Source: Gemmatimonadota bacterium (GTDB lineage Bacteria > Gemmatimonadota > Gemmatimonadetes > Gemmatimonadales > GWC2-71-9). Taken from it: DNA of 64,000 nt. The stretch covers positions 2,445 to 66,444 of the forward strand of contig JBGPPG010000003.1 in the NCBI GenBank assembly GCA_041488455.1. The letters run 5' to 3'. The notes beneath the pieces are model-generated. The model had not been told where the DNA came from. It did not search any database and worked only from the letters and a program-made list of their open reading frames with translations. This document shows, one piece after another, positions 1 through 64,000 of the stretch. Both the position numbers and the translations under genes were made by a program. The number at the start of each line of letters is the position of its first letter. Position 1 is the first letter of the stretch.

Positions 1-1
1 G

Positions 2-238
2 CATCGGAGGACCGCCGCCCTTGCGTCCCGGGCGGCGACCCTGCTGCACCGCGGGCCCCTCTCGATCGAGATCCGCGAGTTCATCCGCAAGAGTCTCGAG
101 GACGAGGCGGACTGGAGCCGCGACGTGATCGAGGCCCGACTAGCCCCGCACATCTACCTGGGGCCGGCCTGGTTCGCGCGCGATCCTGCCGGCTGGAGCC
201 CGCTCGGGTGGTATCCCTACGGCGTTCCGCCGCCCTGA
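2..238 (+). CDS. 3' end of an unidentified protein-coding gene (partial, runs off the left edge)
   Basis: The frame is open from position 2 to TGA at 236-238. The translation ...LSIEIREFIRKSLEDEADWSRDVIEARLAPHIYLGPAWFARDPAGWSPLGWYPYGVPPP has ordinary composition, unlike the Arg/Pro/Gly-rich shadow frames. No family was recognised. Confidence 0.3.
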   Translation, partial: HRRTAALASRAATLLHRGPLSIEIREFIRKSLEDEADWSRDVIEARLAPHIYLGPAWFARDPAGWSPLGWYPYGVPPP

Positions 239-792
239 CGCGGCGCCGGAACGGGGCGCCGCGTCAGCAGCAGCTCGGTGACGCCGCTTTGCGTGACGCG
301 CTCCTGGATGTCCGTGAAGCGCACGAGCAGGTCGATCATTCGCGCGTTGCCGGCCAGCACGTACGCGCGGAAACGCCGGACCCCGCGCGCCTCGGCCGCG
401 GCGAGTAGCGCATCGAGCATGAGGGTGCCGAGGCCGCGATTCTGCCAGCCGTCCTGGATCACGAAGGCGATCTCGGCGGTGTCCGCGTGATCGGTGTGGT
501 CGTAGCGGGCCACCCCGACCAGCTCGGGGGCCTCAGGGGGCCCGTGCTCGGCGAGCAGCGCGAGCCGGCGCTCGTAGTCCACGTTGGCGAGCAGACGCGC
601 CCAGTCGGGCGGCAGGCGCTTCATCACCGCGAAGAAGCGCTGGTAGGCGGTATGACGGCTCAGGCCGTCATAGAACGCGCTCAGCCGATTCTGGTCCTCG
701 GGGCGGATCGGCCGCAGGCGCAGCCGCGATCCGTCCCGCAGGGTGATCTCGCGCTCGAGCTCCTTCGGGTATGCCGCCATCGGCGTGCCCAT
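217..792 (-). CDS. GNAT family N-acetyltransferase (Pat/protein-lysine-acetyltransferase-like GNAT domain)
   Basis: 191-aa ORF. LRLRPIRPEDQNRLSAFYDGLSRHTAYQRFF and the acetyl-CoA-binding QNRGLG motif are typical of the GNAT domain of Pat-type acetyltransferases. Confidence 0.8.
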   Translation of the reverse strand: MGTPMAAYPKELEREITLRDGSRLRLRPIRPEDQNRLSAFYDGLSRHTAYQRFFAVMKRLPPDWARLLANVDYERRLALLAEHGPPEAPELVGVARYDHTDHADTAEIAFVIQDGWQNRGLGTLMLDALLAAAEARGVRRFRAYVLAGNARMIDLLVRFTDIQERVTQSGVTELLLTRRPVPAPRQGGGTP

Positions 793-809
793 TGTAGCGG
801 GTCGCGCAG

Positions 810-3455
810 GTGAGCGACATCTCGACGGCGCCCGCTGCCGAGGCGGGGCTCACGACGCTCGAGGCCCGACGCCGTCTTCGCCAGCTCGGCCCCAATCGCG
901 TCGCCGAACAGGGCGATGTGCCGCTGTGGCAGCTGGCGCTCGCCCAGTTCCGGAGCCTCGTGGTCCTGCTGCTGCTTGCCGCCTCCGGCATCGCGTGGGC
1001 GCTGGGTGAACGGGCCGAGGCGGCGGCGATCCTCGGCGCGCTCGGGCTGAACGCGGCGATCGGCTTCGGCTCCGAGTGGCGCGCCCGGCTGTCGCTGGCC
1101 AGGCTGCGCGCGCTCGCGGTGCCGCAGGCGATGGTCCGGCGAGACGGGTACGTGACCCGGATCGCTACCGCGGAGCTCGTGCCGGGCGACGTGCTCATCC
1201 TGGACGCTGGGGCGTCGGTGCCCGCGGACGCACGGCTGCTGCGGGCCGCGGCCCTGCAGGTGAATGAATCCACCCTGACCGGCGAGAGCGCGGCCGTCTG
1301 GAAGGACGCCGCCGCGCAGTCGGGGCCCGATACCCCGCTGGCCGAGCGCGCAAACATGCTCTACCTCGGCACCACGATCCTGTCCGGCAGCAGCGTCGCT
1401 CTCGTCACCGCCACCGGGCCCGCGACGGAGCTCGGGCGGATCGGCCGGCTGGTGGCGTCCGCCGGCTCGCGTGCGACGCCGCTCGAGGGTCAGGTGGAGT
1501 CACTGGGCCGGCGACTGATCGTGCTGGCGGTCGGGATCTGCGCGGTGGTGGGCATGGCCGGCATCCTGCACGGGGAGCCGGTGGGGTTGATGCTCGAGAC
1601 CGCGATCAGCCTGGCCGTCGCCGCCGTGCCCGAGGGCCTGCCGGCGGTGGTCTCGCTCGCGCTGGCCGCCGGCCTCTGGCGCCTCGCGCGCCACGGGGCG
1701 CTCGTCCGGCGCCTGGCCGCGGTGGAGACGCTCGGATCGGCCACCGTGATCTGCGCGGACAAGACCGGGACCATGACCGAGAACCAGATGACGGTGACCT
1801 CGCTCCGATTCGGCGGCCGTCGGATCACGGTGGGCGGAGGCGGCCGCTCGACCGCGGGAAGCTTCGCGGACGAAGCCGGCCGCATCGTCACCCCGCTCGC
1901 CGATCCGCATCTCACGCTGCTGCTCACCGCGGCGACGTTGTGCAACGACGCGAGCCTCCGGGCCGCGCCCGACGGGCTTCATCTCGTTGGCGATCCGACC
2001 GAGTCGGCCTTGCTGGTAGCGGCGGTCAAGGCCGGGCTCGATCCGGCCGACCTGGCGCGGGCCTGGCCTCGCCGCCGCGAGATCCCGTTCGATCCGGCGA
2101 CGCGCATGATGGCGACCTTTCACATGATGCCGGGCCACGTCATGCCGGGGGCGGGGGCCGTGCTCCTGGTCAAGGGCGCCCCCAGCGTGATCGTGGAGCG
2201 GGTGACGCGCTATCACACGGCCGCGGGCCCGGTCGCGCTGAGCGACGAGGATCGGGTCCGCCTGCTCGAGGAGAACCGGGACCTGGCTCGCGAGGGATTT
2301 CGCGTGCTCGCGTTCGCGTGGCGCCCGGTCCCGTCGATCGAGGACGCGACCGTGGAGGAGCTCACGTTCCTCGGCCTCGTCGGATTCGTGGATCCGGTGC
2401 GTTCCGGGGTGGCGGACGCCATCGCGGCCTGTCGAGAGGCCGGCATCCGCACGATCATGCTCACCGGCGACCAGGAGCTCACCGCCCTGACGGTGGGGCG
2501 TCAGCTCGGCCTCGAGCCGGAGGCGATCCGGAGCCGGGTCAGTCCGGAGGGCAAGCTCGAGCTGGTGGCCGAGCTGCAGGCCCGGGGTGAGATCGTGGCT
2601 ATGACCGGTGACGGCGTCAACGACGCCCCCGCGCTCGTCCGCGCCGATATCGGCGTGGCGATGGGCCGGCGCGGCACCGACGTGGCACGCGAGTCGGCCG
2701 ATCTGGTGCTCATCGACGACAACTTCGCGACCATCGTCGAGGCGGTGAAGGAAGGCCGCGTCATCTACGCCAATCTCCGGAAGGTCATCCGGTTTCTCTT
2801 CTCGTGCAACCTCTCCGAGATCCTCACCATCTTCGTGGCCATCCTGTTCGGCTATCCCACGCCGCTCCTGCCGCTGCAGATCCTCTGGGTGAACCTGGTC
2901 ACCGACATCCTGCCCGCGATCGCGCTGATCCGGGATCCGGCCGACGACGATGCCATGCGGCACCCCCCTCGCGATCCCACCGAGGCGCTGGTCACCTGGC
3001 GGTCGGGCGCCCGCATCCTGGGCGAGGGCGCACTGCTGGCGGCCGGGGTGCTCAGCATCTATCTCTGGACGGTCTGGCGGGATGGTCCCGGGGCGTCAGC
3101 CAGCACCATGGCCTTCATGGCGCTGGTTCTGATCCATCCGTTCCAGGCCATGAGCTGTCGGTCGGAGCGACTCAACTGGTGGCAGCTCCGGCCCAATCCA
3201 TGGATCCCGCTGTCGCTGTTGGCGCTCTTCGCGCTGCAGTGGCTCACGATCACATGGGCGCCGCTGGCCCGCCTGCTCGGCACCAGGCCCCTGACCGGCG
3301 CCGACTGGCTCGTCCTGGCGCTGGGCGTGCTGTGGCCGGTAGCCCTGCTGGAGGCCGTCAAGGCCTGGGGCCGCTTCACCACATTGAGGCCTATCTACCC
3401 CACCGTGAGGACCCACGATGAGCCGCAATCAGCGAGAACACCGCGAAAGAATTGA
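810..3455 (+). CDS. P-type cation-transporting ATPase (P2/Ca-Mg type)
   Basis: 881-aa ORF with a GTG start. It has the phosphorylation motif CADKTGTMTEN, the hinge motif TGDGVNDAPAL and multiple C-terminal TM segments. Confidence 0.9.
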   Translation: MSDISTAPAAEAGLTTLEARRRLRQLGPNRVAEQGDVPLWQLALAQFRSLVVLLLLAASGIAWALGERAEAAAILGALGLNAAIGFGSEWRARLSLARLRALAVPQAMVRRDGYVTRIATAELVPGDVLILDAGASVPADARLLRAAALQVNESTLTGESAAVWKDAAAQSGPDTPLAERANMLYLGTTILSGSSVALVTATGPATELGRIGRLVASAGSRATPLEGQVESLGRRLIVLAVGICAVVGMAGILHGEPVGLMLETAISLAVAAVPEGLPAVVSLALAAGLWRLARHGALVRRLAAVETLGSATVICADKTGTMTENQMTVTSLRFGGRRITVGGGGRSTAGSFADEAGRIVTPLADPHLTLLLTAATLCNDASLRAAPDGLHLVGDPTESALLVAAVKAGLDPADLARAWPRRREIPFDPATRMMATFHMMPGHVMPGAGAVLLVKGAPSVIVERVTRYHTAAGPVALSDEDRVRLLEENRDLAREGFRVLAFAWRPVPSIEDATVEELTFLGLVGFVDPVRSGVADAIAACREAGIRTIMLTGDQELTALTVGRQLGLEPEAIRSRVSPEGKLELVAELQARGEIVAMTGDGVNDAPALVRADIGVAMGRRGTDVARESADLVLIDDNFATIVEAVKEGRVIYANLRKVIRFLFSCNLSEILTIFVAILFGYPTPLLPLQILWVNLVTDILPAIALIRDPADDDAMRHPPRDPTEALVTWRSGARILGEGALLAAGVLSIYLWTVWRDGPGASASTMAFMALVLIHPFQAMSCRSERLNWWQLRPNPWIPLSLLALFALQWLTITWAPLARLLGTRPLTGADWLVLALGVLWPVALLEAVKAWGRFTTLRPIYPTVRTHDEPQSARTPRKN

Positions 3456-3465
3456 GCACGCGCGT

Positions 3466-3481
3466 TGGCACCCGCGTTGCT
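3466..3481 (+). promoter_or_regulatory. sigma-54 (-24/-12) promoter candidate, TGGCAC-N5-TTGCT
   Basis: The sequence TGGCACccgcgTTGCT matches the TGGCACG-N4-TTGCW consensus in GG/GC spacing and in the flanking T residues. It lies in the 39-nt gap between the ATPase stop and the HPF-like ATG. Confidence 0.55.
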
Positions 3482-3494
3482 CTCTCAACCCGAC

Positions 3495-3893
3495 ATGACT
3501 ACCAACGTGGAGCCCATCAAGATCACCGGGCTGGAGCGGGATCCGCTGCGCGGTCGGGTCACGCGGCTCATGACCGAGGCCATCGCGAAGCTGGCCGTCG
3601 CGCCGGTCAGGGGGCAGGCCTCATTCTTCGACGACAACGGGCCGAAGGGCGGCCGGGCCATGCGATGCGCGCTGACCGTGCGGCTGCCGTTCCGGCCGAG
3701 CATCCGCGTGGAGCGGAGCGCCGTGACGCCCCGCCTCGCCTTCGACGCGACCTTTGCGGTGCTTGAGCGCCAGCTCGAGCGGTATCGCGAGCGGGATCGT
3801 GACAACAAGCGGCACCCCAAGAAGTACTTCGCCGCGGGCCGGGCGGTCGCGGGCGGGACGCCGGCGCCGCGAAAGCGGGCGCGGCGCGGATAA
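3495..3893 (+). CDS. HPF/RaiA (sigma-54 modulation/S30EA) family ribosome-associated protein, divergent
   Basis: IKITG...(helix)...FFDDNGPKGGRAMRCALTVRL...FDATFAVLERQLERYRER follows the beta-alpha-beta-beta-beta-alpha pattern and the DxNGPKGG..C signature seen in short HPF-like proteins. The start is taken at ATG 3495; the track ORF begins at 3465. Confidence 0.6.
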   Translation: MTTNVEPIKITGLERDPLRGRVTRLMTEAIAKLAVAPVRGQASFFDDNGPKGGRAMRCALTVRLPFRPSIRVERSAVTPRLAFDATFAVLERQLERYRERDRDNKRHPKKYFAAGRAVAGGTPAPRKRARRG

Positions 3894-3906
3894 CGGAGGC
3901 TTGGCC

Positions 3907-5034
3907 ATGGACCTGCGGGCCCGACTGACCGCGCTCGGCAAGATAGACCGCGCCCCGGCCCCGGTGGTGACGGCCTACTTGAACACCCGGTGGGCGGACG
4001 AGCACCAGCGTGACCGCGTCCGGATCTTCCTCAAGAATCAGCTGGCGGAAGCCCGGCGCGCGCCGGGCCGGCGGGCGGCGGAGGCCGACCTGGACTGGGT
4101 GGAAGCCCAGGGTGAGGCGCTGCTGAACCAGACCGTGATGCCCGATACCGGCGGCGTCGCCCTCTTCGCGTGTGAGGCGCTGGGGCTCCGCGACATCCTG
4201 CCGAGCCGGCTGCCGTTCGAGAACAGCTTCACGGTGGCCGAGACGCCGCACCTTCGGCCGCTGCTGGAGCTCGACGAGAAGGCGCCGTCAACCCTGGTGG
4301 TATTCATCGACGCGGAGAGCGCGCGGCTGGCCCCGCTCACCGCCAGCGGAGTCGGCGAGGAAGTCGCGCTCCGGAGCGACGTGCCGGGCCACCACAGCCG
4401 GGGCGGCTGGGCGCAGTTAGCGCAGTCTCGCTATCAGCGGCACACCCAGGACCACCGGGCCCGGCATTTCGAGGCCGTGGTGGCGAGCCTGACCGGGCTC
4501 GTCGACGACCACGGCCTGCGGCGGATCGTGCTCGCGGGCGAGCCCCGCAACGTCGCCGTGTTCCGCCGGGAGCTTCCGCCGCGGATCGCCGCGTACGTCC
4601 TCGGGACCGTGGCCGGCGCCCGGCATGAAGCCCTCGGGCTCATCGTCGATCGGGCGGCCGAGTATCTCTCGCACGTGGAGGGGCAACGGGAGGCCGAAGG
4701 GGTCGACGCGACGCTGACCGCGGCGGCCAAGCGGGGCAAGGCGACGGCAGGGCTAGACGCCACCCTCGAGGCCATCAACCGGGGTGCGGTCCACCGACTC
4801 TATCTCCTCAAGGGATGGCGAACGCCCGGCCGTCGCTGCGGTGAGTGCGGCGTGCTGCGGGATGGGTTCTCCTGGAGCTGTCCGACCTGCGGCGGCGAGG
4901 CGCAGACGGTGGAGCTCGGCGAAGCGATGGCGGAGCGCGTCGCCGCCGCCGGAGGGACCATCGAGAGCATCGAGGTCCACCAGCCGCTTGCAGCGGTGGG
5001 AGGCATCGCGGCCGAGCTCCGTTATCCGCTGTGA
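3907..5034 (+). CDS. eRF1/Pelota-fold protein, bacterial archaeo-eukaryotic release factor (baeRF/host-attachment-like) family
   Basis: The start is ATG 3907 inside track ORF 3754-5034. The central segment HHSRGGWAQLAQSRYQRH aligns with the eRF1 GGQ-loop region (HGRGGQSALRFARLR). The C-terminal eRF1 domain-3-like region carries a CxxC...CxxC insert (CGECG..CPTCGG). Confidence 0.65.
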   Translation: MDLRARLTALGKIDRAPAPVVTAYLNTRWADEHQRDRVRIFLKNQLAEARRAPGRRAAEADLDWVEAQGEALLNQTVMPDTGGVALFACEALGLRDILPSRLPFENSFTVAETPHLRPLLELDEKAPSTLVVFIDAESARLAPLTASGVGEEVALRSDVPGHHSRGGWAQLAQSRYQRHTQDHRARHFEAVVASLTGLVDDHGLRRIVLAGEPRNVAVFRRELPPRIAAYVLGTVAGARHEALGLIVDRAAEYLSHVEGQREAEGVDATLTAAAKRGKATAGLDATLEAINRGAVHRLYLLKGWRTPGRRCGECGVLRDGFSWSCPTCGGEAQTVELGEAMAERVAAAGGTIESIEVHQPLAAVGGIAAELRYPL

Positions 5035-5867
5035 ACCGCGTGGCGGCGCGCCCTCCCGATCAGGATGCCCGACTGTCGCTGGCGCTGACCGTTGCCGACG
5101 AGGCCGGACGCCTCGCGATCACCGAGCAACCAGGCGCGACGGTGCGGTTCAAGGGGCCGGGTAATCGGGTCACCGCGGCGGATCTCCGGATCCAGCACGG
5201 GATGACCAGCGCCATCGCGCGGCGCTTCCCCCAGGACGGCATCGTGGCCGTGGAAGGCGACGTCCGGCAGGTCGGGGATCGCGAGTTCACCTGGATCGTC
5301 GACCCTCTGGACGGAACGAACAACTATGCGCTGGGCATCCCGTGCTTCGCGATCTCGGTTGGGCTCCTCCGCGGCGGGGAGCCGTATGCGGGGGCCGTTC
5401 ACGAGCCCAACACCGGATTCCGCTGCTGGGCGCTGCGAGGGCACGGGGCCTTCGCGGGCGACCGGCGCCTGACGCTGGCGCCGCGCGACCTCGACGCCGC
5501 CTCCAATATCGCGGTGCGCGTTCCGGTCGCCGCCGTTCTCGAGCCGCTGGTCACCCGATGGCTACGCGAGCACAAGTTCCGGAATTTCGGCTCGGTGGCC
5601 CTTCATCTGGCCTTCGCCGCGCTCGGTGCCGTGGATCTCGTCCTGGACCACAAGGCCACGCTGTGGGACCTGGCCGCGGGAGCGGTCGTGCTCCTCGAGG
5701 CCGGCGGCTGTATCACGAGCCCGGAGGGTCGCCCGCTCTTTCCCTTCGACGTGGCCGGGTACCGGGGCGCTTCCGTCCCGTTCCTGGCCGGCAATCCACT
5801 CGCCCACGCCGCCGCGGCCACCTCCTGCCGGGCGCTCGTCCCTGCCGTGGGATCGCACGAGTGGTAG
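5031..5867 (+). CDS. inositol monophosphatase (IMPase/SuhB/CysQ) family phosphatase
   Basis: WIVDPLDGTNNYALGIP is the IMPase metal-binding signature. GTG 5031 overlaps the upstream stop as GTGA. The longer track ORF (4845-) overlaps the previous gene. Confidence 0.85.
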   Translation: MNRVAARPPDQDARLSLALTVADEAGRLAITEQPGATVRFKGPGNRVTAADLRIQHGMTSAIARRFPQDGIVAVEGDVRQVGDREFTWIVDPLDGTNNYALGIPCFAISVGLLRGGEPYAGAVHEPNTGFRCWALRGHGAFAGDRRLTLAPRDLDAASNIAVRVPVAAVLEPLVTRWLREHKFRNFGSVALHLAFAALGAVDLVLDHKATLWDLAAGAVVLLEAGGCITSPEGRPLFPFDVAGYRGASVPFLAGNPLAHAAAATSCRALVPAVGSHEW

Positions 5868-5874
5868 CGCGATC

Positions 5875-8338
5875 ATGACGCGTCGACTCGAGCCGGCTGA
5901 TCTCCGCGCGGTCTGCGATCCGGGCGCGCTGCCGTTTCGATCCACTGCCGAGCTGCCGCCGGTGGACGGGTTGATCGGACAGGAGCGCGCGGCGACCGCC
6001 ACCGCGTTCGGCGTGGGCATGCGCCACCCCGGCTACAATCTCTTCGTCCTCGGTCCGGCCCGCACCGGCAAGACCTCGTCGATGAAGCGGGAGCTCACCC
6101 GGGCCGCCGAGCGCGAGCCGGTGCCGCCCGACTACTGCTACGTACACAACTTCGCGGATCCGTACCGGCCCACCGCGCTCGAGGTGCCCGCCGGGCGCGG
6201 GCTCCGGGAGCACATGCGTCGGCTGGCCGAGGAATGCCGGATGCGTCTCCCCCGGGCCTTCGAGAGCGAGGAGTTCGAGCAGCAGAAGTCCAAGATCCTG
6301 GAGGACCTGGGTCGGCGCCAGCAGGAAGAGATGAACCACCTGGAGCAAGTCGCCCGGGCCCACCGGTTCGCGGTCCTCCGCACACCGGCCGGAATGGGCC
6401 TCGCTCCCGCGCCACACGGCGAGCCGTTGAGCCCGTCGGACTACGCGGCCCTTCCCGACGCGGTGAAGCAGGAGATGCAACGGGAGAGCACGGCCGTCGA
6501 GCAGCAGATGGACATGTCCCTGCGCCGGATCCGGCAGGTCGAGCGCGAGGCGCGGGACGCCCACGAGCGGCTGGTCCGTGAGGTGGTGGCGGCGGCGGTC
6601 CGTCCGCTGGTCCAGGAGCTTCTCGAGGAATTCGCCGGGCTGCCCGACGTCGAGCGATATCTGACGGAGGTGGAACAGGACCTGGTGGCCCACGCCGAGG
6701 AGCTCCGCGGCACCGCCGAGATGAAGCCGGTGCTGCCCTTCATGCCGACTCCCGGGCGCTTCCTGGACCGCTACGAGGTCAATGTCCTGGTGGACCGCCA
6801 TGGGCTCTCCGGCGCGCCGGTGGTGCTCGAGCCGAATCCCACCTGGCAACCTGATGGGGCGCACCGAGCACCGGGCGCACTTCGGCACCCTGGTGACGGA
6901 TTTCAGCCTCATCCGGTCCGGGGCACTGCACCGGGGGAATGGGGGCTACCTGGTCCTGGACGCCGTCGATGTGCTGCGCCATCCGCTGGTCTGGGACGCG
7001 CTCAAGAAGGCGCTCAAGACCCGATCGATACGGATCGAGGACCCGCTGGAGGAATGGCGGATGGCCAGCAGCGCGGGCCTCGCGCCCCAGCCCATTCCGC
7101 TCTCGGTCAAGGTGGTCCTGATCGGCAGCCCGTTCCTCTACTATCTGCTGTCGGCCCTCGACGAGGATTTCCACGAGCTGTTCAAGGTCAAGGTGGATTT
7201 CGACGACTCGCTGGCGCGCACCTCGGACTTCGAGCTGCTCTACGCCCGGTTCGTCGGCAGCGCCTGCCGGGAGGAAGGACTCCTCGCGTTCTCCGCGGAC
7301 GGGATCGCCCGGCTCATCGAGCACTGCAGCCGGCTCATCGCCGATCGGGGCCGCCTGACCTCGCGGCTGGGCGACGTGCTGGATCTGGTTCGCGAGTCCT
7401 CGTTCTGGGCCGGTCAGCGCGGTCACGCGCTCGTCGCGGCCGACGACGTCGATCACTCGATCGCGCAGGAGACGTATCGCGCGAACCTCCTGGAGGAGCG
7501 CACGCGCCGGATCATCACCGAAGGCACGCAGCTCATCGACACCGAGAGGCGCGCGGTAGGCCAGGTCAACGGCATCTCGGTACTGGCCCTCGGCGACCAT
7601 GTCTTCGGCCGCCCCGCGCGGAGCACCGCGCGCACCCACGCGGGCGAGCCGGGGGTGGTGGACATCGAGCGGGAGGCCAAGCTGGGCGGGCCGATCCACT
7701 CCAAGGGGGTGATGATCCTGGCCGGCTACGTGGCGGGGTGCTACGCACGGGAGCGCCCGCTGGCGCTCTCGGCGTCCATCGCGTTCGAGCAGCAGTACGA
7801 GGAGGTCGAGGGCGACAGCGCGTCATCCGCCGAGTTGTACGCCCTGCTCTCGAGTCTTACCGGCATCCCGCTCGATCAGGCGATCGCAGTCACCGGCTCG
7901 GTGAACCAGCGCGGGGAGATCCAGCCGATCGGCGCGGTGAACGAGAAGATCGAGGGCTTCTTCGACGTCTGCCAGGCCCGCGGACTCACCGGCCGCCAGG
8001 GGATGCTGATCCCGGAGGCAAATACCCGGCACCTGATGCTCCGCCGGGACGTGGTGGAAGCGGTGCGCGCGGGCCGCTTCCACGTGTACGCGGTCACCAC
8101 GGTCGACGAGGGACTGGCGCTGCTGACCGGACGCGAGGGCGGTGAGCGGGGAGCCGACGACCGGTACCCGGACGGCAGTGTCAATGCGGCCGTGGAGCGC
8201 GCCCTGGCGGCCAACGTCGAGCGCCTCAAGAAGATGCGGGCGGAGAAGCCTCACCTGATCGTCCAACCGGCCGAGGATCCGGTGGAGCCCTGGTCGTCCA
8301 TCCCGGACGGACGGCCGACCGGGCGCAAGGAGGAATGA
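5875..8338 (+). pseudogene. Lon-like ATP-dependent protease (AAA+ domain plus Lon C-terminal Ser-Lys protease domain; LonB/YcbZ-like), interrupted by a +1 frame change near 6847
   Basis: The N-terminal half is in frame 1: MTRRLEP..., Walker A GPARTGKT, up to ...VVLEPNPTW. It continues without loss of similarity in frame 2: NLMGRTEHRAHFGTLVTDFSLIRSGALHRGNGGYLVLD ... GDSASSAELYALLSSL ... GAVNEKIEGF. Read together the two give a normal ~820-aa protein. Confidence 0.75.
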
Positions 8339-8360
8339 GCGTGAGGACACGGTGGACGGA

Positions 8361-9416
8361 TCAGGGCCCCGGCGCCGCGCGGATCCCGACCCGGGCCGGT
8401 GCGCCCTCGTCGAGGGTGACGCGGACGGGAAGCATCCGCTCGACCACCCAAGCCACCGTGCGCAGGTGGCTCGAGAGCCGCGGGCAGGTGAAGGCCGACG
8501 GCGTCTCGGCGACGGCCAGGAACGGGATCAGCTGGTCGGCCAGATGATCGTCCCCGTTCGCGCCGGTCTGCAGGTAGGCGAGGAACGGATCCACCGCCTC
8601 GTCCGCCACCGCTTCGGCCCGGACCCCGCGCCGGCCGAGAGCAGAGAAGCCGGCGAGCGCCGACTCACCGGTGGCGGTCAGCATCGTGAGCGTCCCGGGC
8701 CCGAGCGCGGTCCGATCCTCCACGAGCGTGATCGTCGCCGGCAGCCCGGCGGCCGCGAGCCGATCGAGCACCCGCGCCTGCTGTCGCTCGGCGATCGAGC
8801 GCGGGAGCCGCGACACCGCGGAGATGCCCTCGAGGGTCGGCGCGATCGCCCGCGCCCAGTGGATGGACCGCCAGGAGCTGCTGGGCGTGATCGAGACCTC
8901 GACCTCCCCTCCGCCGGCCGGATACCACCCCCAGCGGTGCAGGGTGAGGTCGGCCCGGACCCCGATGCGACGGACCGCCGGCAGGAAGACGCTGGTGAGG
9001 TAGGGCACGGGAGGGCTCCAGGGCACGTGGGTGCCGCCACGAAGCCGCAGCCGCGACGGCTCCGCGGCGAGGCTCAGCGGCAGGAGCAGGGCCTGGAAGA
9101 GGAGCGCCACGGAGCCGGCGCTGCCTCGAACGGCGCCGATATCGAACCGGTAGCTGCCGCCGCGCAGCGTCCGCGGGATGAACGTCACCTCGGTGGAGTC
9201 GAGCGCGTCGCCGGTGACTTCGGCATCGCTGATCGCGGCGAGGGCCCGGACCACCGTGAGGTGCTGCGGCTGCAGTCCGGCGCGGGGACGCCGGGCGCGA
9301 ATCTGCCGGAGCGCCACCGGCCGGCCGAGGGCGACCGACAGCGAGAGCGCGGTGCGGAGCACCTGTCCGCCGCCCTCGCCATGAGAGGCGTCGATCGCCG
9401 TCGTGGGTCCGGTCAC
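8361..9416 (-). CDS. rtcA: RNA 3'-terminal phosphate cyclase
   Basis: 351-aa ORF. IDASHGEGGGQVLRTALSLSVALGRPV is the RtcA N-terminal hallmark, and the full-length architecture is consistent. Confidence 0.9.
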   Translation of the reverse strand: MTGPTTAIDASHGEGGGQVLRTALSLSVALGRPVALRQIRARRPRAGLQPQHLTVVRALAAISDAEVTGDALDSTEVTFIPRTLRGGSYRFDIGAVRGSAGSVALLFQALLLPLSLAAEPSRLRLRGGTHVPWSPPVPYLTSVFLPAVRRIGVRADLTLHRWGWYPAGGGEVEVSITPSSSWRSIHWARAIAPTLEGISAVSRLPRSIAERQQARVLDRLAAAGLPATITLVEDRTALGPGTLTMLTATGESALAGFSALGRRGVRAEAVADEAVDPFLAYLQTGANGDDHLADQLIPFLAVAETPSAFTCPRLSSHLRTVAWVVERMLPVRVTLDEGAPARVGIRAAPGP

Positions 9417-9475
9417 GACCGTACAGTAACCGACTCGGCGCGGCGGTGCTGCCGGCTCGGATGCGCAGGCCTTCG

Positions 9476-10672
9476 ATGAGTCTCGTGATCGAATCCATCG
9501 GCGGGACGCCGGTCGCGCGCCGGCGGATCGAGATCGTGGAGCGGAAAGGACTCGGACACCCGGACACCATCTGCGATTCGGTGGTGGAGGCGATCTCCGT
9601 CGCGCTCGGCCGCCTGTACCTCGAGCGCGCCGGCGTCATCGCGCACTACAACATCGACAAGGCGCTGCTGGTGGCGGGCCAGTGCGTCAAGCGCTTCGGT
9701 GGCGGCGAGGTGACGCGCCCCATCGAGCTGATCATCGGCGACCGCGCCACCGACGTCCTCAACGGACGCCCCCTTCCGGTCGTGGAGACGGTTCGCCACG
9801 CGGTGGACGAGTGGGTCGGCGCGAATCTCCCCGGCGTGAGACCCGGGAAGGATCTCGTCACGCGCGTGGCGCTCGCGCCCGGCTCCGAGGAGCTGCGCCG
9901 CGTCTACACGGAGGGGCCAGCCGAGATCGCCTCCAACGATACATCCGGCGCGTCCGGCTACGCGCCCCTGAGCCTCACCGAGGAGCTCGTCCTCGCCACC
10001 GAGCGATACCTGAACTCGAGGGAGTTCAAGGCCGCCTTCCCGGACACGGGCCAGGACGTCAAGGTGATGGGCGTCCGTCACGACCAGCGTCTGGCCGTCA
10101 CGGTCGCCATGCCGCTCTCGTGTCTCCACACGCGCTCGGAGGGCGCGTACTTCGCGCGGAAGGACGAGATCCTCCACGCCCTCACGACCCGCTTCGCCTC
10201 GGTCCCGTTCACCGTGGACTGGCACCTCAACTGTCTCGACCGGCGCGGGCAGGGCCTGGAAGGCGTGTATCTCACGTTGACCGGGACATCGGCCGAAGAT
10301 GCCGACTCCGGTCAGGTGGGACGCGGCAACCGCGCCAATGGGCTCATCGCCTTCTCGCGGCCGACGGGGGGCGAAGCCACCGCCGGCAAGAACCCCGCAG
10401 CGCACGCCGGGAAGGTGTATAGCGTCTTGAGTCACCGGCTGGCGCGCCTCATCCACGATCGGTGCCCGAGACTCCTCGAGGTCTACGTGCACCTGGTCGT
10501 GCGCATCGGCGAGCCGGTGGATCGACCGTGGACGGGCGTCCAGCTCCTGCTGCCTCCCGGCACCGCGCTCGAAGATGTGGAACGGGCGATCCGAGAGGTG
10601 GTGGAAGCCGAGCTGGCCCGTCTGCCGGCCTTCCGGGCCGAGCTGGTCAGGGGCGAGCATCCGGTCTGCTGA
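9476..10672 (+). CDS. archaeal-type S-adenosylmethionine synthetase (MAT, PF01941-like)
   Basis: ERKGLGHPDTICD, NDTSGASGYAP and LTGTSAEDADSGQVGRGNRANGLI match the archaeal-type AdoMet synthetase, not bacterial MetK. The start is taken at ATG 9476. Confidence 0.85.
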   Translation: MSLVIESIGGTPVARRRIEIVERKGLGHPDTICDSVVEAISVALGRLYLERAGVIAHYNIDKALLVAGQCVKRFGGGEVTRPIELIIGDRATDVLNGRPLPVVETVRHAVDEWVGANLPGVRPGKDLVTRVALAPGSEELRRVYTEGPAEIASNDTSGASGYAPLSLTEELVLATERYLNSREFKAAFPDTGQDVKVMGVRHDQRLAVTVAMPLSCLHTRSEGAYFARKDEILHALTTRFASVPFTVDWHLNCLDRRGQGLEGVYLTLTGTSAEDADSGQVGRGNRANGLIAFSRPTGGEATAGKNPAAHAGKVYSVLSHRLARLIHDRCPRLLEVYVHLVVRIGEPVDRPWTGVQLLLPPGTALEDVERAIREVVEAELARLPAFRAELVRGEHPVC

Positions 10673-10684
10673 TCGGTGACGCGG

Positions 10685-10701
10685 GGTGGGGCTGTCCCAC
10701 C
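10685..10701 (+). terminator. GC hairpin downstream of the MAT gene (weak terminator candidate)
   Basis: GGTGGG-gctgt-CCCACC lies 13 nt after the stop. No T-tract follows it. Confidence 0.25.
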
Positions 10702-10773
10702 TGAGGCGTGAATTCTTGCCCCGGGGAGCCACGCTTCTCACGAAGTTCGTTTTCTTTTCGGCCCCATAGGTGC

Positions 10774-10789
10774 AGGTACGTCACTTGCA
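10774..10789 (+). promoter_or_regulatory. sigma-54-like -24/-12 element (AGGTACG-N4-TTGCA)
   Basis: The GG and GC dinucleotides have consensus spacing, and TTGCA is a consensus -12 box. The -24 box is imperfect. The site is 16 nt upstream of the ybaK-like ATG. Confidence 0.35.
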
Positions 10790-10804
10790 AGCCCATCGGG
10801 CGTC

Positions 10805-11518
10805 ATGTACGAGCGACTGGAAGAGCTTCTCGGGGTCCGGGGCGTCCACTACGAGCTGATGCCGCATCCGGAAGCCTTCACCGCGCAGGAGGAAGCAGCC
10901 AAGGCCCACGTCTCCGGCTGGTCCTGGGCCAAGACCGTGGTGGTCAAGGACCCGGTCGGCCTCGCGCTGGCCGTGCTGCCGGCCTGCTGCACGGCCGACC
11001 TCGACCGGCTCAAGGGCCTGATCGGCCGCGGCGAGATCCGTCTGGCCAGTGTCGAGGAGATCCTGGCGGGTTTTCCCGGCTGTGCGCTCGGCGCGACCCC
11101 GCCGTTCGGGCGGCTGTTCGGCATCCCCACGGCGGTGGACGAGTCGCTGGTCGAGCAGCGCGACATCGTGCTTCCGGCCGGGGATCACCGGACCGCGATC
11201 CGGATGCGCACGGCGGACTACCTGAGCCTGGCCGAGGCCCGCCCGGGTCATTTCGCATTCCACGAAGCGCACGAGTTCTCGGTACATCCCCATCCGCGCG
11301 GCCGCGCCCCTAGTCGAAGGAGAGAGCAAACATGGCGCACAAACAGGTCCTGTTCCGTTCCGAAGCCCGCGAGCGCATCCTGCGCGGAGTGGCCGCCCTC
11401 GCCGATGCGGTCCGCGTCACGCTGGGGCCAAAGTCCAAGTGCGTCCTCCTGGAGAAGCGCTTCGGCGCCCCGGTGGTCTGCAACGACGGCGTCACGATCG
11501 CCAAGGAGATGGAGCTGA
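10805..11518 (+). CDS. YbaK/EbsC/ProX-like aminoacyl-tRNA deacylase domain protein (3' end uncertain)
   Basis: The first ~155 aa ([19 protein letters not shown]...WAKTVVVKD...GATPPFG...) look like a YbaK-type editing domain. The frame then stays open for about 80 more low-complexity codons and runs 187 nt into groEL. Confidence 0.6.
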
Positions 11519-12957
11519 AAGACCCGGTGGAGAACCTTGGGGCGCAGATGATCCGCCAGGCCGCGGAACGCACCGGCGACGCGGTGGGCGACGGCACCAG
11601 CACGTCCACGATCCTGGCCCACGCGATCTTCGCCGACGGCGTGCGCAACGTGGTGGCCGGGGCGAGCGCGGTGGATCTGAAGAAGGGGCTCGATCGCGGC
11701 GTCCGTACGGCGGTGGAGGCGCTGAAGCTGCTCTCGCGGCCGGTGAAGAGCCGGCTCGAGAAGGCCCAGATCGCCGCCATCTCCGCCCACAACGACCAGA
11801 GCATCGGCGAGATGGTCGCCGACGCGATGGAGAAGGTGGGCAACGAAGGCGTGATCACGGTCGAGGAGTCCAAGACGACGGAGACCCAGCTCGAGGTGGT
11901 CGAGGGGCTGCAGTTCGACCGCGGCTATCTGTCACCGTACTTCATCACCGACGCGGAGAAGATGGAGGCGGTCCTCGAGGACGCCCTGGTCCTCCTCAGC
12001 GACCGGAAGATCGGCGTGATGAAGGACCTGGTCCCGATCCTCGAGCAGGCGGCGCGCGCGGGGCGCTCGATCCTCGTGGTCGCCGAGGACGTCGAGGGGG
12101 AGGCGCTCGCCACCCTCGTGGTCAACAAGATCCGCGGCTCGCTCAAGTGTGTCGCGGTGAAGGCCCCGGGGTTCGGCGACCGGCGCAAGGAGATGCTCGA
12201 GGACATTGGCATCCTGACCGGCGGGCGCGTCCTCACCGAGGAGATCGGCATCAAGCTCGAAGCCCTCAGCATCGAGGATCTCGGCCGGGCCACCCGCGTC
12301 GTGGTAGACAAGGACAACACCACCATCATCGGGGGCGCCGGCGACAAGCCCCGGATTGAGGGCCGCAAGCAGCAGATCCGGGCGCAGATCGACAAGACCA
12401 CGAGCGACTACGACCGGGAGAAGCTCCAGGAGCGACTAGCCAAGCTGTCGGGCGGCGTGGCGGTCGTCCGGGTTGGGGCTCCCTCGGAATCGGAGATGAA
12501 GAGCAAGAGGGAAGCGCTCGACGACGCCATCAGCGCCACCAAGGCGGCGGTGGCCGAGGGCATCGTGCCGGGCGGCGGGCTCGCGCTGCTGCGGGTGATC
12601 GAGGCGGTGGAGCGTGAGGAGAGCAAGTGCGAAGGCGACGAGCGCACCGGGCTGCAGATCCTCCGCCGCGCGCTCGAGACGCCGACCCGCCAGATCGCCG
12701 AGAACTCCTCGGTGGACGGCGGCGTGGTGGTGAACCAGATGCGGCTGGGCAAGGGGAACATGGGCTTCGACGCCGCGCGGAAGGAGTACGTGGACCTGGT
12801 GGAGGCCGGCATCATCGATCCCACGAAGGTGGTGCGGGTCGCGCTCGAGAACGCGGTGTCGGTGGCGAGCCTGTTGCTGCTCACCGAGGCCACCTTGACC
12901 GAGGTGCCCGAGAAGAAGGAAGATCGGGCCGGTGCGCACGGGCTCGAGGACATGTGA
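11332..12957 (+). CDS. groEL: chaperonin GroEL (60 kDa)
   Basis: 541 aa. It begins [20 protein letters not shown]...[31 protein letters not shown]...[10 protein letters not shown]. An RBS GAAGGAGAG lies upstream. There is no groES upstream and no GGM-repeat tail. Confidence 0.95.
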
Positions 12958-12963
12958 GGGCGG

Positions 12964-13620
12964 ATGATGCTCGTCCGGGACATCATGCAGACCCACCCGG
13001 TCAGCGCGACACTGGAGACGCGCCTGCCCCACCTGCTGCGCCTGCTGCAGCGGCGCGGGTTTCGCCACCTTCCGGTCGTGGATTCAGGCAAGCTCGTCGG
13101 CATCATCTCCGACCGTGACCTCAAGCAGTCCATGATCTCGGCCGCCTCGACGACCGAGGGATCGGAGCGCGATCGGCTTCTCGACGAGCTCACCGCGGGA
13201 CAGATCATGGCGCGCGCAGTGGTCACGGTCGGACCGACGATCGGCGTCGACGAGGCGGCCAGGCTCATGGCGACGCGGAAGATCAGCGCGCTGCCGGTCA
13301 CCGAGGGAGACCGGCTCGTCGGCATCGTGACGGAGACCGACGTGCTCCAGCTCTTCGTGCGGGCCATGGGGGTCCTCGAGCCGTCGAGTCGCCTGGACGT
13401 GATCCTGCGCGATCAGACCGCCGGGCTGGGCGAGGTGGTCCGGGCGGTCGAGGAGGCCGGCAGCCGGATCTCCAGCGTGATGACGCTGGCGATGCCGACC
13501 GGTGAGCGGGAAATCGTGCTGCGCCTCGCGACGATCAATCCGGGGCCGGCGGTGAAGGCGCTCGAGGCGAAAGGCTTCGTCGTGAGGGATGCCGCTCGCG
13601 GCGCGCCCGCGGGGCCGTGA
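12964..13620 (+). CDS. CBS-pair domain protein with C-terminal ACT-like domain (AcuB-like)
   Basis: Two CBS repeats are present (HLPVVDSGKLVGIISDRDL; ALPVTEGDRLVGIVTETDV). They are followed by an ACT-like SRLDVILRDQTAGLGEVVRAVEEAGSRISSV segment. Confidence 0.8.
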   Translation: MMLVRDIMQTHPVSATLETRLPHLLRLLQRRGFRHLPVVDSGKLVGIISDRDLKQSMISAASTTEGSERDRLLDELTAGQIMARAVVTVGPTIGVDEAARLMATRKISALPVTEGDRLVGIVTETDVLQLFVRAMGVLEPSSRLDVILRDQTAGLGEVVRAVEEAGSRISSVMTLAMPTGEREIVLRLATINPGPAVKALEAKGFVVRDAARGAPAGP

Positions 13621-14555
13621 GCGCGACGAATCAGATCATCGCGGACCGGCTCCGCGAGGCCGCCGATCTTCTCGAGCAGCAGGCCGCGAACCCGTTCCGG
13701 GTTCGCGCCTACCGCGAGGCCGCCCAGACGGTCTCGGGCCTCGGGCAGGAGCTCGCCCTGATCCACGAGCGCGACGGCGTTGCGGGTCTCGACGCGCTGC
13801 CGGGGATCGGGCCGCGGATCGCTGCCGCGATCGCCGAGATGCTCCGGACGGGCCGCTGGAGCCAGCTCGAGCGGCTCCGCGGGAGCCTGGACGCCGAGCG
13901 GCTTTTCCGGGCCATTCCCGGCGTGGGGCCCGCGCTCGCCCGACGGATTCACGACACGTTGCACGTGGACACGCTGGAGGCCCTCGAGGTCGCCGCCCAC
14001 GATGGGCGCCTGGCCGCGGTGTCCGGGGTCGGCCCGCGCCGTGCCGCGGGGCTTCGCGCCGCGCTCGGTGCCATGCTGGGGCGCACCCGGCTGCGACCCC
14101 GCGAGCCGGCCAAGGAGCCGCCGGTGGCAATGCTGCTGGACGTGGACCGACAGTACCGCGACGCGGCCGACGCCGGCCGCCTCCCCCGGATCGCGCCGCG
14201 CCGCTTCAACCCGGAGGGTCGCGCCTGGCTGCCGGTCCTCCACGCCGAGCGCGATCACTGGCAGTTCACGGCGCTCTTCTCCAATACCGCCCGGGCGCAC
14301 GAGCTGGAAAAGACGCGAGACTGGGTCGTCGTCTACTTCCACACCGACACCCAATCGGAGGGGCAGCGCACGATGGTGACGGAGACATCGGGTCGGCTGG
14401 CCGGACGGCGTGTGGTCCGCGGTCGCGAGAGCGAGTGTCTGGCCGCCTACGGGGTCCCGGAGAGGAGCCAGGGCACGCCGAGCGCGAGCAACGTCAGCAG
14501 GAAGAAGGCGCCGAAGATCCCGCCGAGAGCCCAGAAGGCGGGCCGGCTGATATAG
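13617..14555 (+). CDS. helix-hairpin-helix DNA-binding protein (PolX N-terminal 8-kDa/fingers-like, no polymerase core)
   Basis: NQIIADRLREAADLLEQQAANPFRVRAYREAA plus the repeated HhH motifs LPGIGPRIA, IPGVGPALA and VSGVGPRRA. GTG 13617 overlaps the CBS stop as GTGA. The last ~36 codons overlap the convergent transporter gene. Confidence 0.6.
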   Translation: MSATNQIIADRLREAADLLEQQAANPFRVRAYREAAQTVSGLGQELALIHERDGVAGLDALPGIGPRIAAAIAEMLRTGRWSQLERLRGSLDAERLFRAIPGVGPALARRIHDTLHVDTLEALEVAAHDGRLAAVSGVGPRRAAGLRAALGAMLGRTRLRPREPAKEPPVAMLLDVDRQYRDAADAGRLPRIAPRRFNPEGRAWLPVLHAERDHWQFTALFSNTARAHELEKTRDWVVVYFHTDTQSEGQRTMVTETSGRLAGRRVVRGRESECLAAYGVPERSQGTPSASNVSRKKAPKIPPRAQKAGRLI

Positions 14556-16027
14556 CCGCTCGCGAAGTAGATCGGGGCCGGCCCCGTCGCATAGGGCGTC
14601 AGGACCCCCATGAGGCCGATGGCGTAGCACAGGAGCAGGGCGAGGGGCCGGGCCGGCAGGTCGGGCATGGCCGCGCCCGCGGCCAGGAAGACCGGCAGCA
14701 GCGCGGTCGCGTGGGCGGTCAGGCTCGCGAACATGTAGTGGGCGACGAAGAACACCATGACGAACAGCACCAGCCTGGCGGTGGGCGGCACCGATGAGAG
14801 ATCGGCGGCCATGCGGCCGGCGAACCATGTGAGGAATCCGACCCGGCCGAGCCCGTCGGCCAGCGTCACGAGGGTGGCGAACCACACGAGCATCCTCCAG
14901 GCGTCGGTGTAGCCGAGGACGTCGCGCCACGACAGCACGCCGGTGAGGATCATGAGGCAGAAGGCGATGAGCGCCGCGGTGGTCGGATTGAGCCACCGGC
15001 CGGCGAAGATCCAGAGCGCGAGCGCGAGGATCGCGATGCCCGCCATCGTCGCCTCCCGGCGGCTCAACGGGCCCATCCGCCGGAGCTCGTGGGCCGCCCA
15101 GACCGGCACCTCGCGACTGCTTGGCAGGCCGGGGGGATAGACGAGGTAGACGACCAGCGGAAGGGAGAGGAAGAGCACGAGGCCCACGGGCAGGAACCCG
15201 ATAGCCCACTCGGTCCACCCGACGCGGATACCCGCGCTGTCCCGCATCAGCGAGACCGCGAACAGATTCGCGGCATTCGCGGTGAGAAACATGGAGCTCG
15301 TGATGCCGGTCACCGCGAAGGCCGTCCACATGAGATAGGCGCCGATCCGTCGCGCGCTTCGCCCCGGCGAGGAATCATAGAGAGAGGGGATGCTCTTGAT
15401 GATCGGATAGACCATTCCTCCACTCCGGGCGGTATTGGAGGGCGTGAAGGGAGCCAGCACGAGGTCGGCGAGCGCGACGGCATAGCCGAGGCCGAGGGTC
15501 CGGCGTCCGAGCCCGCGCACCAGCCCCAGCGCGATCCTCCGGCCCAGGCCGGTCTTCTCGTAGCCCAGCCCGAACATGAAGGCGACGAAGATGAGCCACA
15601 CCGTGCTGTGCGAGAAGCCGGACAGCGCCCATCGAATCGCATCGTCCGGCGACGGCGCCACGAGACTGAGGGCGGTGGCGGTCGTGATCCCGAGAATCCC
15701 CACGACGGGGCCGGGCAAGGGCTCGGTGATCAGCGCGGCGACCACGGTCGCGAACAACGCGAAGTACCGCCAGGCCGTGGGCGACAGGCCGGACGGCGGG
15801 GGACCGAGCAGGAGGGCCGCCCCGAGAGCAAGGGGGATGAGCGCCCGGACGAAGCGAATCGCTAGTCCCCTGTTGGCATGGCGCCCGATTCTCCGCCGCT
15901 GATGCGCCGTCTTCAAGGCCCGGCCGGGATGCTGGGACCGGGGTGCCCCAGAGGCTCCGGACTGAGGCCCGACGGTCCCAGCTCCAAGGGCCCGACCCTC
16001 GGGAAAACGGTACGTTGCCAGTGGCAT
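14447..16027 (-). CDS. DASS/SLC13-family anion (dicarboxylate/2-oxoglutarate-malate type) transporter
   Basis: The ORF is polytopic, with GLSPTAWRYFALFATVVAALITEPLPGPV and the repeated hairpin-type SNTA/ANAAN regions typical of DASS permeases. The start is set at Met60 of the track ORF and is uncertain. Confidence 0.8.
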   Translation of the reverse strand: MPLATYRFPEGRALGAGTVGPQSGASGAPRSQHPGRALKTAHQRRRIGRHANRGLAIRFVRALIPLALGAALLLGPPPSGLSPTAWRYFALFATVVAALITEPLPGPVVGILGITTATALSLVAPSPDDAIRWALSGFSHSTVWLIFVAFMFGLGYEKTGLGRRIALGLVRGLGRRTLGLGYAVALADLVLAPFTPSNTARSGGMVYPIIKSIPSLYDSSPGRSARRIGAYLMWTAFAVTGITSSMFLTANAANLFAVSLMRDSAGIRVGWTEWAIGFLPVGLVLFLSLPLVVYLVYPPGLPSSREVPVWAAHELRRMGPLSRREATMAGIAILALALWIFAGRWLNPTTAALIAFCLMILTGVLSWRDVLGYTDAWRMLVWFATLVTLADGLGRVGFLTWFAGRMAADLSSVPPTARLVLFVMVFFVAHYMFASLTAHATALLPVFLAAGAAMPDLPARPLALLLCYAIGLMGVLTPYATGPAPIYFASGYISRPAFWALGGIFGAFFLLTLLALGVPWLLSGTP

Positions 16028-16050
16028 GTCGCTTGCGACGAGCGGAGTCC

Positions 16051-17217
16051 ATGACACCCGGAGGGCAAGAGAGCGCGCCGCCGGGGCCGGCCCCGGCGCG
16101 CCCGCTGCCGGGCTCGGGCCGGGCGCGCCGCTGGCTGGCGGGCGGCGCCATCGCGCTGGCGCTCGGGCTGCTCGCGACGTTTGCCGCGCCCCGGATCCTG
16201 TCATGGCTCCGTCCGGCGGCGCCGCCCGGACTGCTGTCGGCGAGCGGCCGGATCGAGGGACGCATCACGACGCTCACGCCGAAGACGGGGGCGTGGGTCG
16301 TGGCCCTGCACGTGGACGAGGGCCAGGCGGTACGCCAGGGCCAGCTCCTCGCGACACTGGATGACCGCGCCCAGCGTGAGCGGGTGCGGGCGGCGGAAGA
16401 ACAGGTCAACGCGCTGGCCCGGAAGCTCGTCGCGGCCAATGCCCAGCTCGAGATGATCGAGCGGCAGACGACACTCCAGACCGAGCAGGCCGCGGCGGCT
16501 CTGCGCGAGAGCGAGGCCCGGGTGCGGCGCACACGCGCCGGCCTCCGGCAGGCCGAGCGCGACGCGCAGCGTGCGGCCGTGCTCGTCGCCAAGGAGCTGA
16601 TCGCCCCGCAGGAGGGCGAGCACGCCCGGCTCCGCGTCGAGGTCGAGGAGAACGCGGTCAAGGAGGCGGAAGAGGCGCTCGTGAGCAGCGAGAAGCAGCT
16701 CGCCCTCGCGCGTGTGGGCCTCCAGCAGATCGAGATCGTGCGCGCGGAGCGCGACGCGCTGGCGCGGCAGCGCGCTCAAGGGGAGGCCCAGGTCGCCGAG
16801 CAGCGGAGCCACGTCGCGGACTTCGCGGTGCGGAGCCCGATCGATGGCCGGGTACTCACCCGCACCGTCGAGCGCGGTGAGCGCGTGGAAGCCGGCACGC
16901 CGCTCTTCACCCTGATCGATCTCGATCGACTCTACGTGAAGATCTACGTGCCGGAGCCCAGCATCGGCAAGGTGGCCCTGGGGCAGGAGGCGCGGGTGTC
17001 CGTGGACGCCTACCCTGGCCGCGCGTTCCCGGCCCGGGTGAGCCGGGTATCGCAAGAGGCGGAGTTCACCCCCAAGAACGTCGAGACGCGGGAGGAGCGC
17101 GTCAAGCTGGTGTTCGCGGTCGAGGTCGCGCTCGGCGAGAATCCGGGGGGCGTGCTCAAGCCCGGGATGCCCGCCGACGCGGTGATCCGCTGGCAGGCGG
17201 ACGCGTCGTGGCGGTGA
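16051..17217 (+). CDS. HlyD-family membrane-fusion/periplasmic adaptor protein (YbhG-like)
   Basis: It has an N-terminal TM segment, a beta-barrel/lipoyl-like GRIEGRITTLTPKTGAWVVALHVDEGQAV, a long coiled coil, and a C-terminal EAEFTPKNVETREERVKLVFAVEV. Confidence 0.85.
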   Translation: MTPGGQESAPPGPAPARPLPGSGRARRWLAGGAIALALGLLATFAAPRILSWLRPAAPPGLLSASGRIEGRITTLTPKTGAWVVALHVDEGQAVRQGQLLATLDDRAQRERVRAAEEQVNALARKLVAANAQLEMIERQTTLQTEQAAAALRESEARVRRTRAGLRQAERDAQRAAVLVAKELIAPQEGEHARLRVEVEENAVKEAEEALVSSEKQLALARVGLQQIEIVRAERDALARQRAQGEAQVAEQRSHVADFAVRSPIDGRVLTRTVERGERVEAGTPLFTLIDLDRLYVKIYVPEPSIGKVALGQEARVSVDAYPGRAFPARVSRVSQEAEFTPKNVETREERVKLVFAVEVALGENPGGVLKPGMPADAVIRWQADASWR

Positions 17218-19139
17218 GCGGGTCCGCCGCGGTCACGGTCGGGAACCTGTGCCGGACCTACCGGCGGGGTCGCATCCGAGCGGTGTCCGATGTCTCGTTC
17301 GAGGTGCCGCGCGGCGAGGTGTTCGGCCTGATCGGCCCCGACGGTGCCGGCAAGACCAGCGTCCTCCAGGTCCTGGCCGGGGTCCTACGTGCCGATGCCG
17401 GCGCGGCCCGCGTGGCCGGCGTGGACGTGATCCGGGATCCGGAGGCGGTGAAGGAAGCCATCGGGTACATGCCCCAGGGCCTCGGGCAGAACCTCTATGA
17501 CTCGCTCACCGTGCAGGAGAACATCGAGTTCTTCCGCGATCTGCGCCGGGTCCCGCGGGCGCAGTACGGCGACAACCGCGAGCGACTCCTGCGGATGACG
17601 CGGCTCGGGCGATTCCTCGACCGCCCGGCCGGCCAGCTCTCGGGGGGGATGCGCCAGAAGCTGGCCCTCATCTGCACGCTGATCCACCTGCCGGACGTGC
17701 TCCTGCTGGACGAGCCCACCACCGGCGTCGATCCCATCTCCCGCCGCGACTTCTGGTCGATCATCCACACGCTGGTGGCGAGCCGGGGCGTGACCGTGCT
17801 GATGACCACCGCCTACATGGACGAAGCCGAGCGCTGCCACCGGGTGAGCCTCATGCACGACGGCGCGGTGATCGCGGCCGGCGGCCCGGACGAGCTGACC
17901 GCCGCGCTCGCGGGTCGCGTCTGGAGCGTCCGGAGCCCCCATCCCGACGACGTCGTTGCGGCATTGACGAAGGGCGAGGGCGCCCAGTCCATGGCGCTCG
18001 CGGGAGGCGAGGTGCGCGTGCTCTGGCGTGTCCCCGGGCGCGATCCGAGTGGCGAGCTCGGTGCCGCCGGTCTCACCGGGTTCGCGGTCGAGGTGGTCCC
18101 GCCGAGCTTCGAGGACGTGTTCGTGGAGTCTCTGACCCGGGAGCGGCCCGCGCCGCCCGCCGGGGCGCCCGCCCTGCTCGCCGCGCCTCGCGTCACGTTC
18201 GTCGGGAGCGCGGTGATCGCGGATCGCCTCACGTGTCGGTTCGGGCGCTTCACCGCGGTGGACGAGGTGAGCCTGACCCTCGCCGAAGGTGAGATCCTGG
18301 GGCTCCTCGGGCCCAACGGCGCCGGCAAGACGACCCTGATCCGGATGCTCTGCGGGCTCCAGGCGCCGGCGGGCGGCGCGGCCACCGTCGCCGGATTCGA
18401 CGTGCGGCGAGCCGGGACCGCGCTGCGGAGTCACATCGGCTACATGTCCCAGCGCTTCTCGCTCTACCCGGACCAGACCGTCCTGGAGAACCTCCGCCTG
18501 TCCGCCGGTCTCTACGGGATCCCGCGGGCCGAGCGGCCGGGCCGCATCGAGGCGCTGCACACGAGGGGGGGGCGGGTGTGCGGCGGCCTCCGCCCGCCCC
18601 GGGGGGTGGCGCAGGGGGGGGGGCCGCGGCTCGCCCTCGCCAGCGCGATGCTGCACGAGCCAAGGGTGCTGTTCCTCGACGAGCCGACCGCGGGAGTGGA
18701 CCCGCTCGCCCGCCGCCAGTTCTGGGATCTCGTGCACCTGCTGGCCCACCAGCACGGGGTCGCGGTGCTGGTCTCCACCCACTATATGGACGAGGCCACG
18801 CACTGCGATCTTCTGGGCTTCATGCACGAGGGCCGCCTCGTCGCGCTCGGCCGCCCGGCCGAGCTGACCCGGCGGGCCCGCGCCGAGGGCGGCCCGATGT
18901 TCTCGGTGGACGCGGCCGAGTTCGCCCAGGCCTTCACGCTCCTGCGTCCGCGCTTTCCGGACGCGATGCTCCACGGCCGGCACGTCCGCTGGCAGACCCG
19001 GCAGCCCGACGCGGACACCCTGGCCGCGCGGGAGGCGCTGGCCGCCGCCGGCCTCGCCGCCTCCATCGAGGTCCGGCCCCTGTCGATGGAGGACACCTTC
19101 GTCAGCGTGTTGCGAGGCGCCGGGCTCGGCCATGCCTAG
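17208..19139 (+). CDS. ABC transporter ATP-binding protein with two fused NBDs (YbhF-like); second signature motif disrupted
   Basis: NBD1 has GPDGAGKTS, LSGGMRQKLAL and LLLDEPTTGVD. NBD2 has GPNGAGKTT and LFLDEPTAGVD, but the LSGG(Q/W) signature position reads VAQGGGPRLAL and is encoded by a poly-G tract. Confidence 0.85.
   Translation: MAVSGSAAVTVGNLCRTYRRGRIRAVSDVSFEVPRGEVFGLIGPDGAGKTSVLQVLAGVLRADAGAARVAGVDVIRDPEAVKEAIGYMPQGLGQNLYDSLTVQENIEFFRDLRRVPRAQYGDNRERLLRMTRLGRFLDRPAGQLSGGMRQKLALICTLIHLPDVLLLDEPTTGVDPISRRDFWSIIHTLVASRGVTVLMTTAYMDEAERCHRVSLMHDGAVIAAGGPDELTAALAGRVWSVRSPHPDDVVAALTKGEGAQSMALAGGEVRVLWRVPGRDPSGELGAAGLTGFAVEVVPPSFEDVFVESLTRERPAPPAGAPALLAAPRVTFVGSAVIADRLTCRFGRFTAVDEVSLTLAEGEILGLLGPNGAGKTTLIRMLCGLQAPAGGAATVAGFDVRRAGTALRSHIGYMSQRFSLYPDQTVLENLRLSAGLYGIPRAERPGRIEALHTRGGRVCGGLRPPRGVAQGGGPRLALASAMLHEPRVLFLDEPTAGVDPLARRQFWDLVHLLAHQHGVAVLVSTHYMDEATHCDLLGFMHEGRLVALGRPAELTRRARAEGGPMFSVDAAEFAQAFTLLRPRFPDAMLHGRHVRWQTRQPDADTLAAREALAAAGLAASIEVRPLSMEDTFVSVLRGAGLGHA
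18565..18623. repeat. G-rich low-complexity tract (G8 ... G6 ... G10) inside the ABC ATPase gene
   Basis: G-runs lie at 18565-18572, 18601-18606 and 18614-18623, separated by GC-only sequence. The tract is unlike any other part of the window. Confidence 0.7.
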
Positions 19140-20277
19140 GATGCCTGGCGATCGTGCGCTGGCGATCGCGCGGAAGGAGACGCGACAGCTCCTCCGCGAC
19201 CCCACGTACCTGGGCCTCGCGATCGTCGTGCCGCTGCTGCTCATCCTCCTCCTCGGCTATCAGCTCTCGCTGGACGTCAAGGGGCTCCTGGTGGCGGTGG
19301 TGGACCACGACCGCTCCCGGTGGAGCCGGGAGTACATCGACGGGGTCGTCCACTCCGAGTACTTCCGGCTCGTCGGCGTGCTCGACGGCGCGGAGGAAGC
19401 GCGGGAATGGGTCCGCTCGGGCCGGGCCCGCGTGGTCATCGACATTCCGCCCGACTTCGGACGGCGGCTCAGCGCCGGCGAGTCCGCCACCCTGGGCGTG
19501 ACCGTGGATGGCTCGTTCCCGACCCGCGGCCAGATCGGGGCGGCCTACGTGGAGGCGATCAGCGCGCAGTACAACCAGCGGCTCCTGCGCGAGTACCTCG
19601 TCCGCCACGGCGCGGGAGACGACCGGTTGTGGCCCGTCCAGATGGAGCTGGCCGTCTGGTACAACCCCACGCTCGAGAGCAAGAACTTCATCGTGCCCGG
19701 CATGCTGGTCGTGATCCTCATGATATTCCCGCCGCTGCTGAGCGCGCTGCTGATCGTGCGCGAGCGCGAGAGCGGCACCATTCTCAATCTCTACTGCTCG
19801 CCGGCGAGCCGGTGGGACATCCTGGCCGGCAAGGCGTTGCCGTACGTGGCCGTCTCGTTCCTCGACTTCCTGCTGATCTTCGCGGTCAGCATCTGGCTCT
19901 TCCGCGTCCGGTTCGTGGGCGCGGTGTGGATCCTGGCGGTGGGCGCGCTGCTCTACTCGGTCTGCATGGTGGGCCTCGGTCTGCTGATCTCCACGGTGAC
20001 GCGAAGCCAGCTCGCCGCGATGCTCGCCACGTTTCTCGGCGCGGTGGCCCCCGCCTTCACGTTCTCCGGCATCTTCACGCCGGCCGGGAGCCTGGACCCG
20101 GTCGGCCGGTTCGTGAGCCGCCTGATCCCCGCCACGTACTTCATGGATGTCGTCCGCGGCAGCTATCTCAAGGGCGGCGACGTCGCCGCGTACGTGCCGA
20201 GCCTGCTGATCCTCCTGCTCTACGCCGTGGTCATCTCCACCGCGGCCTGGCTCAGCCTCCGGAAACGGCTCGGCTGA
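19132..20277 (+). CDS. ABC-2 type transporter permease (YbhS/YbhR-like)
   Basis: 381 aa, beginning ARKETRQLLRDPTYLGLAIVVPLL, with a large periplasmic loop and then 5 TM segments. It overlaps the ATPase gene by 8 nt. Confidence 0.85.
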   Translation: MPRMPGDRALAIARKETRQLLRDPTYLGLAIVVPLLLILLLGYQLSLDVKGLLVAVVDHDRSRWSREYIDGVVHSEYFRLVGVLDGAEEAREWVRSGRARVVIDIPPDFGRRLSAGESATLGVTVDGSFPTRGQIGAAYVEAISAQYNQRLLREYLVRHGAGDDRLWPVQMELAVWYNPTLESKNFIVPGMLVVILMIFPPLLSALLIVRERESGTILNLYCSPASRWDILAGKALPYVAVSFLDFLLIFAVSIWLFRVRFVGAVWILAVGALLYSVCMVGLGLLISTVTRSQLAAMLATFLGAVAPAFTFSGIFTPAGSLDPVGRFVSRLIPATYFMDVVRGSYLKGGDVAAYVPSLLILLLYAVVISTAAWLSLRKRLG

Positions 20278-21395
20278 TGGGCAGCCGTCTCGCGGCCATG
20301 ATCCGGAAGGAGTGGAGCCAGCTCTTCCGGGACGTGCCCATCCTCCTGTTCGTGATCTGGGCCTTCACGGGCGCCGTCTACACCGGGGGTCACGGCGTGG
20401 GCGCCGAGCTCCGGAACTATCCCATGGCCGTGCTCGATCTCTCCCGCAGCGCGGAGAGCCGCGAGCTGCTGTCCCGATTCCGCGCGCCGTACTTCAAGAT
20501 CGTCGGCCATGTCTCGGGCGACGCCGAGCTGGTGCGCTGGCTCGATGGGGGCCGGGCCAGCCTGGTCCTCGTCATTCCGGCGGATTTCGATCGCCGCGCT
20601 CAGCAGGGCGGCGCGCGGTTCCAGGTGATCTCGGACGGCAGCCAGTCCATGTCAGCGACGATCGCCGGGGCGCACATCGCCGGCATCGCCGGCCGCTACA
20701 GCGTGGAGCTGCTGGAGGCCCGGATGGGCGTGGCCCACGGCCGCCTGCCGCAGGTGGATGCCCGCGTCCGCGTGGAGTACAACCCGAATCTCGTCGAGAC
20801 GTGGTTCTCCGGCCTGCTCGAGGTCTTCAACCAGGTCACCATGATCGCGATGCTGCTGGCCGCCGCCGCCATGGTGCGGGAGCGCGAGCACGGCACGATC
20901 GAGCATCTGCTGGTGAGCCCGCTGCGGTCCTGGGAGCTGTTCACCGCGAAGGTCGTGCCGGTGGTCGTCCTGGTGCCGCTGGCCGCCCTCGGCTCGGTGT
21001 TCGGGATCGTCCACGGGGTGTTCGCCACCCCCATCCGGGGCAGTGTCGCGCTGTTCTACGCGGTGACCGTGATCTACGTCTTCGCCCTGGCGAGCCTGGG
21101 CCTCACCATCGCGGTCCTGGCCCGCAACCTCGGCCAGGCGATGCTGCTCCTCCTCCTGATCCTGTACCCGATGATGCTGCTCTCGGGCGCCTTCACCCCG
21201 CCCGAGAGCATGGGGCCGCTCATGCGGTACGCGAGCCTCGTGTCCCCGGTGCGCCACTACGTCGATTTCGGCTACCAGGTCCTCTTCAAGGGGAACGGTC
21301 TGGCGTATGTCTGGCCGGACGTGGCGGGCATCCTGGCGCTGGGCGTGCTGCTGTTCGCGATCTCCATCCGGCGCTTCGCGCGGCTCGCGCGCTGA
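20277..21395 (+). CDS. ABC-2 type transporter permease (second subunit, YbhR/YbhS-like)
   Basis: It begins MGSRLAAMIRKEWSQLFRDVPILLFVIW... and has the same architecture as the preceding permease. The ATG overlaps the upstream TGA by 1 nt (TGATG). Confidence 0.85.
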   Translation: MGSRLAAMIRKEWSQLFRDVPILLFVIWAFTGAVYTGGHGVGAELRNYPMAVLDLSRSAESRELLSRFRAPYFKIVGHVSGDAELVRWLDGGRASLVLVIPADFDRRAQQGGARFQVISDGSQSMSATIAGAHIAGIAGRYSVELLEARMGVAHGRLPQVDARVRVEYNPNLVETWFSGLLEVFNQVTMIAMLLAAAAMVREREHGTIEHLLVSPLRSWELFTAKVVPVVVLVPLAALGSVFGIVHGVFATPIRGSVALFYAVTVIYVFALASLGLTIAVLARNLGQAMLLLLLILYPMMLLSGAFTPPESMGPLMRYASLVSPVRHYVDFGYQVLFKGNGLAYVWPDVAGILALGVLLFAISIRRFARLAR

Positions 21396-21468
21396 CCGCC
21401 GGTCGGTCGGCGCTCCGCGCCGGTTTGTCTGGGGCCGGCCCACCCCATTTGTGGCGCGCCCGCCCCAA

Positions 21469-21489
21469 GCGTCGCGGGAGCCGCGACGC
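21469..21489 (+). terminator. 9-bp GC hairpin after the ABC-2 operon (weak terminator candidate)
   Basis: The sequence is GCGTCGCGG-gag-CCGCGACGC. No clear U-tract follows. Confidence 0.25.
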
Positions 21490-21517
21490 AAGTTCCTGAA
21501 ATGACGCGCGTTCGGCC

Positions 21518-21533
21518 TGGCATCGAGCTTGTA
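21518..21533 (+). promoter_or_regulatory. sigma-54-like element (TGGCAT-N5-TTGTA), imperfect -12
   Basis: The -24 spacing is correct, but the -12 reads GT instead of GC. The site is 54 nt upstream of the lmo0937-type gene. Confidence 0.3.
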
Positions 21534-21586
21534 ATACGGAGGGGCAGGGAACGGATGCAGTGGCCGGTACTCAAAGGGAGGCTGCC

Positions 21587-21736
21587 ATGCTGTGGACGAT
21601 CGTGGTGATTCTTCTGGTGCTGTGGGCGCTCGGCATGTTGAGTGCGTACACGGCCGGCGGGCTGGTCCATCTCCTGCTGGTGATCGCGATCATCGCCATC
21701 GTGATCCAGTTCGTGAGCGGTCGACGGTCCATCTGA
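21587..21736 (+). CDS. lmo0937-family small membrane protein (49 aa; below the ORF-track cutoff)
   Basis: Read directly from the DNA. An RBS AAGGGAGG precedes the ATG. The product MLWTIVVILLVLWALGMLSAYTAGGLVHLLLVIAIIAIVIQFVSGRRSI matches the MLWTI..VLW..G......GGLIHLLLVIA pattern of this family. Confidence 0.7.
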   Translation: MLWTIVVILLVLWALGMLSAYTAGGLVHLLLVIAIIAIVIQFVSGRRSI

Positions 21737-21816
21737 CCTCGTGACCGCCCAGGCATCATCCCCGGGTCGACCAGTTGATCCTCGCTCATGTCACGCCCGA
21801 CCGGGCGAGGTGTGAC

Positions 21817-22026
21817 ATGGCCACCGACCCAGAGATCCAGACGTTCGTGCAGCGTCGCCACGGCTTCGTCCCGAAGATCGGATGGATCGCGCATGTCAAG
21901 GAGGTTCACGGCATCCCGACGCTCCGCGGGGCGGACCGGGCCCATCGTGATCGTGATGTCGAGCCGTGCCCGTCCGAGAAGCGGGAAGCAATCGAAGAAG
22001 CGCTGCGGCATTTCGGCATGATGTGA
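21817..22026 (+). CDS. small hypothetical protein (69 aa)
   Basis: MATDPEIQTFVQRRHGFVPKIGWIAHVKEVHGIPTLRGADRAHRDRDVEPCPSEKREAIEEALRHFGMM has ordinary composition. No family was named. The antisense 146-aa ORF looks like a shadow ORF. Confidence 0.4.
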   Translation: MATDPEIQTFVQRRHGFVPKIGWIAHVKEVHGIPTLRGADRAHRDRDVEPCPSEKREAIEEALRHFGMM

Positions 22027-22057
22027 CGGCCGCGGGGGACCGCGGCGGGAGGACGGC

Positions 22058-22350
22058 GTGAAGGTCTACTTGATCGCCCCAAGAATCCTGAATCGTTCTG
22101 GACCTTCGACCGCGTGCTGGGTGCGTGTTCCCCAACCTCGCGTTGCCGACGGTCGCGGGGCTGACGCTGCCGCCCCACGAGGTCGTGCTCTGCGACGAGA
22201 ACGTCGAGCCGGTCGACCTCGACACGGACGCCGATGTGGTCGGGATCACCGGGTTCGTGGTCCACAAGCGGCGGATGCTCGAGCTCGCCGAGGCCTTCCG
22301 GCGCCGCGGGAAGCTGGTCGTTCGCGGGCGGCCCCGGGCACAGCGTCGCG
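22058..22350 (+). pseudogene. decayed N-terminal fragment of a B12-binding-domain radical SAM enzyme
   Basis: Similarity hops across three frames: VKVYLIAP / KNPESFWTFDRVLG / FPNLALPTVAGLTLPPHEVVLCDENVEPVDLDTDADVVGITGFVVHKRRMLELAEAFRRRGKLVV / FAGGPGH. The radical-SAM core (CxxxCxxC) and the C-terminus are absent. Confidence 0.55.
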
Positions 22351-22547
22351 AAGGCGCCGGCCGGCGCCAGGGCGGCCGGCTCCTGTCGTAAGGGGGCTCC
22401 CTGCCTGCGCTCGGCCCACCAGCACGGGCCAAGCCGTCGGGAGCGGGGCGGCGCGTCTGGGGCGCGCACGCCGCGGCGTAGCGGTCCTGTCCCACTCGTG
22501 GCACGCGCTCCGCCCGCCAACATCTCGAATCCTCTGCGATATCAGCT

Positions 22548-22563
22548 TGGCACCTCGCTTGCT
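22548..22563 (+). promoter_or_regulatory. sigma-54 (-24/-12) promoter candidate, TGGCAC-N5-TTGCT
   Basis: TGGCACctcgcTTGCT has the same core as the site at 3466 and is also preceded by T. It lies 77 nt upstream of the BON gene ATG, which has its own GGAAGGAG RBS. Confidence 0.55.
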
Positions 22564-22639
22564 TTGGACGTCTTCAAGCGGGGGATACGGGCCCGAGTGA
22601 TGCACCACCCTGATCGAAATAGGGAAGGAGATTCTGGCC

Positions 22640-22951
22640 ATGCGAGGAATGAGAGGGTTTGGGATCCTGGTTCTAGCCGTCGTGTTGGTGTCGGCCTGGG
22701 GGTGCGGGTCGACGGCGACGAAAGAGGGGACCGGCGAGTACGTCGACGATTCCGTGATCACCGCGAAGGTGAAGTCGGCCATCTTCAACGACGCCAACCT
22801 GAAGGTCAACGAGATCAACGTCGAGACGTTCAAGGGCGTGGTGCAGCTGAGCGGCTTCGTGCGGTCTCAGGCGGATATCGACCAGGCGATGAAGGTCGCG
22901 CGCGGGGTGGCCGGCGTGAAGTCCGTCAAGAACGATATGCGGATCAAGTGA
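22640..22951 (+). CDS. BON-domain lipoprotein (OsmY-like)
   Basis: The signal peptide has a lipobox (VSAWGC). The BON domain reads DDSVITAKVKSAIFNDANLKVNEINVETFKGVVQLSGFV. Confidence 0.85.
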   Translation: MRGMRGFGILVLAVVLVSAWGCGSTATKEGTGEYVDDSVITAKVKSAIFNDANLKVNEINVETFKGVVQLSGFVRSQADIDQAMKVARGVAGVKSVKNDMRIK

Positions 22952-22961
22952 CGGGAGGCGT

Positions 22962-23255
22962 GTGATGCGAAGCAGCCGGGTCTTTCTGCTGGGAGCGATC
23001 GTGGGAGGAGCCGCCGTGTGGCTGTGGGGCCGGGAGGCGGAGGCGTACGTGGAGGAGAAGACGCGCGGGGTGCGCACGACGGTCGCGGAGGGAGTCCGGG
23101 CGGTCGAGGAAACCGCCGGGCAGGTGCTCGACCGCGGCGGCGAGGCCCTGCGGCGAGCCGAGGACTTCCTGGAGGACACGAAGACACACATGAGCGAAGC
23201 GCTCCAGGCCGGGCAGGAGGCGATTCGCCCGGCGCCCGCGACGAGGGAACCATGA
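22962..23255 (+). CDS. YtxH-like general-stress protein (N-terminal TM plus helical region)
   Basis: FLLGAIVGGAAVWLW is followed by an Ala/Glu-rich amphipathic helix, the typical YtxH arrangement. Confidence 0.6.
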   Translation: MMRSSRVFLLGAIVGGAAVWLWGREAEAYVEEKTRGVRTTVAEGVRAVEETAGQVLDRGGEALRRAEDFLEDTKTHMSEALQAGQEAIRPAPATREP

Positions 23256-23479
23256 AGCCCATGACGCTCGTCGGTGTCGCCCTGATCATTCTCGGCGTGC
23301 TGGCCCTGGCCTACCAGGGCATCACGTACACGACGCGGGAGAAGGTCATCGACCTGGGGCCGCTCCAGGCCTCGGTCGACAAGAAGAAGAGCATTCCGCT
23401 GCTCCCGATCGTCGGCGCGCTCGCGCTTGCCGGGGGTGTGGTGATGGTCTTCATCGGATCTCGAAAGTCCTCGGCGTGA
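23252..23479 (+). CDS. small two-TM membrane protein (75 aa)
   Basis: MKPMTLVGVALIILGVLALAYQG...IPLLPIVGALALAGGVVMVFIG. Its ATG overlaps the upstream stop as ATGA. Confidence 0.55.
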   Translation: MKPMTLVGVALIILGVLALAYQGITYTTREKVIDLGPLQASVDKKKSIPLLPIVGALALAGGVVMVFIGSRKSSA

Positions 23480-23501
23480 CCGTCCCGAGAGAGGAGCGGA
23501 C

Positions 23502-23690
23502 ATGAGCCTGATCGGACTCGTCCTCACGCTGGTGATCGTCGGCGTCGTGCTGTGGCTGATCAACAACTACGTGCCGATGGATCCAAAGATCAAGACGATC
23601 GTCAACGTCGTGGTCGTCGTCGCGGTGGTGATCTGGCTCTTGCAGGTGTTCGGGATCCTCGGCTCCGTGCGAGACATACGAATCCGGTAG
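23502..23690 (+). CDS. Thivi_2564-family small membrane protein (62 aa)
   Basis: [51 protein letters not shown] fits the VLWLIN.YIPM...IK pattern of this family. Confidence 0.6.
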
Positions 23691-23710
23691 CGCTCCGTGT
23701 TGCCCACGTC

Positions 23711-24262
23711 GTGTTGATCCAGGAGCTGAGCAGCCAGGCGAGCCTGGACCTGCTGGCCCGCACGCGGCTCGGCCGGCTGGCGTGCAGTCAGGGGGGCCAG
23801 CCCTACGTGGTGCCCGTCTATTTCGCGTACGCGGATCGGTCGCTGTACGGCTTTGCCACGCTCGGGAAGAAGATCGAGTGGATGCGCGCCAACCCCTTGG
23901 TCTGTATCGAGGTGGACGAGGTGGTGAGCCCCCAGCAGTGGGCGAGCGTCATCGTCTTCGGTCGCTACGAGGAGCTGCCCGACACGCCGGAATGGCGGAG
24001 CGCGCGCGCATTCGCCCACAAGCTGCTGAAGCAGAGCGGCATGTGGTGGGAGCCCGCCTACGTGAAGACCGTGCTGGGCGGCGTGGCGCGCCCGCTCGTG
24101 CCGGTCTTCTACCGGATCCACGTCGTTCAGACCACCGGACACCGAGCCACCCCGGAGGGGGCGCCGCCGACGGAACGCCGGTCCACGATCGCCTCGGGCG
24201 AGGCCGGGTGGCTGGAGAGGCTGCTGCGGCAGGTCCGGGGCGAGCGGCGGGGCCGGCGGTGA
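23711..24262 (+). CDS. pyridoxamine 5'-phosphate oxidase (PNPOx)-like FMN-binding split-barrel protein
   Basis: [56 protein letters not shown]...[13 protein letters not shown]. The start is estimated at GTG 23711 inside track ORF 23552-24262. Confidence 0.7.
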
Positions 24263-26037
24263 GCGGCTGGGAGCCGATCCGGAAGTCGGCGGGGGATGGA
24301 TCTGTCGCCCCGAATCTCGCGGACTACGCGCGGGGCCGTGCCGAGTTCTCGTGGCAAGGCGCGCGCGCGGCCCTCGACGGGCTGCCAGACGGGCGAGGGC
24401 TGAACATTGCCCATGAGGCGGTCGACCGTCACGTGGCTCACGGCCACGGCGAGCACGTGGCGCTGCGGTGGCTCGGCAAGCGCGGCGAGGCCGTCGACTA
24501 TACTTATGGCAGCCTCGCCGAGCTGACGAGCCGCTTCGCCAATGTCCTGCGCTCGCTCGGCGTGGGCCCGGGCGAGCGGGTCTACGCCCTGGCCGGACGC
24601 ATTCCCGAGCTCTACGTCGCCGCGCTCGGCACGCTCAAGAGCCGCGGCGTGTTCTGCCCGATGTTCTCCGCGTTCGGCCCCGAGCCGATTCGCGTCCGGA
24701 TGACGACCGGCCAGGCGCGCGTGCTCGTCACCACGGAGTCACTCTACCGGCGCAAGATCGCCGGGATCCGGGACGCGCTCCCGGATCTCCGGCACGTGCT
24801 GCTGGTCGGGGACGGCCGTAGACCCACGAGTATTCCGGGAACCGAGGACTACGCCACCCTCATGGCCCGCGCCAGCGGGCGCTTCGACATCGAGCCCACG
24901 GACCCGCAGGAGATAGCGCTGCTCCATTTCACCAGCGGCACCACCGGCCGGCCCAAGGGCGCGATGCACGTGCACGAGGCCGTCGTGGCCCACCACATCA
25001 CGGGGCAGCTCGCACTCGATTTCCATGCGGACGACGTCTTCTGGTGCACCGCGGATCCGGGCTGGGTCACGGGGACCTCCTACGGGATCATCGCGCCGCT
25101 GACCTGCGGGATCACCAGTATCGTGGACGAGGCCGAGTTCGACGCCGCGCGCTGGTACGGCATCCTGCAGGACCAGCGCGTGACGGTCTGGTACACCGCG
25201 CCGACCGCGATCCGCATGCTGATGAAGACCGGCGGCGAGCTTGCGCGCAAGCACGATCTCCGGGCGCTGCGGTTCCTCGCCAGCGTGGGAGAGCCGCTCA
25301 ACCCGGAGGCGGTCGTCTGGGGACAGGAAGCCTTCGGCCGGCCGTTCCACGACAACTGGTGGCAGACCGAAACGGGCGGGATCATGATCGCCAACTTCTC
25401 GGCCATGGATATCCGCCCCGGCTCCATGGGCCGCCCGCTGCCCGGGGTGGAGGCCGCCATCGTCCGGAAGCTTGGCGATGACCGCGTGGAAGCCATCGAG
25501 GAGCCCGACGTGCAGGGCGAGCTGGCGCTCCGCCCCGGATGGCCCTCCATGTTCCGCGGGTACTGGCAAGAGCCCGAGCGCTACCGCAAGTGCTTCGCGG
25601 GCGGCTTCTACCTCACGGGGGATCTCGCTCGGCGGGATCGCGACGGCTACTTCTGGTTTGTCGGGCGGGCCGACGACGTGATCAAGAGCTCCGGCCACCT
25701 CATCGGCCCGTTCGAGGTGGAGAGCGTCCTGATGGAGCACAAGGCGGTGGCCGAGGCCGGTGTCATCGGCAAGCCGGACCCGGTGGCGATGGAGGTGGTC
25801 AAGGCCTTCGTTTCGCTCAAGGACGGCTACGAGCCGACCGAGGAGCTCCGTCGCGACCTGCTGGCCTTCGCGCGCTCCCGTCTCGGGGCGGTGGTCGCGC
25901 CCAAGGAGATCGCCTTCGAGGCGAGCCTGCCCAAGACGCGGAGCGGCAAGATCATGCGGCGCCTGCTCAAGGCCCGTGAGCTGGGGCTGCCCGAGGGAGA
26001 CACCTCGACGCTCGAGGGTGCGGAGGCCGAGCGATGA
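24259..26037 (+). CDS. AMP-forming acyl-/acetyl-CoA synthetase (AcsA-like)
   Basis: It has the AMP-binding motif [12 protein letters not shown], the YWQTETGG-type core ([10 protein letters not shown]), and a C-terminal [14 protein letters not shown] 24259 overlaps the upstream stop as GTGA. Confidence 0.85.
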
Positions 26038-27005
26038 CCGACATCGATCGAGCGCACGCTCTCGCCCTGCTCCGCCAGATGCTGCTCATCCGGCGGTTCG
26101 AGGAGAAGGCCGCCGAGCTCTACAGCGTGGGCAAGATCCGCGGCTTCCTGCACCTCTACATCGGCGAGGAGGCCGTGGCGGTGGGGACCATGCAGGCGCT
26201 CACCCCGGAGGACGGGATCGTGGCGACCTACCGCGAGCACGGTCAGGCCCTGGCCCGCGGGCTCCCGGCCGGCTCGCTCATGGCCGAGATGTACGGCAAG
26301 GCCAACGGCTGCAGCCGCGGGCGCGGCGGCTCCATGCACTTCTTCGACGTCTCGCGCCGCTTCTACGGCGGCCACGCCATCGTCGGAGGCGGCCTGCCCG
26401 TCGCGGTGGGGCTCGCGCTCGCCGACAAGCTGCGTGCCCGGGCGCGGGTGACCGCGTGCTTCTTTGGCGACGGAGCGGTGGCCGAGGGCGAGTTCCACGA
26501 GTCGCTCAATCTGGCCGCACTGTGGAAGCTCCCGGTCCTCTTTCTCTGCGAGAACAACCTCTACGCGATGGGCACCGCGCTGGCCCGCCATCAGTCTCAG
26601 CCCGACATCCGGCGGAAGGCCGACGCCTACGGCATGGCGTCGGACTCCGCCGACGGCATGGACGTCCTGGCGGTGGAGGAGGCCACGCGGCGGGCCGCCG
26701 ACCGCGTGCGGCGCGGCGAGGGCCCCCTCCTCCTGGAGCTGCGCACGTATCGCTTCCGCGCCCACTCCACCGCCGATCCGGAGCTGTACCGGACGAAGGA
26801 GGAGGTCGCGGAGTGGAAGCGGCGCGATCCCATCGGGCTGTTCACCGCGCGGCTGCAGGCGGCGGGCCTCCTGAGTGCCGCCGATCTGGCCTCCCTGGAA
26901 GCTTCGGTCGCCGCGGAGATCGCCGAGGCCGTGGGCCTCGCCGAGGCCGGCCCCTGGGAACCAGTGGAGGACCTGACCCGAGACGTCTACACGAGGACGC
27001 CATGA
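26034..27005 (+). CDS. 2-oxoacid (pyruvate/acetoin-type) dehydrogenase E1 component, alpha subunit (TPP-binding)
   Basis: [19 protein letters not shown] and the [38 protein letters not shown] motif. Confidence 0.9.
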
Positions 27006-27985
27006 GCAAGATGAGCTACCGGGACGCGATCCGCTCCGCGCTGCGCGAGGCGCTCCGCGACGACCCGCGCGTGTTCCTGATGGGGGAAGACGTCGGCGGA
27101 TACGGTGGCGCCTTCAAGGTCAGTCACGGGCTGCTCGAGGAGTTCGGCCCCGAGCGGGTCCGGGACACGCCCCTGTCGGAGAACACGTTCCTCGGCGCCG
27201 GCATCGGCGCCGCGCTCGGCGGCATGCGCCCGATCGTGGAGATCATGACCGTCAACTTCAGCCTGCTGGCGCTGGACCAGATCGTGAACAACGCGGCCAC
27301 GCTCCGGCACATGTCGGGGGGCCAGCTCAGCGTGCCGCTCGTGGTGCGCATGACCACCGGGGGTGGCCGCCAGCTCGCGGCCCAGCACTCGCACAGCCTG
27401 GAGGGCTGGTTCGCGCACATCCCGGGGATCAAGATCGTGGTGCCCGCGGTGGCCGCCGACGCCCGCGGATTGTTCCTGGCCGCGCTCCGGGATCCGGATC
27501 CGGTGTTCATCTTCGAGCACGCGACCCTGTATCCGGTGGAGGGGGAGGTCGATGAGCAGGCCGGACCCGCCGAGATCGGCCGGGCCCTGGTGCGGCGCGC
27601 GGGAGACGCGGTGAGCGTCATCACGTACGGCGGCACCCTCGGCAAGGCGCTGCAGGCCGCCGACGAGCTCGCGGTGGACGGCATCCAGGCCGAGGTCATC
27701 GACCTGCGCTCGCTGCGGCCGCTGGACACCGAGACCATTCTCGCCTCGGTGGCCAGGACGCATCGCGCGGTGATCGTGGACGAGGGCTGGCGCACGTGCA
27801 GCTTCGCCGCCGAGGTGAGCGCCCGGATCATGGAGGGCGGCTTCTACAGCCTGGACGCGCCCGTCGCGCGCGTGTGCAGCGCCGAGGTGCCGATGCCGTA
27901 CGCCAAGCACATGGAGGACGCGGCGCTGCCGCAGGTGCCGGCCATCGTGGGCGCGGTCCGGGCGATGCTGGGCAGCCATGGCTGA
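27002..27985 (+). CDS. 2-oxoacid dehydrogenase E1 component, beta subunit
   Basis: [57 protein letters not shown]. The start overlaps the upstream stop as ATGA. Confidence 0.9.
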
Positions 27986-29144
27986 GTTCCTGATGCCGAT
28001 CCTGACCGCGGACATGAGCGCCGGCACGCTCGTCGAGTGGCGCAAGAAGCCCGGAGACGCGCTCGAGCGTGGCGACATCATCGCCCTCGTCGAGACCGAC
28101 AAGGGCCTGATCGACATCGAGGTCTTCACGCCCGGCGTGCTCGAGAAGATCGTCGTGCAGCCGGGCGCCACGGTGCCCACCGGCGCGGTGCTGGCCATCA
28201 TCCGTGACGAGGCGCCGACTGGAGCGCCTCCGGCGCCCGCCGCGGCGCCGCCGCTGGCCCCGTCTCCGGTCGCCCCGGCCCTGCCGCCTGTCGCGCCCGC
28301 CCCCCCCGGCCGGCTCAAGGTCTCGCCGCTGGCGCGGAAGCTCGCCGCCGAGCTCGGCGTCGATCCGGCCACGGTGCGGGGGACCGGGGTCGGTGGCGCG
28401 ATCAGGCGCGAGGATATCGAGCAGGCGGCGGCCCGGGCCGCGGCTCCCGCCCAGAAGCCCCGCGCGGCGCTCGACCGGCAGGCGCGGTTGCGGCAGGCGA
28501 TCGGGGCCGCCATGGCCCGCTCCAAGCGCGAGATCCCCCACTACTACCTCGCCACCACCATCGACATGCACCGGGCGATGACCTGGCTCGCGGAGGAGAA
28601 TCTCAAGCGGCCGGTGACCGACCGGGTCCTCTACGGAGCCCTGCTCATCAAGGCGGTGGCGCTCGCGCTCAAGGAGGTCCCGGAGCTGAACTCGGTGTGG
28701 CGGGGGAGCGAGCCGGTCCGGAGCGAGGCCGTTCACGTCGGGGTGGCCATCTCGCTGCGCGGAGGAGGACTCGTCGCGCCGGCGCTCCACGACACGGCCA
28801 CCCAGAGCCTCGGCGATCTCATGCGACGCTTCCGCGACCTGGTGCAGCGCGCGCGGACCGGCGGGCTCCGGAGCTCGGAGCTGTCCGATCCGACGATCAC
28901 CCTCACCAGCCTCGGCGAGCAGGGCGTGGAGAGCGTCTTCGGCGTCATCTTCCCGCCGCAGGTCGCCATCGTGGGCTTCGGCAAGATCGTCGAGCGGCCG
29001 TGGGTGATGCCGGGCGGGCAGCTCGTGGCCCGGCCCGTCGTCACCGCCACGCTCTCGGCCGACCATCGCGTGAGCGACGGCCACCGCGGCGGCCTCTTCC
29101 TGGCCGCGGTGGACCGGCTGCTGCAGGAGCCGCAGCGGCTATGA
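27978..29144 (+). CDS. dihydrolipoamide acyltransferase (E2): lipoyl domain, E3/E1-binding domain and catalytic domain
   Basis: The lipoyl-lysine motif is VETDKG, the subunit-binding domain is [14 protein letters not shown], and the catalytic motif is [11 protein letters not shown]. Confidence 0.9.
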
Positions 29145-29389
29145 CCCGCGACGAGATCCGCGCCATCGTCCTGCGCACGCTCGGCGAGATCGCGCCCGAG
29201 GCGGATCTGTCCACGCTCGCGCCCGACGTGTCCTTCCGGGATCAGCTCGACGTGGATTCGATGGACCTGCTGAACTTCGTCATCGCCCTGCACGCCGTCC
29301 TCCACGTCGACATCCCGGAGGCGGACTATCCGAAGCTGGCCACCCTGGATGGCTGCTTGGACTACCTGACGGGAGTGGGTGTCCGATGA
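29141..29389 (+). CDS. stand-alone acyl carrier protein (phosphopantetheine-attachment DSMD motif)
   Basis: 82 aa, with [15 protein letters not shown] in the position of the ACP DSL/DSM Ser motif. ATGA overlaps occur on both sides. Confidence 0.75.
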
Positions 29390-31215
29390 GCGAGCAGCAG
29401 GACGTCGGTACGCTCGCGCGGATGTTCTGGCGCCGGGTCGAGCAGAGCGGCGACCGGCCGGCCCAGATGGTGAAGCGGGGCGGCCGCTGGGAGACGCTCG
29501 ACTGGAGCCGGGTCGGCACGCAGGTGCGGGAGCTGACGTTCGGGCTCCTGGCGCTGGGCCTCCGGGCGGGTGAGTCGGTGGCCATCCTGTCCCGGAGTCG
29601 CGCCGAGTGGGTGCAGACCGACTTCGCGGTCTTCTCGGTCGGCGGCGTTAGCGTCCCCATCTATCCCAGCTACACGGCCGAGCAGGTCGCCTACATCGTC
29701 GACGACTCGGAGGCGCGAGTGCTGATCGTCGAGGATGGCGCTGAGCTCGCCAAGGCGCTGGAGATGCGAGCGCGGATGACCGGACTTGGCCGCATCGTCG
29801 TGATCGAGGGCCACGAGGGCCCGGACCCGACCATCCTCGGCTGGGACGCCCTGCGGCGACTCGGTCGCGACCATGCCGCCACGTTCGGCGCGGAGCTGGC
29901 CGCGCGGGTCACGGGTGCCGGCCCCAAACAGGTCGCGACCATCGTGTACACCTCGGGGACGACGGGACCGCCCAAGGGCGTCGTGCAGACCCACGAGAAC
30001 CACCTCGCCATGCTGGCGTCGGTGACGCAGGTGGCGCCCGCCCGGCCCGGCGACGTCCACGTGCTCTTCCTGCCGCTGGCCCATTCGTTCGGGCGCCTCG
30101 AGGCCTTCATGGGCGTCTACCTGGGTCTCACCACCGCGTTCGCCGAGTCGCTCGACAAGCTCGGCGACGATATCCGGGAGGTGCGTCCCCATTTCCTCGT
30201 GGCGGTGCCCCGCGTCTTCGAGAAGGTCCACGCCCGGATCGTCGCGGACGTCGAGCGGGGCTCACCGCTCCGGCGCGGTCTCTTCGCCTGGGCCATGCGG
30301 GTCGGCCACGAAGTCGCGGGGCGGCGGAGCGCGGGCCGGCCGGTGCCGGCCCTCCTCGCGCTCCACCACCGGCTGGCCCACCGGCTGGTCTTCGGCCGGT
30401 TGCAGGCGGCTCTCGGGGGCCGGCTCCGTTTCGCCGTGTCGGGTGGCGCGGCGTTGCCATCCGAGATCGCGGCGTTCTTTCACGCCGCCGGCATCCTCAT
30501 CCTCGAAGGATACGGGTTGACTGAGAGCTGCCCGGTGCTCACGTTCAATCGGCCGGATCGCTTCAGGTTCGGCTCGGTCGGCCACCCGGTGCCCGGGGTG
30601 GAGATCCGGCTGGCTCCCGACGCGGAGATCCTCGCCCGCGGGCCGAACATCGCCCAGTGCGGCTACTGGAAGCGGCCCGGGGAGTCCGCCGAGACCTTCG
30701 GCGCCGACGGCTGGCTCCATACCGGTGACATCGGCCGCGTCGATGAGGACGGCTTTGTCTTCATCACCGATCGGAAGAAGGACCTCATCGTCACGTCGGG
30801 CGGGATCAACATCGCTCCCCAGGCCATCGAGAGCCTCCTGCGCAGCGATCCGTTCGTCGGCCAGGCCCTGGTGTATGGCGATGGCCGGCCCTATCCGGTC
30901 GCTCTCGTGACGGTGAACGCCGAGGCGGCGGCCGAGCTCGCCCGGAGTCTCGGGATCCTGTGGACCGACCATGCGCGTCTATCGCGGCATCCCGAGATAC
31001 TCGCCCGGGTCGAGCGGATCATCGCAGAGAAGAACGCGCACCTGCAGTCGTACGCCCGGATCAAGCGCTTCGCGGTGCTGCCCGCCGAGCTCACCGAGGA
31101 GGCGGGGGAAGTCACGCCCACTCAGAAGCTGAAGCGGAAGCAGGTCGCCGAGAAGTACGCGGACGTGCTCGAGTCGCTCTACGATTCCGGGCGTCGACCG
31201 GCGCGGGGTTACTAG
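29386..31215 (+). CDS. long-chain fatty-acid-CoA/AMP ligase (FadD15/FACL-like adenylate-forming enzyme)
   Basis: 609 aa, with YTSGTTGPPKGV, LEGYGLTES and TGDIGRVDEDGFVFITDRKKDLI. Confidence 0.85.
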   Translation: MSEQQDVGTLARMFWRRVEQSGDRPAQMVKRGGRWETLDWSRVGTQVRELTFGLLALGLRAGESVAILSRSRAEWVQTDFAVFSVGGVSVPIYPSYTAEQVAYIVDDSEARVLIVEDGAELAKALEMRARMTGLGRIVVIEGHEGPDPTILGWDALRRLGRDHAATFGAELAARVTGAGPKQVATIVYTSGTTGPPKGVVQTHENHLAMLASVTQVAPARPGDVHVLFLPLAHSFGRLEAFMGVYLGLTTAFAESLDKLGDDIREVRPHFLVAVPRVFEKVHARIVADVERGSPLRRGLFAWAMRVGHEVAGRRSAGRPVPALLALHHRLAHRLVFGRLQAALGGRLRFAVSGGAALPSEIAAFFHAAGILILEGYGLTESCPVLTFNRPDRFRFGSVGHPVPGVEIRLAPDAEILARGPNIAQCGYWKRPGESAETFGADGWLHTGDIGRVDEDGFVFITDRKKDLIVTSGGINIAPQAIESLLRSDPFVGQALVYGDGRPYPVALVTVNAEAAAELARSLGILWTDHARLSRHPEILARVERIIAEKNAHLQSYARIKRFAVLPAELTEEAGEVTPTQKLKRKQVAEKYADVLESLYDSGRRPARGY

Positions 31216-31273
31216 TCGGACAAGGGGAATGCACGCGAGCAGAACGCCTCGGATCGCGGAGAGGCAGGAGGCG

Positions 31274-31726
31274 ATGGACATGGCAAGGATCCGGACGGTG
31301 ATGGTAGCATCCGATTTCTCCTCGGCCTCACGGGCTGCGTTCGTGAGCGCGGTGGAGCTGGCGAAGGCGAATCGGGCGAGACTCCTTGTGATGCACGCGT
31401 TGACGCTCGTTCCCCCGATGCTGGGAGGCGAGTACATGCCTCCGCAGGCCTGGGAGCGGATCGAGACCGCCACCCGCGCCGAGGCGCGGAAGCAGATCCA
31501 GGCGCTGGTGGCGAAGGCCAAGCGGGCCGGCATCCGCGCCACTGCTCTGCTCATGGTCGGAAGCCCGTACGAGGTCATCGTCCGGGCCGCCCGGTCGAAG
31601 CGGGTCGACGTGCTCGTGGTGGGGACGCACGGACGCACCGGGCTGCCGCGCTTCTTCCTGGGGAGTGTGGCGGCCCGCGTGCTGGCGACGGCGCACTGTC
31701 CGGTGCTCACGGTCCGGGGGCGGTAG
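31274..31726 (+). CDS. universal stress protein (UspA family)
   Basis: VMVASDFSSASRAAF...LLVMHA...VDVLVVGTHGRTGLPRFFLGSVAARVL. The start is estimated at ATG 31274. Confidence 0.8.
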   Translation: MDMARIRTVMVASDFSSASRAAFVSAVELAKANRARLLVMHALTLVPPMLGGEYMPPQAWERIETATRAEARKQIQALVAKAKRAGIRATALLMVGSPYEVIVRAARSKRVDVLVVGTHGRTGLPRFFLGSVAARVLATAHCPVLTVRGR

Positions 31727-31735
31727 AGCCCGTCG

Positions 31736-32389
31736 GTGCGCCTCGTGACGCTGGGGGTGGGCGCGCAGAATTCCCCTCGGCACCGCCCGGCCGGACTCCT
31801 CGTCGCCTCGGGCGGGGCCCGGGTCATGATCGATGGAGGGCCGGGGGCCGTCCCCCGGGGCCGACTCGACGCATGGCTGGTCACCGACGAGCGGGCCGAG
31901 CTCATCGGAGCGATCAGGAAGCTGGCGCGTGCGAAAGGCCTGCGCCCGTATGCGGGGACCTTTCGGCACGACGGCCTGTGTGTCGAACGCCGCGGCGTCG
32001 TGCATACCAATCACCCGACCTACGCGTACCGGATTCGGGCCGTGGGCAAGACCGTCGTCTGGGCTCCGGAGTTCTACCGCTTCCCGCGGTGGGCCCGTCG
32101 CGCGGACGTCGTGTTCGCGGAAGGGGCCGCCTGGGACCACCCGATCCGGTTCGTGGGCGGGGTCGGCGGACACATGGACGTGCTCGCCACCGCGAAGCAA
32201 GCCAGACGACTCGGAGTGAAGCGGCTGGTGTTCGCGCACCTCGGCCGGCCCACCCTCCGGGCGCTTTCACGGGGGAAGGAGCCCCCGTTCGGAGAGCTGG
32301 CGGATGACGGGCAGACGTTCCGGGTGGTGCGGCGGCACCGGCGCCCGCGACCCGCCAAGGCTCCCGGGGATGGAAGGAGGTCACGATGA
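31736..32389 (+). CDS. MBL-fold protein with degenerate metal-binding motif
   Basis: The overall pattern VMIDGGPG...LVTDERAE...VVHTNHP...FAHLG follows the metallo-beta-lactamase fold. The HxHxDH position, however, reads TDERAE. Confidence 0.5.
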   Translation: MRLVTLGVGAQNSPRHRPAGLLVASGGARVMIDGGPGAVPRGRLDAWLVTDERAELIGAIRKLARAKGLRPYAGTFRHDGLCVERRGVVHTNHPTYAYRIRAVGKTVVWAPEFYRFPRWARRADVVFAEGAAWDHPIRFVGGVGGHMDVLATAKQARRLGVKRLVFAHLGRPTLRALSRGKEPPFGELADDGQTFRVVRRHRRPRPAKAPGDGRRSR

Positions 32390-33831
32390 CGAAGGAGCAC
32401 GGGGTACGCGGGAGCCGTCGTCCGACGAAGGCGCGGGGGGCGTTCGTATCGGGCCCACTCCTGACCCGCGATGCGGCGCTCTTCACCGATCTGTACGAGC
32501 TCACGATGGCCGCCTCATATCTGCGCGAGGGAATGCGCGGTCCGGCGACCTTCAGCGTGTTCGTCCGACAGCTCCCGCGCGGGCGCTCCTTCCTCGTCGC
32601 AGCCGGCCTCGAGGACGTCCTGAACTTCCTGAGAGACTTCCGCTTCTCGGAAGACGCCCTCTCATACCTCGACTCGCTCGACCTCTTCGAGCCTCCCTTC
32701 CTGGAGCTCCTTCGCGGGCTGCGCTTCACCGGCCTGGTCCGGGCCGTGCCGGAAGGCACTGTGGTATTCGAGAACGAGCCGCTGCTGGAGATCACCGCGC
32801 CGATCATCGAGGCGCAGCTCGTCGAGACCGCCGTCCTCAACCTGGTCCATTTCCAGACGCTCCTCGCGAGCAAGGCGGTGCGGTGTGTCCTCGCGGCGCG
32901 CGGGCGCCCGGTCACGGAGTTCGGCCTGCGCCGCACGCATGGGGTCGACGCCGGGATGAAGGCGGCCCGCTGCGCGTTCATCGCGGGCCCTTCGAGGAGC
33001 AGCAACGTGATGGCCGGTCTCCACTACGGCATCCCGCCGGCCGGGACCATGGCGCACTCGTATGTCTCGGCATTTCCCCGCGAGATCGACGCCTTCCGGG
33101 CCTTCGCGCGCGCATTCCCCGCGCACACCGTCCTGCTCCTCGACACCTATGACGCGCTCGCCGCCGCGCGGAAGGCGGTCCTGGTTGCGAAGGAGATGGA
33201 GGCGAAGGGCCAGCGCCTGGCCGGCGTGCGGCTGGACAGCGGGGACCTCGTCGGCCTCAGCCAGCAAGTCCGCCGGATCCTCGACGAGGCGGTTCTCGCG
33301 TACGTGAAGATCGTCGTGAGCGGCGGCCTGGGCGAGGCGAGCATCGGCGGGTGTCTGGCCAGGGGTGCGCCGATCGACGCCTTCGGCGTGGGCACGCGCA
33401 TGGACGTCTCCGCCGACCTACCGTACCTCGACATGGCGTACAAGCTGGTGGAATACGATGGCCGGCCGGTGCTGAAGAGCAGTGCCGGCAAGGGGACGCG
33501 GGCCGCCCAGAAACAGGTGTACCGGCGACTTCGGAGTGGCGAAGGATTCGCGGGAGACGTGCTCGCGCTACGCGAGGAGCCGGCCCCGCCGGGCACGGTG
33601 GAGATCCTGCTGCGCTCGGTGATGGAGCGCGGCCGGCTCCTTGCCCCTCACCCGACGCTGATGATGGTCCGGGACTGGTGCGCGGCCCAGGTTGCCTCCC
33701 TGCCGGAGGATCTCCGGGATCTACGCGAGCTCGCGGCCTATCCGGTGAGCTACAGCGAGCGCCTCGTCTCGCTCCAGCGCGCGCTGGAGGTACAGGTCGA
33801 GGCGGCCCGTGATGATCCGCGGCGAGTGTAG
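32386..33831 (+). CDS. pncB: nicotinate phosphoribosyltransferase
   Basis: LFTDLYELTMAASYL, GTMAHSYV and RLDSGDL are motifs of NAPRTase. The start overlaps the upstream stop as ATGA. Confidence 0.85.
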   Translation: MTKEHGVRGSRRPTKARGAFVSGPLLTRDAALFTDLYELTMAASYLREGMRGPATFSVFVRQLPRGRSFLVAAGLEDVLNFLRDFRFSEDALSYLDSLDLFEPPFLELLRGLRFTGLVRAVPEGTVVFENEPLLEITAPIIEAQLVETAVLNLVHFQTLLASKAVRCVLAARGRPVTEFGLRRTHGVDAGMKAARCAFIAGPSRSSNVMAGLHYGIPPAGTMAHSYVSAFPREIDAFRAFARAFPAHTVLLLDTYDALAAARKAVLVAKEMEAKGQRLAGVRLDSGDLVGLSQQVRRILDEAVLAYVKIVVSGGLGEASIGGCLARGAPIDAFGVGTRMDVSADLPYLDMAYKLVEYDGRPVLKSSAGKGTRAAQKQVYRRLRSGEGFAGDVLALREEPAPPGTVEILLRSVMERGRLLAPHPTLMMVRDWCAAQVASLPEDLRDLRELAAYPVSYSERLVSLQRALEVQVEAARDDPRRV

Positions 33832-33948
33832 GGCGTGCCTCACGTGTGGCGCATGTGCCCCATTCCCGCACGAGCGAGCGCCGCCGGCTTGGCCCAGACA
33901 ATTCCCGCGGAGCGCGGAGTTGCTACGCATCACTGAGCCAAGGCGAGC

Positions 33949-33964
33949 TGGCACGGGCGATGCT
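33949..33964 (+). promoter_or_regulatory. sigma-54-like promoter (TGGCACG-N4-ATGCT)
   Basis: There is one mismatch to TGGCACG-N4-TTGCW. The site is 75 nt upstream of the truncated nucleotidyltransferase ATG, which has a GGAGGA RBS. Confidence 0.4.
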
Positions 33965-34039
33965 CTTACCGTGGCCGGGTACGGAGCTTCCCGACCGCCA
34001 ATCGCGCACGCGATGCCGACAGCGGCAGGAGGACGCGGG

Positions 34040-34227
34040 ATGAGCAGTCAGTTGTGGGCTGTCGTGCTCGGGGCGAGGGGATGAGGTGAGGTCCCTGGCC
34101 CAGCGAATCTGTGGCGACGACCGGCCGAAGCAGTACGTCCCGGTCCTCGGAGACCGCACCCTGCTCCGTCAGACCCTCGACCGCGTCGCGCTCGGGCTCA
34201 CGCCGATCGGCAACATCAAGGGCTAAG
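34040..34227 (+). pseudogene. frameshifted, 3'-truncated fragment of a sugar-phosphate nucleotidyltransferase (mannose-1-P guanylyltransferase-like)
   Basis: MSSQLWAVVLGARG stops at a TGA. A shifted frame continues VRSLAQRICGDDRPKQYVPVLGDRTLLRQTLDRVALGL and ends after ~60 aa. Full-length homologues are >300 aa. Confidence 0.55.
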
Positions 34228-34395
34228 AGCATGAACGAGGCGCCGGCCCCCCAGCCGGGAGTGCGCCGCCCCAGAGCGGCTCTCGGCGGATGACTCCAAC
34301 GTCCCGGTTTTCCTCACTGCGATGTCCGAGACCGGCTCGGGTGATCCTCGCAACTGCGGTCACGAAGTTGCTTCTTGTACAGAAAGGAGGGCGTG

Positions 34396-35808
<1,413 letters not shown>

Positions 35809-35815
35809 AGCGGCG

Positions 35816-36670
35816 GTGGCACCTACCCGCGTGCCGCGCGCGGCACGCACTTTCTCGTTCGAGTTCTTCCCTCCGCAGACGGCCGAGGGCGTGGACAAGC
35901 TGCGCGTGAGTCGCAGGCAATTGGCGCAGCTCAAGCCCGCCTTTTTCTCCGTGACCTTTGGAGCCGGAGGGTCTACGCGCGACCGCACCATGGACACTGT
36001 CCTGGAGATCCAGGCGGAGGGCCACCAGGCTGCACCGCACGTGTCGTGCATCGCCTCGACCAAGGCCTCCTTGCGCGAGATGTTGCAGGGCTATCGACAA
36101 GCTGGAATCAAGCGTGTCGTCGCGCTGCGCGGGGACATGCCGTCCGGGATGGTCGAGGCGGGCGAGTTTCGCTTCGCCAACGAGCTGGTCGCGTTCATCC
36201 GCCAGGAGTTCGGTGCCGCGCTGCACATCGAGGTCGCGGCCTATCCGGAGTACCACCCGCAGGCGCGTACGGCCCAGGAGGATCTAACCAACTTCAAGCG
36301 CAAGGTCGAGGCCGGTGCGGACTCGGCAATCACGCAGTACTTCTTCAACCCGGACGCCTACTTTGCTTTCGTGGACGAGTGCCAGAGTGCGGACATCAGC
36401 ATCCCGATCGTCCCTGGGATAATGCCCATCAACAGGTTTTCGCAGCTGGCACGCTTTTCCGACGCTTGCGGCGCGGAGATCCCACGCTGGATCCGGCGCA
36501 AGCTGGAAGGATACGGTGACGACAGCGTTTCGATCCGCTCCTTCGGACTCGATGTAGTGACCCAGCTGTGCGACCAACTGCTGCGCGGCGGGGCTCCCGG
36601 GCTGCACTTCTACACGCTCAACCAGGCCGGCCCCGCCACCACCATCTGGCAGCGGCTCGGCCTGTCCTGA
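35816..36670 (+). CDS. metF: methylenetetrahydrofolate reductase
   Basis: FSFEFFPPQTAEGVDKL, FFSVTFGAGGSTR, ALRGD and AYPEYHPQA, with a GTG start. Confidence 0.9.
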   Translation: MAPTRVPRAARTFSFEFFPPQTAEGVDKLRVSRRQLAQLKPAFFSVTFGAGGSTRDRTMDTVLEIQAEGHQAAPHVSCIASTKASLREMLQGYRQAGIKRVVALRGDMPSGMVEAGEFRFANELVAFIRQEFGAALHIEVAAYPEYHPQARTAQEDLTNFKRKVEAGADSAITQYFFNPDAYFAFVDECQSADISIPIVPGIMPINRFSQLARFSDACGAEIPRWIRRKLEGYGDDSVSIRSFGLDVVTQLCDQLLRGGAPGLHFYTLNQAGPATTIWQRLGLS

Positions 36671-36684
36671 GCCGATGCGTTAAC

Positions 36685-37932
36685 TCACGCCGCGAGCCGC
36701 TTCTTCTGCAAAGCGGCGCTGGCGTGCAGATGCGCGTAGGCCTGGTGCGCGGCGGCCTCGGCTTCACCCACGTGGACCGGCAGGCCCATGTCCGAGAGCA
36801 CTGAACCCAGCGCCGACAGGCACAGCATCACGTTCTCGGGCTTGCAGGAGTAGCCCATGATGCCGACGCGCCAGATCTTCCCGGCGAGCGGGCCCAGACC
36901 GGCGCCGATCTCGAGGTTGAACTCGGTTAGCAATGTCTTGCGGACCTCGGCTTCGCGGTCCTTGATCGCTTCGGGTACGTGCACCGCGTTCATCTGCGGC
37001 AGCCGCGCGCCTTCCTTGACCAAGTACTTGAGTCCCATCGCCTCCAGGCCGGCCCTGAGCGCGATGTGATGGCGCTGGTGCCGCGCCCACGCGTTCTCGA
37101 TTCCCTCTTCCTTCAAGATGAGCAGCGCCTCGTGCAGCGCGTACAGGCTGTTGGTGGGCGCAGTGTGATGATAGGTGCGCGTGGTGGCGCCCCAGTAGCC
37201 GAGCAGCAGGTTCATGTCCATGAACCAGCTGTGGATCTTGTCCTTGCGTGACTTGACGTAATCCACCACGCGATCGCTGAACGACACCGGCGAAAGGCCC
37301 GGCGTGCACGACAAGCACTTCTGGCTGGCGGAGTAAATGGCATCGATGTTCCATTCGTCGACCAGCACGGGAGTGCCGGCCAACGAGGTCACCGCGTCCA
37401 CAATGGTGAGCGCGTCGTGCTGGTGCGCAATCTGTACTAGCGTCTTCGCGTCGGATTGCACGCCGGTGGAAGTCTCCGCGTGCACGAAGGCGGCCAGGCG
37501 GGCGTCCGGGTTTTTCTTCAGTGCCTCCTCCAGCTTGTTCGGATCCACCGGCTCACCCCAGGCGTCTTCCACCACCACGGGAACGGCGCCGCAGCGCTCC
37601 ACGTTTTCAATCATGCGGCCACCGAACACCCCGTTGCGACATACGATGACTTTGTCGCCCGGCGCGACCAGGTTCACGAAGCAGTACTCCATACCCACCG
37701 AACCGGGGCCGGAGACCGGGAAAGTCAGGGCATTCTTGGTTTGCAACGCATAGCGCAGCAACCCCTTCAGCTCCTCCATCATCTCGACGAACACCGGGTC
37801 AAGGTAGCCGATGGCCGGGAGGCTCATGGCCGCCATGACCCGCGGGTTGATCTCAGACGGGCCGGGGCCCATCAGGGTCCGTTGCGGCGGATGGAAGGGA
37901 TGGATTCTCTTGGCCGGAGCGTAAGGGTTCAT
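36685..37932 (-). CDS. class-V PLP aminotransferase (serine-glyoxylate / alanine-glyoxylate type)
   Basis: The core starts at MNPYAPAKR...LMGPGPSEINPRV. The PLP-lysine motif is SASQKCL. An AGGAAG RBS lies ~8 nt upstream of ATG 37932. Confidence 0.85.
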   Translation of the reverse strand: MNPYAPAKRIHPFHPPQRTLMGPGPSEINPRVMAAMSLPAIGYLDPVFVEMMEELKGLLRYALQTKNALTFPVSGPGSVGMEYCFVNLVAPGDKVIVCRNGVFGGRMIENVERCGAVPVVVEDAWGEPVDPNKLEEALKKNPDARLAAFVHAETSTGVQSDAKTLVQIAHQHDALTIVDAVTSLAGTPVLVDEWNIDAIYSASQKCLSCTPGLSPVSFSDRVVDYVKSRKDKIHSWFMDMNLLLGYWGATTRTYHHTAPTNSLYALHEALLILKEEGIENAWARHQRHHIALRAGLEAMGLKYLVKEGARLPQMNAVHVPEAIKDREAEVRKTLLTEFNLEIGAGLGPLAGKIWRVGIMGYSCKPENVMLCLSALGSVLSDMGLPVHVGEAEAAAHQAYAHLHASAALQKKRLAA

Positions 37933-38199
37933 CGTGTCGCTTCCTGCGAGCGAGGGTCCGAATAGGCTGTCCTCTTCACCGCGCGACTTGAGCCGGATCG
38001 GCTTGCGCGCGTTGGCTTCGTTCAGTACTTCCACCGCGGCGATGGCGCCGTCGGTCAGGCGTTCGACCTCCATGGCCCAGCGGGAGGGAACGTAACCCGA
38101 CTTGACCCAGTTGTTGACGACCGCGCGGTCGACCCGAAAACGGCGTGAGACATCGGCCTGGCTGCCGAAGAGGGTAACGAGGCGATCAGCGCAGTTCAT
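37933..38199 (-). CDS. Cro/YdaS-like helix-turn-helix segment, in frame with and uninterrupted from the downstream aminotransferase
   Basis: MNCADRLVTLFGSQADVSRRFRVDRAVVNNWVKSGYVPSRWAMEVERLTDGAI matches the FGSQ..LA...GVS..AVS.W...G.IP...A..IE..T.G pattern of YdaS/Cro-type HTH proteins. No stop codon precedes the aminotransferase Met. Confidence 0.45.
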
Positions 38200-38262
38200 G
38201 GACGATCGGCGCAGTTTGACCGGTGGCGATGGGGATGCTTCATCGTCCGCAAGTCTGCCCTA

Positions 38263-38277
38263 TCAAACTAAATTTGA
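38263..38277. promoter_or_regulatory. AT-rich palindrome TCAAA-N5-TTTGA in the upstream region of the HTH/aminotransferase ORF (possible operator)
   Basis: It is a perfect 5+5 inverted repeat in the lowest-GC stretch of the window, 64-78 nt upstream (minus-strand sense) of the ATG at 38199. Confidence 0.2.
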
Positions 38278-38415
38278 CAAGCCAGACTTGATGAAGAGGC
38301 ACAACGTCGGTAGAAATTTCTCGGAACCGACCCCAAGACCTCCGCGAGTGGCTTTTCGCGCGACGAAATTTACATCGTCGGACCTGGGGTTCGGTGTATG
38401 GGAGCGCTCACACCG

Positions 38416-38850
38416 TCAGGCTTCGCCGGGGATCGACCGACGGCCGAGCCGGAAACGATACGGCAGCATCCCGAGAATCATTGCCGCCACGAACACCCAA
38501 ACCCGCCAATCCCCGAACGCGCTGCTGACCACCGCGGGGCCGGGGCAAAAACCGGACAGTCCCCAGCCCACGCCGAAGATGAGCGAGCCCGCCACCAGAG
38601 GAGGGTCGATGTTGCGTTCGGTCGGCGTACCGAACCGAGATGACAGTAATGGGGCGCTGCGCCTTCTCGAACTCCAATAGGCAGCACCGAAGACCGCCAA
38701 CGCGCCGACCATGACGAATGCCAAGCTCGGGTCCCAGCTTCCAGTGATGTCCAGGAAGCCGATGACCTTGGCCGGATTGGACATCTGCGAAACGATCAGC
38801 CCGACGCCGAAGACCAGGCCGGAGAGGAAGGCGACGACGATGCGGCTCAC
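38416..38850 (-). CDS. YeeE/YedE-family (sulfur-transport-like) half-size membrane protein
   Basis: GLIVSQMSNPAKVIGFLD and the GWGLSGFCPGP motif. GTG 38850 overlaps the upstream stop as GTGA. Confidence 0.75.
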   Translation of the reverse strand: MSRIVVAFLSGLVFGVGLIVSQMSNPAKVIGFLDITGSWDPSLAFVMVGALAVFGAAYWSSRRRSAPLLSSRFGTPTERNIDPPLVAGSLIFGVGWGLSGFCPGPAVVSSAFGDWRVWVFVAAMILGMLPYRFRLGRRSIPGEA

Positions 38851-39272
38851 GGCAGATGCTCCACGACGAAGACGGTCAGCATCCCGCTGGCCATGAAGCA
38901 CAGCGTGGCTACGATCGAGCGCAGTGAGAACCGGCCGATCCCGCACACGCCGTGGCCACTGGTGCAGCCGCTGCCCATCTGGGTGCCGAATCCCACCAGC
39001 AGCCCCGCAATCAGGAGTTGCCCCGCTCCGGCTTTCAGGTCGAAATGGACTGCGCCCGGGACCAGCAGCACCGCGCCCAGACCGGCGACCAGCAGCCCGG
39101 CCAGGAAGGCAACGCGCCAGGCGTTATCGGCGCCGGGTTCCGTCACGACGCCCCCCAGAACGCTGCTCACCCCGGCAATGCGGCCCAGCGCCCACCACAG
39201 CAGCGCCGTGGCGAGCCCGATCAGCACGCCGCCGACCAGAGCGGATACCGGGGTGAAGTTCACGACGCTCAT
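38847..39272 (-). CDS. YeeE/YedE-family half-size membrane protein
   Basis: GFGTQMGSGCTSGHGVCG is the conserved Cys motif of YeeE/YedE proteins. Four TM segments are present. Confidence 0.75.
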   Translation of the reverse strand: MSVVNFTPVSALVGGVLIGLATALLWWALGRIAGVSSVLGGVVTEPGADNAWRVAFLAGLLVAGLGAVLLVPGAVHFDLKAGAGQLLIAGLLVGFGTQMGSGCTSGHGVCGIGRFSLRSIVATLCFMASGMLTVFVVEHLP

Positions 39273-39284
39273 GCTTGCCTCCTC

Positions 39285-40163
39285 TCAGGCCGCATCCACC
39301 CGGTGCAGCGGGAGCGCTGGTTCGGAGATCGGCTCTTCGTCGAACGCAATGTCGCCCTGCGGGAAGGGCAGATCCTGGGTGCGCAGGCCGGCGAAGTCGA
39401 ATAGACCTCGATCCAGCAGGTGTGAAGGCTGCACGTGGGTCAGACCGTTGAACATGGTCTCGATGCGTCCCGGGAACTTCAGCTCCCACTCGCCCAGCAT
39501 GGCCTTGACCTGCTGGCGCTGCAGGTTGTCCTGCGAGCCGCACAGCTCGCAGGGGATGATGGGGAAGCGCTTCATCTCGGCGTAACTGGCCAGGTCCGCC
39601 TCGGCGACATAGGCGAGCGGGCGAATGACGATGTGCTCGCCGTCATCGCTCACCAGCTTGGGCGGCATGGCCTTAAGTTTGCCGCCGAAGAACAGGTTGA
39701 GGAAGAAGGTCTCGAGGATGTCGTCGCGATGGTGGCCCAACGCGATTCGGGTCGCCCCCACCTCCTTGGCCACGCGGTAGATCACGCCGCGCCTGAGGCG
39801 CGAGCACAGACCGCACATGGTCTTGCCCTCGGGGATAACGCGCTTCACCACGCCGTAGGTGTCCTGCTGCTCGATGCGGGACGCAACGCCTAGCGCGGCC
39901 AGATACGCGGGCAGCACATGCGCCGGATACCCGGGGTGCTTCTGGTCCAGATTGAAGGCGACGATCTCGAAGTCTACGGGCGCATGCTGCTGCAGGCTCA
40001 ACATGATTTCCAGCAGGCCGTAACTATCCTTCCCTCCCGAAACGCACACCATGACGCGGTCGCCGGGGCCGATCATGTCGAAGTCGGCAATGGCTTGGCC
40101 GACCAAGCGGCGCAGCCGTTTCTGCAGCTTGTTGGCTTCGTAGATCCGTTTCTGCAACCTCAT
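39285..40163 (-). CDS. ttcA: tRNA 2-thiocytidine(32) synthetase
   Basis: [20 protein letters not shown], the PP-loop CVSGGKDS, and the Fe-S ligands [10 protein letters not shown] and CELCGSQ. The start is set at Met26 of the track ORF. Confidence 0.9.
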
Positions 40164-40170
40164 GGTTCGC

Positions 40171-40911
40171 TCACAGATGTATGCTGCGGCCACCGTCCAC
40201 CGCGATGACCTGGCCGGTGATGTAGGGGGCCTCCTCAATCAAGAAACGCACGGTACGGGCGATATCCTCGGGTTCGCCCATGCGCTTGAGCAGCGTGGAT
40301 TGAATGATGCGCTGCCGTGCCAGATCGTCGGACCAGCGCTCGTCCTCGGGCCACAGTATCGCACCGGGCGACACACCATTCACCCGCACCTCCGGCCCCA
40401 GCTCAGAGGCGAGCGCACGGGTCAGCGCGAGCAGGCCGCCCTTGGCCGCGCTGTATACCAAGTAGTTGCGCATTGGGCGGTCGGCGTGGATGTCGACGAT
40501 ATTGACGATGCAGCCGTGGCTGCGCTTGAGGTGCGGCGCGGCCGCTTGCGAAAGGAACAGCGGAGTCTTGAGGTTGGTCCCCACCAGGTCATCCCAGGAT
40601 TGCTCGGCGATTTCACCGATCGGCGTCGGATGGAAGCTCGAAGCGTTGTTAATGAGGACGTCCAGCCGGCCGAAGCGATTGACCGTCTCGCTCACCATGC
40701 TGGGGAGCAGCGAGATATTGAGCAGATCGGCCTGCATGAGCGCCACGCTATCGGCGCGCACGGCGTTCAGTTCGGCCTGCAGCGCCCGCGCCTCGTCCGC
40801 CGAAGACCGATAGTGCAGCATGAGGCTGGCGCCGCTAGCGTGCAGCATGCGGCAGGTAGCCGCGCCAACGCGGCGCGCGCCTCCAGTGATCAGCACGACC
40901 TTCTCGGCCAT
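40171..40911 (-). CDS. pteridine reductase-type short-chain dehydrogenase (FolM/PTR1-like)
   Basis: [15 protein letters not shown] and the YSAAK catalytic motif. The length and pattern are typical of proteobacterial pteridine reductases. Confidence 0.75.
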
Positions 40912-40979
40912 CTCGGTGCTCGTTGCCAGTCCAGTAGAATTCTAGCCGAATTACCGCCGCCGCCCGGCTTGTTCCCATC

Positions 40980-42143
40980 TTGACCAACTCCATTCTTACC
41001 GACCTGGCAGCCGATGCCGATGCGCTGGCGCACAGCCGCGCTCTGGTCGAGCTGATCGCCGCCGACATCGCGAGCTCGGGCGACTGGATCGGTTTCGACC
41101 GCTACATGCAGCTGGCACTGTACGCACCTGGGCTCGGCTACTATGCCGGCGGCGCGACCAAGTTCGGCGGCGCGGGCGATTTCGTCACCGCCCCCGAACT
41201 CTCGCCGCTGTTCAGCCAGACCCTCGCGTGGCAGGTCGCTGAAGTCCTTTCGGTCACCGGAGGCGACGTGCTCGAGCTGGGAGCCGGCTCGGGGCGCATG
41301 GCGGCGGACATGTTGCAAGCGCTCGACGCAACCGGGTCGCTTCCGCGCCGCTACCTGATCCTCGAGGTGAGCGGGGAATTGGCTGCACGGCAGAAGCAAC
41401 GGGTCCGGGCCCTTGCCCCGCGGTTGGCCTCCCGGGTCGCGTGGATCGACCGTACGCCGTCGGCGTTCCGCGGCGTGGTCGTGTGCAACGAGGTGCTCGA
41501 TGCGTTGCCTACGCACCTGATCCTATGGGGCGAGAGCGGCATCTGCGAACGCGGCGTCGGCTGGACCCGCCAGGCGTTCGTGTGGGAAGACCGCCCGTTG
41601 ACCGACCCCTGGCTCCTCGCCCAGGCCCGGCGCTTGAGCCTGCAGCCGTCGTATGTGAGCGAGGTGAGCCAAGCCGTGCCAGCGCTGGTACGAACGCTCG
41701 CTCGCGTCCTGGAAATCGGTGTCCTGCTGCTCCTCGATTACGGCTTCGGCGAGCGTGAGTACTACCATCCGCAGCGCGACCACGGGACGCTGATGTGCCA
41801 CTTCCGCCACCACGCCCATGGCGATCCGTTCTTCGCGCCGGGGCTGCAGGATATCACCAGCCACGTCGATTTCACCGCGGTGGCACAGGCGGCTACCCAT
41901 GCAGGGTTGGGACTGCTCGGCTACACCACGCAAGGGCAGTTCCTGGTGAACCTCGGCATTACCGACCTGATGGCACGCACGCCTGCCGCGGACGCCGCGA
42001 CGTACCTGCCGTTGGCCGCTCAGGCACACAAGCTTCTCAGCCCGGCCGAGATGGGCGAGCTGTTCAAGGTCATCGCGCTGGGGCGCGGGATCGACCGCGC
42101 GCTGGACGGCTTCCGCAGCGGGGACCTGAGCCGGCTCCTGTAG
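40980..42143 (+). CDS. MidA/NDUFAF7-family class I SAM-dependent methyltransferase (DUF185)
   Basis: FDRYMQLALYAPGLGYYAGG...GDFVTAPELSPLF...LELGAGSGRMA. The TTG start is uncertain. Confidence 0.8.
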   Translation: MTNSILTDLAADADALAHSRALVELIAADIASSGDWIGFDRYMQLALYAPGLGYYAGGATKFGGAGDFVTAPELSPLFSQTLAWQVAEVLSVTGGDVLELGAGSGRMAADMLQALDATGSLPRRYLILEVSGELAARQKQRVRALAPRLASRVAWIDRTPSAFRGVVVCNEVLDALPTHLILWGESGICERGVGWTRQAFVWEDRPLTDPWLLAQARRLSLQPSYVSEVSQAVPALVRTLARVLEIGVLLLLDYGFGEREYYHPQRDHGTLMCHFRHHAHGDPFFAPGLQDITSHVDFTAVAQAATHAGLGLLGYTTQGQFLVNLGITDLMARTPAADAATYLPLAAQAHKLLSPAEMGELFKVIALGRGIDRALDGFRSGDLSRLL

Positions 42144-42170
42144 AATGCCGCCTCGGCTGCTGCCCAGCTC

Positions 42171-43073
42171 ATGACCTCGGCCCTGCGTACACCTGACCAG
42201 CGGTTCTCTATGCTGCCGGGATTCGCCTATGACCCGCACTACATCGAGGAGCTGCGTGGCTTTGAGGGACTGCGCATGCACTATGTCGATGCGGGTAATG
42301 GCGATGCGGATACAGTGTTCGTCTGCCTGCACGGCCAGCCGACCTGGGCCTACGTGTTCCGCCGGATGATCCCGGTGTTTGAGCAGGCGGGGCACCGGGT
42401 GATTGCCCCGGACCTGTTCGGCTTCGGCCGCTCGGACAAGCCGGTCGAAGACGCGGCTTACACCTTCGAGTTCCACCGCAACGCGCTCATGGCTTTATTC
42501 GAGGCGCTGGATCTGCGCGACGTCTGCCTCGTGGTGCAAGACTGGGGTGGGCTGCTGGGCCTGACGCTGCCGATGGCGGTGCCGGAGCGTATCACGCGGC
42601 TTTTGATCATGAACACGACGCTGGGCACCGGCGACGAGCCGTTGCCGGAGGGTTTCGTGGCCTGGCGCGACTGGGCCAATAAGAATCCCGACATGGCGGT
42701 GGGCAAGCTGCTCGGACGGGCCTGCCCGCACCTGACGCCGGAGGAATCGGCCGCCTACGATGCGCCGTTCCCGGATGTGCGCTACAAGGCCGGCGTGCGG
42801 CGCTTTCCAAATCTCGTGCCCGAGCGCCCGGATGCGCCCGGCGCCGCGACATCGCGCGCGGCGCGCGAGTGGCTGCGGACCGGGTGGACCGGTCACAGCT
42901 TCATGGCGATCGGCATGAAGGACCCCGTGCTCGGCCCGCCAGTCATGCGCGCGCTGCACACCCACATCCGCGGTTGCCCCGCACCGATGGAAGTCTCCGA
43001 GGCCGGCCATTTCGTTCAGGAGTGGGGCGAGCGCGTAGCCGCCAACGCTCTCGTTCACTTCTCTCTGTATTAG
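42171..43073 (+). CDS. haloalkane dehalogenase-type alpha/beta hydrolase
   Basis: RMHYVDAGNGDADTVFVCLHGQPTWAYVFRRMIP...DLFGFGRSDKP...the nucleophile elbow VVQDWGG...a C-terminal AGHFVQE. Confidence 0.8.
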   Translation: MTSALRTPDQRFSMLPGFAYDPHYIEELRGFEGLRMHYVDAGNGDADTVFVCLHGQPTWAYVFRRMIPVFEQAGHRVIAPDLFGFGRSDKPVEDAAYTFEFHRNALMALFEALDLRDVCLVVQDWGGLLGLTLPMAVPERITRLLIMNTTLGTGDEPLPEGFVAWRDWANKNPDMAVGKLLGRACPHLTPEESAAYDAPFPDVRYKAGVRRFPNLVPERPDAPGAATSRAAREWLRTGWTGHSFMAIGMKDPVLGPPVMRALHTHIRGCPAPMEVSEAGHFVQEWGERVAANALVHFSLY

Positions 43074-43093
43074 CCGCCAAGACGCCGAGAGAA

Positions 43094-44443
43094 ATGCACA
43101 TACACATCCTAGGCGTCTGCGGCACCTTCATGGGCGGTATCGCGGTGATCGCCAAGCAGGCCGGCCATGAAGTGACCGGCTGCGACGCCAACGTCTACCC
43201 GCCGATGAGCACGCAACTCGAGTTGCAGGGCATCCGCTTGATCGAAGGCTGGGACCCGAAGCAGATCGAGCTCGAGCCCGACCTGTTCGTGATCGGCAAC
43301 GTGGTGTCGCGCGGCAACCCTCTGGTTGAGGAGATCCTCGACCGCAACCTGGCCTATGTCTCCGGCCCGCAGTGGCTCTACGAGCGCGTGCTTCGGGACC
43401 ACTGGGTGCTGGCGGTGGCTGGAACCCACGGCAAGACCACCACGAGTGCCATGGCTGCGTGGATCCTGGAAGACGCGGGCCTGAACCCCGGATTCCTGAT
43501 CGGTGGCGTGCCGGAAAACTTTGGCGTCTCGGCCCGCGTGACCGACTCGCCCTTCTTCGTCATCGAGGCGGACGAGTACGACACGGCGTTCTTCGACAAG
43601 CGTTCGAAGTTCGTTCACTACCGTCCGCGGACCGCCGTGCTGAGCAACCTGGAGTACGACCACGCGGACATTTTCCCGGACCTTGCTGCCATCGAAATGC
43701 AGTTCCATCATCTGGTGCGCAGCATCCCGCGCAGCGGGCTGATCGTCGCCAACGGGCGGGAGCCGAGCATAGAGCGGGTGCTCGAGCGCGGTTGCTGGAC
43801 GCCGGTGGAGCTGCTCGGCGTCGATGACGGCTGGTCCTCTGGTGAGCCAGCCCCAGACGGCGGCTTCGAGGTGCGCTTCAGGGGAAGGGCCCAAGGCATC
43901 GTACGCTGGGGCCTGCTGGGCGAGCACAACCGCCACAACGCGCTCGCCGCCTTGGCGGCGGCGCGCCACGCCGGCGTGCCTGTCGCGCAAGGGCTGGCTG
44001 CGCTGGCTCGCTTCAAGAATGTGAAGCGCCGCATGGAGGTACGAGGAGTTGTAAACGCCGTGACGGTGTACGACGACTTCGCACACCATCCGACCGCGGT
44101 CCAGCTCACCATCGCCGGCCTGCGCGCCAAGGTGGGAAAGGCCAGGATACTCGCCGTGCTGGAGCCGCGTTCCGCCACCATGAGGCTGGGGGTGATGAAG
44201 GACAGCCTGGCACCCAGCCTGTCGGACGCGCAGCTGGTGTTCTGCTACACCGGCGGCATCGGCTGGGACGCGCAGGGTGCGCTCGCGCCACTAGGCGCGA
44301 AAGCGGCCTGCTACGACGATCTCGCGCAGCTGGTTCAGGCCATAGCGGCGGCGGTACGGCCCGGGGACCACGTACTGGTCATGAGCAACGGCGGATTCGG
44401 CGGCATTCACGTCAAACTCCTGCAGGCGCTCGCCGCGGCGTGA
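43094..44443 (+). CDS. mpl: UDP-N-acetylmuramate:L-alanyl-gamma-D-glutamyl-meso-DAP ligase (murein peptide ligase)
   Basis: MHIHILGVCGTFMGGIAVIAKQAGHEVTGCDANVYPPMSTQL and GTHGKTTT, with Mur-ligase architecture. Confidence 0.9.
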   Translation: MHIHILGVCGTFMGGIAVIAKQAGHEVTGCDANVYPPMSTQLELQGIRLIEGWDPKQIELEPDLFVIGNVVSRGNPLVEEILDRNLAYVSGPQWLYERVLRDHWVLAVAGTHGKTTTSAMAAWILEDAGLNPGFLIGGVPENFGVSARVTDSPFFVIEADEYDTAFFDKRSKFVHYRPRTAVLSNLEYDHADIFPDLAAIEMQFHHLVRSIPRSGLIVANGREPSIERVLERGCWTPVELLGVDDGWSSGEPAPDGGFEVRFRGRAQGIVRWGLLGEHNRHNALAALAAARHAGVPVAQGLAALARFKNVKRRMEVRGVVNAVTVYDDFAHHPTAVQLTIAGLRAKVGKARILAVLEPRSATMRLGVMKDSLAPSLSDAQLVFCYTGGIGWDAQGALAPLGAKAACYDDLAQLVQAIAAAVRPGDHVLVMSNGGFGGIHVKLLQALAAA

Positions 44444-44506
44444 GTCGGGCCCAGGCTTTCCTGACCGGCGCAGACCTAGCAGAGCTTCAGCCCAGGAGGA
44501 TCAGAC

Positions 44507-45817
44507 ATGCACCGGCGAATCCCATCGCCAGCCCCGAGGACGATCGAGCCGCCGGTACAGCACGTGAGAGGCACCTACCTGCGCTGGGGACAGCTGGCCC
44601 TCGGCGTGGTCTGCATGATGTCGATCTCGAGCCCGCAGTACGTCTGGGCGCTGTTCACCAAACCGATGGCGGCCAAGCTGGGCGTGACTCTGGCACAACT
44701 CCAAGTCACCTTCTCGATCCTCATCGTCCTGCAGACTTTTCTCGCCCCCGTGCAAGGGTTCCTGGTCGAGAGGTTCGGTCCCAAGCGACTGCTCTCGCTC
44801 GGGGCCGTACTCACCGGAGCCAGCTGGGTGCTCGCCGCCAGCGCCCATGACATCGCTTCGCTCTATTTGACTTATGGGCTGCTGGGGGGCATGGGGACCG
44901 GGATCATCTATATCGGGGTGATCGGTCTCATGGTGAAGTGGTTCCCCGATAAGCGCGGTCTCGCGACCGGTCTGGTGGCGGCTGGCTATGGGATGGGTGC
45001 GGTTTTCACCACGTTTCCGATCTCGATCGGTATCGCCGCAACCGGCTACCAGCACACGCTGGTCATTTACGGCGTCGTGTTCGGCGCTGTGGGGTTGGTT
45101 GCGGCGTTGGCGTTGAAAAGCCCGCCGAACGGTTACGGTCCGAGACCCGATCATCCGCCGGCTTCCGTGCAGGCTCGTGATGTAACGCCGGCCGCGATGC
45201 TGAGAACCCCGATCTTCTGGCTCCTGTTCCTGATGATGACCATGATGTCGACCTCAGGGCTGATGGTGATCTCTCAGATCGGCGCATTCGCCCGCGACTT
45301 CGGTGTGGCCGAGGTGGCAGTCTTCGGCTTGGCGGCGCTCCCGCTCGCGCTCACGCTGGACCGCATCACGAACGGGTTGACGAGGCCGTTCTTCGGTTGG
45401 GTGTCGGATCGGATTGGGCGGGAAGACACGATGTTCATCGCGTTCGCGCTCGAAGGCTGCGCGATGACGGCGTGGCTGCTGACCAGGGACAACGCCGTGC
45501 TGTTCGTCCTGCTGTCGGGTGTGGTCTTCTTCGGGTGGGGAGAGATATTCTCGCTCTTCCCCTCTACGCTCACCGACACGTTCGGCCCGCGCCACGCCAC
45601 GACGAACTACGGCCTGTTGTACATGGCTCAGGGCGTCGGTTCGATCCTCGGAGGACCACTGGCGGCGCTCCTGTATCAGGCCACCGCTACCTGGACGAGC
45701 GTGTTTGCCGTCGTAATCGCGATGAATTTCGCCACCGCCTTTCTGGCGCTGGCCGTGCTCAAAACCGCGCGCAAGCGATACCTCGCGCCTTGCGGGAAGT
45801 CGGTTGCCGCATGCTGA
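44507..45817 (+). CDS. MFS transporter, oxalate/formate antiporter (OFA) family
   Basis: 12-TM ORF, with SSPQYVWALFTKPMAAKLG and FLVERFGPKR typical of the OFA subfamily. Confidence 0.8.
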   Translation: MHRRIPSPAPRTIEPPVQHVRGTYLRWGQLALGVVCMMSISSPQYVWALFTKPMAAKLGVTLAQLQVTFSILIVLQTFLAPVQGFLVERFGPKRLLSLGAVLTGASWVLAASAHDIASLYLTYGLLGGMGTGIIYIGVIGLMVKWFPDKRGLATGLVAAGYGMGAVFTTFPISIGIAATGYQHTLVIYGVVFGAVGLVAALALKSPPNGYGPRPDHPPASVQARDVTPAAMLRTPIFWLLFLMMTMMSTSGLMVISQIGAFARDFGVAEVAVFGLAALPLALTLDRITNGLTRPFFGWVSDRIGREDTMFIAFALEGCAMTAWLLTRDNAVLFVLLSGVVFFGWGEIFSLFPSTLTDTFGPRHATTNYGLLYMAQGVGSILGGPLAALLYQATATWTSVFAVVIAMNFATAFLALAVLKTARKRYLAPCGKSVAAC

Positions 45818-46380
45818 TATACGTTCACGGCTTCAACAGCTCGCCCGCATCGCATAAGGCGCAACTGCTCAAGCACAGGCTGGAGGAGATGGGAAGGGGC
45901 GGCGAGTTCTCCTGTCCGGCACTGCCCGATCGCCCCGCACGGGCCATCGGGCTGCTGGAGGGAGAACTTCGCCGCGCCAGGCCGGAGCAGGTGACGCTGG
46001 TGGGCAGCTCGCTGGGCGGCTACTACGCCACCTATCTGGCCGAGCAGTTCGGTGCGCGCGCGGTGCTCGTCAATCCCGCCGTGAAGCCCTACGAGGGGCT
46101 GCGCGCTTATTTGGGTCCACAGCGAAACCTCTATTCGGGCGAGGTCTACGAGCTGACTGCGCAGCACCTCGACGAGCTGCGTGCGCTGGAGGTAGACCGG
46201 CTCGCCCGCAGCGACCGCTACTACCTGATGGTCACCACCGGCGATGAACTGCTCGACTACCGCGTCGCGGTGCGCAAGTACGCGGGCGCCAAACAGCTCG
46301 TCGTGCAGGGCAGCGACCACGGCTTCGGCGACTTCGCCGACTACCTGGATAGCGTGCTGCACTTCGCCGGGATCTGCTAA
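45811..46380 (+). CDS. YqiA-like esterase (UPF0227 alpha/beta hydrolase)
   Basis: MLIYVHGFNSSPASHKAQLL and the GSSLGGYYA nucleophile elbow. Its start overlaps the MFS gene end. Confidence 0.75.
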   Translation: MLIYVHGFNSSPASHKAQLLKHRLEEMGRGGEFSCPALPDRPARAIGLLEGELRRARPEQVTLVGSSLGGYYATYLAEQFGARAVLVNPAVKPYEGLRAYLGPQRNLYSGEVYELTAQHLDELRALEVDRLARSDRYYLMVTTGDELLDYRVAVRKYAGAKQLVVQGSDHGFGDFADYLDSVLHFAGIC

Positions 46381-46547
46381 GCGGGGTAGCTCACGAGCGC
46401 GGGCATCAATGGGGCCGCGCCACTTCGCTATAATGCCGCGCTCACTTCGGCCGGCACTTTTATGCTGCGTTTCACCGCTTTCCAGCCCCCGGGATCTCGA
46501 GCTGCGATCTGTCTCGCGCCTCGCTCTAGCGCGCGCGCGCGTTGCGC

Positions 46548-48383
46548 ATGAACGTCTTTTACGAGGAGGAAGGCAGTTTCAGGATCGGCACCATCCTCGC
46601 CGATAACGACACGTCGCTGCAGGTCGAGGCGCCGCACGGCAAACGCAGCAAGGTAAAAACCTCCAGCGTCCTGTTCCGGTTCAACCAGCCGCTGTCCGGC
46701 TTCATGGAGGGCGCGCAGAAAACGGCCGAGGGTATGGACCTGGACTTCCTGTGGGAGTGCTGCGGGCAGGAGGAATTCTCCTACGACACGCTGGCGCGTG
46801 ACTACTTCGGACACCCGCCCGACCCGCGGGAATTGGCCGCCGTGCTGCTGCGCCTGCACGGTGCCCCGATGTACTTCTACAAGAAGGGCAAGGGGCGCTA
46901 CCGGCCGGCCCCGCCCGAGGCCCTCAAGTCCGCGCTTGCCAGCGTCGAGCGCAAGCGTCAGCAGGCGCTGCTGCAGGCCCAGTACGTCGAGCAGCTGCAG
47001 CGTTTCGCGTTACCCGAGGCGTTCCGACCGCGTCTCGCGGAACTGCTGTACAAGCCCGACCGCAGCACGGTGGAGGTGAAGGCGCTGGAGGAAGCAGCCG
47101 GGCAGCTGAGGCTCTCGACCCTACGGCTGCTGGAGAAGTGCGGCGCGATCGCTTCCACCCGAGACTATCACTTCGATCGCTTCCTGTTCGAGCATTTCCC
47201 GCGTGGCATCGGCTTCGCCGCTTCCGGCGAGACGGCGCCGCTCATCGAGCTGCCTGGCGCGGACGTCGCAGCCTTCAGCATCGACGACAGCACCACCACC
47301 GAGATCGACGATGCCTTCTCGGTTACACCAGTGCCCGGCGGTGGTTGGCGCGTTGGCATCCACATCGCCGCGCCAGCGGTGGGGATAGCGCCGGGCTCGC
47401 CAGTGGACCAGGAGGCGGCGACGCGGCTTTCCACGGTTTACACACCGGGCGAAAAGATCACCATGCTGCCGGACTCGGCCATCGCGCGCTACTCTCTGAC
47501 CGAGGGCCGCATGTGCCCGGTGCTGACGCTGTATCTGGAGCTCTCCTCGGATCTCGCCGTGCGCGGCAGCCGCACCGCGCTCGAGCAGGTCCGCATCGCG
47601 GCCAACCTGCGGCATGCGGAGCTAGAAGCGCAGTTCAACGAAGAAAGCCTGACCGCGGTGTTACCCGACTTCCCCTTCGCGCGCGAGCTGAAGTTGCTGT
47701 GGGAGCTCGCCACAGTGCTGGAAGCCGGACGCGGACGCCCGGAGCAGGTGAGAGCGGTCCACATGGACTACAACTTCTACATCGAGAACGAGCGCGTGCG
47801 CATCGTCGAGCGCCGGCGCGGCTCGCCGGTGGACAAGCTGGTGTCGGAGTTGATGATCCTGGTCAACTCGGAGTGGGGCCGCGCCCTGGCGGAGGCCGGG
47901 ATAGCCGCCATCTATCGAGTCCAGAGCAACGGCAAAGTGCGCATGTCCACAGTCCCCTCGGGCCATCACGGCCTGGGCGTGTCCCAGTATATCTGGGCCA
48001 GCTCGCCCATCAGACGCTACGTAGACCTCATCAACCAGCGCCAGCTCGTAGCCTGGCATCGCGGCGAGCCGGCGCCTTATACCGCCGGCAGCGAGCAGAT
48101 GCTCTCGGCCATACGCGACTTCGAGATCGCCTCCGATATCTATGCGGAGTTCCAGCACAGCATGGAGCGCTACTGGTGCCTGCGCTGGCTGATCCAGGAG
48201 GGCGTGGTCGCAATCTCTGCCGAGGTGATCCGGGAGAACCTCGTCAAGATCGACCGTATCCCGCTCATGGCTCGAGTGATGTCGCTGCCGACCCTGGAGC
48301 CCGGGGTAAAGGTTGAACTCGAAATCTCCGATATCGATCTGTTGGAGCTGACTTTCCACGCGGAGTACATCGGTGCCGCCTAG
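46548..48383 (+). CDS. RNB-domain exoribonuclease (RNase II/R family)
   Basis: It has an N-terminal OB-like region, an RNB motif IDDSTTTEIDDAFSV, and later SPIRRYVDLINQRQL. Confidence 0.8.
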   Translation: MNVFYEEEGSFRIGTILADNDTSLQVEAPHGKRSKVKTSSVLFRFNQPLSGFMEGAQKTAEGMDLDFLWECCGQEEFSYDTLARDYFGHPPDPRELAAVLLRLHGAPMYFYKKGKGRYRPAPPEALKSALASVERKRQQALLQAQYVEQLQRFALPEAFRPRLAELLYKPDRSTVEVKALEEAAGQLRLSTLRLLEKCGAIASTRDYHFDRFLFEHFPRGIGFAASGETAPLIELPGADVAAFSIDDSTTTEIDDAFSVTPVPGGGWRVGIHIAAPAVGIAPGSPVDQEAATRLSTVYTPGEKITMLPDSAIARYSLTEGRMCPVLTLYLELSSDLAVRGSRTALEQVRIAANLRHAELEAQFNEESLTAVLPDFPFARELKLLWELATVLEAGRGRPEQVRAVHMDYNFYIENERVRIVERRRGSPVDKLVSELMILVNSEWGRALAEAGIAAIYRVQSNGKVRMSTVPSGHHGLGVSQYIWASSPIRRYVDLINQRQLVAWHRGEPAPYTAGSEQMLSAIRDFEIASDIYAEFQHSMERYWCLRWLIQEGVVAISAEVIRENLVKIDRIPLMARVMSLPTLEPGVKVELEISDIDLLELTFHAEYIGAA

Positions 48384-48443
48384 GGCGAGCCGGCATGCAC
48401 TGTGCTGTGACAGGCTCTGCCATCTCACCTAAAATAGATAATC

Positions 48444-49394
48444 TTGACTGTTGCCTCGCCAGCATTGCCGGTTCCTCGCACGGCCGCCAGCCGGGCCGAT
48501 CGGTCCGACCCGGTCGTCGATCCCCTCTTTCCGCCTTCCAGCAGTGGCCCGCTCAGCGTCGCGCTGGCCCTGTCCCTGGTCTTCCACTCGGTTCTGCTGC
48601 TGATCACGTTCCAGTTTCCTGACGCGTTGAACTCCAAAACCGCCGCGGCACCCATCGAGGTAGTCCTGGTGAACAGTAAATCGGCGTCGCGTCCGTTGCG
48701 CGCCGACGCGTTGGCCCAGGCGCACCTGGACGGGGGCGGCAACACCGAGGCCAACCGGCGTGCCAAGACCAATCTGCCCGCGCTGCCCGACATGCCCAGC
48801 GATGCGCAGTTGTCGTTGGCCTCCAGGCGCGTGCAGCAGCTGGAATTGGAAGCCCGTCACCTCCTGAGTCGGCTCGAGCCCGGCAGCAATGCCGCCGATC
48901 CGAACACACGACCTGTCGAGCAGGTATTACCGAACCATGCACCCAAGCTCGCCGATCTGCCCCACGAGCAATTGGCGATCGCGCGGCTGGAGGCGCAGAT
49001 CGCGCGGGAATGGGAGGCGTACCAGAAGCTGCCCAAGCGCAAGTTCTTGGGCGCGCGCACCCAGAGCGCGCTGGAAGCCGAGTATCTGGACTCGTGGCGT
49101 CAGCGTATCGAGCGCGTCGGAACGGCCAACTTCCCGGGCGAGGCTAAGCGGCGCGGCGTGTTCGGCATCGTGATGGTGACCGTGGGGATCAGGGCCGACG
49201 GGACGGTCGAGCGGGTCGAGATCGATCGCTCCTCCGGCTCGCCCATTCTGGACATCGCGGTGGAGAAGATCGTTCAGCTCGCCGGCCCGTTCCGGCCGTT
49301 CCCGGCCGAACTGCGGAAGGAGGCCGACATCCTCCACATCACCCGAAACTGGGCCTTTACCCGCAGCGATCTTCTGCTGACCAGCGACAACTAG
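48444..49394 (+). CDS. TonB-family energy-transducer C-terminal domain protein
   Basis: It has an N-terminal TM, a long linker and a C-terminal domain (FPGEAKRRGVFGIVMVTVGIRADGTVERVEIDRSSGSPILD). The TTG start is uncertain. Confidence 0.7.
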   Translation: MTVASPALPVPRTAASRADRSDPVVDPLFPPSSSGPLSVALALSLVFHSVLLLITFQFPDALNSKTAAAPIEVVLVNSKSASRPLRADALAQAHLDGGGNTEANRRAKTNLPALPDMPSDAQLSLASRRVQQLELEARHLLSRLEPGSNAADPNTRPVEQVLPNHAPKLADLPHEQLAIARLEAQIAREWEAYQKLPKRKFLGARTQSALEAEYLDSWRQRIERVGTANFPGEAKRRGVFGIVMVTVGIRADGTVERVEIDRSSGSPILDIAVEKIVQLAGPFRPFPAELRKEADILHITRNWAFTRSDLLLTSDN

Positions 49395-49402
49395 CCTGCC
49401 CC

Positions 49403-50233
49403 GTGACCGACCGCTACGCCGTCATCGGCAACCCGGTGGCGCACAGCAAGTCACCCTTCATCCACGCCGAGTTTGCCCGGCAGACCGGCCAGGAGCTGGT
49501 CTACGAGCGCATCCTCGCGCCCCTGGACCGGTTTGCCGCGACTGTCGAAGACTTCCGCGCCGAGGGCGGCCATGGACTCAACGTGACGCTGCCGTTCAAG
49601 CTGGAGGCGTTCAGGCTCGCCAACGAGCACGGAGCGCGGGCCCGGGATGCGGAAGCCGTCAATACGCTGAAGTTCGAGGGCGCCACGATCTACGGCGACA
49701 ACACCGACGGCATCGGACTGGTGCGCGACATCGAGGCCAATCTGGGCTTTCAGATCGAGGGGCGTGACGTGCTGGTGATGGGCGCAGGCGGTGCGGCGCA
49801 GGGCGCGCTAGCCGTGCTGCTGGACGCGAGACCCGCGCGGCTGGTGATTGCCAATCGTACGGTGGAGAAAGCCGAGCGGCTCGCGGCGCGCTTGCGCAGC
49901 GACCGAGGGGTCAGCGCCGCGATCCTGAGCGCGAGCGGCTACCCCGAGCTGGCCGGTCGGCAGTTCGAGTTGATCGTCAACTCCACATCGGCCAGCCTGA
50001 ACGACACCGCGCCCGACCTGCCGGAAGGCGCGTTCGCGCGCGACTGTCTGGCCTACGACATGATGTACGGCAAGGGCATGACCCCGTTCCTGGAGATGGC
50101 GCTGACCCAGGGCGCCGCACGGCTGGCCGACGGGATCGGCATGCTGGTCGAGCAGGCGGCCGAATCCTTCCTCATCTGGCGCGGCGTGCGCCCGCAAACT
50201 CGTTCCGTCATCGAAGCGCTCAAGGCGCGATGA
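49403..50233 (+). CDS. aroE: shikimate dehydrogenase
   Basis: YAVIGNPVAHSKSPFIHAEF, NVTLPFK and the GAGGAAQG NADP site. Confidence 0.9.
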   Translation: MTDRYAVIGNPVAHSKSPFIHAEFARQTGQELVYERILAPLDRFAATVEDFRAEGGHGLNVTLPFKLEAFRLANEHGARARDAEAVNTLKFEGATIYGDNTDGIGLVRDIEANLGFQIEGRDVLVMGAGGAAQGALAVLLDARPARLVIANRTVEKAERLAARLRSDRGVSAAILSASGYPELAGRQFELIVNSTSASLNDTAPDLPEGAFARDCLAYDMMYGKGMTPFLEMALTQGAARLADGIGMLVEQAAESFLIWRGVRPQTRSVIEALKAR

Positions 50234-50928
50234 AGAGAAAGCCGTGGCGTTGGCTCGGGCGGGCGCTCGTGCTCGGCATCGGGCTGCTGCTCGTATACGA
50301 GCTGTGGATCTTCGGGCACGTGCTGTGGTGGAACTGGTTCAATCCCTCCACCAGCGCATTTATGGAGCAGCGCCTCGAGCTGCTGCAAGAGCGCAGCCAC
50401 GAGGCAAAGCTGCGCCACCAGTGGGTGGCCTACGACAAGATCTCCTTGAACCTCAAGCGCGCCTTGATCGCGGCCGAGGACGCGAACTTCATGGAGCACG
50501 AGGGGTTCGACTGGGACGCGATCCAGAAGGCCTATGAGAAGAACCTGAAGAAGGGCAAGATCGTCGCTGGCGGCTCCACCATCAGCCAGCAATTGGCCAA
50601 GAACCTGTTCCTGTCCGGACGCCGCTCCCCGCTGCGCAAGGTGCAGGAGGCGATCATCACGGTCATGATCGAGACGGTGATGAACAAACAGCGGATCTTC
50701 GAGATCTATCTCAACAGCATCGAGTGGGGCAACGCCGTGTTCGGTGCAGAAGCCGCGTCGCGCTATTACTTCAACCACGGCGCTGCAAACCTGGACGCCT
50801 GGGAGGCCGCCCGCCTGGCCGCCATGGTCCCCAAGCCGCGCTACTACGATCGCAACCGCGACACGCCTTGGCTGGACGCCAAGACCAACCTGATCCTGGA
50901 GCGCATGCCGTCCGCGCAGGTCCCCTGA
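50230..50928 (+). CDS. mtgA: monofunctional biosynthetic peptidoglycan transglycosylase
   Basis: It has the GT51 motifs AAEDANFMEHEGFD, GGSTISQQLAKN and RKVQEAIIT. The start overlaps the upstream stop as ATGA. Confidence 0.9.
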   Translation: MKRKPWRWLGRALVLGIGLLLVYELWIFGHVLWWNWFNPSTSAFMEQRLELLQERSHEAKLRHQWVAYDKISLNLKRALIAAEDANFMEHEGFDWDAIQKAYEKNLKKGKIVAGGSTISQQLAKNLFLSGRRSPLRKVQEAIITVMIETVMNKQRIFEIYLNSIEWGNAVFGAEAASRYYFNHGAANLDAWEAARLAAMVPKPRYYDRNRDTPWLDAKTNLILERMPSAQVP

Positions 50929-50959
50929 AAGATTGATGGCTCCGTGGTTAGTGTGATCC

Positions 50960-51844
50960 TTGCCTGAGCTGCCCGACATCGTCGTGTACATCGAAGCGCT
51001 GGACGCAAGGATCGTCGGCCAGAGGCTGGAACGCGTCCGGCTGCTCAATCCGTTCTTGCTGCGAACGGCGGATCCGCCCATCAGCGCGGTGGAAGGCAGG
51101 CGGGTAACCGGCTTGCGTCGCGTCGGCAAGCGCATCGTGATCGGACTGGAAGGCGAGCTGTTCGTCGTGCTGCACCTGATGATCGCCGGCCGGCTGCGCT
51201 GGAGCGTCGCGGGAGGCAGGGCGGCTGGGCGTGTCGGACTGGCAGTGTTCGAGTTTTCCAGCGGCGCGCTGGTGTTCGCCGAAGCCGGCACCAAGCGGCG
51301 CGCCTCGCTGCACCTCGCGCAGGGCGAGGCGGCGCTGGAGCGGTTCGATGCCGGCGGGTTGGAGGTGCTGGAGGCGGATCTCGCCGCTTTTTCCGCGCGC
51401 TTGAAAGCGGAGAACCACACGCTCAAGCGCGCGCTCACCGACCCGCGCATCTTCAGCGGCATCGGCAACGCTTACTCGGACGAGATCCTGCATCGGGCGA
51501 GACTCTCGCCGGTCGTGCTCACCTCTCAGCTCACCGCGGACGAATCAGCGCGGCTGCACGAGGCGGCGCGTGAGACCCTGACCGAGTGGACGCAACGCCT
51601 GCGCCAGGTTGCGGGCAGCGCGTTCCCCGACAAGGTCACGGCCTTTCGCGACGGGATGGCGGTGCACGGCCGCTACGGGCAGCCCTGCCCCGTGTGCCGC
51701 GCGCCGGTGCAACGCATCGTCTACGCAGAGAACGAGACTAACTACTGTGCCCGCTGCCAGACCGGCGGGCGTGTCCTCGCCGACCGCGCGCTGTCTCGGC
51801 TGTTGAAGAAAAGTTGGCCGCGCAGCATAGACGAGCTGGACTAA
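50960..51844 (+). CDS. Fpg/Nei-family DNA glycosylase/AP lyase
   Basis: A TTG start is followed by PELPDIV (catalytic N-terminal Pro). The H2TH region is GIGNAYSDEILH and the C-terminal zinc finger is CPVC...CARC. Confidence 0.8.
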   Translation: MPELPDIVVYIEALDARIVGQRLERVRLLNPFLLRTADPPISAVEGRRVTGLRRVGKRIVIGLEGELFVVLHLMIAGRLRWSVAGGRAAGRVGLAVFEFSSGALVFAEAGTKRRASLHLAQGEAALERFDAGGLEVLEADLAAFSARLKAENHTLKRALTDPRIFSGIGNAYSDEILHRARLSPVVLTSQLTADESARLHEAARETLTEWTQRLRQVAGSAFPDKVTAFRDGMAVHGRYGQPCPVCRAPVQRIVYAENETNYCARCQTGGRVLADRALSRLLKKSWPRSIDELD

Positions 51845-51865
51845 AGGGTCTGACGAGCCTTGGAC

Positions 51866-53410
51866 CTACCGGCGCTGTTCGAAGATGCGATAGTGCCCGA
51901 GGTCGAACTCGTCGCTGCTCTCCACCAAGCCGAGCGGGAGCAGCAGGTACTGACGGTCGTACGCGCGCATCACGAGGTTACGCGAGGGTGAAAACAAGCC
52001 GGGACGCATGAGCAGCGTCGCTTCCCCGGTCTGGACAGTGGCCGACGGCAGCAGAATGCACAGCTCGCCCTGCGGCGGCAGGGGGCTGTCCTTTGCGCTC
52101 GTCGACGCCGCCAGGATGGTAACCGCGGCGCCCCCATGGGCCAAGATCTCGATGCCGATGTAGCGGTTGGCTTGCTCGTCCGTGGTCACGCGGCGCACGA
52201 TCCCGGCGCCCCAGGAAACGCCCTCCTCCCGCCGGATGCCGATCAGATTGCCGACCTTGAGCCAGGCGCCGTTCGGTTGCGATACGAAGACCCCGAGCCC
52301 GCCTTTGCTTTCGTTCTCGACCACCCACTCCTCGTCGTTGCTGACGAACGGCGATTCGAGGAATAGCCCGCCTACGTTGGCCACTACTTCCTCGTAGTCG
52401 TGCACGACGCTTACACGCTCCACGTGCCGGCGCCGCCGCTCCTTGCGCTGTGGCAACATCGGTGCCCAATAGCGCAGCAGGTGACGCAGCGTCGTCTGCA
52501 CCAACGCTGGATCGTAGTCGCCCCCCAACGCGAGGTCGGGAGGCAGCGCTTGGCTCCGGTCGATGGACTGCATGATCTGCTCGACCTCAGCCGAAGCCTC
52601 TCCGGCCCCGAAGCCACGCATGCTCGCCGTTAGACGGGAGTTAGCGGGCAGCCGCCCGGGCGGGCGCTCGCCGGACAGCTCGAAAATGTAATGGACTCCC
52701 CGAGCCGGGCGCGGCGCCATGCGAAAGCGGCCCGCCAGCTGGGCGATGACACGCTCGGCGATTTCGATCTGCGCCGGGAGCAGGCCGTCGGGCGAGGATA
52801 CGGCCAGCATGAGAGCGCGCAGCAACTCGCGTTCGGGGCTGGACTCGCCCGTGGCCCCGCGGTAGACGCCAAGGGTGATCTGTGCGAACCGCAGCGACTC
52901 GGCGAGCAGGTACAGCCCGCCCAGGTCCTGCCACACCCGCGGCTCGACCGGACCATAGCGCAACAGCGTCCACTTGAGCTGTCCGGCACAGGCCCGCATC
53001 GCCCTGCAGGTGATCCGGGGCAGTTGCGGCTTGAGCGCGGCGGCGCCCACGGCACCGACCTCGTACTTGGCCAGGCAGAAGCGGTAGCCCTCCGCCATCT
53101 GGGTCCAGTAGGCGTAGACGGTGGTCCACAACCGCGCCTGCTGGAACCTGGTCAGGCGCTGGCCCTCGGCCACGAGCCCCTGATTTAGCCGGCGCTCCAG
53201 TGGGCGCCCGCTGCGATCTAGCAGGTCGACGATCTCGAACGCCCGCCCGGGCTTCAGGTTTTCCGCGGTCTTTACGGCGTCGAGGTAGGACGACACCAGC
53301 TCCAGGGCCGGGATGGGATCCTTCCCCGCTAGCTCGTCGAGCAGGATGCTCGCTCCATCCTTGTCGTCGAGGAGGTGGTCCGATCTCCTGCTCCTGATCC
53401 AACTCAGCAT
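51866..53410 (-). CDS. hypothetical protein with C-terminal PilZ-like motifs (possible c-di-GMP receptor)
   Basis: 514 aa from ATG 53410, with an [22 protein letters not shown] (RxxxR) is followed ~40 aa later by [12 protein letters not shown] (N-x-S-x-x-G). Confidence 0.5.
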
Positions 53411-53606
53411 GCCGCCCTCCCGCGCTCCGGAACTCTGCAATGGCACGCGGATTGTGACCGTATTGCACCCGACTGCGCTAGTGCCGCAATGGGTTCCACC
53501 GGGACGGTCGGGCGAGAGCGGCGTAACGGCGCACTCGGCGGCCTCCCTTATAATGCGGTCATTGCGGTCGGAACGAGCGGCCGCCCGACCACACCCGACC
53601 GCCCGC

Positions 53607-54410
53607 ATGTTGGTTCACCCTCAGTTCGACCCCGTTGCGCTGCAACTGGGCCCGGTCTCCGTCCGCTGGTACGGGCTCATGTATCTGGTCGGCTTCGTGG
53701 CCGGCCTGCTCCTCGGTCGTGTACGCGTGCGGACGCGCCCGGACCTTGGCTGGAGCACGCGCGACTTAGACGACTTGCTTTTCTACTGCGTGCTCGGCGT
53801 GGTGCTGGGCGGGCGGCTAGGCTACGTGCTCTTCTATAAGTTTTCGGAGTACATGCACGATCCAATCCGTATGTTGTACGTATGGGAGGGCGGCATGTCC
53901 TTCCACGGCGGCTTCCTGGGCGTGATCCTGGCGATGTGGTGGTTCGCGCGCCGCTCCCACCGCAAGTGGTTCGAGGTGACCGACTTTCTCGCGCCGCTGG
54001 CCCCGCTTGGCTTAGGCGCGGGCCGCATCGGCAACTTCATCAACGCCGAGCTGTGGGGGCGCCCCACGGACGTGCCATGGGCGATGATCTTCCGCAATGT
54101 GGACGAGCTGCCGCGGCATCCTTCGCAGCTGTATGAGGCGGGGCTGGAAGGCGTGTTGTTGTTTGCGATCCTCTGGTTCTACTCCCGCAAGCCGCGCCCG
54201 ACCGGGGCCGTATCCGGGCTATTCCTGCTCGGTTACGGCGTGCTGCGCTTCCTGGTGGAGTTCACGCGCGAGCCCGACAGCTTCCTCGGACTGCTGGCCA
54301 TGGGATGGTCCATGGGGCAGTGGCTCAGCGTGCCTATGATCCTGGGCGGGCTCGTCATGCTGATCTGGGCCTATCGGCCGCACCGGGCCCGCGCCCGCGC
54401 GCGCTACTGA
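53607..54410 (+). CDS. lgt: prolipoprotein diacylglyceryl transferase
   Basis: [39 protein letters not shown] and HPSQLYE. Confidence 0.9.
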
Positions 54411-54420
54411 GGGCCTCGGC

Positions 54421-55194
54421 CTAGTTGTACTGCTTCGGGCTGGAAGGCGGATCGGCTGCGAAGAAGCTGCGGCGGCTGAGCAAGCGCTGGAAATTGTCCT
54501 GCGAGAACAGGTGGGCGTAGATGTGATCGAGCCAGCCCTTGGACACGAGGTCGTGCAGTTCTCCGTGGCCCAGCTCCAGCAGCGCCTCGCGGTTCACCCG
54601 GAACAGATCCTCCATCGACAGCGAGAACCCGCCTACCAGCTCGGCGCGCAGCGTGAAGGGCTCCAGGAGGTTCAGCCGTGCGAACGCACCGCACATGTCC
54701 CGAGTCAGAGTCAGGTCGTCCTCGTACTCGTGCAGCATGCGCTCGATCATGGTCCAGTGCGGCAGCGGTTCACCCAGCTCGTCGAACATCGGACGTCCTT
54801 CGGCTGCGTCCACGGCCTCGGGGTCGACGCAGATCAGCCGCTCGCCTTGACCGACGGCGGCCTCCTGTGCGGCGACCAGGCAGAACGGATAGCGGCGCAC
54901 ATAGGCCGGCATGTATGTGCGCCGGTCCCATTTGCCGTCCGCCATGACGAACAGGTTCTGCCCCTCGTGCATCCCCAAGATGACCATCGACGTGAACCCG
55001 GGCTGGCCACTGCGCCGCACGAACACGATCGGATAGTCGCGCACGGCGGCCGGAAACTCGGCGGCACTGATTGGAACGGCGTGCAGCCGATGACAGAATG
55101 CTGGCGCTTCGCCCGACTCGGGCAGCCGGAGCCGAATGCTGCGGTCCAGCGGGACGATGTGTTTGTAGCCATACGGCTTGTCGCTCAGATTCAC
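54421..55194 (-). CDS. SapC family protein
   Basis: FPAAVRDYPIVFV and YMPAYVRRYPFCL are SapC hallmarks, with a GTG start. Confidence 0.8.
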   Translation of the reverse strand: MNLSDKPYGYKHIVPLDRSIRLRLPESGEAPAFCHRLHAVPISAAEFPAAVRDYPIVFVRRSGQPGFTSMVILGMHEGQNLFVMADGKWDRRTYMPAYVRRYPFCLVAAQEAAVGQGERLICVDPEAVDAAEGRPMFDELGEPLPHWTMIERMLHEYEDDLTLTRDMCGAFARLNLLEPFTLRAELVGGFSLSMEDLFRVNREALLELGHGELHDLVSKGWLDHIYAHLFSQDNFQRLLSRRSFFAADPPSSPKQYN

Positions 55195-55349
55195 GCGTCC
55201 TCTCGCTTCGGTCTGGTCAAAGTCGGTTTACCGCCTAAAGCTTTTTGAGTATATGATATGCGTCCACTCGCCGCCCGGGCACCTCAGTAGTGCCAACGTA
55301 ATCAACTCCTTGGGGCGGTCCGGTTGCTCCGGGCTCACCCGGGAAGCGT

Positions 55350-55425
<76 letters not shown>

Positions 55426-55687
55426 CACACTCCCTCAGTTCGACCCGCAAGCCCCCCGGGGTTAACAGACCTGTTACGTCCAAGGTGTACTCCCCACCCT
55501 CGACACCCTCGCATCGATCGTGCCAGAAGCAGCGGAAGCACATGCCGTCGCTGTTTTCTCTAGACGGTGGCGGGACGTTGCAATCGCGTCGTGCTATGCT
55601 TTTTGTGGGAACTTGGTTTGACTTGACTGCGCCATGGGATCGCGCACGCGGTGCCGGTTCGCGCAGCAGGCTCAGGGGGTCAGGTCG

Positions 55688-56056
55688 ATGAGCAGACAAC
55701 TCGTCATCACCTATAACGCTGACCGTGACATGCTCGGTTTGGTGTCCGACGAGGACTACGAGGCCTTCAAGGACATCCTGCTCGAGCAGCTGCACAAGGA
55801 GTGGCCCAAGGCAGCTATCGCCATCGACGATGGTGAGCATGCCGGCGTGGAAGTCGAGATCGTGGATGGCGACTACCCCACCGTTAAGGCGGAGCAGGAA
55901 GCCAGATCCGACGTGGAATCCCGAGTGCACGAGATCGCCAACGATGTGATCGAGGCGCGCGAATGGGCCACCGAGGATCTCGAGACCTACGACGACGACT
56001 ACGAAGAGGAGCTCGAGGAGCGCCGCGGCGCTGACGAGGACCGCGACGACTACTGA
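55688..56056 (+). CDS. orphan highly acidic hypothetical protein (122 aa)
   Basis: MSRQLVITYNADRDMLGLVSDEDYEAFKDILLEQL... ends in a D/E-rich tail (TYDDDYEEELEERRGADEDRDDY). No family was recognised. Confidence 0.45.
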   Translation: MSRQLVITYNADRDMLGLVSDEDYEAFKDILLEQLHKEWPKAAIAIDDGEHAGVEVEIVDGDYPTVKAEQEARSDVESRVHEIANDVIEAREWATEDLETYDDDYEEELEERRGADEDRDDY

Positions 56057-56231
56057 GAGCGTCGCCCTTATTCGCCCGGCAGGGGTGGGCCTGGTCGCTC
56101 AGCGCCTGGTCTGCAGTCGGCTCGGAGCTAGCGCGGACAGGGGTCTCCCCGGGGATGTGGCAGTGGAGCCGGCCAAGGCGCGCCATCCATCGAGCAAGCC
56201 GATGAAACGTGCCCCTGCTTGGGCCGGCGCC

Positions 56232-58124
56232 CTAGAGCTCGATGCGGGTGCCCAACTCCACCACTCGGTTGGCGGGGATCTTGAAAAAGGCGGTGGCGCT
56301 GGCGGCGTTACGCGTCATCGCGGCGAACAATTTCTCGCGCCACAGCGCCATACCCTGCGCCTGGGTAGGAACCAAAGTCTGGCGACTCAGGAAGAAGGAG
56401 GTTTCCATCAGACTGAAGTCCAGGCCCTTGCCTCGGGTCAGCTCCAGCGCGCGCGGCAGGTCGGGCTCGTCCTTGAAGCCGTAGTACACGGTCACCCGGT
56501 AGAACTCGTGCCCCAGTGGATCGACCTCGACGCGCTGGGCGTCGGGGACATGCGGGATGTCCTCCGCGCGCACGGTGAGCAGGACGACGCGTTCGTGCAG
56601 CACCTTGTTGTGATTCAGGTTGTGCAGCAATGCATGCGGCACGCCTTCCCGCGTGGCGGTGAGGAAAACGGCGGTGCCCGGTACGCGCAAAGGCGGGTGC
56701 TCGGTGATGCTGTGGATGAACGGTTCCAGCGCGATGGCGCCTGGCCTCAGGCGTTCGAACAGGACTTCCCGCCCGCGTTTCCAGGTGGACATCAGCGTGT
56801 ACACAATCACCCCCACCACGAGCGGGAACCAGCCACCTTCGAGTACCTTCACCGCATTCGCCGCGAAGAACGAAAGATCTACCAATAGAAAGACACCGAT
56901 GACCAGCGTCGCACTGATCGCACTCCAGCCCCAGATGCGCCGGACAACTAAGTACGCGAGTACGGTGGTGACGATCATCGTTCCCGTGACCGCGACCCCG
57001 TAGGCGGCAGCCAGGTTGCTCGAGGAGCCGAAGCCAAGGACCAGCCCCACCACCGCGACGTACAGGCCCCAATTGATCCACGGCAGGTACACCTGTCCGA
57101 TCTCCCTCTCCGAAGTGTGCTCGATCATCAAGCGCGGGCAATAGCCGAGCTGAATGGCCTGGCGCGTGAGTGAATAGGCGCCCGAGATCACCGCCTGTGA
57201 AGCGATGACTGTGGCCAGCGTCGCGAGCGCGACCATGGGGTACAGCGCCCAGTCCGGTGCCAGGTGAAAGAACGGGTTCGCGATGGCCGCGGGCTGGTTG
57301 AGAACCAGCGCCCCCTGTCCCAGATAGTTGAGGACCAGCGACGGGAACACCAGATACAGCCAAGCTATCCGGATCGGGTGCTTGCCGAAGTGCCCCATGT
57401 CTGCGTACAGCGCTTCGGCCCCGGTAACGGCCAGGAACACGGCACCGAGCGTGAGGAACCCGATCCATCCGTCCTGCTGGAAGAAGCGCACCGCGTAGAC
57501 CGGGTTGAGCGCCGTAAGCACGCTGGGTTGGTGTGCGATGTTGATGACGCCAAGCAGTGCGAGGAGCGTGAACCACACCACCATCACCGGGCCGAAGAAG
57601 TTGCCCACGTGGCCTGTGCCTAGCTGCTGGAACAGGAACAACCCGGTGAGCACGACGATCGTGATCGGGATGATATAGGGCCGGAACAGCGGCGTGGCCA
57701 CCTCCAAGCCTTCCACCGCCGACAGCACCGAAATGGCCGGCGTAATCATGCCGTCGCCGTAGAACAGCGCCGCCCCGAACATCCCTAGCGCCATCAGCGC
57801 CCAGGCGCTGCGGCTGCGTGGTGGCACGGTGCGGCGAACGAGCGCCATCAGCGCCATGATGCCACCTTCACCGCGGTTGTCGGCTCGCATGATGAACGCG
57901 ACGTACTTCACCGTCACGATGAGGAACAAGGCCCAGAAAATCAGCGACAGAATTCCAAGAACATTGTCGTGATTCAGAGGCACGTGATGGGCGCCGCTGA
58001 AGGCCTCCTTGAAGGCATACAGCGGGCTGGTGCCGATATCCCCGTAGACGACGCCGACCGCACCGATCGCCAGACCCAGCACTCCCTTGCGGGCGCCCGT
58101 GTCGGTGTCGTTGCCGTTGCCCAT
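56232..58124 (-). CDS. kup: KUP/HAK/KT potassium uptake transporter
   Basis: [20 protein letters not shown] and [12 protein letters not shown]. The start is set at Met122 of the track ORF, giving 630 aa. Confidence 0.9.
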
Positions 58125-58331
58125 CTCGGCAGCGGTGGTTGCCGCTGCGGGAGCTTGATCGGAGTGCACGAGTTTGGAAGCGGAGGCGGCGGGGCATCTT
58201 ACCACGGCTGCAACCGCCCTCAGCGGCAGTGGCGGGCGTCGGTGTTTGCGCATACCATAACTGCGACGTCCCGACCGGCTGTTGCGTGCGCGCCGCGGGC
58301 GCCGACCCTTTCCTCTCGCTACGAGCATGTC

Positions 58332-58724
58332 ATGGGCAAGCAGACAATCCAGACCAGCGACGCCCCGCGGGCGATCGGCACCTACTCCCAGGCCGTTCGC
58401 GTCGGGAACACGGTCTACCTGTCGGGCCAGATCGGGCTTCAGCCCGCGACCATGACGCTGGCCGAGGGCGCCGATGCGCAGATCCATCAGGTGTTCCGCA
58501 ATCTGCGAGCGGTTGCGACGGCAGCCGGCGCCTCACTGGAAGATGCAGTGAAGGTAACGGTGTTCCTCACCGACATGGGGAACTTCGCGCGCGTGAACGA
58601 GGCGATGGCGCAGTATTTTGTGGAGCCGTACCCCGCACGCGCCGCGGTTGGCGTGGCCTCGCTGCCGCGCGGCGCCCTGGTGGAGATCGAGGCGATACTC
58701 GCTGTCGGTGAAGCTCACGCCTGA
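58332..58724 (+). CDS. ridA: RidA/YjgF family reactive-intermediate deaminase
   Basis: [25 protein letters not shown] and [22 protein letters not shown]. Confidence 0.85.
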
Positions 58725-60843
58725 TGCAGCCGCGCGCTCTAGCGTCGCCGGCATCTCGGCCGCAGTGCGCCAGAGGCTGGAAAGGCTCGGGCTGCGGCGC
58801 GACCTGGATCTGGTCCTGCATTTACCGCTGCGCTACGAGGACGAAACCAAGGTCGTGCGCCTGAGCGATGCGCCGGCCGGCCAGACGGTTCAGGTCGAGG
58901 GCGAGGTGGAAGAGGCCGCCATCCAGTACCGGCCCAAGCGCATGCTTGTCTGCCGTGTGCGCGACGGCGAAGACCTCCTGCACCTGCGCTTCTTCAACTT
59001 CTACCCCAGCCAGCAGAAGCAGCTTGCGCCCGGCTCCCGGTTGCGGTTGCTGGGCGAGCTACGCAAAGGGTTCTTCGGCGCCGAGATGGTCCATCCGCGC
59101 TTCCGCGTGCTGCGCTCAGACGAACCGCTGCCGCAGTCGCTCACACCGGTGTACCCGACCACTGCCGGGCTGTCGCAAGGGGTTCTGCGCAGGCTCGTGC
59201 AGCGCGCGCTCGACGCGGCCGATCTGACCGACACGCTCCCGTCAGAGGTCATCACGCCGCTCAAGCTGCCTTCCTTCAAGCAGAGCATCGCGTACCTGCA
59301 CAATCCACCGCCACATGCCCGGCTCGAAGCGCTGGAGCAGCGCACGCACCCCGCGTGGCGCCGGGTAAAGTTCGACGAGCTGCTGGCCCAGCAGTTGTCC
59401 ATGCGCATGCACTACCGCAAGCGCCAGACCGTGGCCGCGCCGCGCCTCACGCGGTACGCTCAGCTGCCGGCGCAGCTCCTCGCTGGGCTGCCGTTCAGGC
59501 TTACCCGGGCCCAGCAGCGCGTGCTGGGCGAGATCCGCTCCGACCTGGCCCGGGGGCATCCCATGCAGCGGCTGTTGCAGGGCGACGTGGGCAGCGGCAA
59601 GACCGTGGTCGCCGCGCTGGCGGCCCTACAGGCGGTGGAGAGCGGCTACCAGGTGGCCATCATGGCACCCACTGAGGTCCTGGCCGAGCAGCACTACGCG
59701 AAGTTCTCCCAGTGGTTGGCGCCGCTCGGCGTGGGGCTGGCCCGACTCGCGGGCAACCTCGGGCGCAGGCAGAAGCGCACCCAGCTCGAGGGCGTGGCGC
59801 GGGGTGACGCCAAGGTGGTGGTGGGCACCCATGCCCTGTTCCAGGAGGAGGTGAAATTCCAGCGGCTGGGCCTGGCCATCGTCGATGAGCAGCATCGCTT
59901 CGGGGTGCTCCAGCGCCTCGCGCTGCGCCTGAAAGGCACGGGCGATGCAGAGCAGCCGCATCAGCTGATGATGAGCGCCACACCGATCCCGCGCACCCTC
60001 GCCATGAGCTTCTACGCCGACCTCGACGTGTCGGTCATCGACGAGCTGCCACCAGGCCGTACACCGGTGGTCACCAAGCTGGTGTCGGATTCGCGCCGCG
60101 ACGAGGTTATCGCGCGCGTGCGCGATGCGTGCTTGCAGGGCCGGCAGGCCTACTGGGTGTGTCCGCTGATAGAGGACAACGAGCTGGCTGTGGTGGCCAA
60201 TGGCGGGCCAGGCGGCGTAAGGCGGCGAAGCGCCAGCCGCAGGCAATCGGAGGCGCTGCAGCTGCAGACCGCGCTGGACACCTTCGAGCGGATCAAGCGG
60301 ACCTTCCCGGCGTTGGCCGTGGGCCTAGTGCACGGGCGCCTGGCCGGCGCCGAGAAGGCAGCAGTGATGCAAGCGTTCGAGTCGGGAGCCGTGCAGCTGC
60401 TGGTGGCCACGACCGTCATCGAAGTCGGCGTCGACGTGCCTAACGCCTCACTCATGGTCGTCGAGAACGCGGAGCGCATGGGTCTGTCCCAGCTGCATCA
60501 GCTGCGCGGGCGCGTCGGGCGTGGCGCGCAGTCCAGCGTGTGCATTCTGCTGTACCAGAACCCGCTGTCGGACACGGCGCGCGAGCGGCTGCGCATCATC
60601 TTCGAGAGCTCGGACGGCTTCGAGGTCGCGCGCCACGATCTGCGCATGCGCGGGCCCGGCGAGCTGCTTGGTGCACGCCAAAGCGGCTTGCCCATGTTGC
60701 GCTTCGCCGACCTGGAGCGCGACCTGGATCTGCTGGAGGAGGCGCGAGACACTGCGGACCGAATGCTGCGCAAGTGGCCCGAACGCGCTGACGTGCATCT
60801 GCAGCGCTGGCTCGGCGGCAGGCAGGAGTACCTGCGCGTATAG
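58708..60843 (+). CDS. recG: ATP-dependent DNA helicase RecG
   Basis: It has a wedge domain, helicase motifs GDVGSGKT and DEQHRFGV, and [44 protein letters not shown] 58708 overlaps the ridA end. Confidence 0.9.
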
Positions 60844-60864
60844 GGACGCGCCCCTCGGGTATGA

Positions 60865-62973
60865 TTGCCCTTCACCAACGCTCGGACACCCGCGTCCGCT
60901 GCGGGCTCCGAGGACTGTGGGAGCGCGAGCGCGGCTTCCGGGCTGATCCACAAGACCTCTAAAGCAGGCGCACCAGGCTTGTTTTCGTTCGATGCAGTCC
61001 TCGCCGTACCGCTGTATTGGATCGCGGTCGGCCTGTCCGGGCTCTCCTCCAAGGCCGGCCGGGGTCTGCACGCCCGCATCTTCTTCCCGCTCGGCGCGCT
61101 CGGCGGGTTGGCGTTGGCCGCTGCCGCCTGCCCCGCGCTCAGCGGCGCGCCGCACTCGCTGGTTCTGCCACTGGGCCTGCCCGACCTGCCGTTCCATGTG
61201 CGGCTGGACGCGCTGTCGGCTTTCTTCCTGCTGCTGCTGGGTGCGGTGAGCGCGGGCGTCTCGCTGTACTGCGCAGGCTACTTCGAGACGGGCGGTGGCG
61301 GGGAGATCCGGCTGGTATGCCTCCAGTACCACGTGTTCCTCGCCAGCATGGCGCTGGTGCTGCTGGCCGACGACGCGTACCTGTTCATGGTGGCCTGGGA
61401 GACGATGGCGCTGGCGTCCTACTTCCTGGTCACCACCGACCATCGGGTCCAGCAGATCCGCAGTGCGGGGCTCTTGTATCTCATCGTCGCGCACGTCGGC
61501 GCCATCGCCATCCTGCTGTGTTTCGGGACCCTGCAGCTCGGTCAGTGGAGCTACACTTTCGACGCTATTCGCGGCAACACGCTGTCGGCGTCCTGGGCGT
61601 CGGTTGCGTTTCTGCTAGCGTTGTTCGGCTTCGGCGCCAAGGCCGGCTTTCTGCCGGTGCACGTCTGGTTGCCTGAGGCGCATCCCGCGGCACCATCCCC
61701 GGTGTCGGGTCTGCTGAGCGGCGTAATGCTGAAGACCGCCGTCTATGGCCTGCTGCGGGTGACCTTCGACCTGCTGCACGTGCGGGTCTGGTGGTGGGGC
61801 GTGGTCGCGCTGTCCCTGGGGCTGCTGACCGCGCTGTTCGGCGTGATGTTTGCGGCCGTGCAGACCGACGTGAAGCGTCTGCTGGCCTACTCCTCCATCG
61901 AGAACCTCGGCATCATCCTGGCTGGCTTCGGGCTGACGCTCCTGTTCCACAGCTACGACATGAACGTGCTGGCTGCCCTGGCGTTGGCCGCTACGCTGTA
62001 CCACTGCCTCAACCATGCGCTGTTCAAAAGCCTGCTGTTCCTGGTTACCGGCTCGGTCATGCACGCCACCAGCCATCGCAGCCTGGGCAAGCTCGGGGGT
62101 CTCATCCGCCACATGCCATGGGTGGCAGCGGCCGGGTTGATCGGTACACTGGCCATCGCCGGGTTGCCGCCGCTCAACGGCTTCGCTTCGGAGTGGATGC
62201 TGTTCCAGGCCTTCCTGCTTTCGCCCAGTCTGCCCAACTCCTACCTCAGCATGCTGGTGCCGGTGGCTACCGCCGCGCTGGCGCTGGCGGTGGCGGTGGG
62301 CGGTTACGTCATGGTCAAGTTCTACGGCGTCGTGTTCCTCGGGCTGCCGCGCGAGGAGGGCGCGCAAGCGCATGACGCCGGCCCCTGGGAGCGTGCCGGC
62401 CTGCTTTGGCTGGCGACCTGGTGCGTGGCTTTGGGCCTGTTGCCGGTATTCGTGGTCGCCGCCATGGATCCGATCGCGCGCGCCCTGGTGGGGGCTACAT
62501 TGCAAGACAGCATGCAGGAGTCGAGCTGGCTGTTTCTCACCGCCATCCAGCCGGAACGAGCCAGCTACAGCGCGCTGCTGTTCCTGCTCGGGATTGTCCT
62601 AACCGTGCTCGCCAGCTACCTGCTGGTGCGGCGCTTTTACCACGGGCGCGTGCGCCGCTCGGCGCCCTGGGATTGCGGCTTCGGGCGGCTGGACGCGCGC
62701 ATGCAGGACTCGGCGGAGGGCTTCGGTCAGCCCATCAAGCAGATCTTCGAGCCGTTCTTCAGAATCGAGCGCTCCCAGCCGAGTCCGTTCGACGCGCGCC
62801 CGCTGTACTGGTCGAGCATCGAAGACCGCCTGTGGTACTGGGTATACGTGCCGGTCATCAAGGCGGCAGAGCGGCTGTCCTCGTTGGTAGGGATCCTTCA
62901 CCACGGCCGCATTCACTTGTACCTGATCTACAGCTTCGCCACGCTGCTGGCGCTGCTGTTGCTGCTCCAATGA
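60865..62973 (+). CDS. hyfB: hydrogenase-4 component B-like / NuoL-Mrp-type proton-conducting antiporter subunit
   Basis: WETMALASYFLV, FGFGAKAGFLPVHVWLPEAHPAAPSPVS, LLAYSSIENLG and NHALFKSLLFL are collinear with E. coli HyfB. The start is uncertain (ATG 60865 or TTG ~60979). Confidence 0.8.
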   Translation: MPFTNARTPASAAGSEDCGSASAASGLIHKTSKAGAPGLFSFDAVLAVPLYWIAVGLSGLSSKAGRGLHARIFFPLGALGGLALAAAACPALSGAPHSLVLPLGLPDLPFHVRLDALSAFFLLLLGAVSAGVSLYCAGYFETGGGGEIRLVCLQYHVFLASMALVLLADDAYLFMVAWETMALASYFLVTTDHRVQQIRSAGLLYLIVAHVGAIAILLCFGTLQLGQWSYTFDAIRGNTLSASWASVAFLLALFGFGAKAGFLPVHVWLPEAHPAAPSPVSGLLSGVMLKTAVYGLLRVTFDLLHVRVWWWGVVALSLGLLTALFGVMFAAVQTDVKRLLAYSSIENLGIILAGFGLTLLFHSYDMNVLAALALAATLYHCLNHALFKSLLFLVTGSVMHATSHRSLGKLGGLIRHMPWVAAAGLIGTLAIAGLPPLNGFASEWMLFQAFLLSPSLPNSYLSMLVPVATAALALAVAVGGYVMVKFYGVVFLGLPREEGAQAHDAGPWERAGLLWLATWCVALGLLPVFVVAAMDPIARALVGATLQDSMQESSWLFLTAIQPERASYSALLFLLGIVLTVLASYLLVRRFYHGRVRRSAPWDCGFGRLDARMQDSAEGFGQPIKQIFEPFFRIERSQPSPFDARPLYWSSIEDRLWYWVYVPVIKAAERLSSLVGILHHGRIHLYLIYSFATLLALLLLLQ

Positions 62974-62992
62974 CGAACCCCGCCGCAGGCAG

Positions 62993-63946
62993 ATGAGCCC
63001 GGGCTATTTCGCTTCTCAGCTGTTGCAGACCCTGTTGGCGGTGTTCCTGGCGCCGCTGATGCTGGGCTGGGTCAACCAGTGCCGTGCCTGGCTGCAGAAC
63101 AAGTCGGGCCCGGGCGTGCTGCAGCCTTACCGCGTGATCCTCAAGCTGTTCCACAAGGACGCGGTCCTGGCGCACAACGCGTCATGGTTGTTCCGCTTCG
63201 CGCCCTATACGGTGTTCGGCTGCATGGTGCTGGCGGCAAGCATCGTCCCGATCCTGGCCACCGACCTCCCGTTCTCGCCGGCGGCGGACGTGATCGCCCT
63301 GGTGGGGCTGTTCGCGCTCGCCCGCGTGTTCATGGCGCTGGCGGCGATGGACGTAGGCACCGCCTTCGGGTCGCTCGGCGCGCGCCGCGAGATGCTGGTG
63401 GCGAGCTTGGCGGAGCCGGCGCTGCTGATGGTGTTCTTCACGCCCGCGTTGATCAGCCAGTCCACCGCGCTCACCACCATCGTCGAAACGCTGGCACACC
63501 GCGAGCTTACGCTCTACCCGAGCCTGGCCTTCGCCGCGGTGGCCTTCGTCATGCTGCTGCTGGCCGAGAACGCACGCATCCCGGTGGACAACCCTTCCAC
63601 GCACCTGGAGCTGACGATGATCCACGAGGCTTTGGTCCTCGAGTATTCGGCCCGGCATCTTGCCTTGCTCGAGTGGGCGCACGCGCTCAAGTTGATGACC
63701 TACACCGGCATCGGGATCGCGTTGTTCTTGCCCTGGGGCATTGCGGCCGCGGGACAGTGGACCATGATGCCGCTGTCAGTGCTGGCCCTTCTGGTCAAGC
63801 TGCTGCTGGGCGGCGCCGCGCTGGCGGTGCTGGAGATGGTGTCGGCCAAGATGCGCATCTTCCGCGTGCCCGAATTCCTGGGCATGGCGTTCCTGCTCGC
63901 GGTGCTGGGGATGCTGACGCGATTGCTGCTGGGGAGCGCCGGATGA
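62993..63946 (+). CDS. hyfC: hydrogenase-4 component C / HycD-like (NuoH-family) membrane subunit
   Basis: LQPYRVILKLFHKD and AENARIPVDNPSTHLELTMIHEA are characteristic of the HycD/HyfC/NuoH family. Confidence 0.8.
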   Translation: MSPGYFASQLLQTLLAVFLAPLMLGWVNQCRAWLQNKSGPGVLQPYRVILKLFHKDAVLAHNASWLFRFAPYTVFGCMVLAASIVPILATDLPFSPAADVIALVGLFALARVFMALAAMDVGTAFGSLGARREMLVASLAEPALLMVFFTPALISQSTALTTIVETLAHRELTLYPSLAFAAVAFVMLLLAENARIPVDNPSTHLELTMIHEALVLEYSARHLALLEWAHALKLMTYTGIGIALFLPWGIAAAGQWTMMPLSVLALLVKLLLGGAALAVLEMVSAKMRIFRVPEFLGMAFLLAVLGMLTRLLLGSAG

Positions 63947-64000
63947 CGCTGCCCATGACCCATCAGCTCATCAACCTCATGGCGTGCCTGCTGCTGCTCA
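63943..64000 (+). CDS. 5' end of a HyfE/NuoK-like small membrane subunit (partial, runs off the right edge)
   Basis: MTLPMTHQLINLMACLLLL starts on an ATGA overlap with hyfC. Only 19 codons are visible. Confidence 0.35.
   Translation, partial: MTLPMTHQLINLMACLLLL

Follow-up and report, generated by a model that had tools for sequence, protein, structure and literature searches.

A probable sigma-54-dependent hibernation locus

Positions 3466-5034 of the window, the 64-kb stretch of DNA analysed here, probably represent a sigma-54-dependent two-gene ribosome hibernation module of an uncultured Rokubacteria/Methylomirabilota bacterium within a stress island, composed of a short HPF/RaiA-family gene and a gene for a bacterial eRF1 homologue of baeRF family 10 (baeRF10). 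The initial annotation had combined these two genes with those for an IMPase-fold phosphatase, a Lon-like protease and the RNA cyclase RtcA into one pathway of ribosome rescue and RNA-end repair. Such a five-gene pathway is unsupported; as matters stand, the locus is an unremarkable case of an association already in the literature.

The first gene (3495..3893, plus strand) encodes a protein of 132 aa, which passes the Pfam model Ribosomal_S30AE (PF02482) marginally with 26.1 bits at a cut-off of 23.7. The protein contains a DDNGPKGG..RC loop, and its basic tail, RHPKKYFAA, is conserved. The profile built from 21 orthologues matches the ribosome-bound HPF-type chain 7m4z_v (E 2e-10) and T. thermophilus HPF (2e-5), with 2ywq and 6gzx likewise at 2e-5, so that threshold and likeness to ribosome-bound HPF structures together place the protein in the HPF/RaiA family, as initially proposed. 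The gene is separated by a 13-nt gap containing GGAGG from the baeRF10 gene, which in turn overlaps the IMPase gene by 4 nt (GTGA), with a 7-nt gap between IMPase and the Lon-like gene; these junctions had been read correctly before.

The eRF1-fold protein

The second gene (3907..5034, plus strand) encodes a protein of 375 aa with Pfam baeRF_family10 (PF18854) as the top match among eight related models (80.6 bits vs a threshold of 27.1), the Pfam acVLRF1 model being also above its cut-off (32.0 vs 27.1). The AF2 model (pLDDT 81) and Foldseek reveal the three-domain aeRF1 architecture with N-terminal, RNase-H-like middle and Pelota-like C-terminal domains; Balon, aRF1 and eRF1 are all matched along the full length, with E values between 1e-16 and 1e-20 (Balon Msmeg1130 2e-20, aRF1 4e-18, P. 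urativorans Balon 2e-17). A search of PDB sequences with the family profile likewise puts Balon Msmeg1130 first, matched along its entire length (E 3.5e-15). Among solved structures, the Balon hibernation factors are thus the nearest relatives and aRF1/eRF1 come next, and the early assignment to the eRF1/Pelota fold is borne out by Pfam profile, structural model and structure search alike. The protein falls far short of the scores required by the curated Balon models NF052287, NF052288 and NF052289 (71.1 vs 320, 58.1 vs 480 and 36.0 vs 330, respectively). Membership in the class-I release factors aRF1/eRF1 was rejected on the basis of 40.3 vs 234.7 bits for TIGR03676, the lack of NIKS and the replacement of GGQ by GGW.

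NIKS and a literal GGQ are both absent from the window protein, and a glutamine-bearing GGWAQ, part of the loop HHSRGGWAQ at residues 160-170, occupies the position aligned with the eRF1 GGQ. Each of the residues G166, G167, W168, A169 and Q170 is at least 90% conserved among 30 homologues. Of 117 close homologues, 101 have GGWAQ, and of 93 distant cluster representatives, 48 have GGW[SAT]Q. The length of the loop is constrained, and GGWSQ is the most frequent form across the family. Domain 3 carries a CxxC..CxxC zinc ribbon (C311/C314/C325/C328). Burroughs & Aravind single out family 10 as possibly active with its conserved glutamine (PMC6514570), and this residue of the catalytic-type loop (GxuQ) is present in the window protein; relatives are named 'Vms1/Ankzf1 family peptidyl-tRNA hydrolase' by NCBI. 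Unlike the characterised Balons, the family retains both the glutamine-bearing loop and the zinc ribbon, a combination that would suit an active hydrolase no less than an inert plug.

Promoter and stress island

A sigma-54-type -24/-12 promoter element, TGGCACCCGCGTTGC, is located on the plus strand at 3466..3480 as an exact consensus match with the core TGGCAC-N5-TTGC. The extended form, TTGGCAC-N5-TTGCT, spans 3465-3481 just 5' of the gene string, where it had been noticed at the outset. The element is intergenic, 10 nt past the stop codon of a P-type ATPase gene and 14 nt ahead of the ATG at 3495, correctly oriented and equipped with the GG and GC doublets. Exact consensus matches occur twice in the window vs 0.13 expected, the second one (22548-22562) preceding a BON-domain (OsmY-like) gene (element and gene 22548..22951, plus strand). 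Of 36 orthologous loci, 22 carry TGGCA[CT]-N5-TTGC 5' of the HPF-like gene, with variable spacer and flanks and constant GG and GC.

No GAFTGA enhancer-binding protein is encoded in the window in any of the six frames searched. Candidate regulators come from related contigs, where NtrC-type enhancer-binding proteins are encoded approximately 9 kb upstream; GAFTGA proteins were found upstream in L007-L011, L017, L025 and the P0067 contig, and in L007-L010 an additional sigma-54 element precedes genes for universal stress proteins (USPs). The predicted transcription start leaves a leader of only about 3 nt, which counts against the reading as a hibernation pair, as do the low Balon-model scores, the retained glutamine loop and zinc ribbon, and the recurrence of RtcA and LonC near baeRF10 described below.

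The surroundings are those of a stress island, which in its wider extent comprises USPs, CBS proteins, a P-type ATPase, a chaperonin and a BON protein. Directly upstream, the P-type (Ca2+-type) cation ATPase gene (810..3455, plus strand) is conserved in the window clade, while genes for an archaeal-type SAM synthetase, a YbaK-like tRNA_edit protein, a Cpn60/TCP1 chaperonin, CBS-pair and PolX-like HHH proteins (9446..14555, plus strand) make up the island's conserved downstream portion, the order of which is matched in L003, L004, L009 and L010. PADLOC found no match to anti-phage defence components for any of six proteins. Of the stress- or toxin-responsive context suggested originally, the stress side agrees with the stress and dormancy neighbours, but no sign of a toxin or conflict setting is seen.

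A clade-specific and decaying block

The IMPase-fold phosphatase (5031..5867, plus strand, 278 aa) is recognized by Inositol_P with 151.8 bits and by DPLDGT and WDLAAG motifs, but falls below every NCBIfam equivalog cut-off, including HisN (123.5 vs 275), CysQ (79.4 vs 228.8) and IMPase/SuhB (75 vs 332), so the general fold was assigned correctly while the protein belongs to none of these subfamilies by score. The Lon-like protein belongs to the LonC family, with LonC_helical, AAA_32, LonB_AAA-LID and Lon_C domains and a Ser-Lys dyad in GDSAS and NEKIEG, but is not encoded by the one continuous gene assumed at 5875-8338, a stretch of 2464 nt that is indivisible by 3. An N-terminal part in frame 1 (5875..6846, plus strand; Walker A GPARTGKT, LonC helical insert) and a C-terminal part in frame 2 (6848..8338, plus strand; AAA_32, LID and Lon_C with GDSAS and NEKIEG) are separated by a 2-bp deletion (6844|6845, site 6844..6847, plus strand), which alignment with four orthologues (L001, L004, L007, L009) resolves as ACC TAC GGC AAC changed to ACC T--GG CAA C. 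The identical lesion is present in an independent metagenome contig and assembly (L069, 99.97% identity, 3 SNPs), and the intact orthologue in L001 has 823 aa; judged from its sequence, LonC is inactivated in the window population. RtcA (8361..9416, minus strand) exceeds the TIGR03399 equivalog cut-off (362.5 bits, cut-off 250) and contains the catalytic histidine motif HLADQ. As initially described, its gene converges on the string and neither rtcB nor rtcR is found among the window ORFs scanned, which leaves the RtcR-RtcA-RtcB repair system incomplete there; no RtcB domain occurs in the called ORFs scanned across the 64 kb, a scan that excludes, for example, 20277-21570 and 27005-27819.

Across related loci, the conserved unit is restricted to the sigma-54 promoter, the HPF-like gene and baeRF10, which does not sustain the view of five genes as one unit. 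Of 73 related loci, 37, every one from Rokubacteria, have the HPF-like gene upstream of baeRF10 and in the same orientation. The two are either adjacent or split by island genes, most commonly a single USP gene; an APH-like kinase gene or inserts of up to 2.4 kb also occur. A same-strand junction of 13-57 nt with a Shine-Dalgarno sequence is kept over 46-92% protein identity. IMPase, LonC and RtcA, on the other hand, are a clade-specific block inserted ahead of the SAM synthetase gene, on the downstream side of this pair; the block is often absent or in decay, as in sister lineages. All three occur together only in close relatives (baeRF 78-86% identical), and the IMPase gene adjoins baeRF10 in the window clade only, with mere remnants in L006, L007 and L010. 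LonC is frameshifted in L009 as well and reduced to remnants in L014, L003 lacks Lon and RtcA, and in L005, L008 and the P0067 contig baeRF is directly followed by MAT. The baeRF10 loci of Deferrisoma, other Deltaproteobacteria, Tectimicrobiota, Anaeromyxobacter and Myxococcales possess none of the four partners; at these loci, the linkage of HPF, IMPase and Lon, with or without RtcA, does not recur. The three block genes probably share the stress regulon, yet are dispensable. Within the phylum, the vicinity of baeRF10 repeatedly contains RtcA or LonC, in several arrangements: in L020, rtcA follows on the same strand after 39 nt, in L021, L010 and the window clade it converges, and LonC is near in L011, L022 and L025. 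Therefore, the accessory genes may be more than passengers.

Proposed mechanism and alternatives

HPF/RaiA-type proteins bind to the small ribosomal subunit and block the mRNA and tRNA sites. In the hibernation module, a stress signal would be sensed by an NtrC-type response-regulator activator, for which related contigs have a gene some 9 kb upstream, and this activator would open the -24/-12 promoter. The short HPF/RaiA-type protein would then occupy the small subunit in the manner of its family and, as homology and gene pairing suggest, the eRF1-fold protein would fill the A site of ribosomes bearing the RaiA-type protein, as Balon does. More speculatively, baeRF10 may also free nascent chains from elongating ribosomes before storage, because the GGW[A/S]Q loop is conserved.

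In a narrowed form of the original proposal, baeRF10 would be an active release factor or Vms1-like enzyme that liberates nascent chains on stalled or damaged ribosomes, and the block genes would complete a rescue and repair pathway, with RtcA acting on RNA 3'-phosphate or cyclic-phosphate ends, LonC on the peptides and the IMPase-fold enzyme on a phosphorylated by-product. We consider this unlikely. In its favour, Vms1/ANKZF1 cleaves tRNA and leaves a 2',3'-cyclic phosphate, and the near-invariance of the GGQ-aligned loop in close homologues, the acVLRF1 score, the NCBI naming and the recurrent proximity of rtcA and LonC point in the same direction, as does the flagging of family 10 as possibly active in PMC6514570. 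However, about half of the family representatives are without the exact glutamine motif, the four- or five-gene string is confined to close relatives, LonC and IMPase are broken or reduced to remnants in several of these, baeRF10 occurs without these neighbours in other lineages, and no rtcB ligase is available among the window ORFs scanned to finish a repair. We also know of no IMPase-family enzyme that acts on RNA ends. A related reading, in which baeRF10, produced with its HPF-type partner under sigma-54 control, would strip nascent chains or clip tRNA as an active eRF1/Vms1-type enzyme at dormancy entry, with RtcA acting subsequently in some Rokubacteria, also seems doubtful.

That the pair is no functional unit at all, but an inherited island that shares regulators at most, is improbable. 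The origin of all paired loci from one phylum, the variable inserts and the fluid island content would agree with mere co-location; against it, the short Shine-Dalgarno junction persists over a wide range of protein divergence, and the same pairing exists in other phyla for other baeRF/Balon families, together with co-occupancy of the ribosome (PMC10901736; PMC6514570). The HPF-baeRF10 pair is a further case of the published Balon/HPF-type association.

The hibernation module would extend this pairing to an uncultured, slow-growing soil phylum, the Rokubacteria, and tie it to sigma-54 control. Moreover, baeRF family 10 with its glutamine loop and zinc ribbon is the best candidate for probing the narrow question of residual peptidyl-tRNA hydrolysis among bacterial eRF1 homologues; an active baeRF10, if real, would add a 'clear-then-park' step absent from the inert Balon proteins.

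Comparison with known systems

Experimental description of such factors, thought to be lacking when baeRF proteins were regarded as computational proposals only, is available, as Balon, Rv2629 and Msmeg1130 are A-site hibernation factors according to cryo-EM and in vitro translation assays, and Balon and RaiA co-occupy one ribosome (PMC10901736). The most frequent immediate neighbour of Balon genes is raiA, and rtcB is commonly close by (Helena-Bueno et al. 2024, PMC10901736). The window protein shares with Balon the three-domain aeRF1 fold and the lack of NIKS, and Balons are its best PDB matches by sequence as well as by structure. Its gene, too, belongs to a stress locus, where it adjoins a member of the HPF/RaiA family and has an Rtc-family gene in the vicinity. 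It differs by an identity of only 18-22%, far under the three NCBIfam Balon cut-offs, and by the GGW[A/S]Q loop and domain-3 zinc ribbon, Balon being reported without GGQ, while the locus has RtcA instead of RtcB as neighbour and a sigma-54 promoter. The HPF-baeRF gene neighbourhood was described already in 2019 by Burroughs & Aravind (PMC6514570) for the baeRF-1 clade, with which the window protein shares PF18854 membership, the conserved glutamine and the HPF association. In that paper the clade is framed partly in terms of biological conflict, whereas the window context is a stress and dormancy island, and a term search of it found no sigma-54 promoter or LonC association.

With Vms1/ANKZF1 (VLRF-1) of eukaryotic ribosome quality control, the window protein has in common the eRF1-like catalytic domain, a GGxSQ/GxuQ-type loop and 32 bits to acVLRF1, but it retains all three domains of the eRF1 architecture, lacks Cdc48-type partners and matches the baeRF10 model more strongly. 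The combination of an RtcA orthologue and a sigma-54 promoter recalls the RtcR-controlled rtcBA operon of E. coli; however, the window ORFs scanned include neither rtcB nor rtcR (a CARF-type enhancer-binding protein), and rtcA, encoded on the other strand, does not follow the sigma-54 element. The gene repertoire around the Balon-type gene appears very similar to that of the mycobacterial DosR dormancy regulon, which includes USPs, the CBS protein Hrp1, the P-type ATPase CtpF, Rv2629, the RtcB Rv2631 and the HPF-type Rv0079, although in this other phylum sigma-54 and an NtrC-type activator would take the place of DosR.

Conserved unit and variable neighbours

The genes for an HPF-like protein (3495-3893), an eRF1-like protein of Pfam baeRF_family10 (baeRF10; 3907-5034), an IMPase-fold protein (5031-5867) and a LonC-type protein (5875-8338) follow each other on the plus strand. 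The first two are 13 nt apart, with GGAGG in between, the next two overlap by 4 nt (GTGA) and the last two are 7 nt apart; rtcA (8361-9416, minus strand) converges on them, as the initial annotation had described. The closest homologues, 97-59% identical, derive from Methylomirabilota/Rokubacteria MAGs. In a comparison of 73 fetched loci, the HPF-like gene lies upstream of baeRF10 on the same strand in 37, all Rokubacteria, either adjacent (3-57 nt) or separated by island genes, most commonly one USP gene.

The other members vary. The IMPase gene adjoins baeRF10 only in the clade of the window (L001, L003, L004 and L009), with remnants in L006 (6317-6511), L007 (11167-11259) and L010 (11166-11303). 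LonC is found near baeRF10 in L001, L004, L007, L009, L011, L025 and L022, is split in L009 (12265) and has left remnants in L014 (4328-5002), while the string of L011 reads HPF, USP, APH, USP, a small ORF, baeRF10, a radical SAM enzyme, PEP synthase and LonC. An rtcA gene occurs near baeRF10 in L001, L004, L009, L010, L021 and L020, the tightest link seen being that of L020 (10001-12168; a Rokubacteria MAG with a 57% identical baeRF10), where rtcA follows after 39 nt on the same strand. Decay also affects the P-type ATPase gene, fragmented in L003 (4916-7546); such decay in related contigs may reflect either relaxed selection or MAG indel errors.

At the loci with baeRF10 or distant relatives (29-36% identical) fetched from outside Rokubacteria, namely from Anaeromyxobacter, Myxococcales, Thermodesulfobacteriota, Deferrisoma camini, other Deltaproteobacteria and Tectimicrobiota, the HPF-like, IMPase, LonC and RtcA genes are absent, and the baeRF gene stands alone, beside unrelated genes or beside heat-shock genes. 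Synteny of the five-gene string across phyla was consequently rejected, and that of the four same-strand genes holds in close relatives but not beyond. In the Tectimicrobiota MAG locus L073 (1001-8131), baeRF10 neighbours a heat-shock cluster of DnaJ, a MerR-type regulator, HSP20 and LonA; an unannotated 81-aa ORF directly upstream is not HPF-like by profile. As judged by comparison of sequences, the conserved unit consists of promoter, HPF-like gene and baeRF10.

The sigma-54 element

The TTGGCAC-N5-TTGCT element reported upstream of the string is located at 3465-3481, 10 nt past the stop of a P-type cation ATPase gene (810-3455, plus strand) and 14 nt before the ATG at 3495. The window (G+C about 70%) holds two exact copies of the core TGGCAC-N5-TTGC versus 0.13 expected from shuffles. 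Of 36 loci, 22 have TGGCA[CT]-N5-TTGC ahead of the HPF-like gene, with GG and GC kept while spacer and flanks diverge; at 8-9 kb upstream, L007-L010 carry a gene for a GAFTGA activator and, before USP genes, another sigma-54 element, and the majority of the 88 sigma-54 elements across the fetched loci lie on the baeRF strand. Conservation in orthologues, nearby activators and strand bias make it very likely that the element is a genuine promoter and that the island forms a sigma-54 regulon. The second exact element (TGGCACCTCGCTTGC, 22548-22562, plus strand) precedes a BON-domain (OsmY-like) gene, both within 22548-22951, which suggests that the putative regulon reaches at least 19 kb beyond the locus described here.

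The distance from the GC doublet (-12) to the HPF-like ATG is a constant 14 nt (3480-3495 in the window) in two separate clades, that of the window and, independently, that of L031 and L054; L001-L007 and L010 show it too. From this constant distance and the usual spacing we infer a leader of about 3 nt, such that the HPF-like mRNA would be nearly leaderless. In other clades the distance is 39-69 nt and a Shine-Dalgarno sequence is clear.

The window itself, as the initial annotation held for rtcB and rtcR, shows no RtcB domain among the ORFs scanned and no GAFTGA enhancer-binding protein in a six-frame motif search. Scanning of 3300-9600 gave no sigma-70 promoter and one intrinsic terminator at chance level on the minus strand, nothing useful, and the only Rfam element in the window at gathering thresholds is a tRNA-Ala at 55350.

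Protein assignments

Both the HPF-like and the eRF1-like assignments hold in profile searches, the latter also by structure match. The HPF-like protein matches Pfam Ribosomal_S30AE with 26.1 bits (cut-off 23.7), and a profile of 21 orthologues retrieves ribosome-associated HPF-type PDB chains (7m4z_v, E 2e-10; Thermus HPF, 2e-5), 7m4z_v having the DENGxKGG..C loop in common with it. The eRF1-like protein is a clear baeRF_family10 member (80.6 bits). Its best solved relative by family profile is the Balon protein Msmeg1130 over the full length (E 3.5e-15), followed by eRF1, Pelota and the Balon protein Rv2629, and the AlphaFold2 model (pLDDT 81, with loop 160-176 as the sole disordered part) matches Msmeg1130 (2e-20), aRF1 (4e-18), eRF1, P. 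urativorans Balon (2e-17) and Rv2629 (8e-17). It scores far under the cut-offs of three curated Balon models and of the aRF1 and Pelota models.

The loop aligned with the GGQ of eRF1 reads GGWAQ in this family. Across 30 homologues, conservation of G166, G167, W168, A169 and Q170 is 90% or higher, and 101 of 117 close homologues have GGWAQ. Among 93 full-length representatives of 50%-identity clusters of family 10, 48 possess GGW[SAT]Q, chiefly GGWSQ, with little variation in loop length, and 87 a CxxC..CxxC zinc ribbon.

The IMPase-fold protein has its metal-site motifs and falls below every equivalog cut-off tested (HisN, CysQ, SuhB); RtcA is a solid equivalog match. The LonC gene, taken initially as a single gene, is split: its 2464 nt do not form one reading frame, with frame 1 extending to about 6846 and frame 2 starting at 6848, owing to a 2-bp deletion relative to four orthologous contigs (ACC TAC GGC AAC aligned with ACC T--GG CAA C). 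As the same deletion is present in L069, a JGI metagenome contig from a separate assembly that differs by three SNPs over 11 kb (99.97% identity), the lesion is most likely real in the population and no assembly slip. The remaining Lon motifs (GPARTGKT, GGYLVLD, GDSAS and NEKIEG) are intact, and the lesion is probably recent.

The surrounding island

Related contigs show that the window starts midway through a stress island. In L001 the order is USP, USP, APH-like kinase, AAA_33 kinase, response regulator, CBS protein, GNAT (opposite strand), P-type ATPase, HPF-like, baeRF10, IMPase, LonC (823 aa, intact), GYD, RtcA (opposite strand) and SAM synthetase. In L003, which has neither LonC nor RtcA, SAM synthetase directly follows IMPase, and on a contig with a 68% identical baeRF, beginning with an NtrC-type sigma-54 activator, it directly follows baeRF. 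Downstream in the window lie genes for a YbaK-like protein, a Cpn60/TCP1 chaperonin, a CBS pair and a PolX-like protein, and further on the BON-domain gene and a USP gene.

The SAM synthetase of the conserved island is of archaeal type (PF01941; 9446-10672), and methyl-cycle genes cluster with stress genes, SAH hydrolase and MTHFR following at 34345-35808 and 35729-36670. The ORF with the YbaK-like aminoacyl-tRNA editing domain (10805-11518) extends 186 nt past the start of Cpn60 (11332), and its 173-aa orthologue in L003 stops 17 nt before Cpn60; a second frameshift was considered here and dismissed, since tblastn follows a single frame over residues 1-167 and only the C-terminal end differs. 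The G+C content, about 0.70-0.73 at first, drops near 34 kb (33000-35000) to about 0.64-0.66 and remains reduced for the rest of the window, which could mark an island boundary, horizontal acquisition or an assembly join. The N-terminal part of a class-V aminotransferase ORF (36685-38259, minus strand) matches a Cro/YdaS-like helix-turn-helix, so that the ORF is either an unusual fusion or over-extended. Genes for CBS-pair proteins abound near that of the HPF-like protein (window 12964-13620, L069 1275-1733, many loci); as hibernation factors with an HPF domain fused to CBS modules are described from archaea in recent work (PMC13324472), the separate CBS proteins might, by analogy, act with the HPF-like protein. 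A defence-system context was rejected, PADLOC giving no matches for any of six proteins.

Alternative readings

The most likely reading, held with some confidence, is a sigma-54-induced pair of HPF and Balon-type ribosome hibernation factors within a dormancy-like stress island, with IMPase, RtcA and LonC, the last broken here, as variable cargo of the island. The initial annotation had instead joined all five genes into one pathway of ribosome rescue and RNA-end repair. Its HPF-like, baeRF10 and promoter components stand as conserved, but IMPase, LonC and RtcA vary and LonC is broken, and an integrated pathway is possible though unlikely. Mere co-location of the genes, the remaining alternative, is improbable.

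A catalytic step by family 10, be it peptide release or tRNA clipping, would fit the recurring if loose rtcA linkage. The loop shares the GGxSQ/GxuQ pattern of Vms1-like families, after which NCBI names relatives, and no experiments on family 10 turned up in a search of the available literature, so that catalysis stays a candidate, if a doubtful one: about half of the distant representatives miss the exact glutamine motif and the partners are dispensable. It is the one point here worth an experiment.

Comparison with published systems

Burroughs and Aravind define the baeRF-1 families, report a recurrent HPF neighbourhood, propose A-site insertion alongside HPF and pick out family 10 for a well-conserved glutamine, with which it could be an active peptidyl hydrolase (PMC6514570). 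The earlier statement that bacterial eRF1-like proteins rest on computational proposals only is outdated, as cryo-EM and in vitro translation assays identified the bacterial aeRF1 homologues Balon, Rv2629 and Msmeg1130 as A-site hibernation factors that co-occupy ribosomes with RaiA (Helena-Bueno et al.; PMC10901736). Their genes most often adjoin raiA, with rtcB as a common neighbour (PMC10901736), and HPF, an eRF1-fold protein and an Rtc-family gene in a stress locus are an already published pattern. While all three factors are devoid of NIKS and GGQ (PMC10901736), the baeRF10 protein described here possesses GGWAQ at the position aligned with the GGQ of eRF1.

Follow-up and report, generated by a model that had tools for sequence, protein, structure and literature searches.

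A widespread five-gene cassette places an acyl carrier protein gene beside pyruvate dehydrogenase-type E1 and E2 genes and an acetate ligase gene

Introduction

Delivery of a two-carbon unit to an acyl carrier protein (ACP) by an E2-like protein has been described for the QncN/QncL/QncM proteins of quinocarcin and the SclQ1-4 proteins of scleric acid biosynthesis (PMC6335953). There, genes for a ThDP E1-like part, a lipoyl E2-like acyltransferase and a dedicated ACP occur together, and a glycolyl unit derived from a ketose phosphate feeds an NRPS within a biosynthetic gene cluster. E1 alpha, E1 beta and E2 genes are also found in the E1 alpha/beta-type pyruvate dehydrogenase (PDH) of Alphaproteobacteria and mitochondria, PdhA-PdhB-PdhC, and in acetoin dehydrogenase, AcoABC(L), whose operons are separate from housekeeping PDH and classically carry sigma-54-type promoters. 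In 2-oxoacid dehydrogenase operons an unlinked E3 gene is ordinary, E3 often being encoded elsewhere, and the CoA site of a canonical E2 core faces the interior of the cage, which a 9-kDa ACP would need to enter. In terms of neighbourhood, the lxa locus of Burkholderia cenocepacia is a low-oxygen island with AckA/Pta and PHA genes (PMC3721108), and in the main text of that paper we found neither pyruvate dehydrogenase nor acetyl-CoA synthetase nor acyl carrier protein mentioned.

Here we analyse a locus within a 64-kb stretch of DNA (the window), in which an E2 gene overlaps the gene for a stand-alone ACP. The original prediction had claimed, citing the quinocarcin pathway, that this E1/E2 pair might load an ACP; that precedent does exist in the form of QncN/L/M. 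We found no published description in the literature of the five-gene cassette reported below.

Results

Seven genes spanning positions 23711-31215 are joined by start/stop overlaps (GTGA at 24259; ATGA at 26034, 27002, 29141 and 29386; and an 8-nt overlap at 27978), with coordinates and frames that agree with the original prediction, as do the lipoyl Lys, the catalytic His of DHRVSDG and the DSMD Ser. A JGI metagenome contig with 99.1% identity, for which genes were called independently, shows the same seven. Ahead of them lie several small stress/membrane genes on the same strand (22640-23690), the first of which encodes a BON-domain protein (Table 1). The pattern TGG-N8-TTGCW has 6 matches in the window, compared with 1.7 expected, and the full consensus is fitted by the site upstream of the BON gene, a possible start of a long co-directional gene array.

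Table 1 Features of the locus, with positions counted along the window
Feature	Position	Strand	Evidence or remark
Sigma-54-type promoter-like site, TGGCAC-N5-TTGCT	22548..22563	+	77 nt upstream of BON gene
BON-domain protein	22640..22951	+	Pfam PF04972, 74.5 bits; gene calls on L001 (the window's own contig copy)
PNPOx-like split-barrel flavoprotein (Pyridox_ox_2)	23711..24262	+	Pfam, 64 bits
AMP-forming acetate ligase, AcsA type, 592 aa (cassette gene 1)	24259..26037	+	NF003313, 918.3 bits vs cutoff 729
E1 alpha, ThDP-binding, PDH type (cassette gene 2)	26034..27005	+	PF00676, 287 bits; TIGR03182, 452.8 vs 393.85
E1 beta (cassette gene 3)	27002..27985	+	Transket_pyr and Transketolase_C; NF006667, 412.8 bits vs 321
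E2 dihydrolipoyl acyltransferase (cassette gene 4)	27978..29144	+	Biotin_lipoyl PF00364, E3_binding PF02817, 2-oxoacid_dh PF00198
Stand-alone ACP, 82 aa (cassette gene 5)	29141..29389	+	PP-binding PF00550, 29.2 bits vs 20.8
FadD11/ACSL-like adenylate-forming ligase, 609 aa	29386..31215	+	AMP-binding and AMP-binding_C_3; overlaps ACP stop
Usp, metallo-beta-lactamase-fold protein, nicotinate phosphoribosyltransferase	31229..33831	+	Profile matches; co-directional, downstream

An ACP-centred scan returned matches in at least 595 species genomes, and detailed counts were taken from the best 80 loci, which cover about 10 phyla. These show that what is conserved is a cassette of five genes, Acs–E1α–E1β–E2–ACP, and not the seven genes as initially proposed. 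All five genes occur together in 54 of 57 loci, and E2 lies directly upstream of ACP in 73 of the 74 loci with room, so that the adjacency named as a check on the original prediction is indeed conserved elsewhere. The E2-stop/ACP-start junction, with a 4-nt overlap in 65/76 loci, is the tightest in the cassette, the other junctions keeping their overlap in 17/60, 32/65 and 30/69. In the only rearranged locus (L068), Acs, E2 and ACP are still contiguous, and the four E2 relatives that were sampled, with identities of 52-42%, all lie in this cassette too, accompanied in each case by an ACP that has diverged. Cultured strains of Rhodococcus, Sinorhizobium, Burkholderia and Cupriavidus also carry copies on plasmids, and there PGAP gives the genes plain names such as acsA and pdhA. 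In the set of gene families that flank the cassette recurrently, we found no further conserved enzyme accompanying the ACP.

The PNPOx-like gene and the gene for the 609-aa ligase are additions specific to a narrow lineage of Methylomirabilota and stand outside the conserved cassette. The former occurs only in the window and a near-identical contig (among the 80 genome loci, only in L001) and is absent upstream of Acs in the close relatives L085 and L089, which leaves the proposal that its product replaces E3 without comparative support. The ligase gene adjoins ACP only at about 68% identity or above (10 of 25 metagenome loci have ACP beside the ligase), while its orthologues at 60-63% identity are located away from the cassette, and it is absent from all 79 genome loci other than L001, which yielded only distant matches of 24-26%. 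In the ligase-centred metagenome scan, only close relatives have it beside the cassette. At the family level this ligase matches FadD11 (390 bits vs 950) and a carboxylic acid reductase (CAR) adenylation domain (185 bits).

Turning to the enzymes of the cassette, Acs, E1 alpha and E1 beta all score above the curated equivalog or subfamily cutoffs for the standard enzymes, and in passing TIGR03182 and NF006667 the E1 subunits resemble those of PdhA-PdhB-PdhC. The best PDB match of Acs is 9g79, a 572-aa acetyl-CoA synthetase. Equivalents of W414, R194, R526, R584 and K609 of the S. enterica enzyme show little or no variation across 55 cassette copies (W414, K609 and R584 in 55/55; R194 in 54/55). 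From the S. enterica structures, we take W414 to be the acetate-pocket Trp and K609 the A10 catalytic/acetylated Lys, with R194 and R584 presumably holding the nucleotide part of CoA. Given that the equivalents of these CoA-nucleotide arginines are kept, Acs, at least, looks CoA-dependent still.

The cassette E2 is likewise similar to PdhC in having lipoyl, peripheral-subunit-binding (PSBD) and catalytic domains, and its best PDB matches are mitochondrial PDH E2 structures, the nearest solved relatives being E2p. The window copy carries ETDK (lipoyl Lys42), SADHRVSDG (catalytic His363) and catalytic Ser311, and across cassette E2s the lipoyl Lys is present in 64/64, the catalytic His in 66/66 and the catalytic Ser in 62/66, together with conserved PSBD motifs. 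In its domains and catalytic residues, the protein has no obvious departure from a canonical CoA-using E2p. It differs in falling below every specific-E2 equivalog cutoff, both for PDH (the best, TIGR01349, at 222.5 bits vs 445) and for AcoC (NF011457, 64.8 bits vs 307), and in its setting, with a coupled ACP gene after it and the acetate ligase at the head of the cassette, ACP and Acs both being missing from aco operons. Because E1 is of the PDH type, Acs keeps the acetate-pocket Trp, and E2 keeps its lipoyl Lys, PSBD and catalytic His and Ser, the acyl unit handled is most likely plain acetyl (C2), and not the unusual acyl or hydroxyacyl unit suggested at first.

The claim that E3 is missing from the 64-kb window held under every search: tblastn with E. 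coli Lpd (a query validated against PDB 4jdr) and a redox-disulfide motif search found no match either in the window or across 81 related loci, so that E3 is linked in 0/81, as opposed to an aco operon with AcoL, and Pfam found none among about 40 window genes. The special meaning given to this absence is not borne out, however, since unlinked E3 genes are ordinary and E2 retains its PSBD.

In the case of the small ORF, we are confident of a predicted ACP fold, as the original prediction had supposed. Its AF2 model (pLDDT 93.6) is a four-helix bundle in which a helix at 40-54 begins at Ser40 of the motif DVDSMD, placing this residue at the N-terminus of helix II, and D39-S40-M41-D42 is invariant in 20 homologues. 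The model superimposes on E. coli AcpP with TM 0.77-0.85, and AcpP structures are the top Foldseek matches. In sequence, it scores below every NCBIfam AcpP cutoff (best 40.5 bits vs 70), and its helix II differs from DSLDTVELVMALEEEF, being without the acidic residues of fatty acid synthase (FAS) ACPs. Owing to these two features, its partners are not deducible from known ACP interactions. Searched against PDB, the ACP profile matches mitochondrial ACPs best by sequence, and many of the structural matches in PDB show an ACP bound as an accessory subunit.

Mirror-tree partial correlations, a soft signal given that cassette genes are neighbours with a common transfer history, were 0.69 for E1 alpha-E1 beta (the positive control), 0.51 [0.35-0.65] for Acs and the E2 catalytic domain, 0.36 [0.16-0.47] for ACP and the E2 catalytic domain, 0.13 for ACP-Acs and -0.16 for ACP-E1 beta.

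Judged by gene content, the cassette context is a putative stress/low-oxygen island. Neighbours include Usp, Hsp20, BON, CBS, GroEL and NAPRTase genes, and the surroundings are also rich in genes for PfkB-type kinases, P-type ATPases and Lon-like proteases. Usp homologues are present in 29/80 cassette loci; on the S. fredii plasmid pSF45436d, where its E1 and E2 genes are AB395_RS32330-32340, the cassette is flanked by Usp and NAPRTase, and in Rhodococcus DK17 a distance of 4 kb separates it from a Usp gene and a pair made up of a GAF sensor kinase and a response regulator. This abundance of Usp, Hsp20, BON, CBS and NAPRTase genes recalls the lxa locus and the mycobacterial DosR regulon, and the setting in stress islands and on plasmids departs from that of PdhA-PdhB-PdhC among central-metabolism genes. 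Sigma-54-type promoter-like sites similar to those of aco operons are found in Nitrospira cassette loci and in the window, and a search ahead of the Rhodococcus cassette found no DosR box. The earlier expectation of a pathway priming an unusual lipid or metabolite fits poorly with such a context, as neither the roughly 40 Pfam-scanned window genes nor the recurrent flanking families include NRPS, PKS, tailoring or lipid-assembly genes.

Discussion

Overall, the original prediction is partly supported. Its core, direct acyl transfer from E2 to ACP, is one that we also infer, as part of a reading in which the cassette would be a stress-island acetyl-thioester module whose E2 hands acetyl to its own ACP while E3 is supplied in trans. 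We favour this reading tentatively, at somewhat less than an even chance. Going by family membership, E1 would decarboxylate pyruvate and reductively acetylate the lipoyl arm of E2, whose catalytic domain would then pass the acetyl group to a phosphopantetheine thiol. The physiological acceptor, instead of or beside CoA, would be the co-translated holo-ACP, yielding acetyl-S-ACP, and the acetate-specific Acs would act on the same C2 thioester pool. Genes located elsewhere in the genome would supply both the E3 that re-oxidises the dihydrolipoyl arm and the PPTase that turns the ACP holo.

Transfer from E2 to ACP is favoured because of the adjacency of the two genes, their 4-nt overlap, the contiguity seen in L068 and the ACP fold with its invariant DSMD Ser. 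The kept features of E2, E1 and Acs, the mirror-tree values and the lack of any other conserved enzyme speak for it too, as do the QncN/L/M precedent and the stress-island context. It is weakened by the retention of the CoA arginines in Acs, the canonical look of E2 with its inward CoA site, the softness of the mirror-tree signal and the position of the ACP below AcpP cutoffs.

An alternative is an ordinary CoA-dependent module, in which PDH E1/E2 and Acs make acetyl-CoA under stress (Acs also consuming it) and, jointly with this, the ACP is co-expressed but mechanistically separate, for example feeding fatty-acid or storage-lipid synthesis. The standard-enzyme scores of Acs, E1 alpha and E1 beta, the conserved CoA-nucleotide-binding Arg equivalents, the full and canonical E2 domain set and the plain PGAP labels in cultured strains all agree with it. 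We nevertheless regard this combination as rather unlikely, since it leaves unexplained both the E2/ACP overlap and the presence of the ACP down to 42% E2 identity, FAS or lipid enzymes are not conserved with the cassette, and helix II of the ACP is unlike that of FAS ACPs.

The ACP might instead be loaded by an adenylate-forming ligase, with Acs serving in every lineage as an acetate:ACP ligase and the FadD11-like ligase serving as an acyl-ACP synthetase in the window lineage. Enzymes of this type are the classical loaders of carrier proteins, Acs is invariably in the cassette and co-varies with the E2 catalytic domain, and the FadD11-like ligase both overlaps the ACP stop in the window lineage and resembles a CAR adenylation domain. 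That Acs keeps its CoA-binding arginines and matches an acetate--CoA ligase model at 918 bits, that the ACP-Acs correlation is low, that ACP never adjoins Acs except via E2, and that the FadD11-like ligase is restricted to close relatives make such loading quite improbable.

A similarly small probability attaches to the ACP as a stoichiometric structural or regulatory subunit, or as the octanoyl donor for E2 lipoylation, and not an acetyl acceptor. Parallels exist in mitochondrial ACP within complex I and the Fe-S machinery and in AcpM bound to MmpL5 and Emb proteins; the mitochondrial and accessory-subunit ACPs among its PDB matches point the same way, and the close coupling to E2 in translation hints at 1:1 synthesis of the two proteins. 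Against it, LipA, LipB or an LYR-like partner is neither conserved with the cassette nor found in the window or related loci, the octanoyl source is normally the housekeeping ACP, and the invariant Ser within DSMD indicates a functional phosphopantetheine arm.

Finally, a loader of the QncN/L/M kind, placing a glycolyl or hydroxyethyl C2 unit on the ACP for an assembly line that primes an unusual metabolite, is very improbable: the same gene types (ThDP E1, lipoyl-E2 and ACP) adjoin and resemble, when compared by description, those of QncN/L/M (PMC6335953) and SclQ1-4, but the E1 scores as a true PDH E1 alpha/beta, an acetate--CoA ligase is always present, the neighbours are stress proteins, with no NRPS, PKS or tailoring gene among the roughly 40 Pfam-scanned window genes or the recurrent flanking families, and the spread takes in hundreds of species from about 10 phyla.

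Recurrence in hundreds of genomes puts the arrangement far beyond chance, and the window holds a single copy of a module of five genes that is both widespread and horizontally mobile. The genomic context suggests that the module would be co-expressed with Usp, Hsp20, BON and NAPRTase in oxygen limitation or dormancy-like stress.

Gene content of the locus

All seven genes that the original prediction had joined into one set, from a PNPOx-like gene to a second, FadD11-like ligase, are present in the sequence, with the frames and every junction as claimed: GTGA at 24259, ATGA at 26034, 27002, 29141 and 29386, and an 8-nt overlap at 27978. The motifs described for them are there as well (lipoyl Lys in ETDK, catalytic SADHRVSDG, and DVDSMD in the ACP), and an independent gene call on a JGI metagenome contig sharing 99.1% identity with window 18590-35812 (L001; L-numbers denote loci from our genome and metagenome scans) gave the same genes. 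Profile assignments are listed in the table. In its predicted working the cassette resembles PDH, with E1 passing PDH membership and E2 reaching no specific equivalog cutoff.

The reported lack of an E3 gene was borne out in the window: neither tblastn with the E. coli Lpd sequence nor a redox-disulfide motif search detected one there or in 81 related loci. This negative is meaningful because the Lpd query matched PDB 4jdr at 1050 bits.

Features of the window around the Acs-E1 alpha-E1 beta-E2-ACP cassette
Feature	Window position	Strand	Remarks
P-type ATPase	810-3455
baeRF release-factor-like protein	3754-5034
LonB-like protease	6782-8338
RtcA	8361-9416	minus
Archaeal-type AdoMet synthetase	9446-10672		PF01941
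GroEL	11332-12957
CBS	12964-13620
HlyD/ABC-2 transporter genes	15943-20277
Sigma-54 promoter-like site TGGCAC-N5-TTGCT	22548-22563	plus	near-consensus; 77 nt upstream of BON gene
PNPOx-like protein	23711-24262		Pyridox_ox_2 (profile search)
Five-gene cassette	24259-29389	plus
Acs, AcsA-type acetate--CoA ligase			NF003313, 918 bits (cutoff 729)
E1 alpha, PDH-type			TIGR03182, 453 (cutoff 394)
E1 beta, PDH-type			NF006667, 413 (cutoff 321)
E2			lipoyl, E3-binding (PSBD) and catalytic domains (profile search)
ACP			82-aa PP-binding protein (profile search)
Second ligase	29386-31215		609 aa, FadD11/ACSL-like (profile search)
S-adenosylhomocysteine hydrolase	34375-35808
MTHFR	35816-36670

Five genes form the conserved unit

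When one genome per species was searched with an ACP alignment, at least 595 species gave matches; the best 80 loci were analysed. Among these, E2 lies immediately upstream of the ACP in 73 of the 74 loci with room for it, so the predicted adjacency of the two genes is indeed recurrent. The full order Acs-E1 alpha-E1 beta-E2-ACP was found in 54 of 57 loci, with L010 and L015, long-read bins whose E1 genes are frameshifted, counted as complete; the exceptions are L048 (an ACP remnant), L051 (E1 beta undetected) and L017 (a contig end). E2 stop and ACP start share a 4-nt overlap in 65 of 76 loci, far more often than overlaps are kept at the other junctions (17/60 loci at Acs/E1 alpha, 32/65 at E1 alpha/E1 beta and 30/69 at E1 beta/E2). 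The five cassette genes are inseparable, E2 and ACP being the most tightly coupled pair, and among the genes recurring around cassette loci no further enzyme is conserved alongside the ACP. The seven genes of the original set are therefore real, but the conserved unit has five, and the larger set is a lineage-specific elaboration. Among the loci scanned, the PNPOx-like gene occurs only in the window and the near-identical L001, and it is absent upstream of Acs even in the close relatives L085 and L089. The idea that it replaces E3 thus finds no comparative support, and we rejected PNPOx as an E3 surrogate because it is not conserved among cassette loci.

Within the best 80 loci, hosts belong to Methylomirabilota, Acidobacteriota, Nitrospirota (Ca. 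Nitrospira defluvii, with its complete genome, among them), Planctomycetota, Actinomycetota (Thermoleophilia, Gaiella), Gemmatimonadota, Myxococcota, Binatia, Chloroflexota and Alphaproteobacteria. Relative to the window proteins, identities in these loci (70-80% for Acs and E1, 55-75% for E2, 55-85% for ACP) are high for hosts so distant, which suggests horizontal spread of the cassette. A protein collection held 1801 ACP homologues, the named ones coming from Rokubacteria/Methylomirabilota, the phylum to which the window probably belongs as well.

In L068, from an alphaproteobacterial MAG, the single rearranged locus reads E1 alpha-E1 beta-Acs-E2-ACP, with Acs-E2-ACP contiguous; its E1 genes show far lower similarity (53% and 46%) than Acs (69%), E2 (55%) and ACP (62%), suggesting that the E1 pair was replaced en bloc. 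In L048, a Nitrospiraceae bin, positions 9869-10066 encode only residues 12-77 of an ACP, at 76% identity, and neither Acs nor E1 nor E2 precedes this truncated copy, which looks like the remnant of a disrupted cassette.

The association also runs deep within the E2 family. With E2 as query, 4514 proteins at E <=1e-30 were retrieved from 1.84 billion 50%-identity representatives, and within the top 150 no score gap delimits a cassette clade (scores fall smoothly from 515 to 298 bits); a separate E2 homologue search returned only relatives at least 76% identical. Genomic context was inspected for four relatives, ranked 13 to 148 and 52, 46, 44 and 42% identical: each lay in an Acs-E1-E2 cassette with a small ACP after E2, mostly with a 4-nt overlap. 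Three of these ACPs were scorable, at 31-39% identity to the window ACP, and the fourth, a 34-residue contig-end fragment, is alike by eye only; those that reach the motif keep the pattern IAP[ED]...DS[MVF]D. Linkage to an ACP is thus no recent accident but characterises a large subfamily of E2 proteins. The low end of the top 150 is still of cassette type, placing the border with canonical E2 beyond the range sampled, and the subfamily, with its at least 595 matched species genomes, spans many 50%-identity E2 clusters.

Protein features of the cassette

In agreement with the ACP assignment first made, AlphaFold predicts a four-helix bundle (pLDDT 93.6) with Ser40 at the start of helix II, and Foldseek aligns it best with type II ACPs, E. 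coli AcpP among them (TM 0.77-0.85). The nearest solved proteins by sequence are mitochondrial ACPs; the protein falls below all AcpP equivalog cutoffs, and its helix II is without the acidic residues of FAS ACPs. Among solved structures, E2 comes nearest to mitochondrial PDH E2 proteins, and Acs to a 572-aa acetyl-CoA synthetase (9g79).

Cassette copies of E2 conserve the lipoyl Lys, the PSBD motifs and both catalytic residues, His and Ser. Across 55 copies of Acs, little or no variation is seen at the acetate-pocket Trp, the A10 Lys and the Arg residues corresponding to S. enterica R194, R526 and R584, to which we assign the roles of their counterparts in the S. enterica Acs structures. Judged by sequence, the catalytic features of the cassette are all intact, the implication being that its substrate is probably a C2 unit, and Acs looks still able to bind the nucleotide part of CoA. 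Because the PSBD also binds E1 in E1 alpha/beta-type complexes, its retention is no proof of E3 use, but it does fit a normal complex with E3 in trans.

Genomic surroundings and candidate promoters

Usp recurs around the cassette in 29 of 80 loci, and other recurrent neighbours are Hsp20, CBS, OsmC, GroEL, phosphoribosyltransferase, dienelactone hydrolase and NAPRTase. Window 1-34 kb (70% GC) is the same kind of stress island, including HlyD/ABC, BON, Usp, NAPRTase and AdoHcyase genes; methyl-cycle genes (S-adenosylmethionine synthetase, S-adenosylhomocysteine hydrolase and MTHFR) are scattered around it. GC drops from ~0.70 to ~0.65 at ~34 kb, and the window and L001 diverge exactly after the AdoHcyase stop (window 35812; L001 17242 onward), which reflects a rearrangement at strain level or else, at a conserved gene, a chimeric join made in assembly.

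The cassette is also found on plasmids and chromids of cultured bacteria. On pDK1 of Rhodococcus sp. DK17 (L112, record 232383-237534 plus flanks) a PfkB-type kinase, GNAT, Usp, a GAF sensor kinase/response regulator and otsB lie nearby, a layout reminiscent of the DosS/DosR dormancy locus. BON, FtsH, Usp, NAPRTase and Hsp20 adjoin it on S. fredii pSF45436d, and Hsp20 and hyp genes in B. savannae. On the plasmid of Cupriavidus sp. USMAHM13 (L111, 1-3865) two further AMP-binding proteins, one of 939 aa, are encoded directly upstream of acsA, a further case in which one lineage has adenylate-forming ligases joined to its cassette.

These surroundings resemble the lxa locus (PMC3721108), the DosR regulon and similar low-oxygen and dormancy islands. 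A suspected placement of the cassette inside the B. cenocepacia lxa locus was set aside, the main text of PMC3721108 mentioning neither pyruvate dehydrogenase nor acetyl-CoA synthetase nor acyl carrier protein, and directly upstream of acsA in Rhodococcus DK17 we found no DosR box, matches there being not above chance. Given these two results, regulation of the cassette by oxygen is something we infer from its neighbours.

Every gene from BON to NAPRTase (22640-33831) points in the same direction and the gaps between them are tiny, so they possibly form one long operon, at the head of which lies the sigma-54-like site of the table; a sigma-70 promoter and terminator scan of window 21-35 kb gave nothing useful. 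Sigma-54-like sites precede Acs in 13 Nitrospira-type loci and one Acidobacteria locus, L075 (L026, L029, L031, L033, L034, L036, L038, L043, L044, L046, L049, L053, L054, L075). There TGG-N8-TTGCA is conserved 45-230 nt upstream of Acs, with flanking sequence GATGGTCTATGCCTTGCAGAAC, and it is absent at that position from the loci of other phyla.

An OsmC-family gene adjoins the cassette in 10 loci (L004, L007, L010, L011, L015, L021, L045, L056, L061, L077). In some of these it immediately follows the ACP, in others it immediately precedes Acs. Dihydrolipoyl groups serve as reductant for OsmC/Ohr peroxidases, so in these lineages the lipoyl arm of E2 could feed peroxide detoxification without E3.

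Candidate role of the ACP

The phosphopantetheine thiol of CoA is the normal acceptor site for both E2 and Acs, and the sole conserved extra protein carries the same thiol; the most economical reading is therefore that this pair, and E2 most directly, uses the ACP to accept or carry acetyl. That E2 acetylates its own ACP, with E3 acting in trans, is the account we tentatively prefer, with confidence somewhat short of even. Mirror-tree analysis of 46 complete loci gave partial correlations of 0.69 for the known partners E1 alpha and E1 beta (positive control), 0.51 (0.35-0.65) for the non-adjacent Acs and E2 catalytic domain, 0.36 (0.16-0.47) for ACP and E2 catalytic domain, 0.13 for ACP and Acs and -0.16 for ACP and E1 beta. 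This lends soft support to the ACP as acetyl carrier for E2/Acs, given that the cassette genes share their transfer history.

Two points caution against acetyl transfer to the ACP: in canonical E2 cores the CoA site faces the inside of the cage, and Acs looks competent to use CoA. We nonetheless think it unlikely that the module is a plain CoA-dependent one with the ACP as passenger, set beside an ACP that follows E2 so regularly. We rate somewhat lower the loading of the ACP by ligases. A metagenome scan centred on the second ligase yielded 25 loci, 10 of them with the ACP beside it (the ligase there being ~68% identical or more), and orthologues at 60-63% identity (L091-L095) are located elsewhere, away from the ACP. 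A structural or regulatory role for the ACP, or one in lipoylation, seems just as doubtful as ligase loading; Pfam scans found no lipoate-synthesis, PPTase or E3 genes among ~40 window genes.

More speculative, and improbable at present, is that the cassette is a self-contained substrate-level-phosphorylation device using, in place of the CoA pool, a protein-bound pantetheine of its own. PDH E1/E2 would convert pyruvate to acetyl-S-ACP, and AMP-forming Acs, run in reverse, would turn acetyl-S-ACP, AMP and PPi into acetate, ATP and holo-ACP. Such a device would explain why the five genes travel without another conserved partner, why Acs co-varies with the E2 catalytic domain despite not being adjacent to it, and why the cassette sits in dormancy-type islands; if real, it would give energy-starved, oxygen-limited cells ATP from pyruvate with acetyl-CoA homeostasis untouched.

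The E1/E2-to-ACP logic is known from QncN/L/M of quinocarcin biosynthesis (PMC6335953) and is common to both systems, but the cassette lacks that family's assembly-line context and has a different E1 type, which makes a Qnc-like secondary-metabolite loader very hard to credit. The priming of an unusual metabolite, as first proposed, fared no better, a secondary-metabolite cluster being rejected because the gene surroundings do not fit.

Novelty and biological meaning

Full-text literature searching found no description of the cassette, which is not involved in the A. capsulatum nanoxia paper or the B. diazoefficiens PhaR paper, and public annotation names its five genes separately. Its obligatory ACP and Acs fall outside the definition of any described 2-oxoacid dehydrogenase system. 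Since these complexes are CoA-dependent machines, a phylum-spanning subfamily with E2 hard-wired to its own ACP and an acetate ligase would be a new architecture for a well-studied enzyme system. Present on plasmids of cultured, genetically tractable strains, the cassette is directly testable. Soil bacteria, among them Methylomirabilota, Acidobacteriota, Nitrospira, Planctomycetes, Rhodococcus, rhizobia and Burkholderia, appear to use Usp/Hsp20/NAPRTase islands for low-oxygen and dormancy survival, and the cassette, by its place in these islands, may supply a metabolic component so far missing from the picture of persistence in soils and biofilms.
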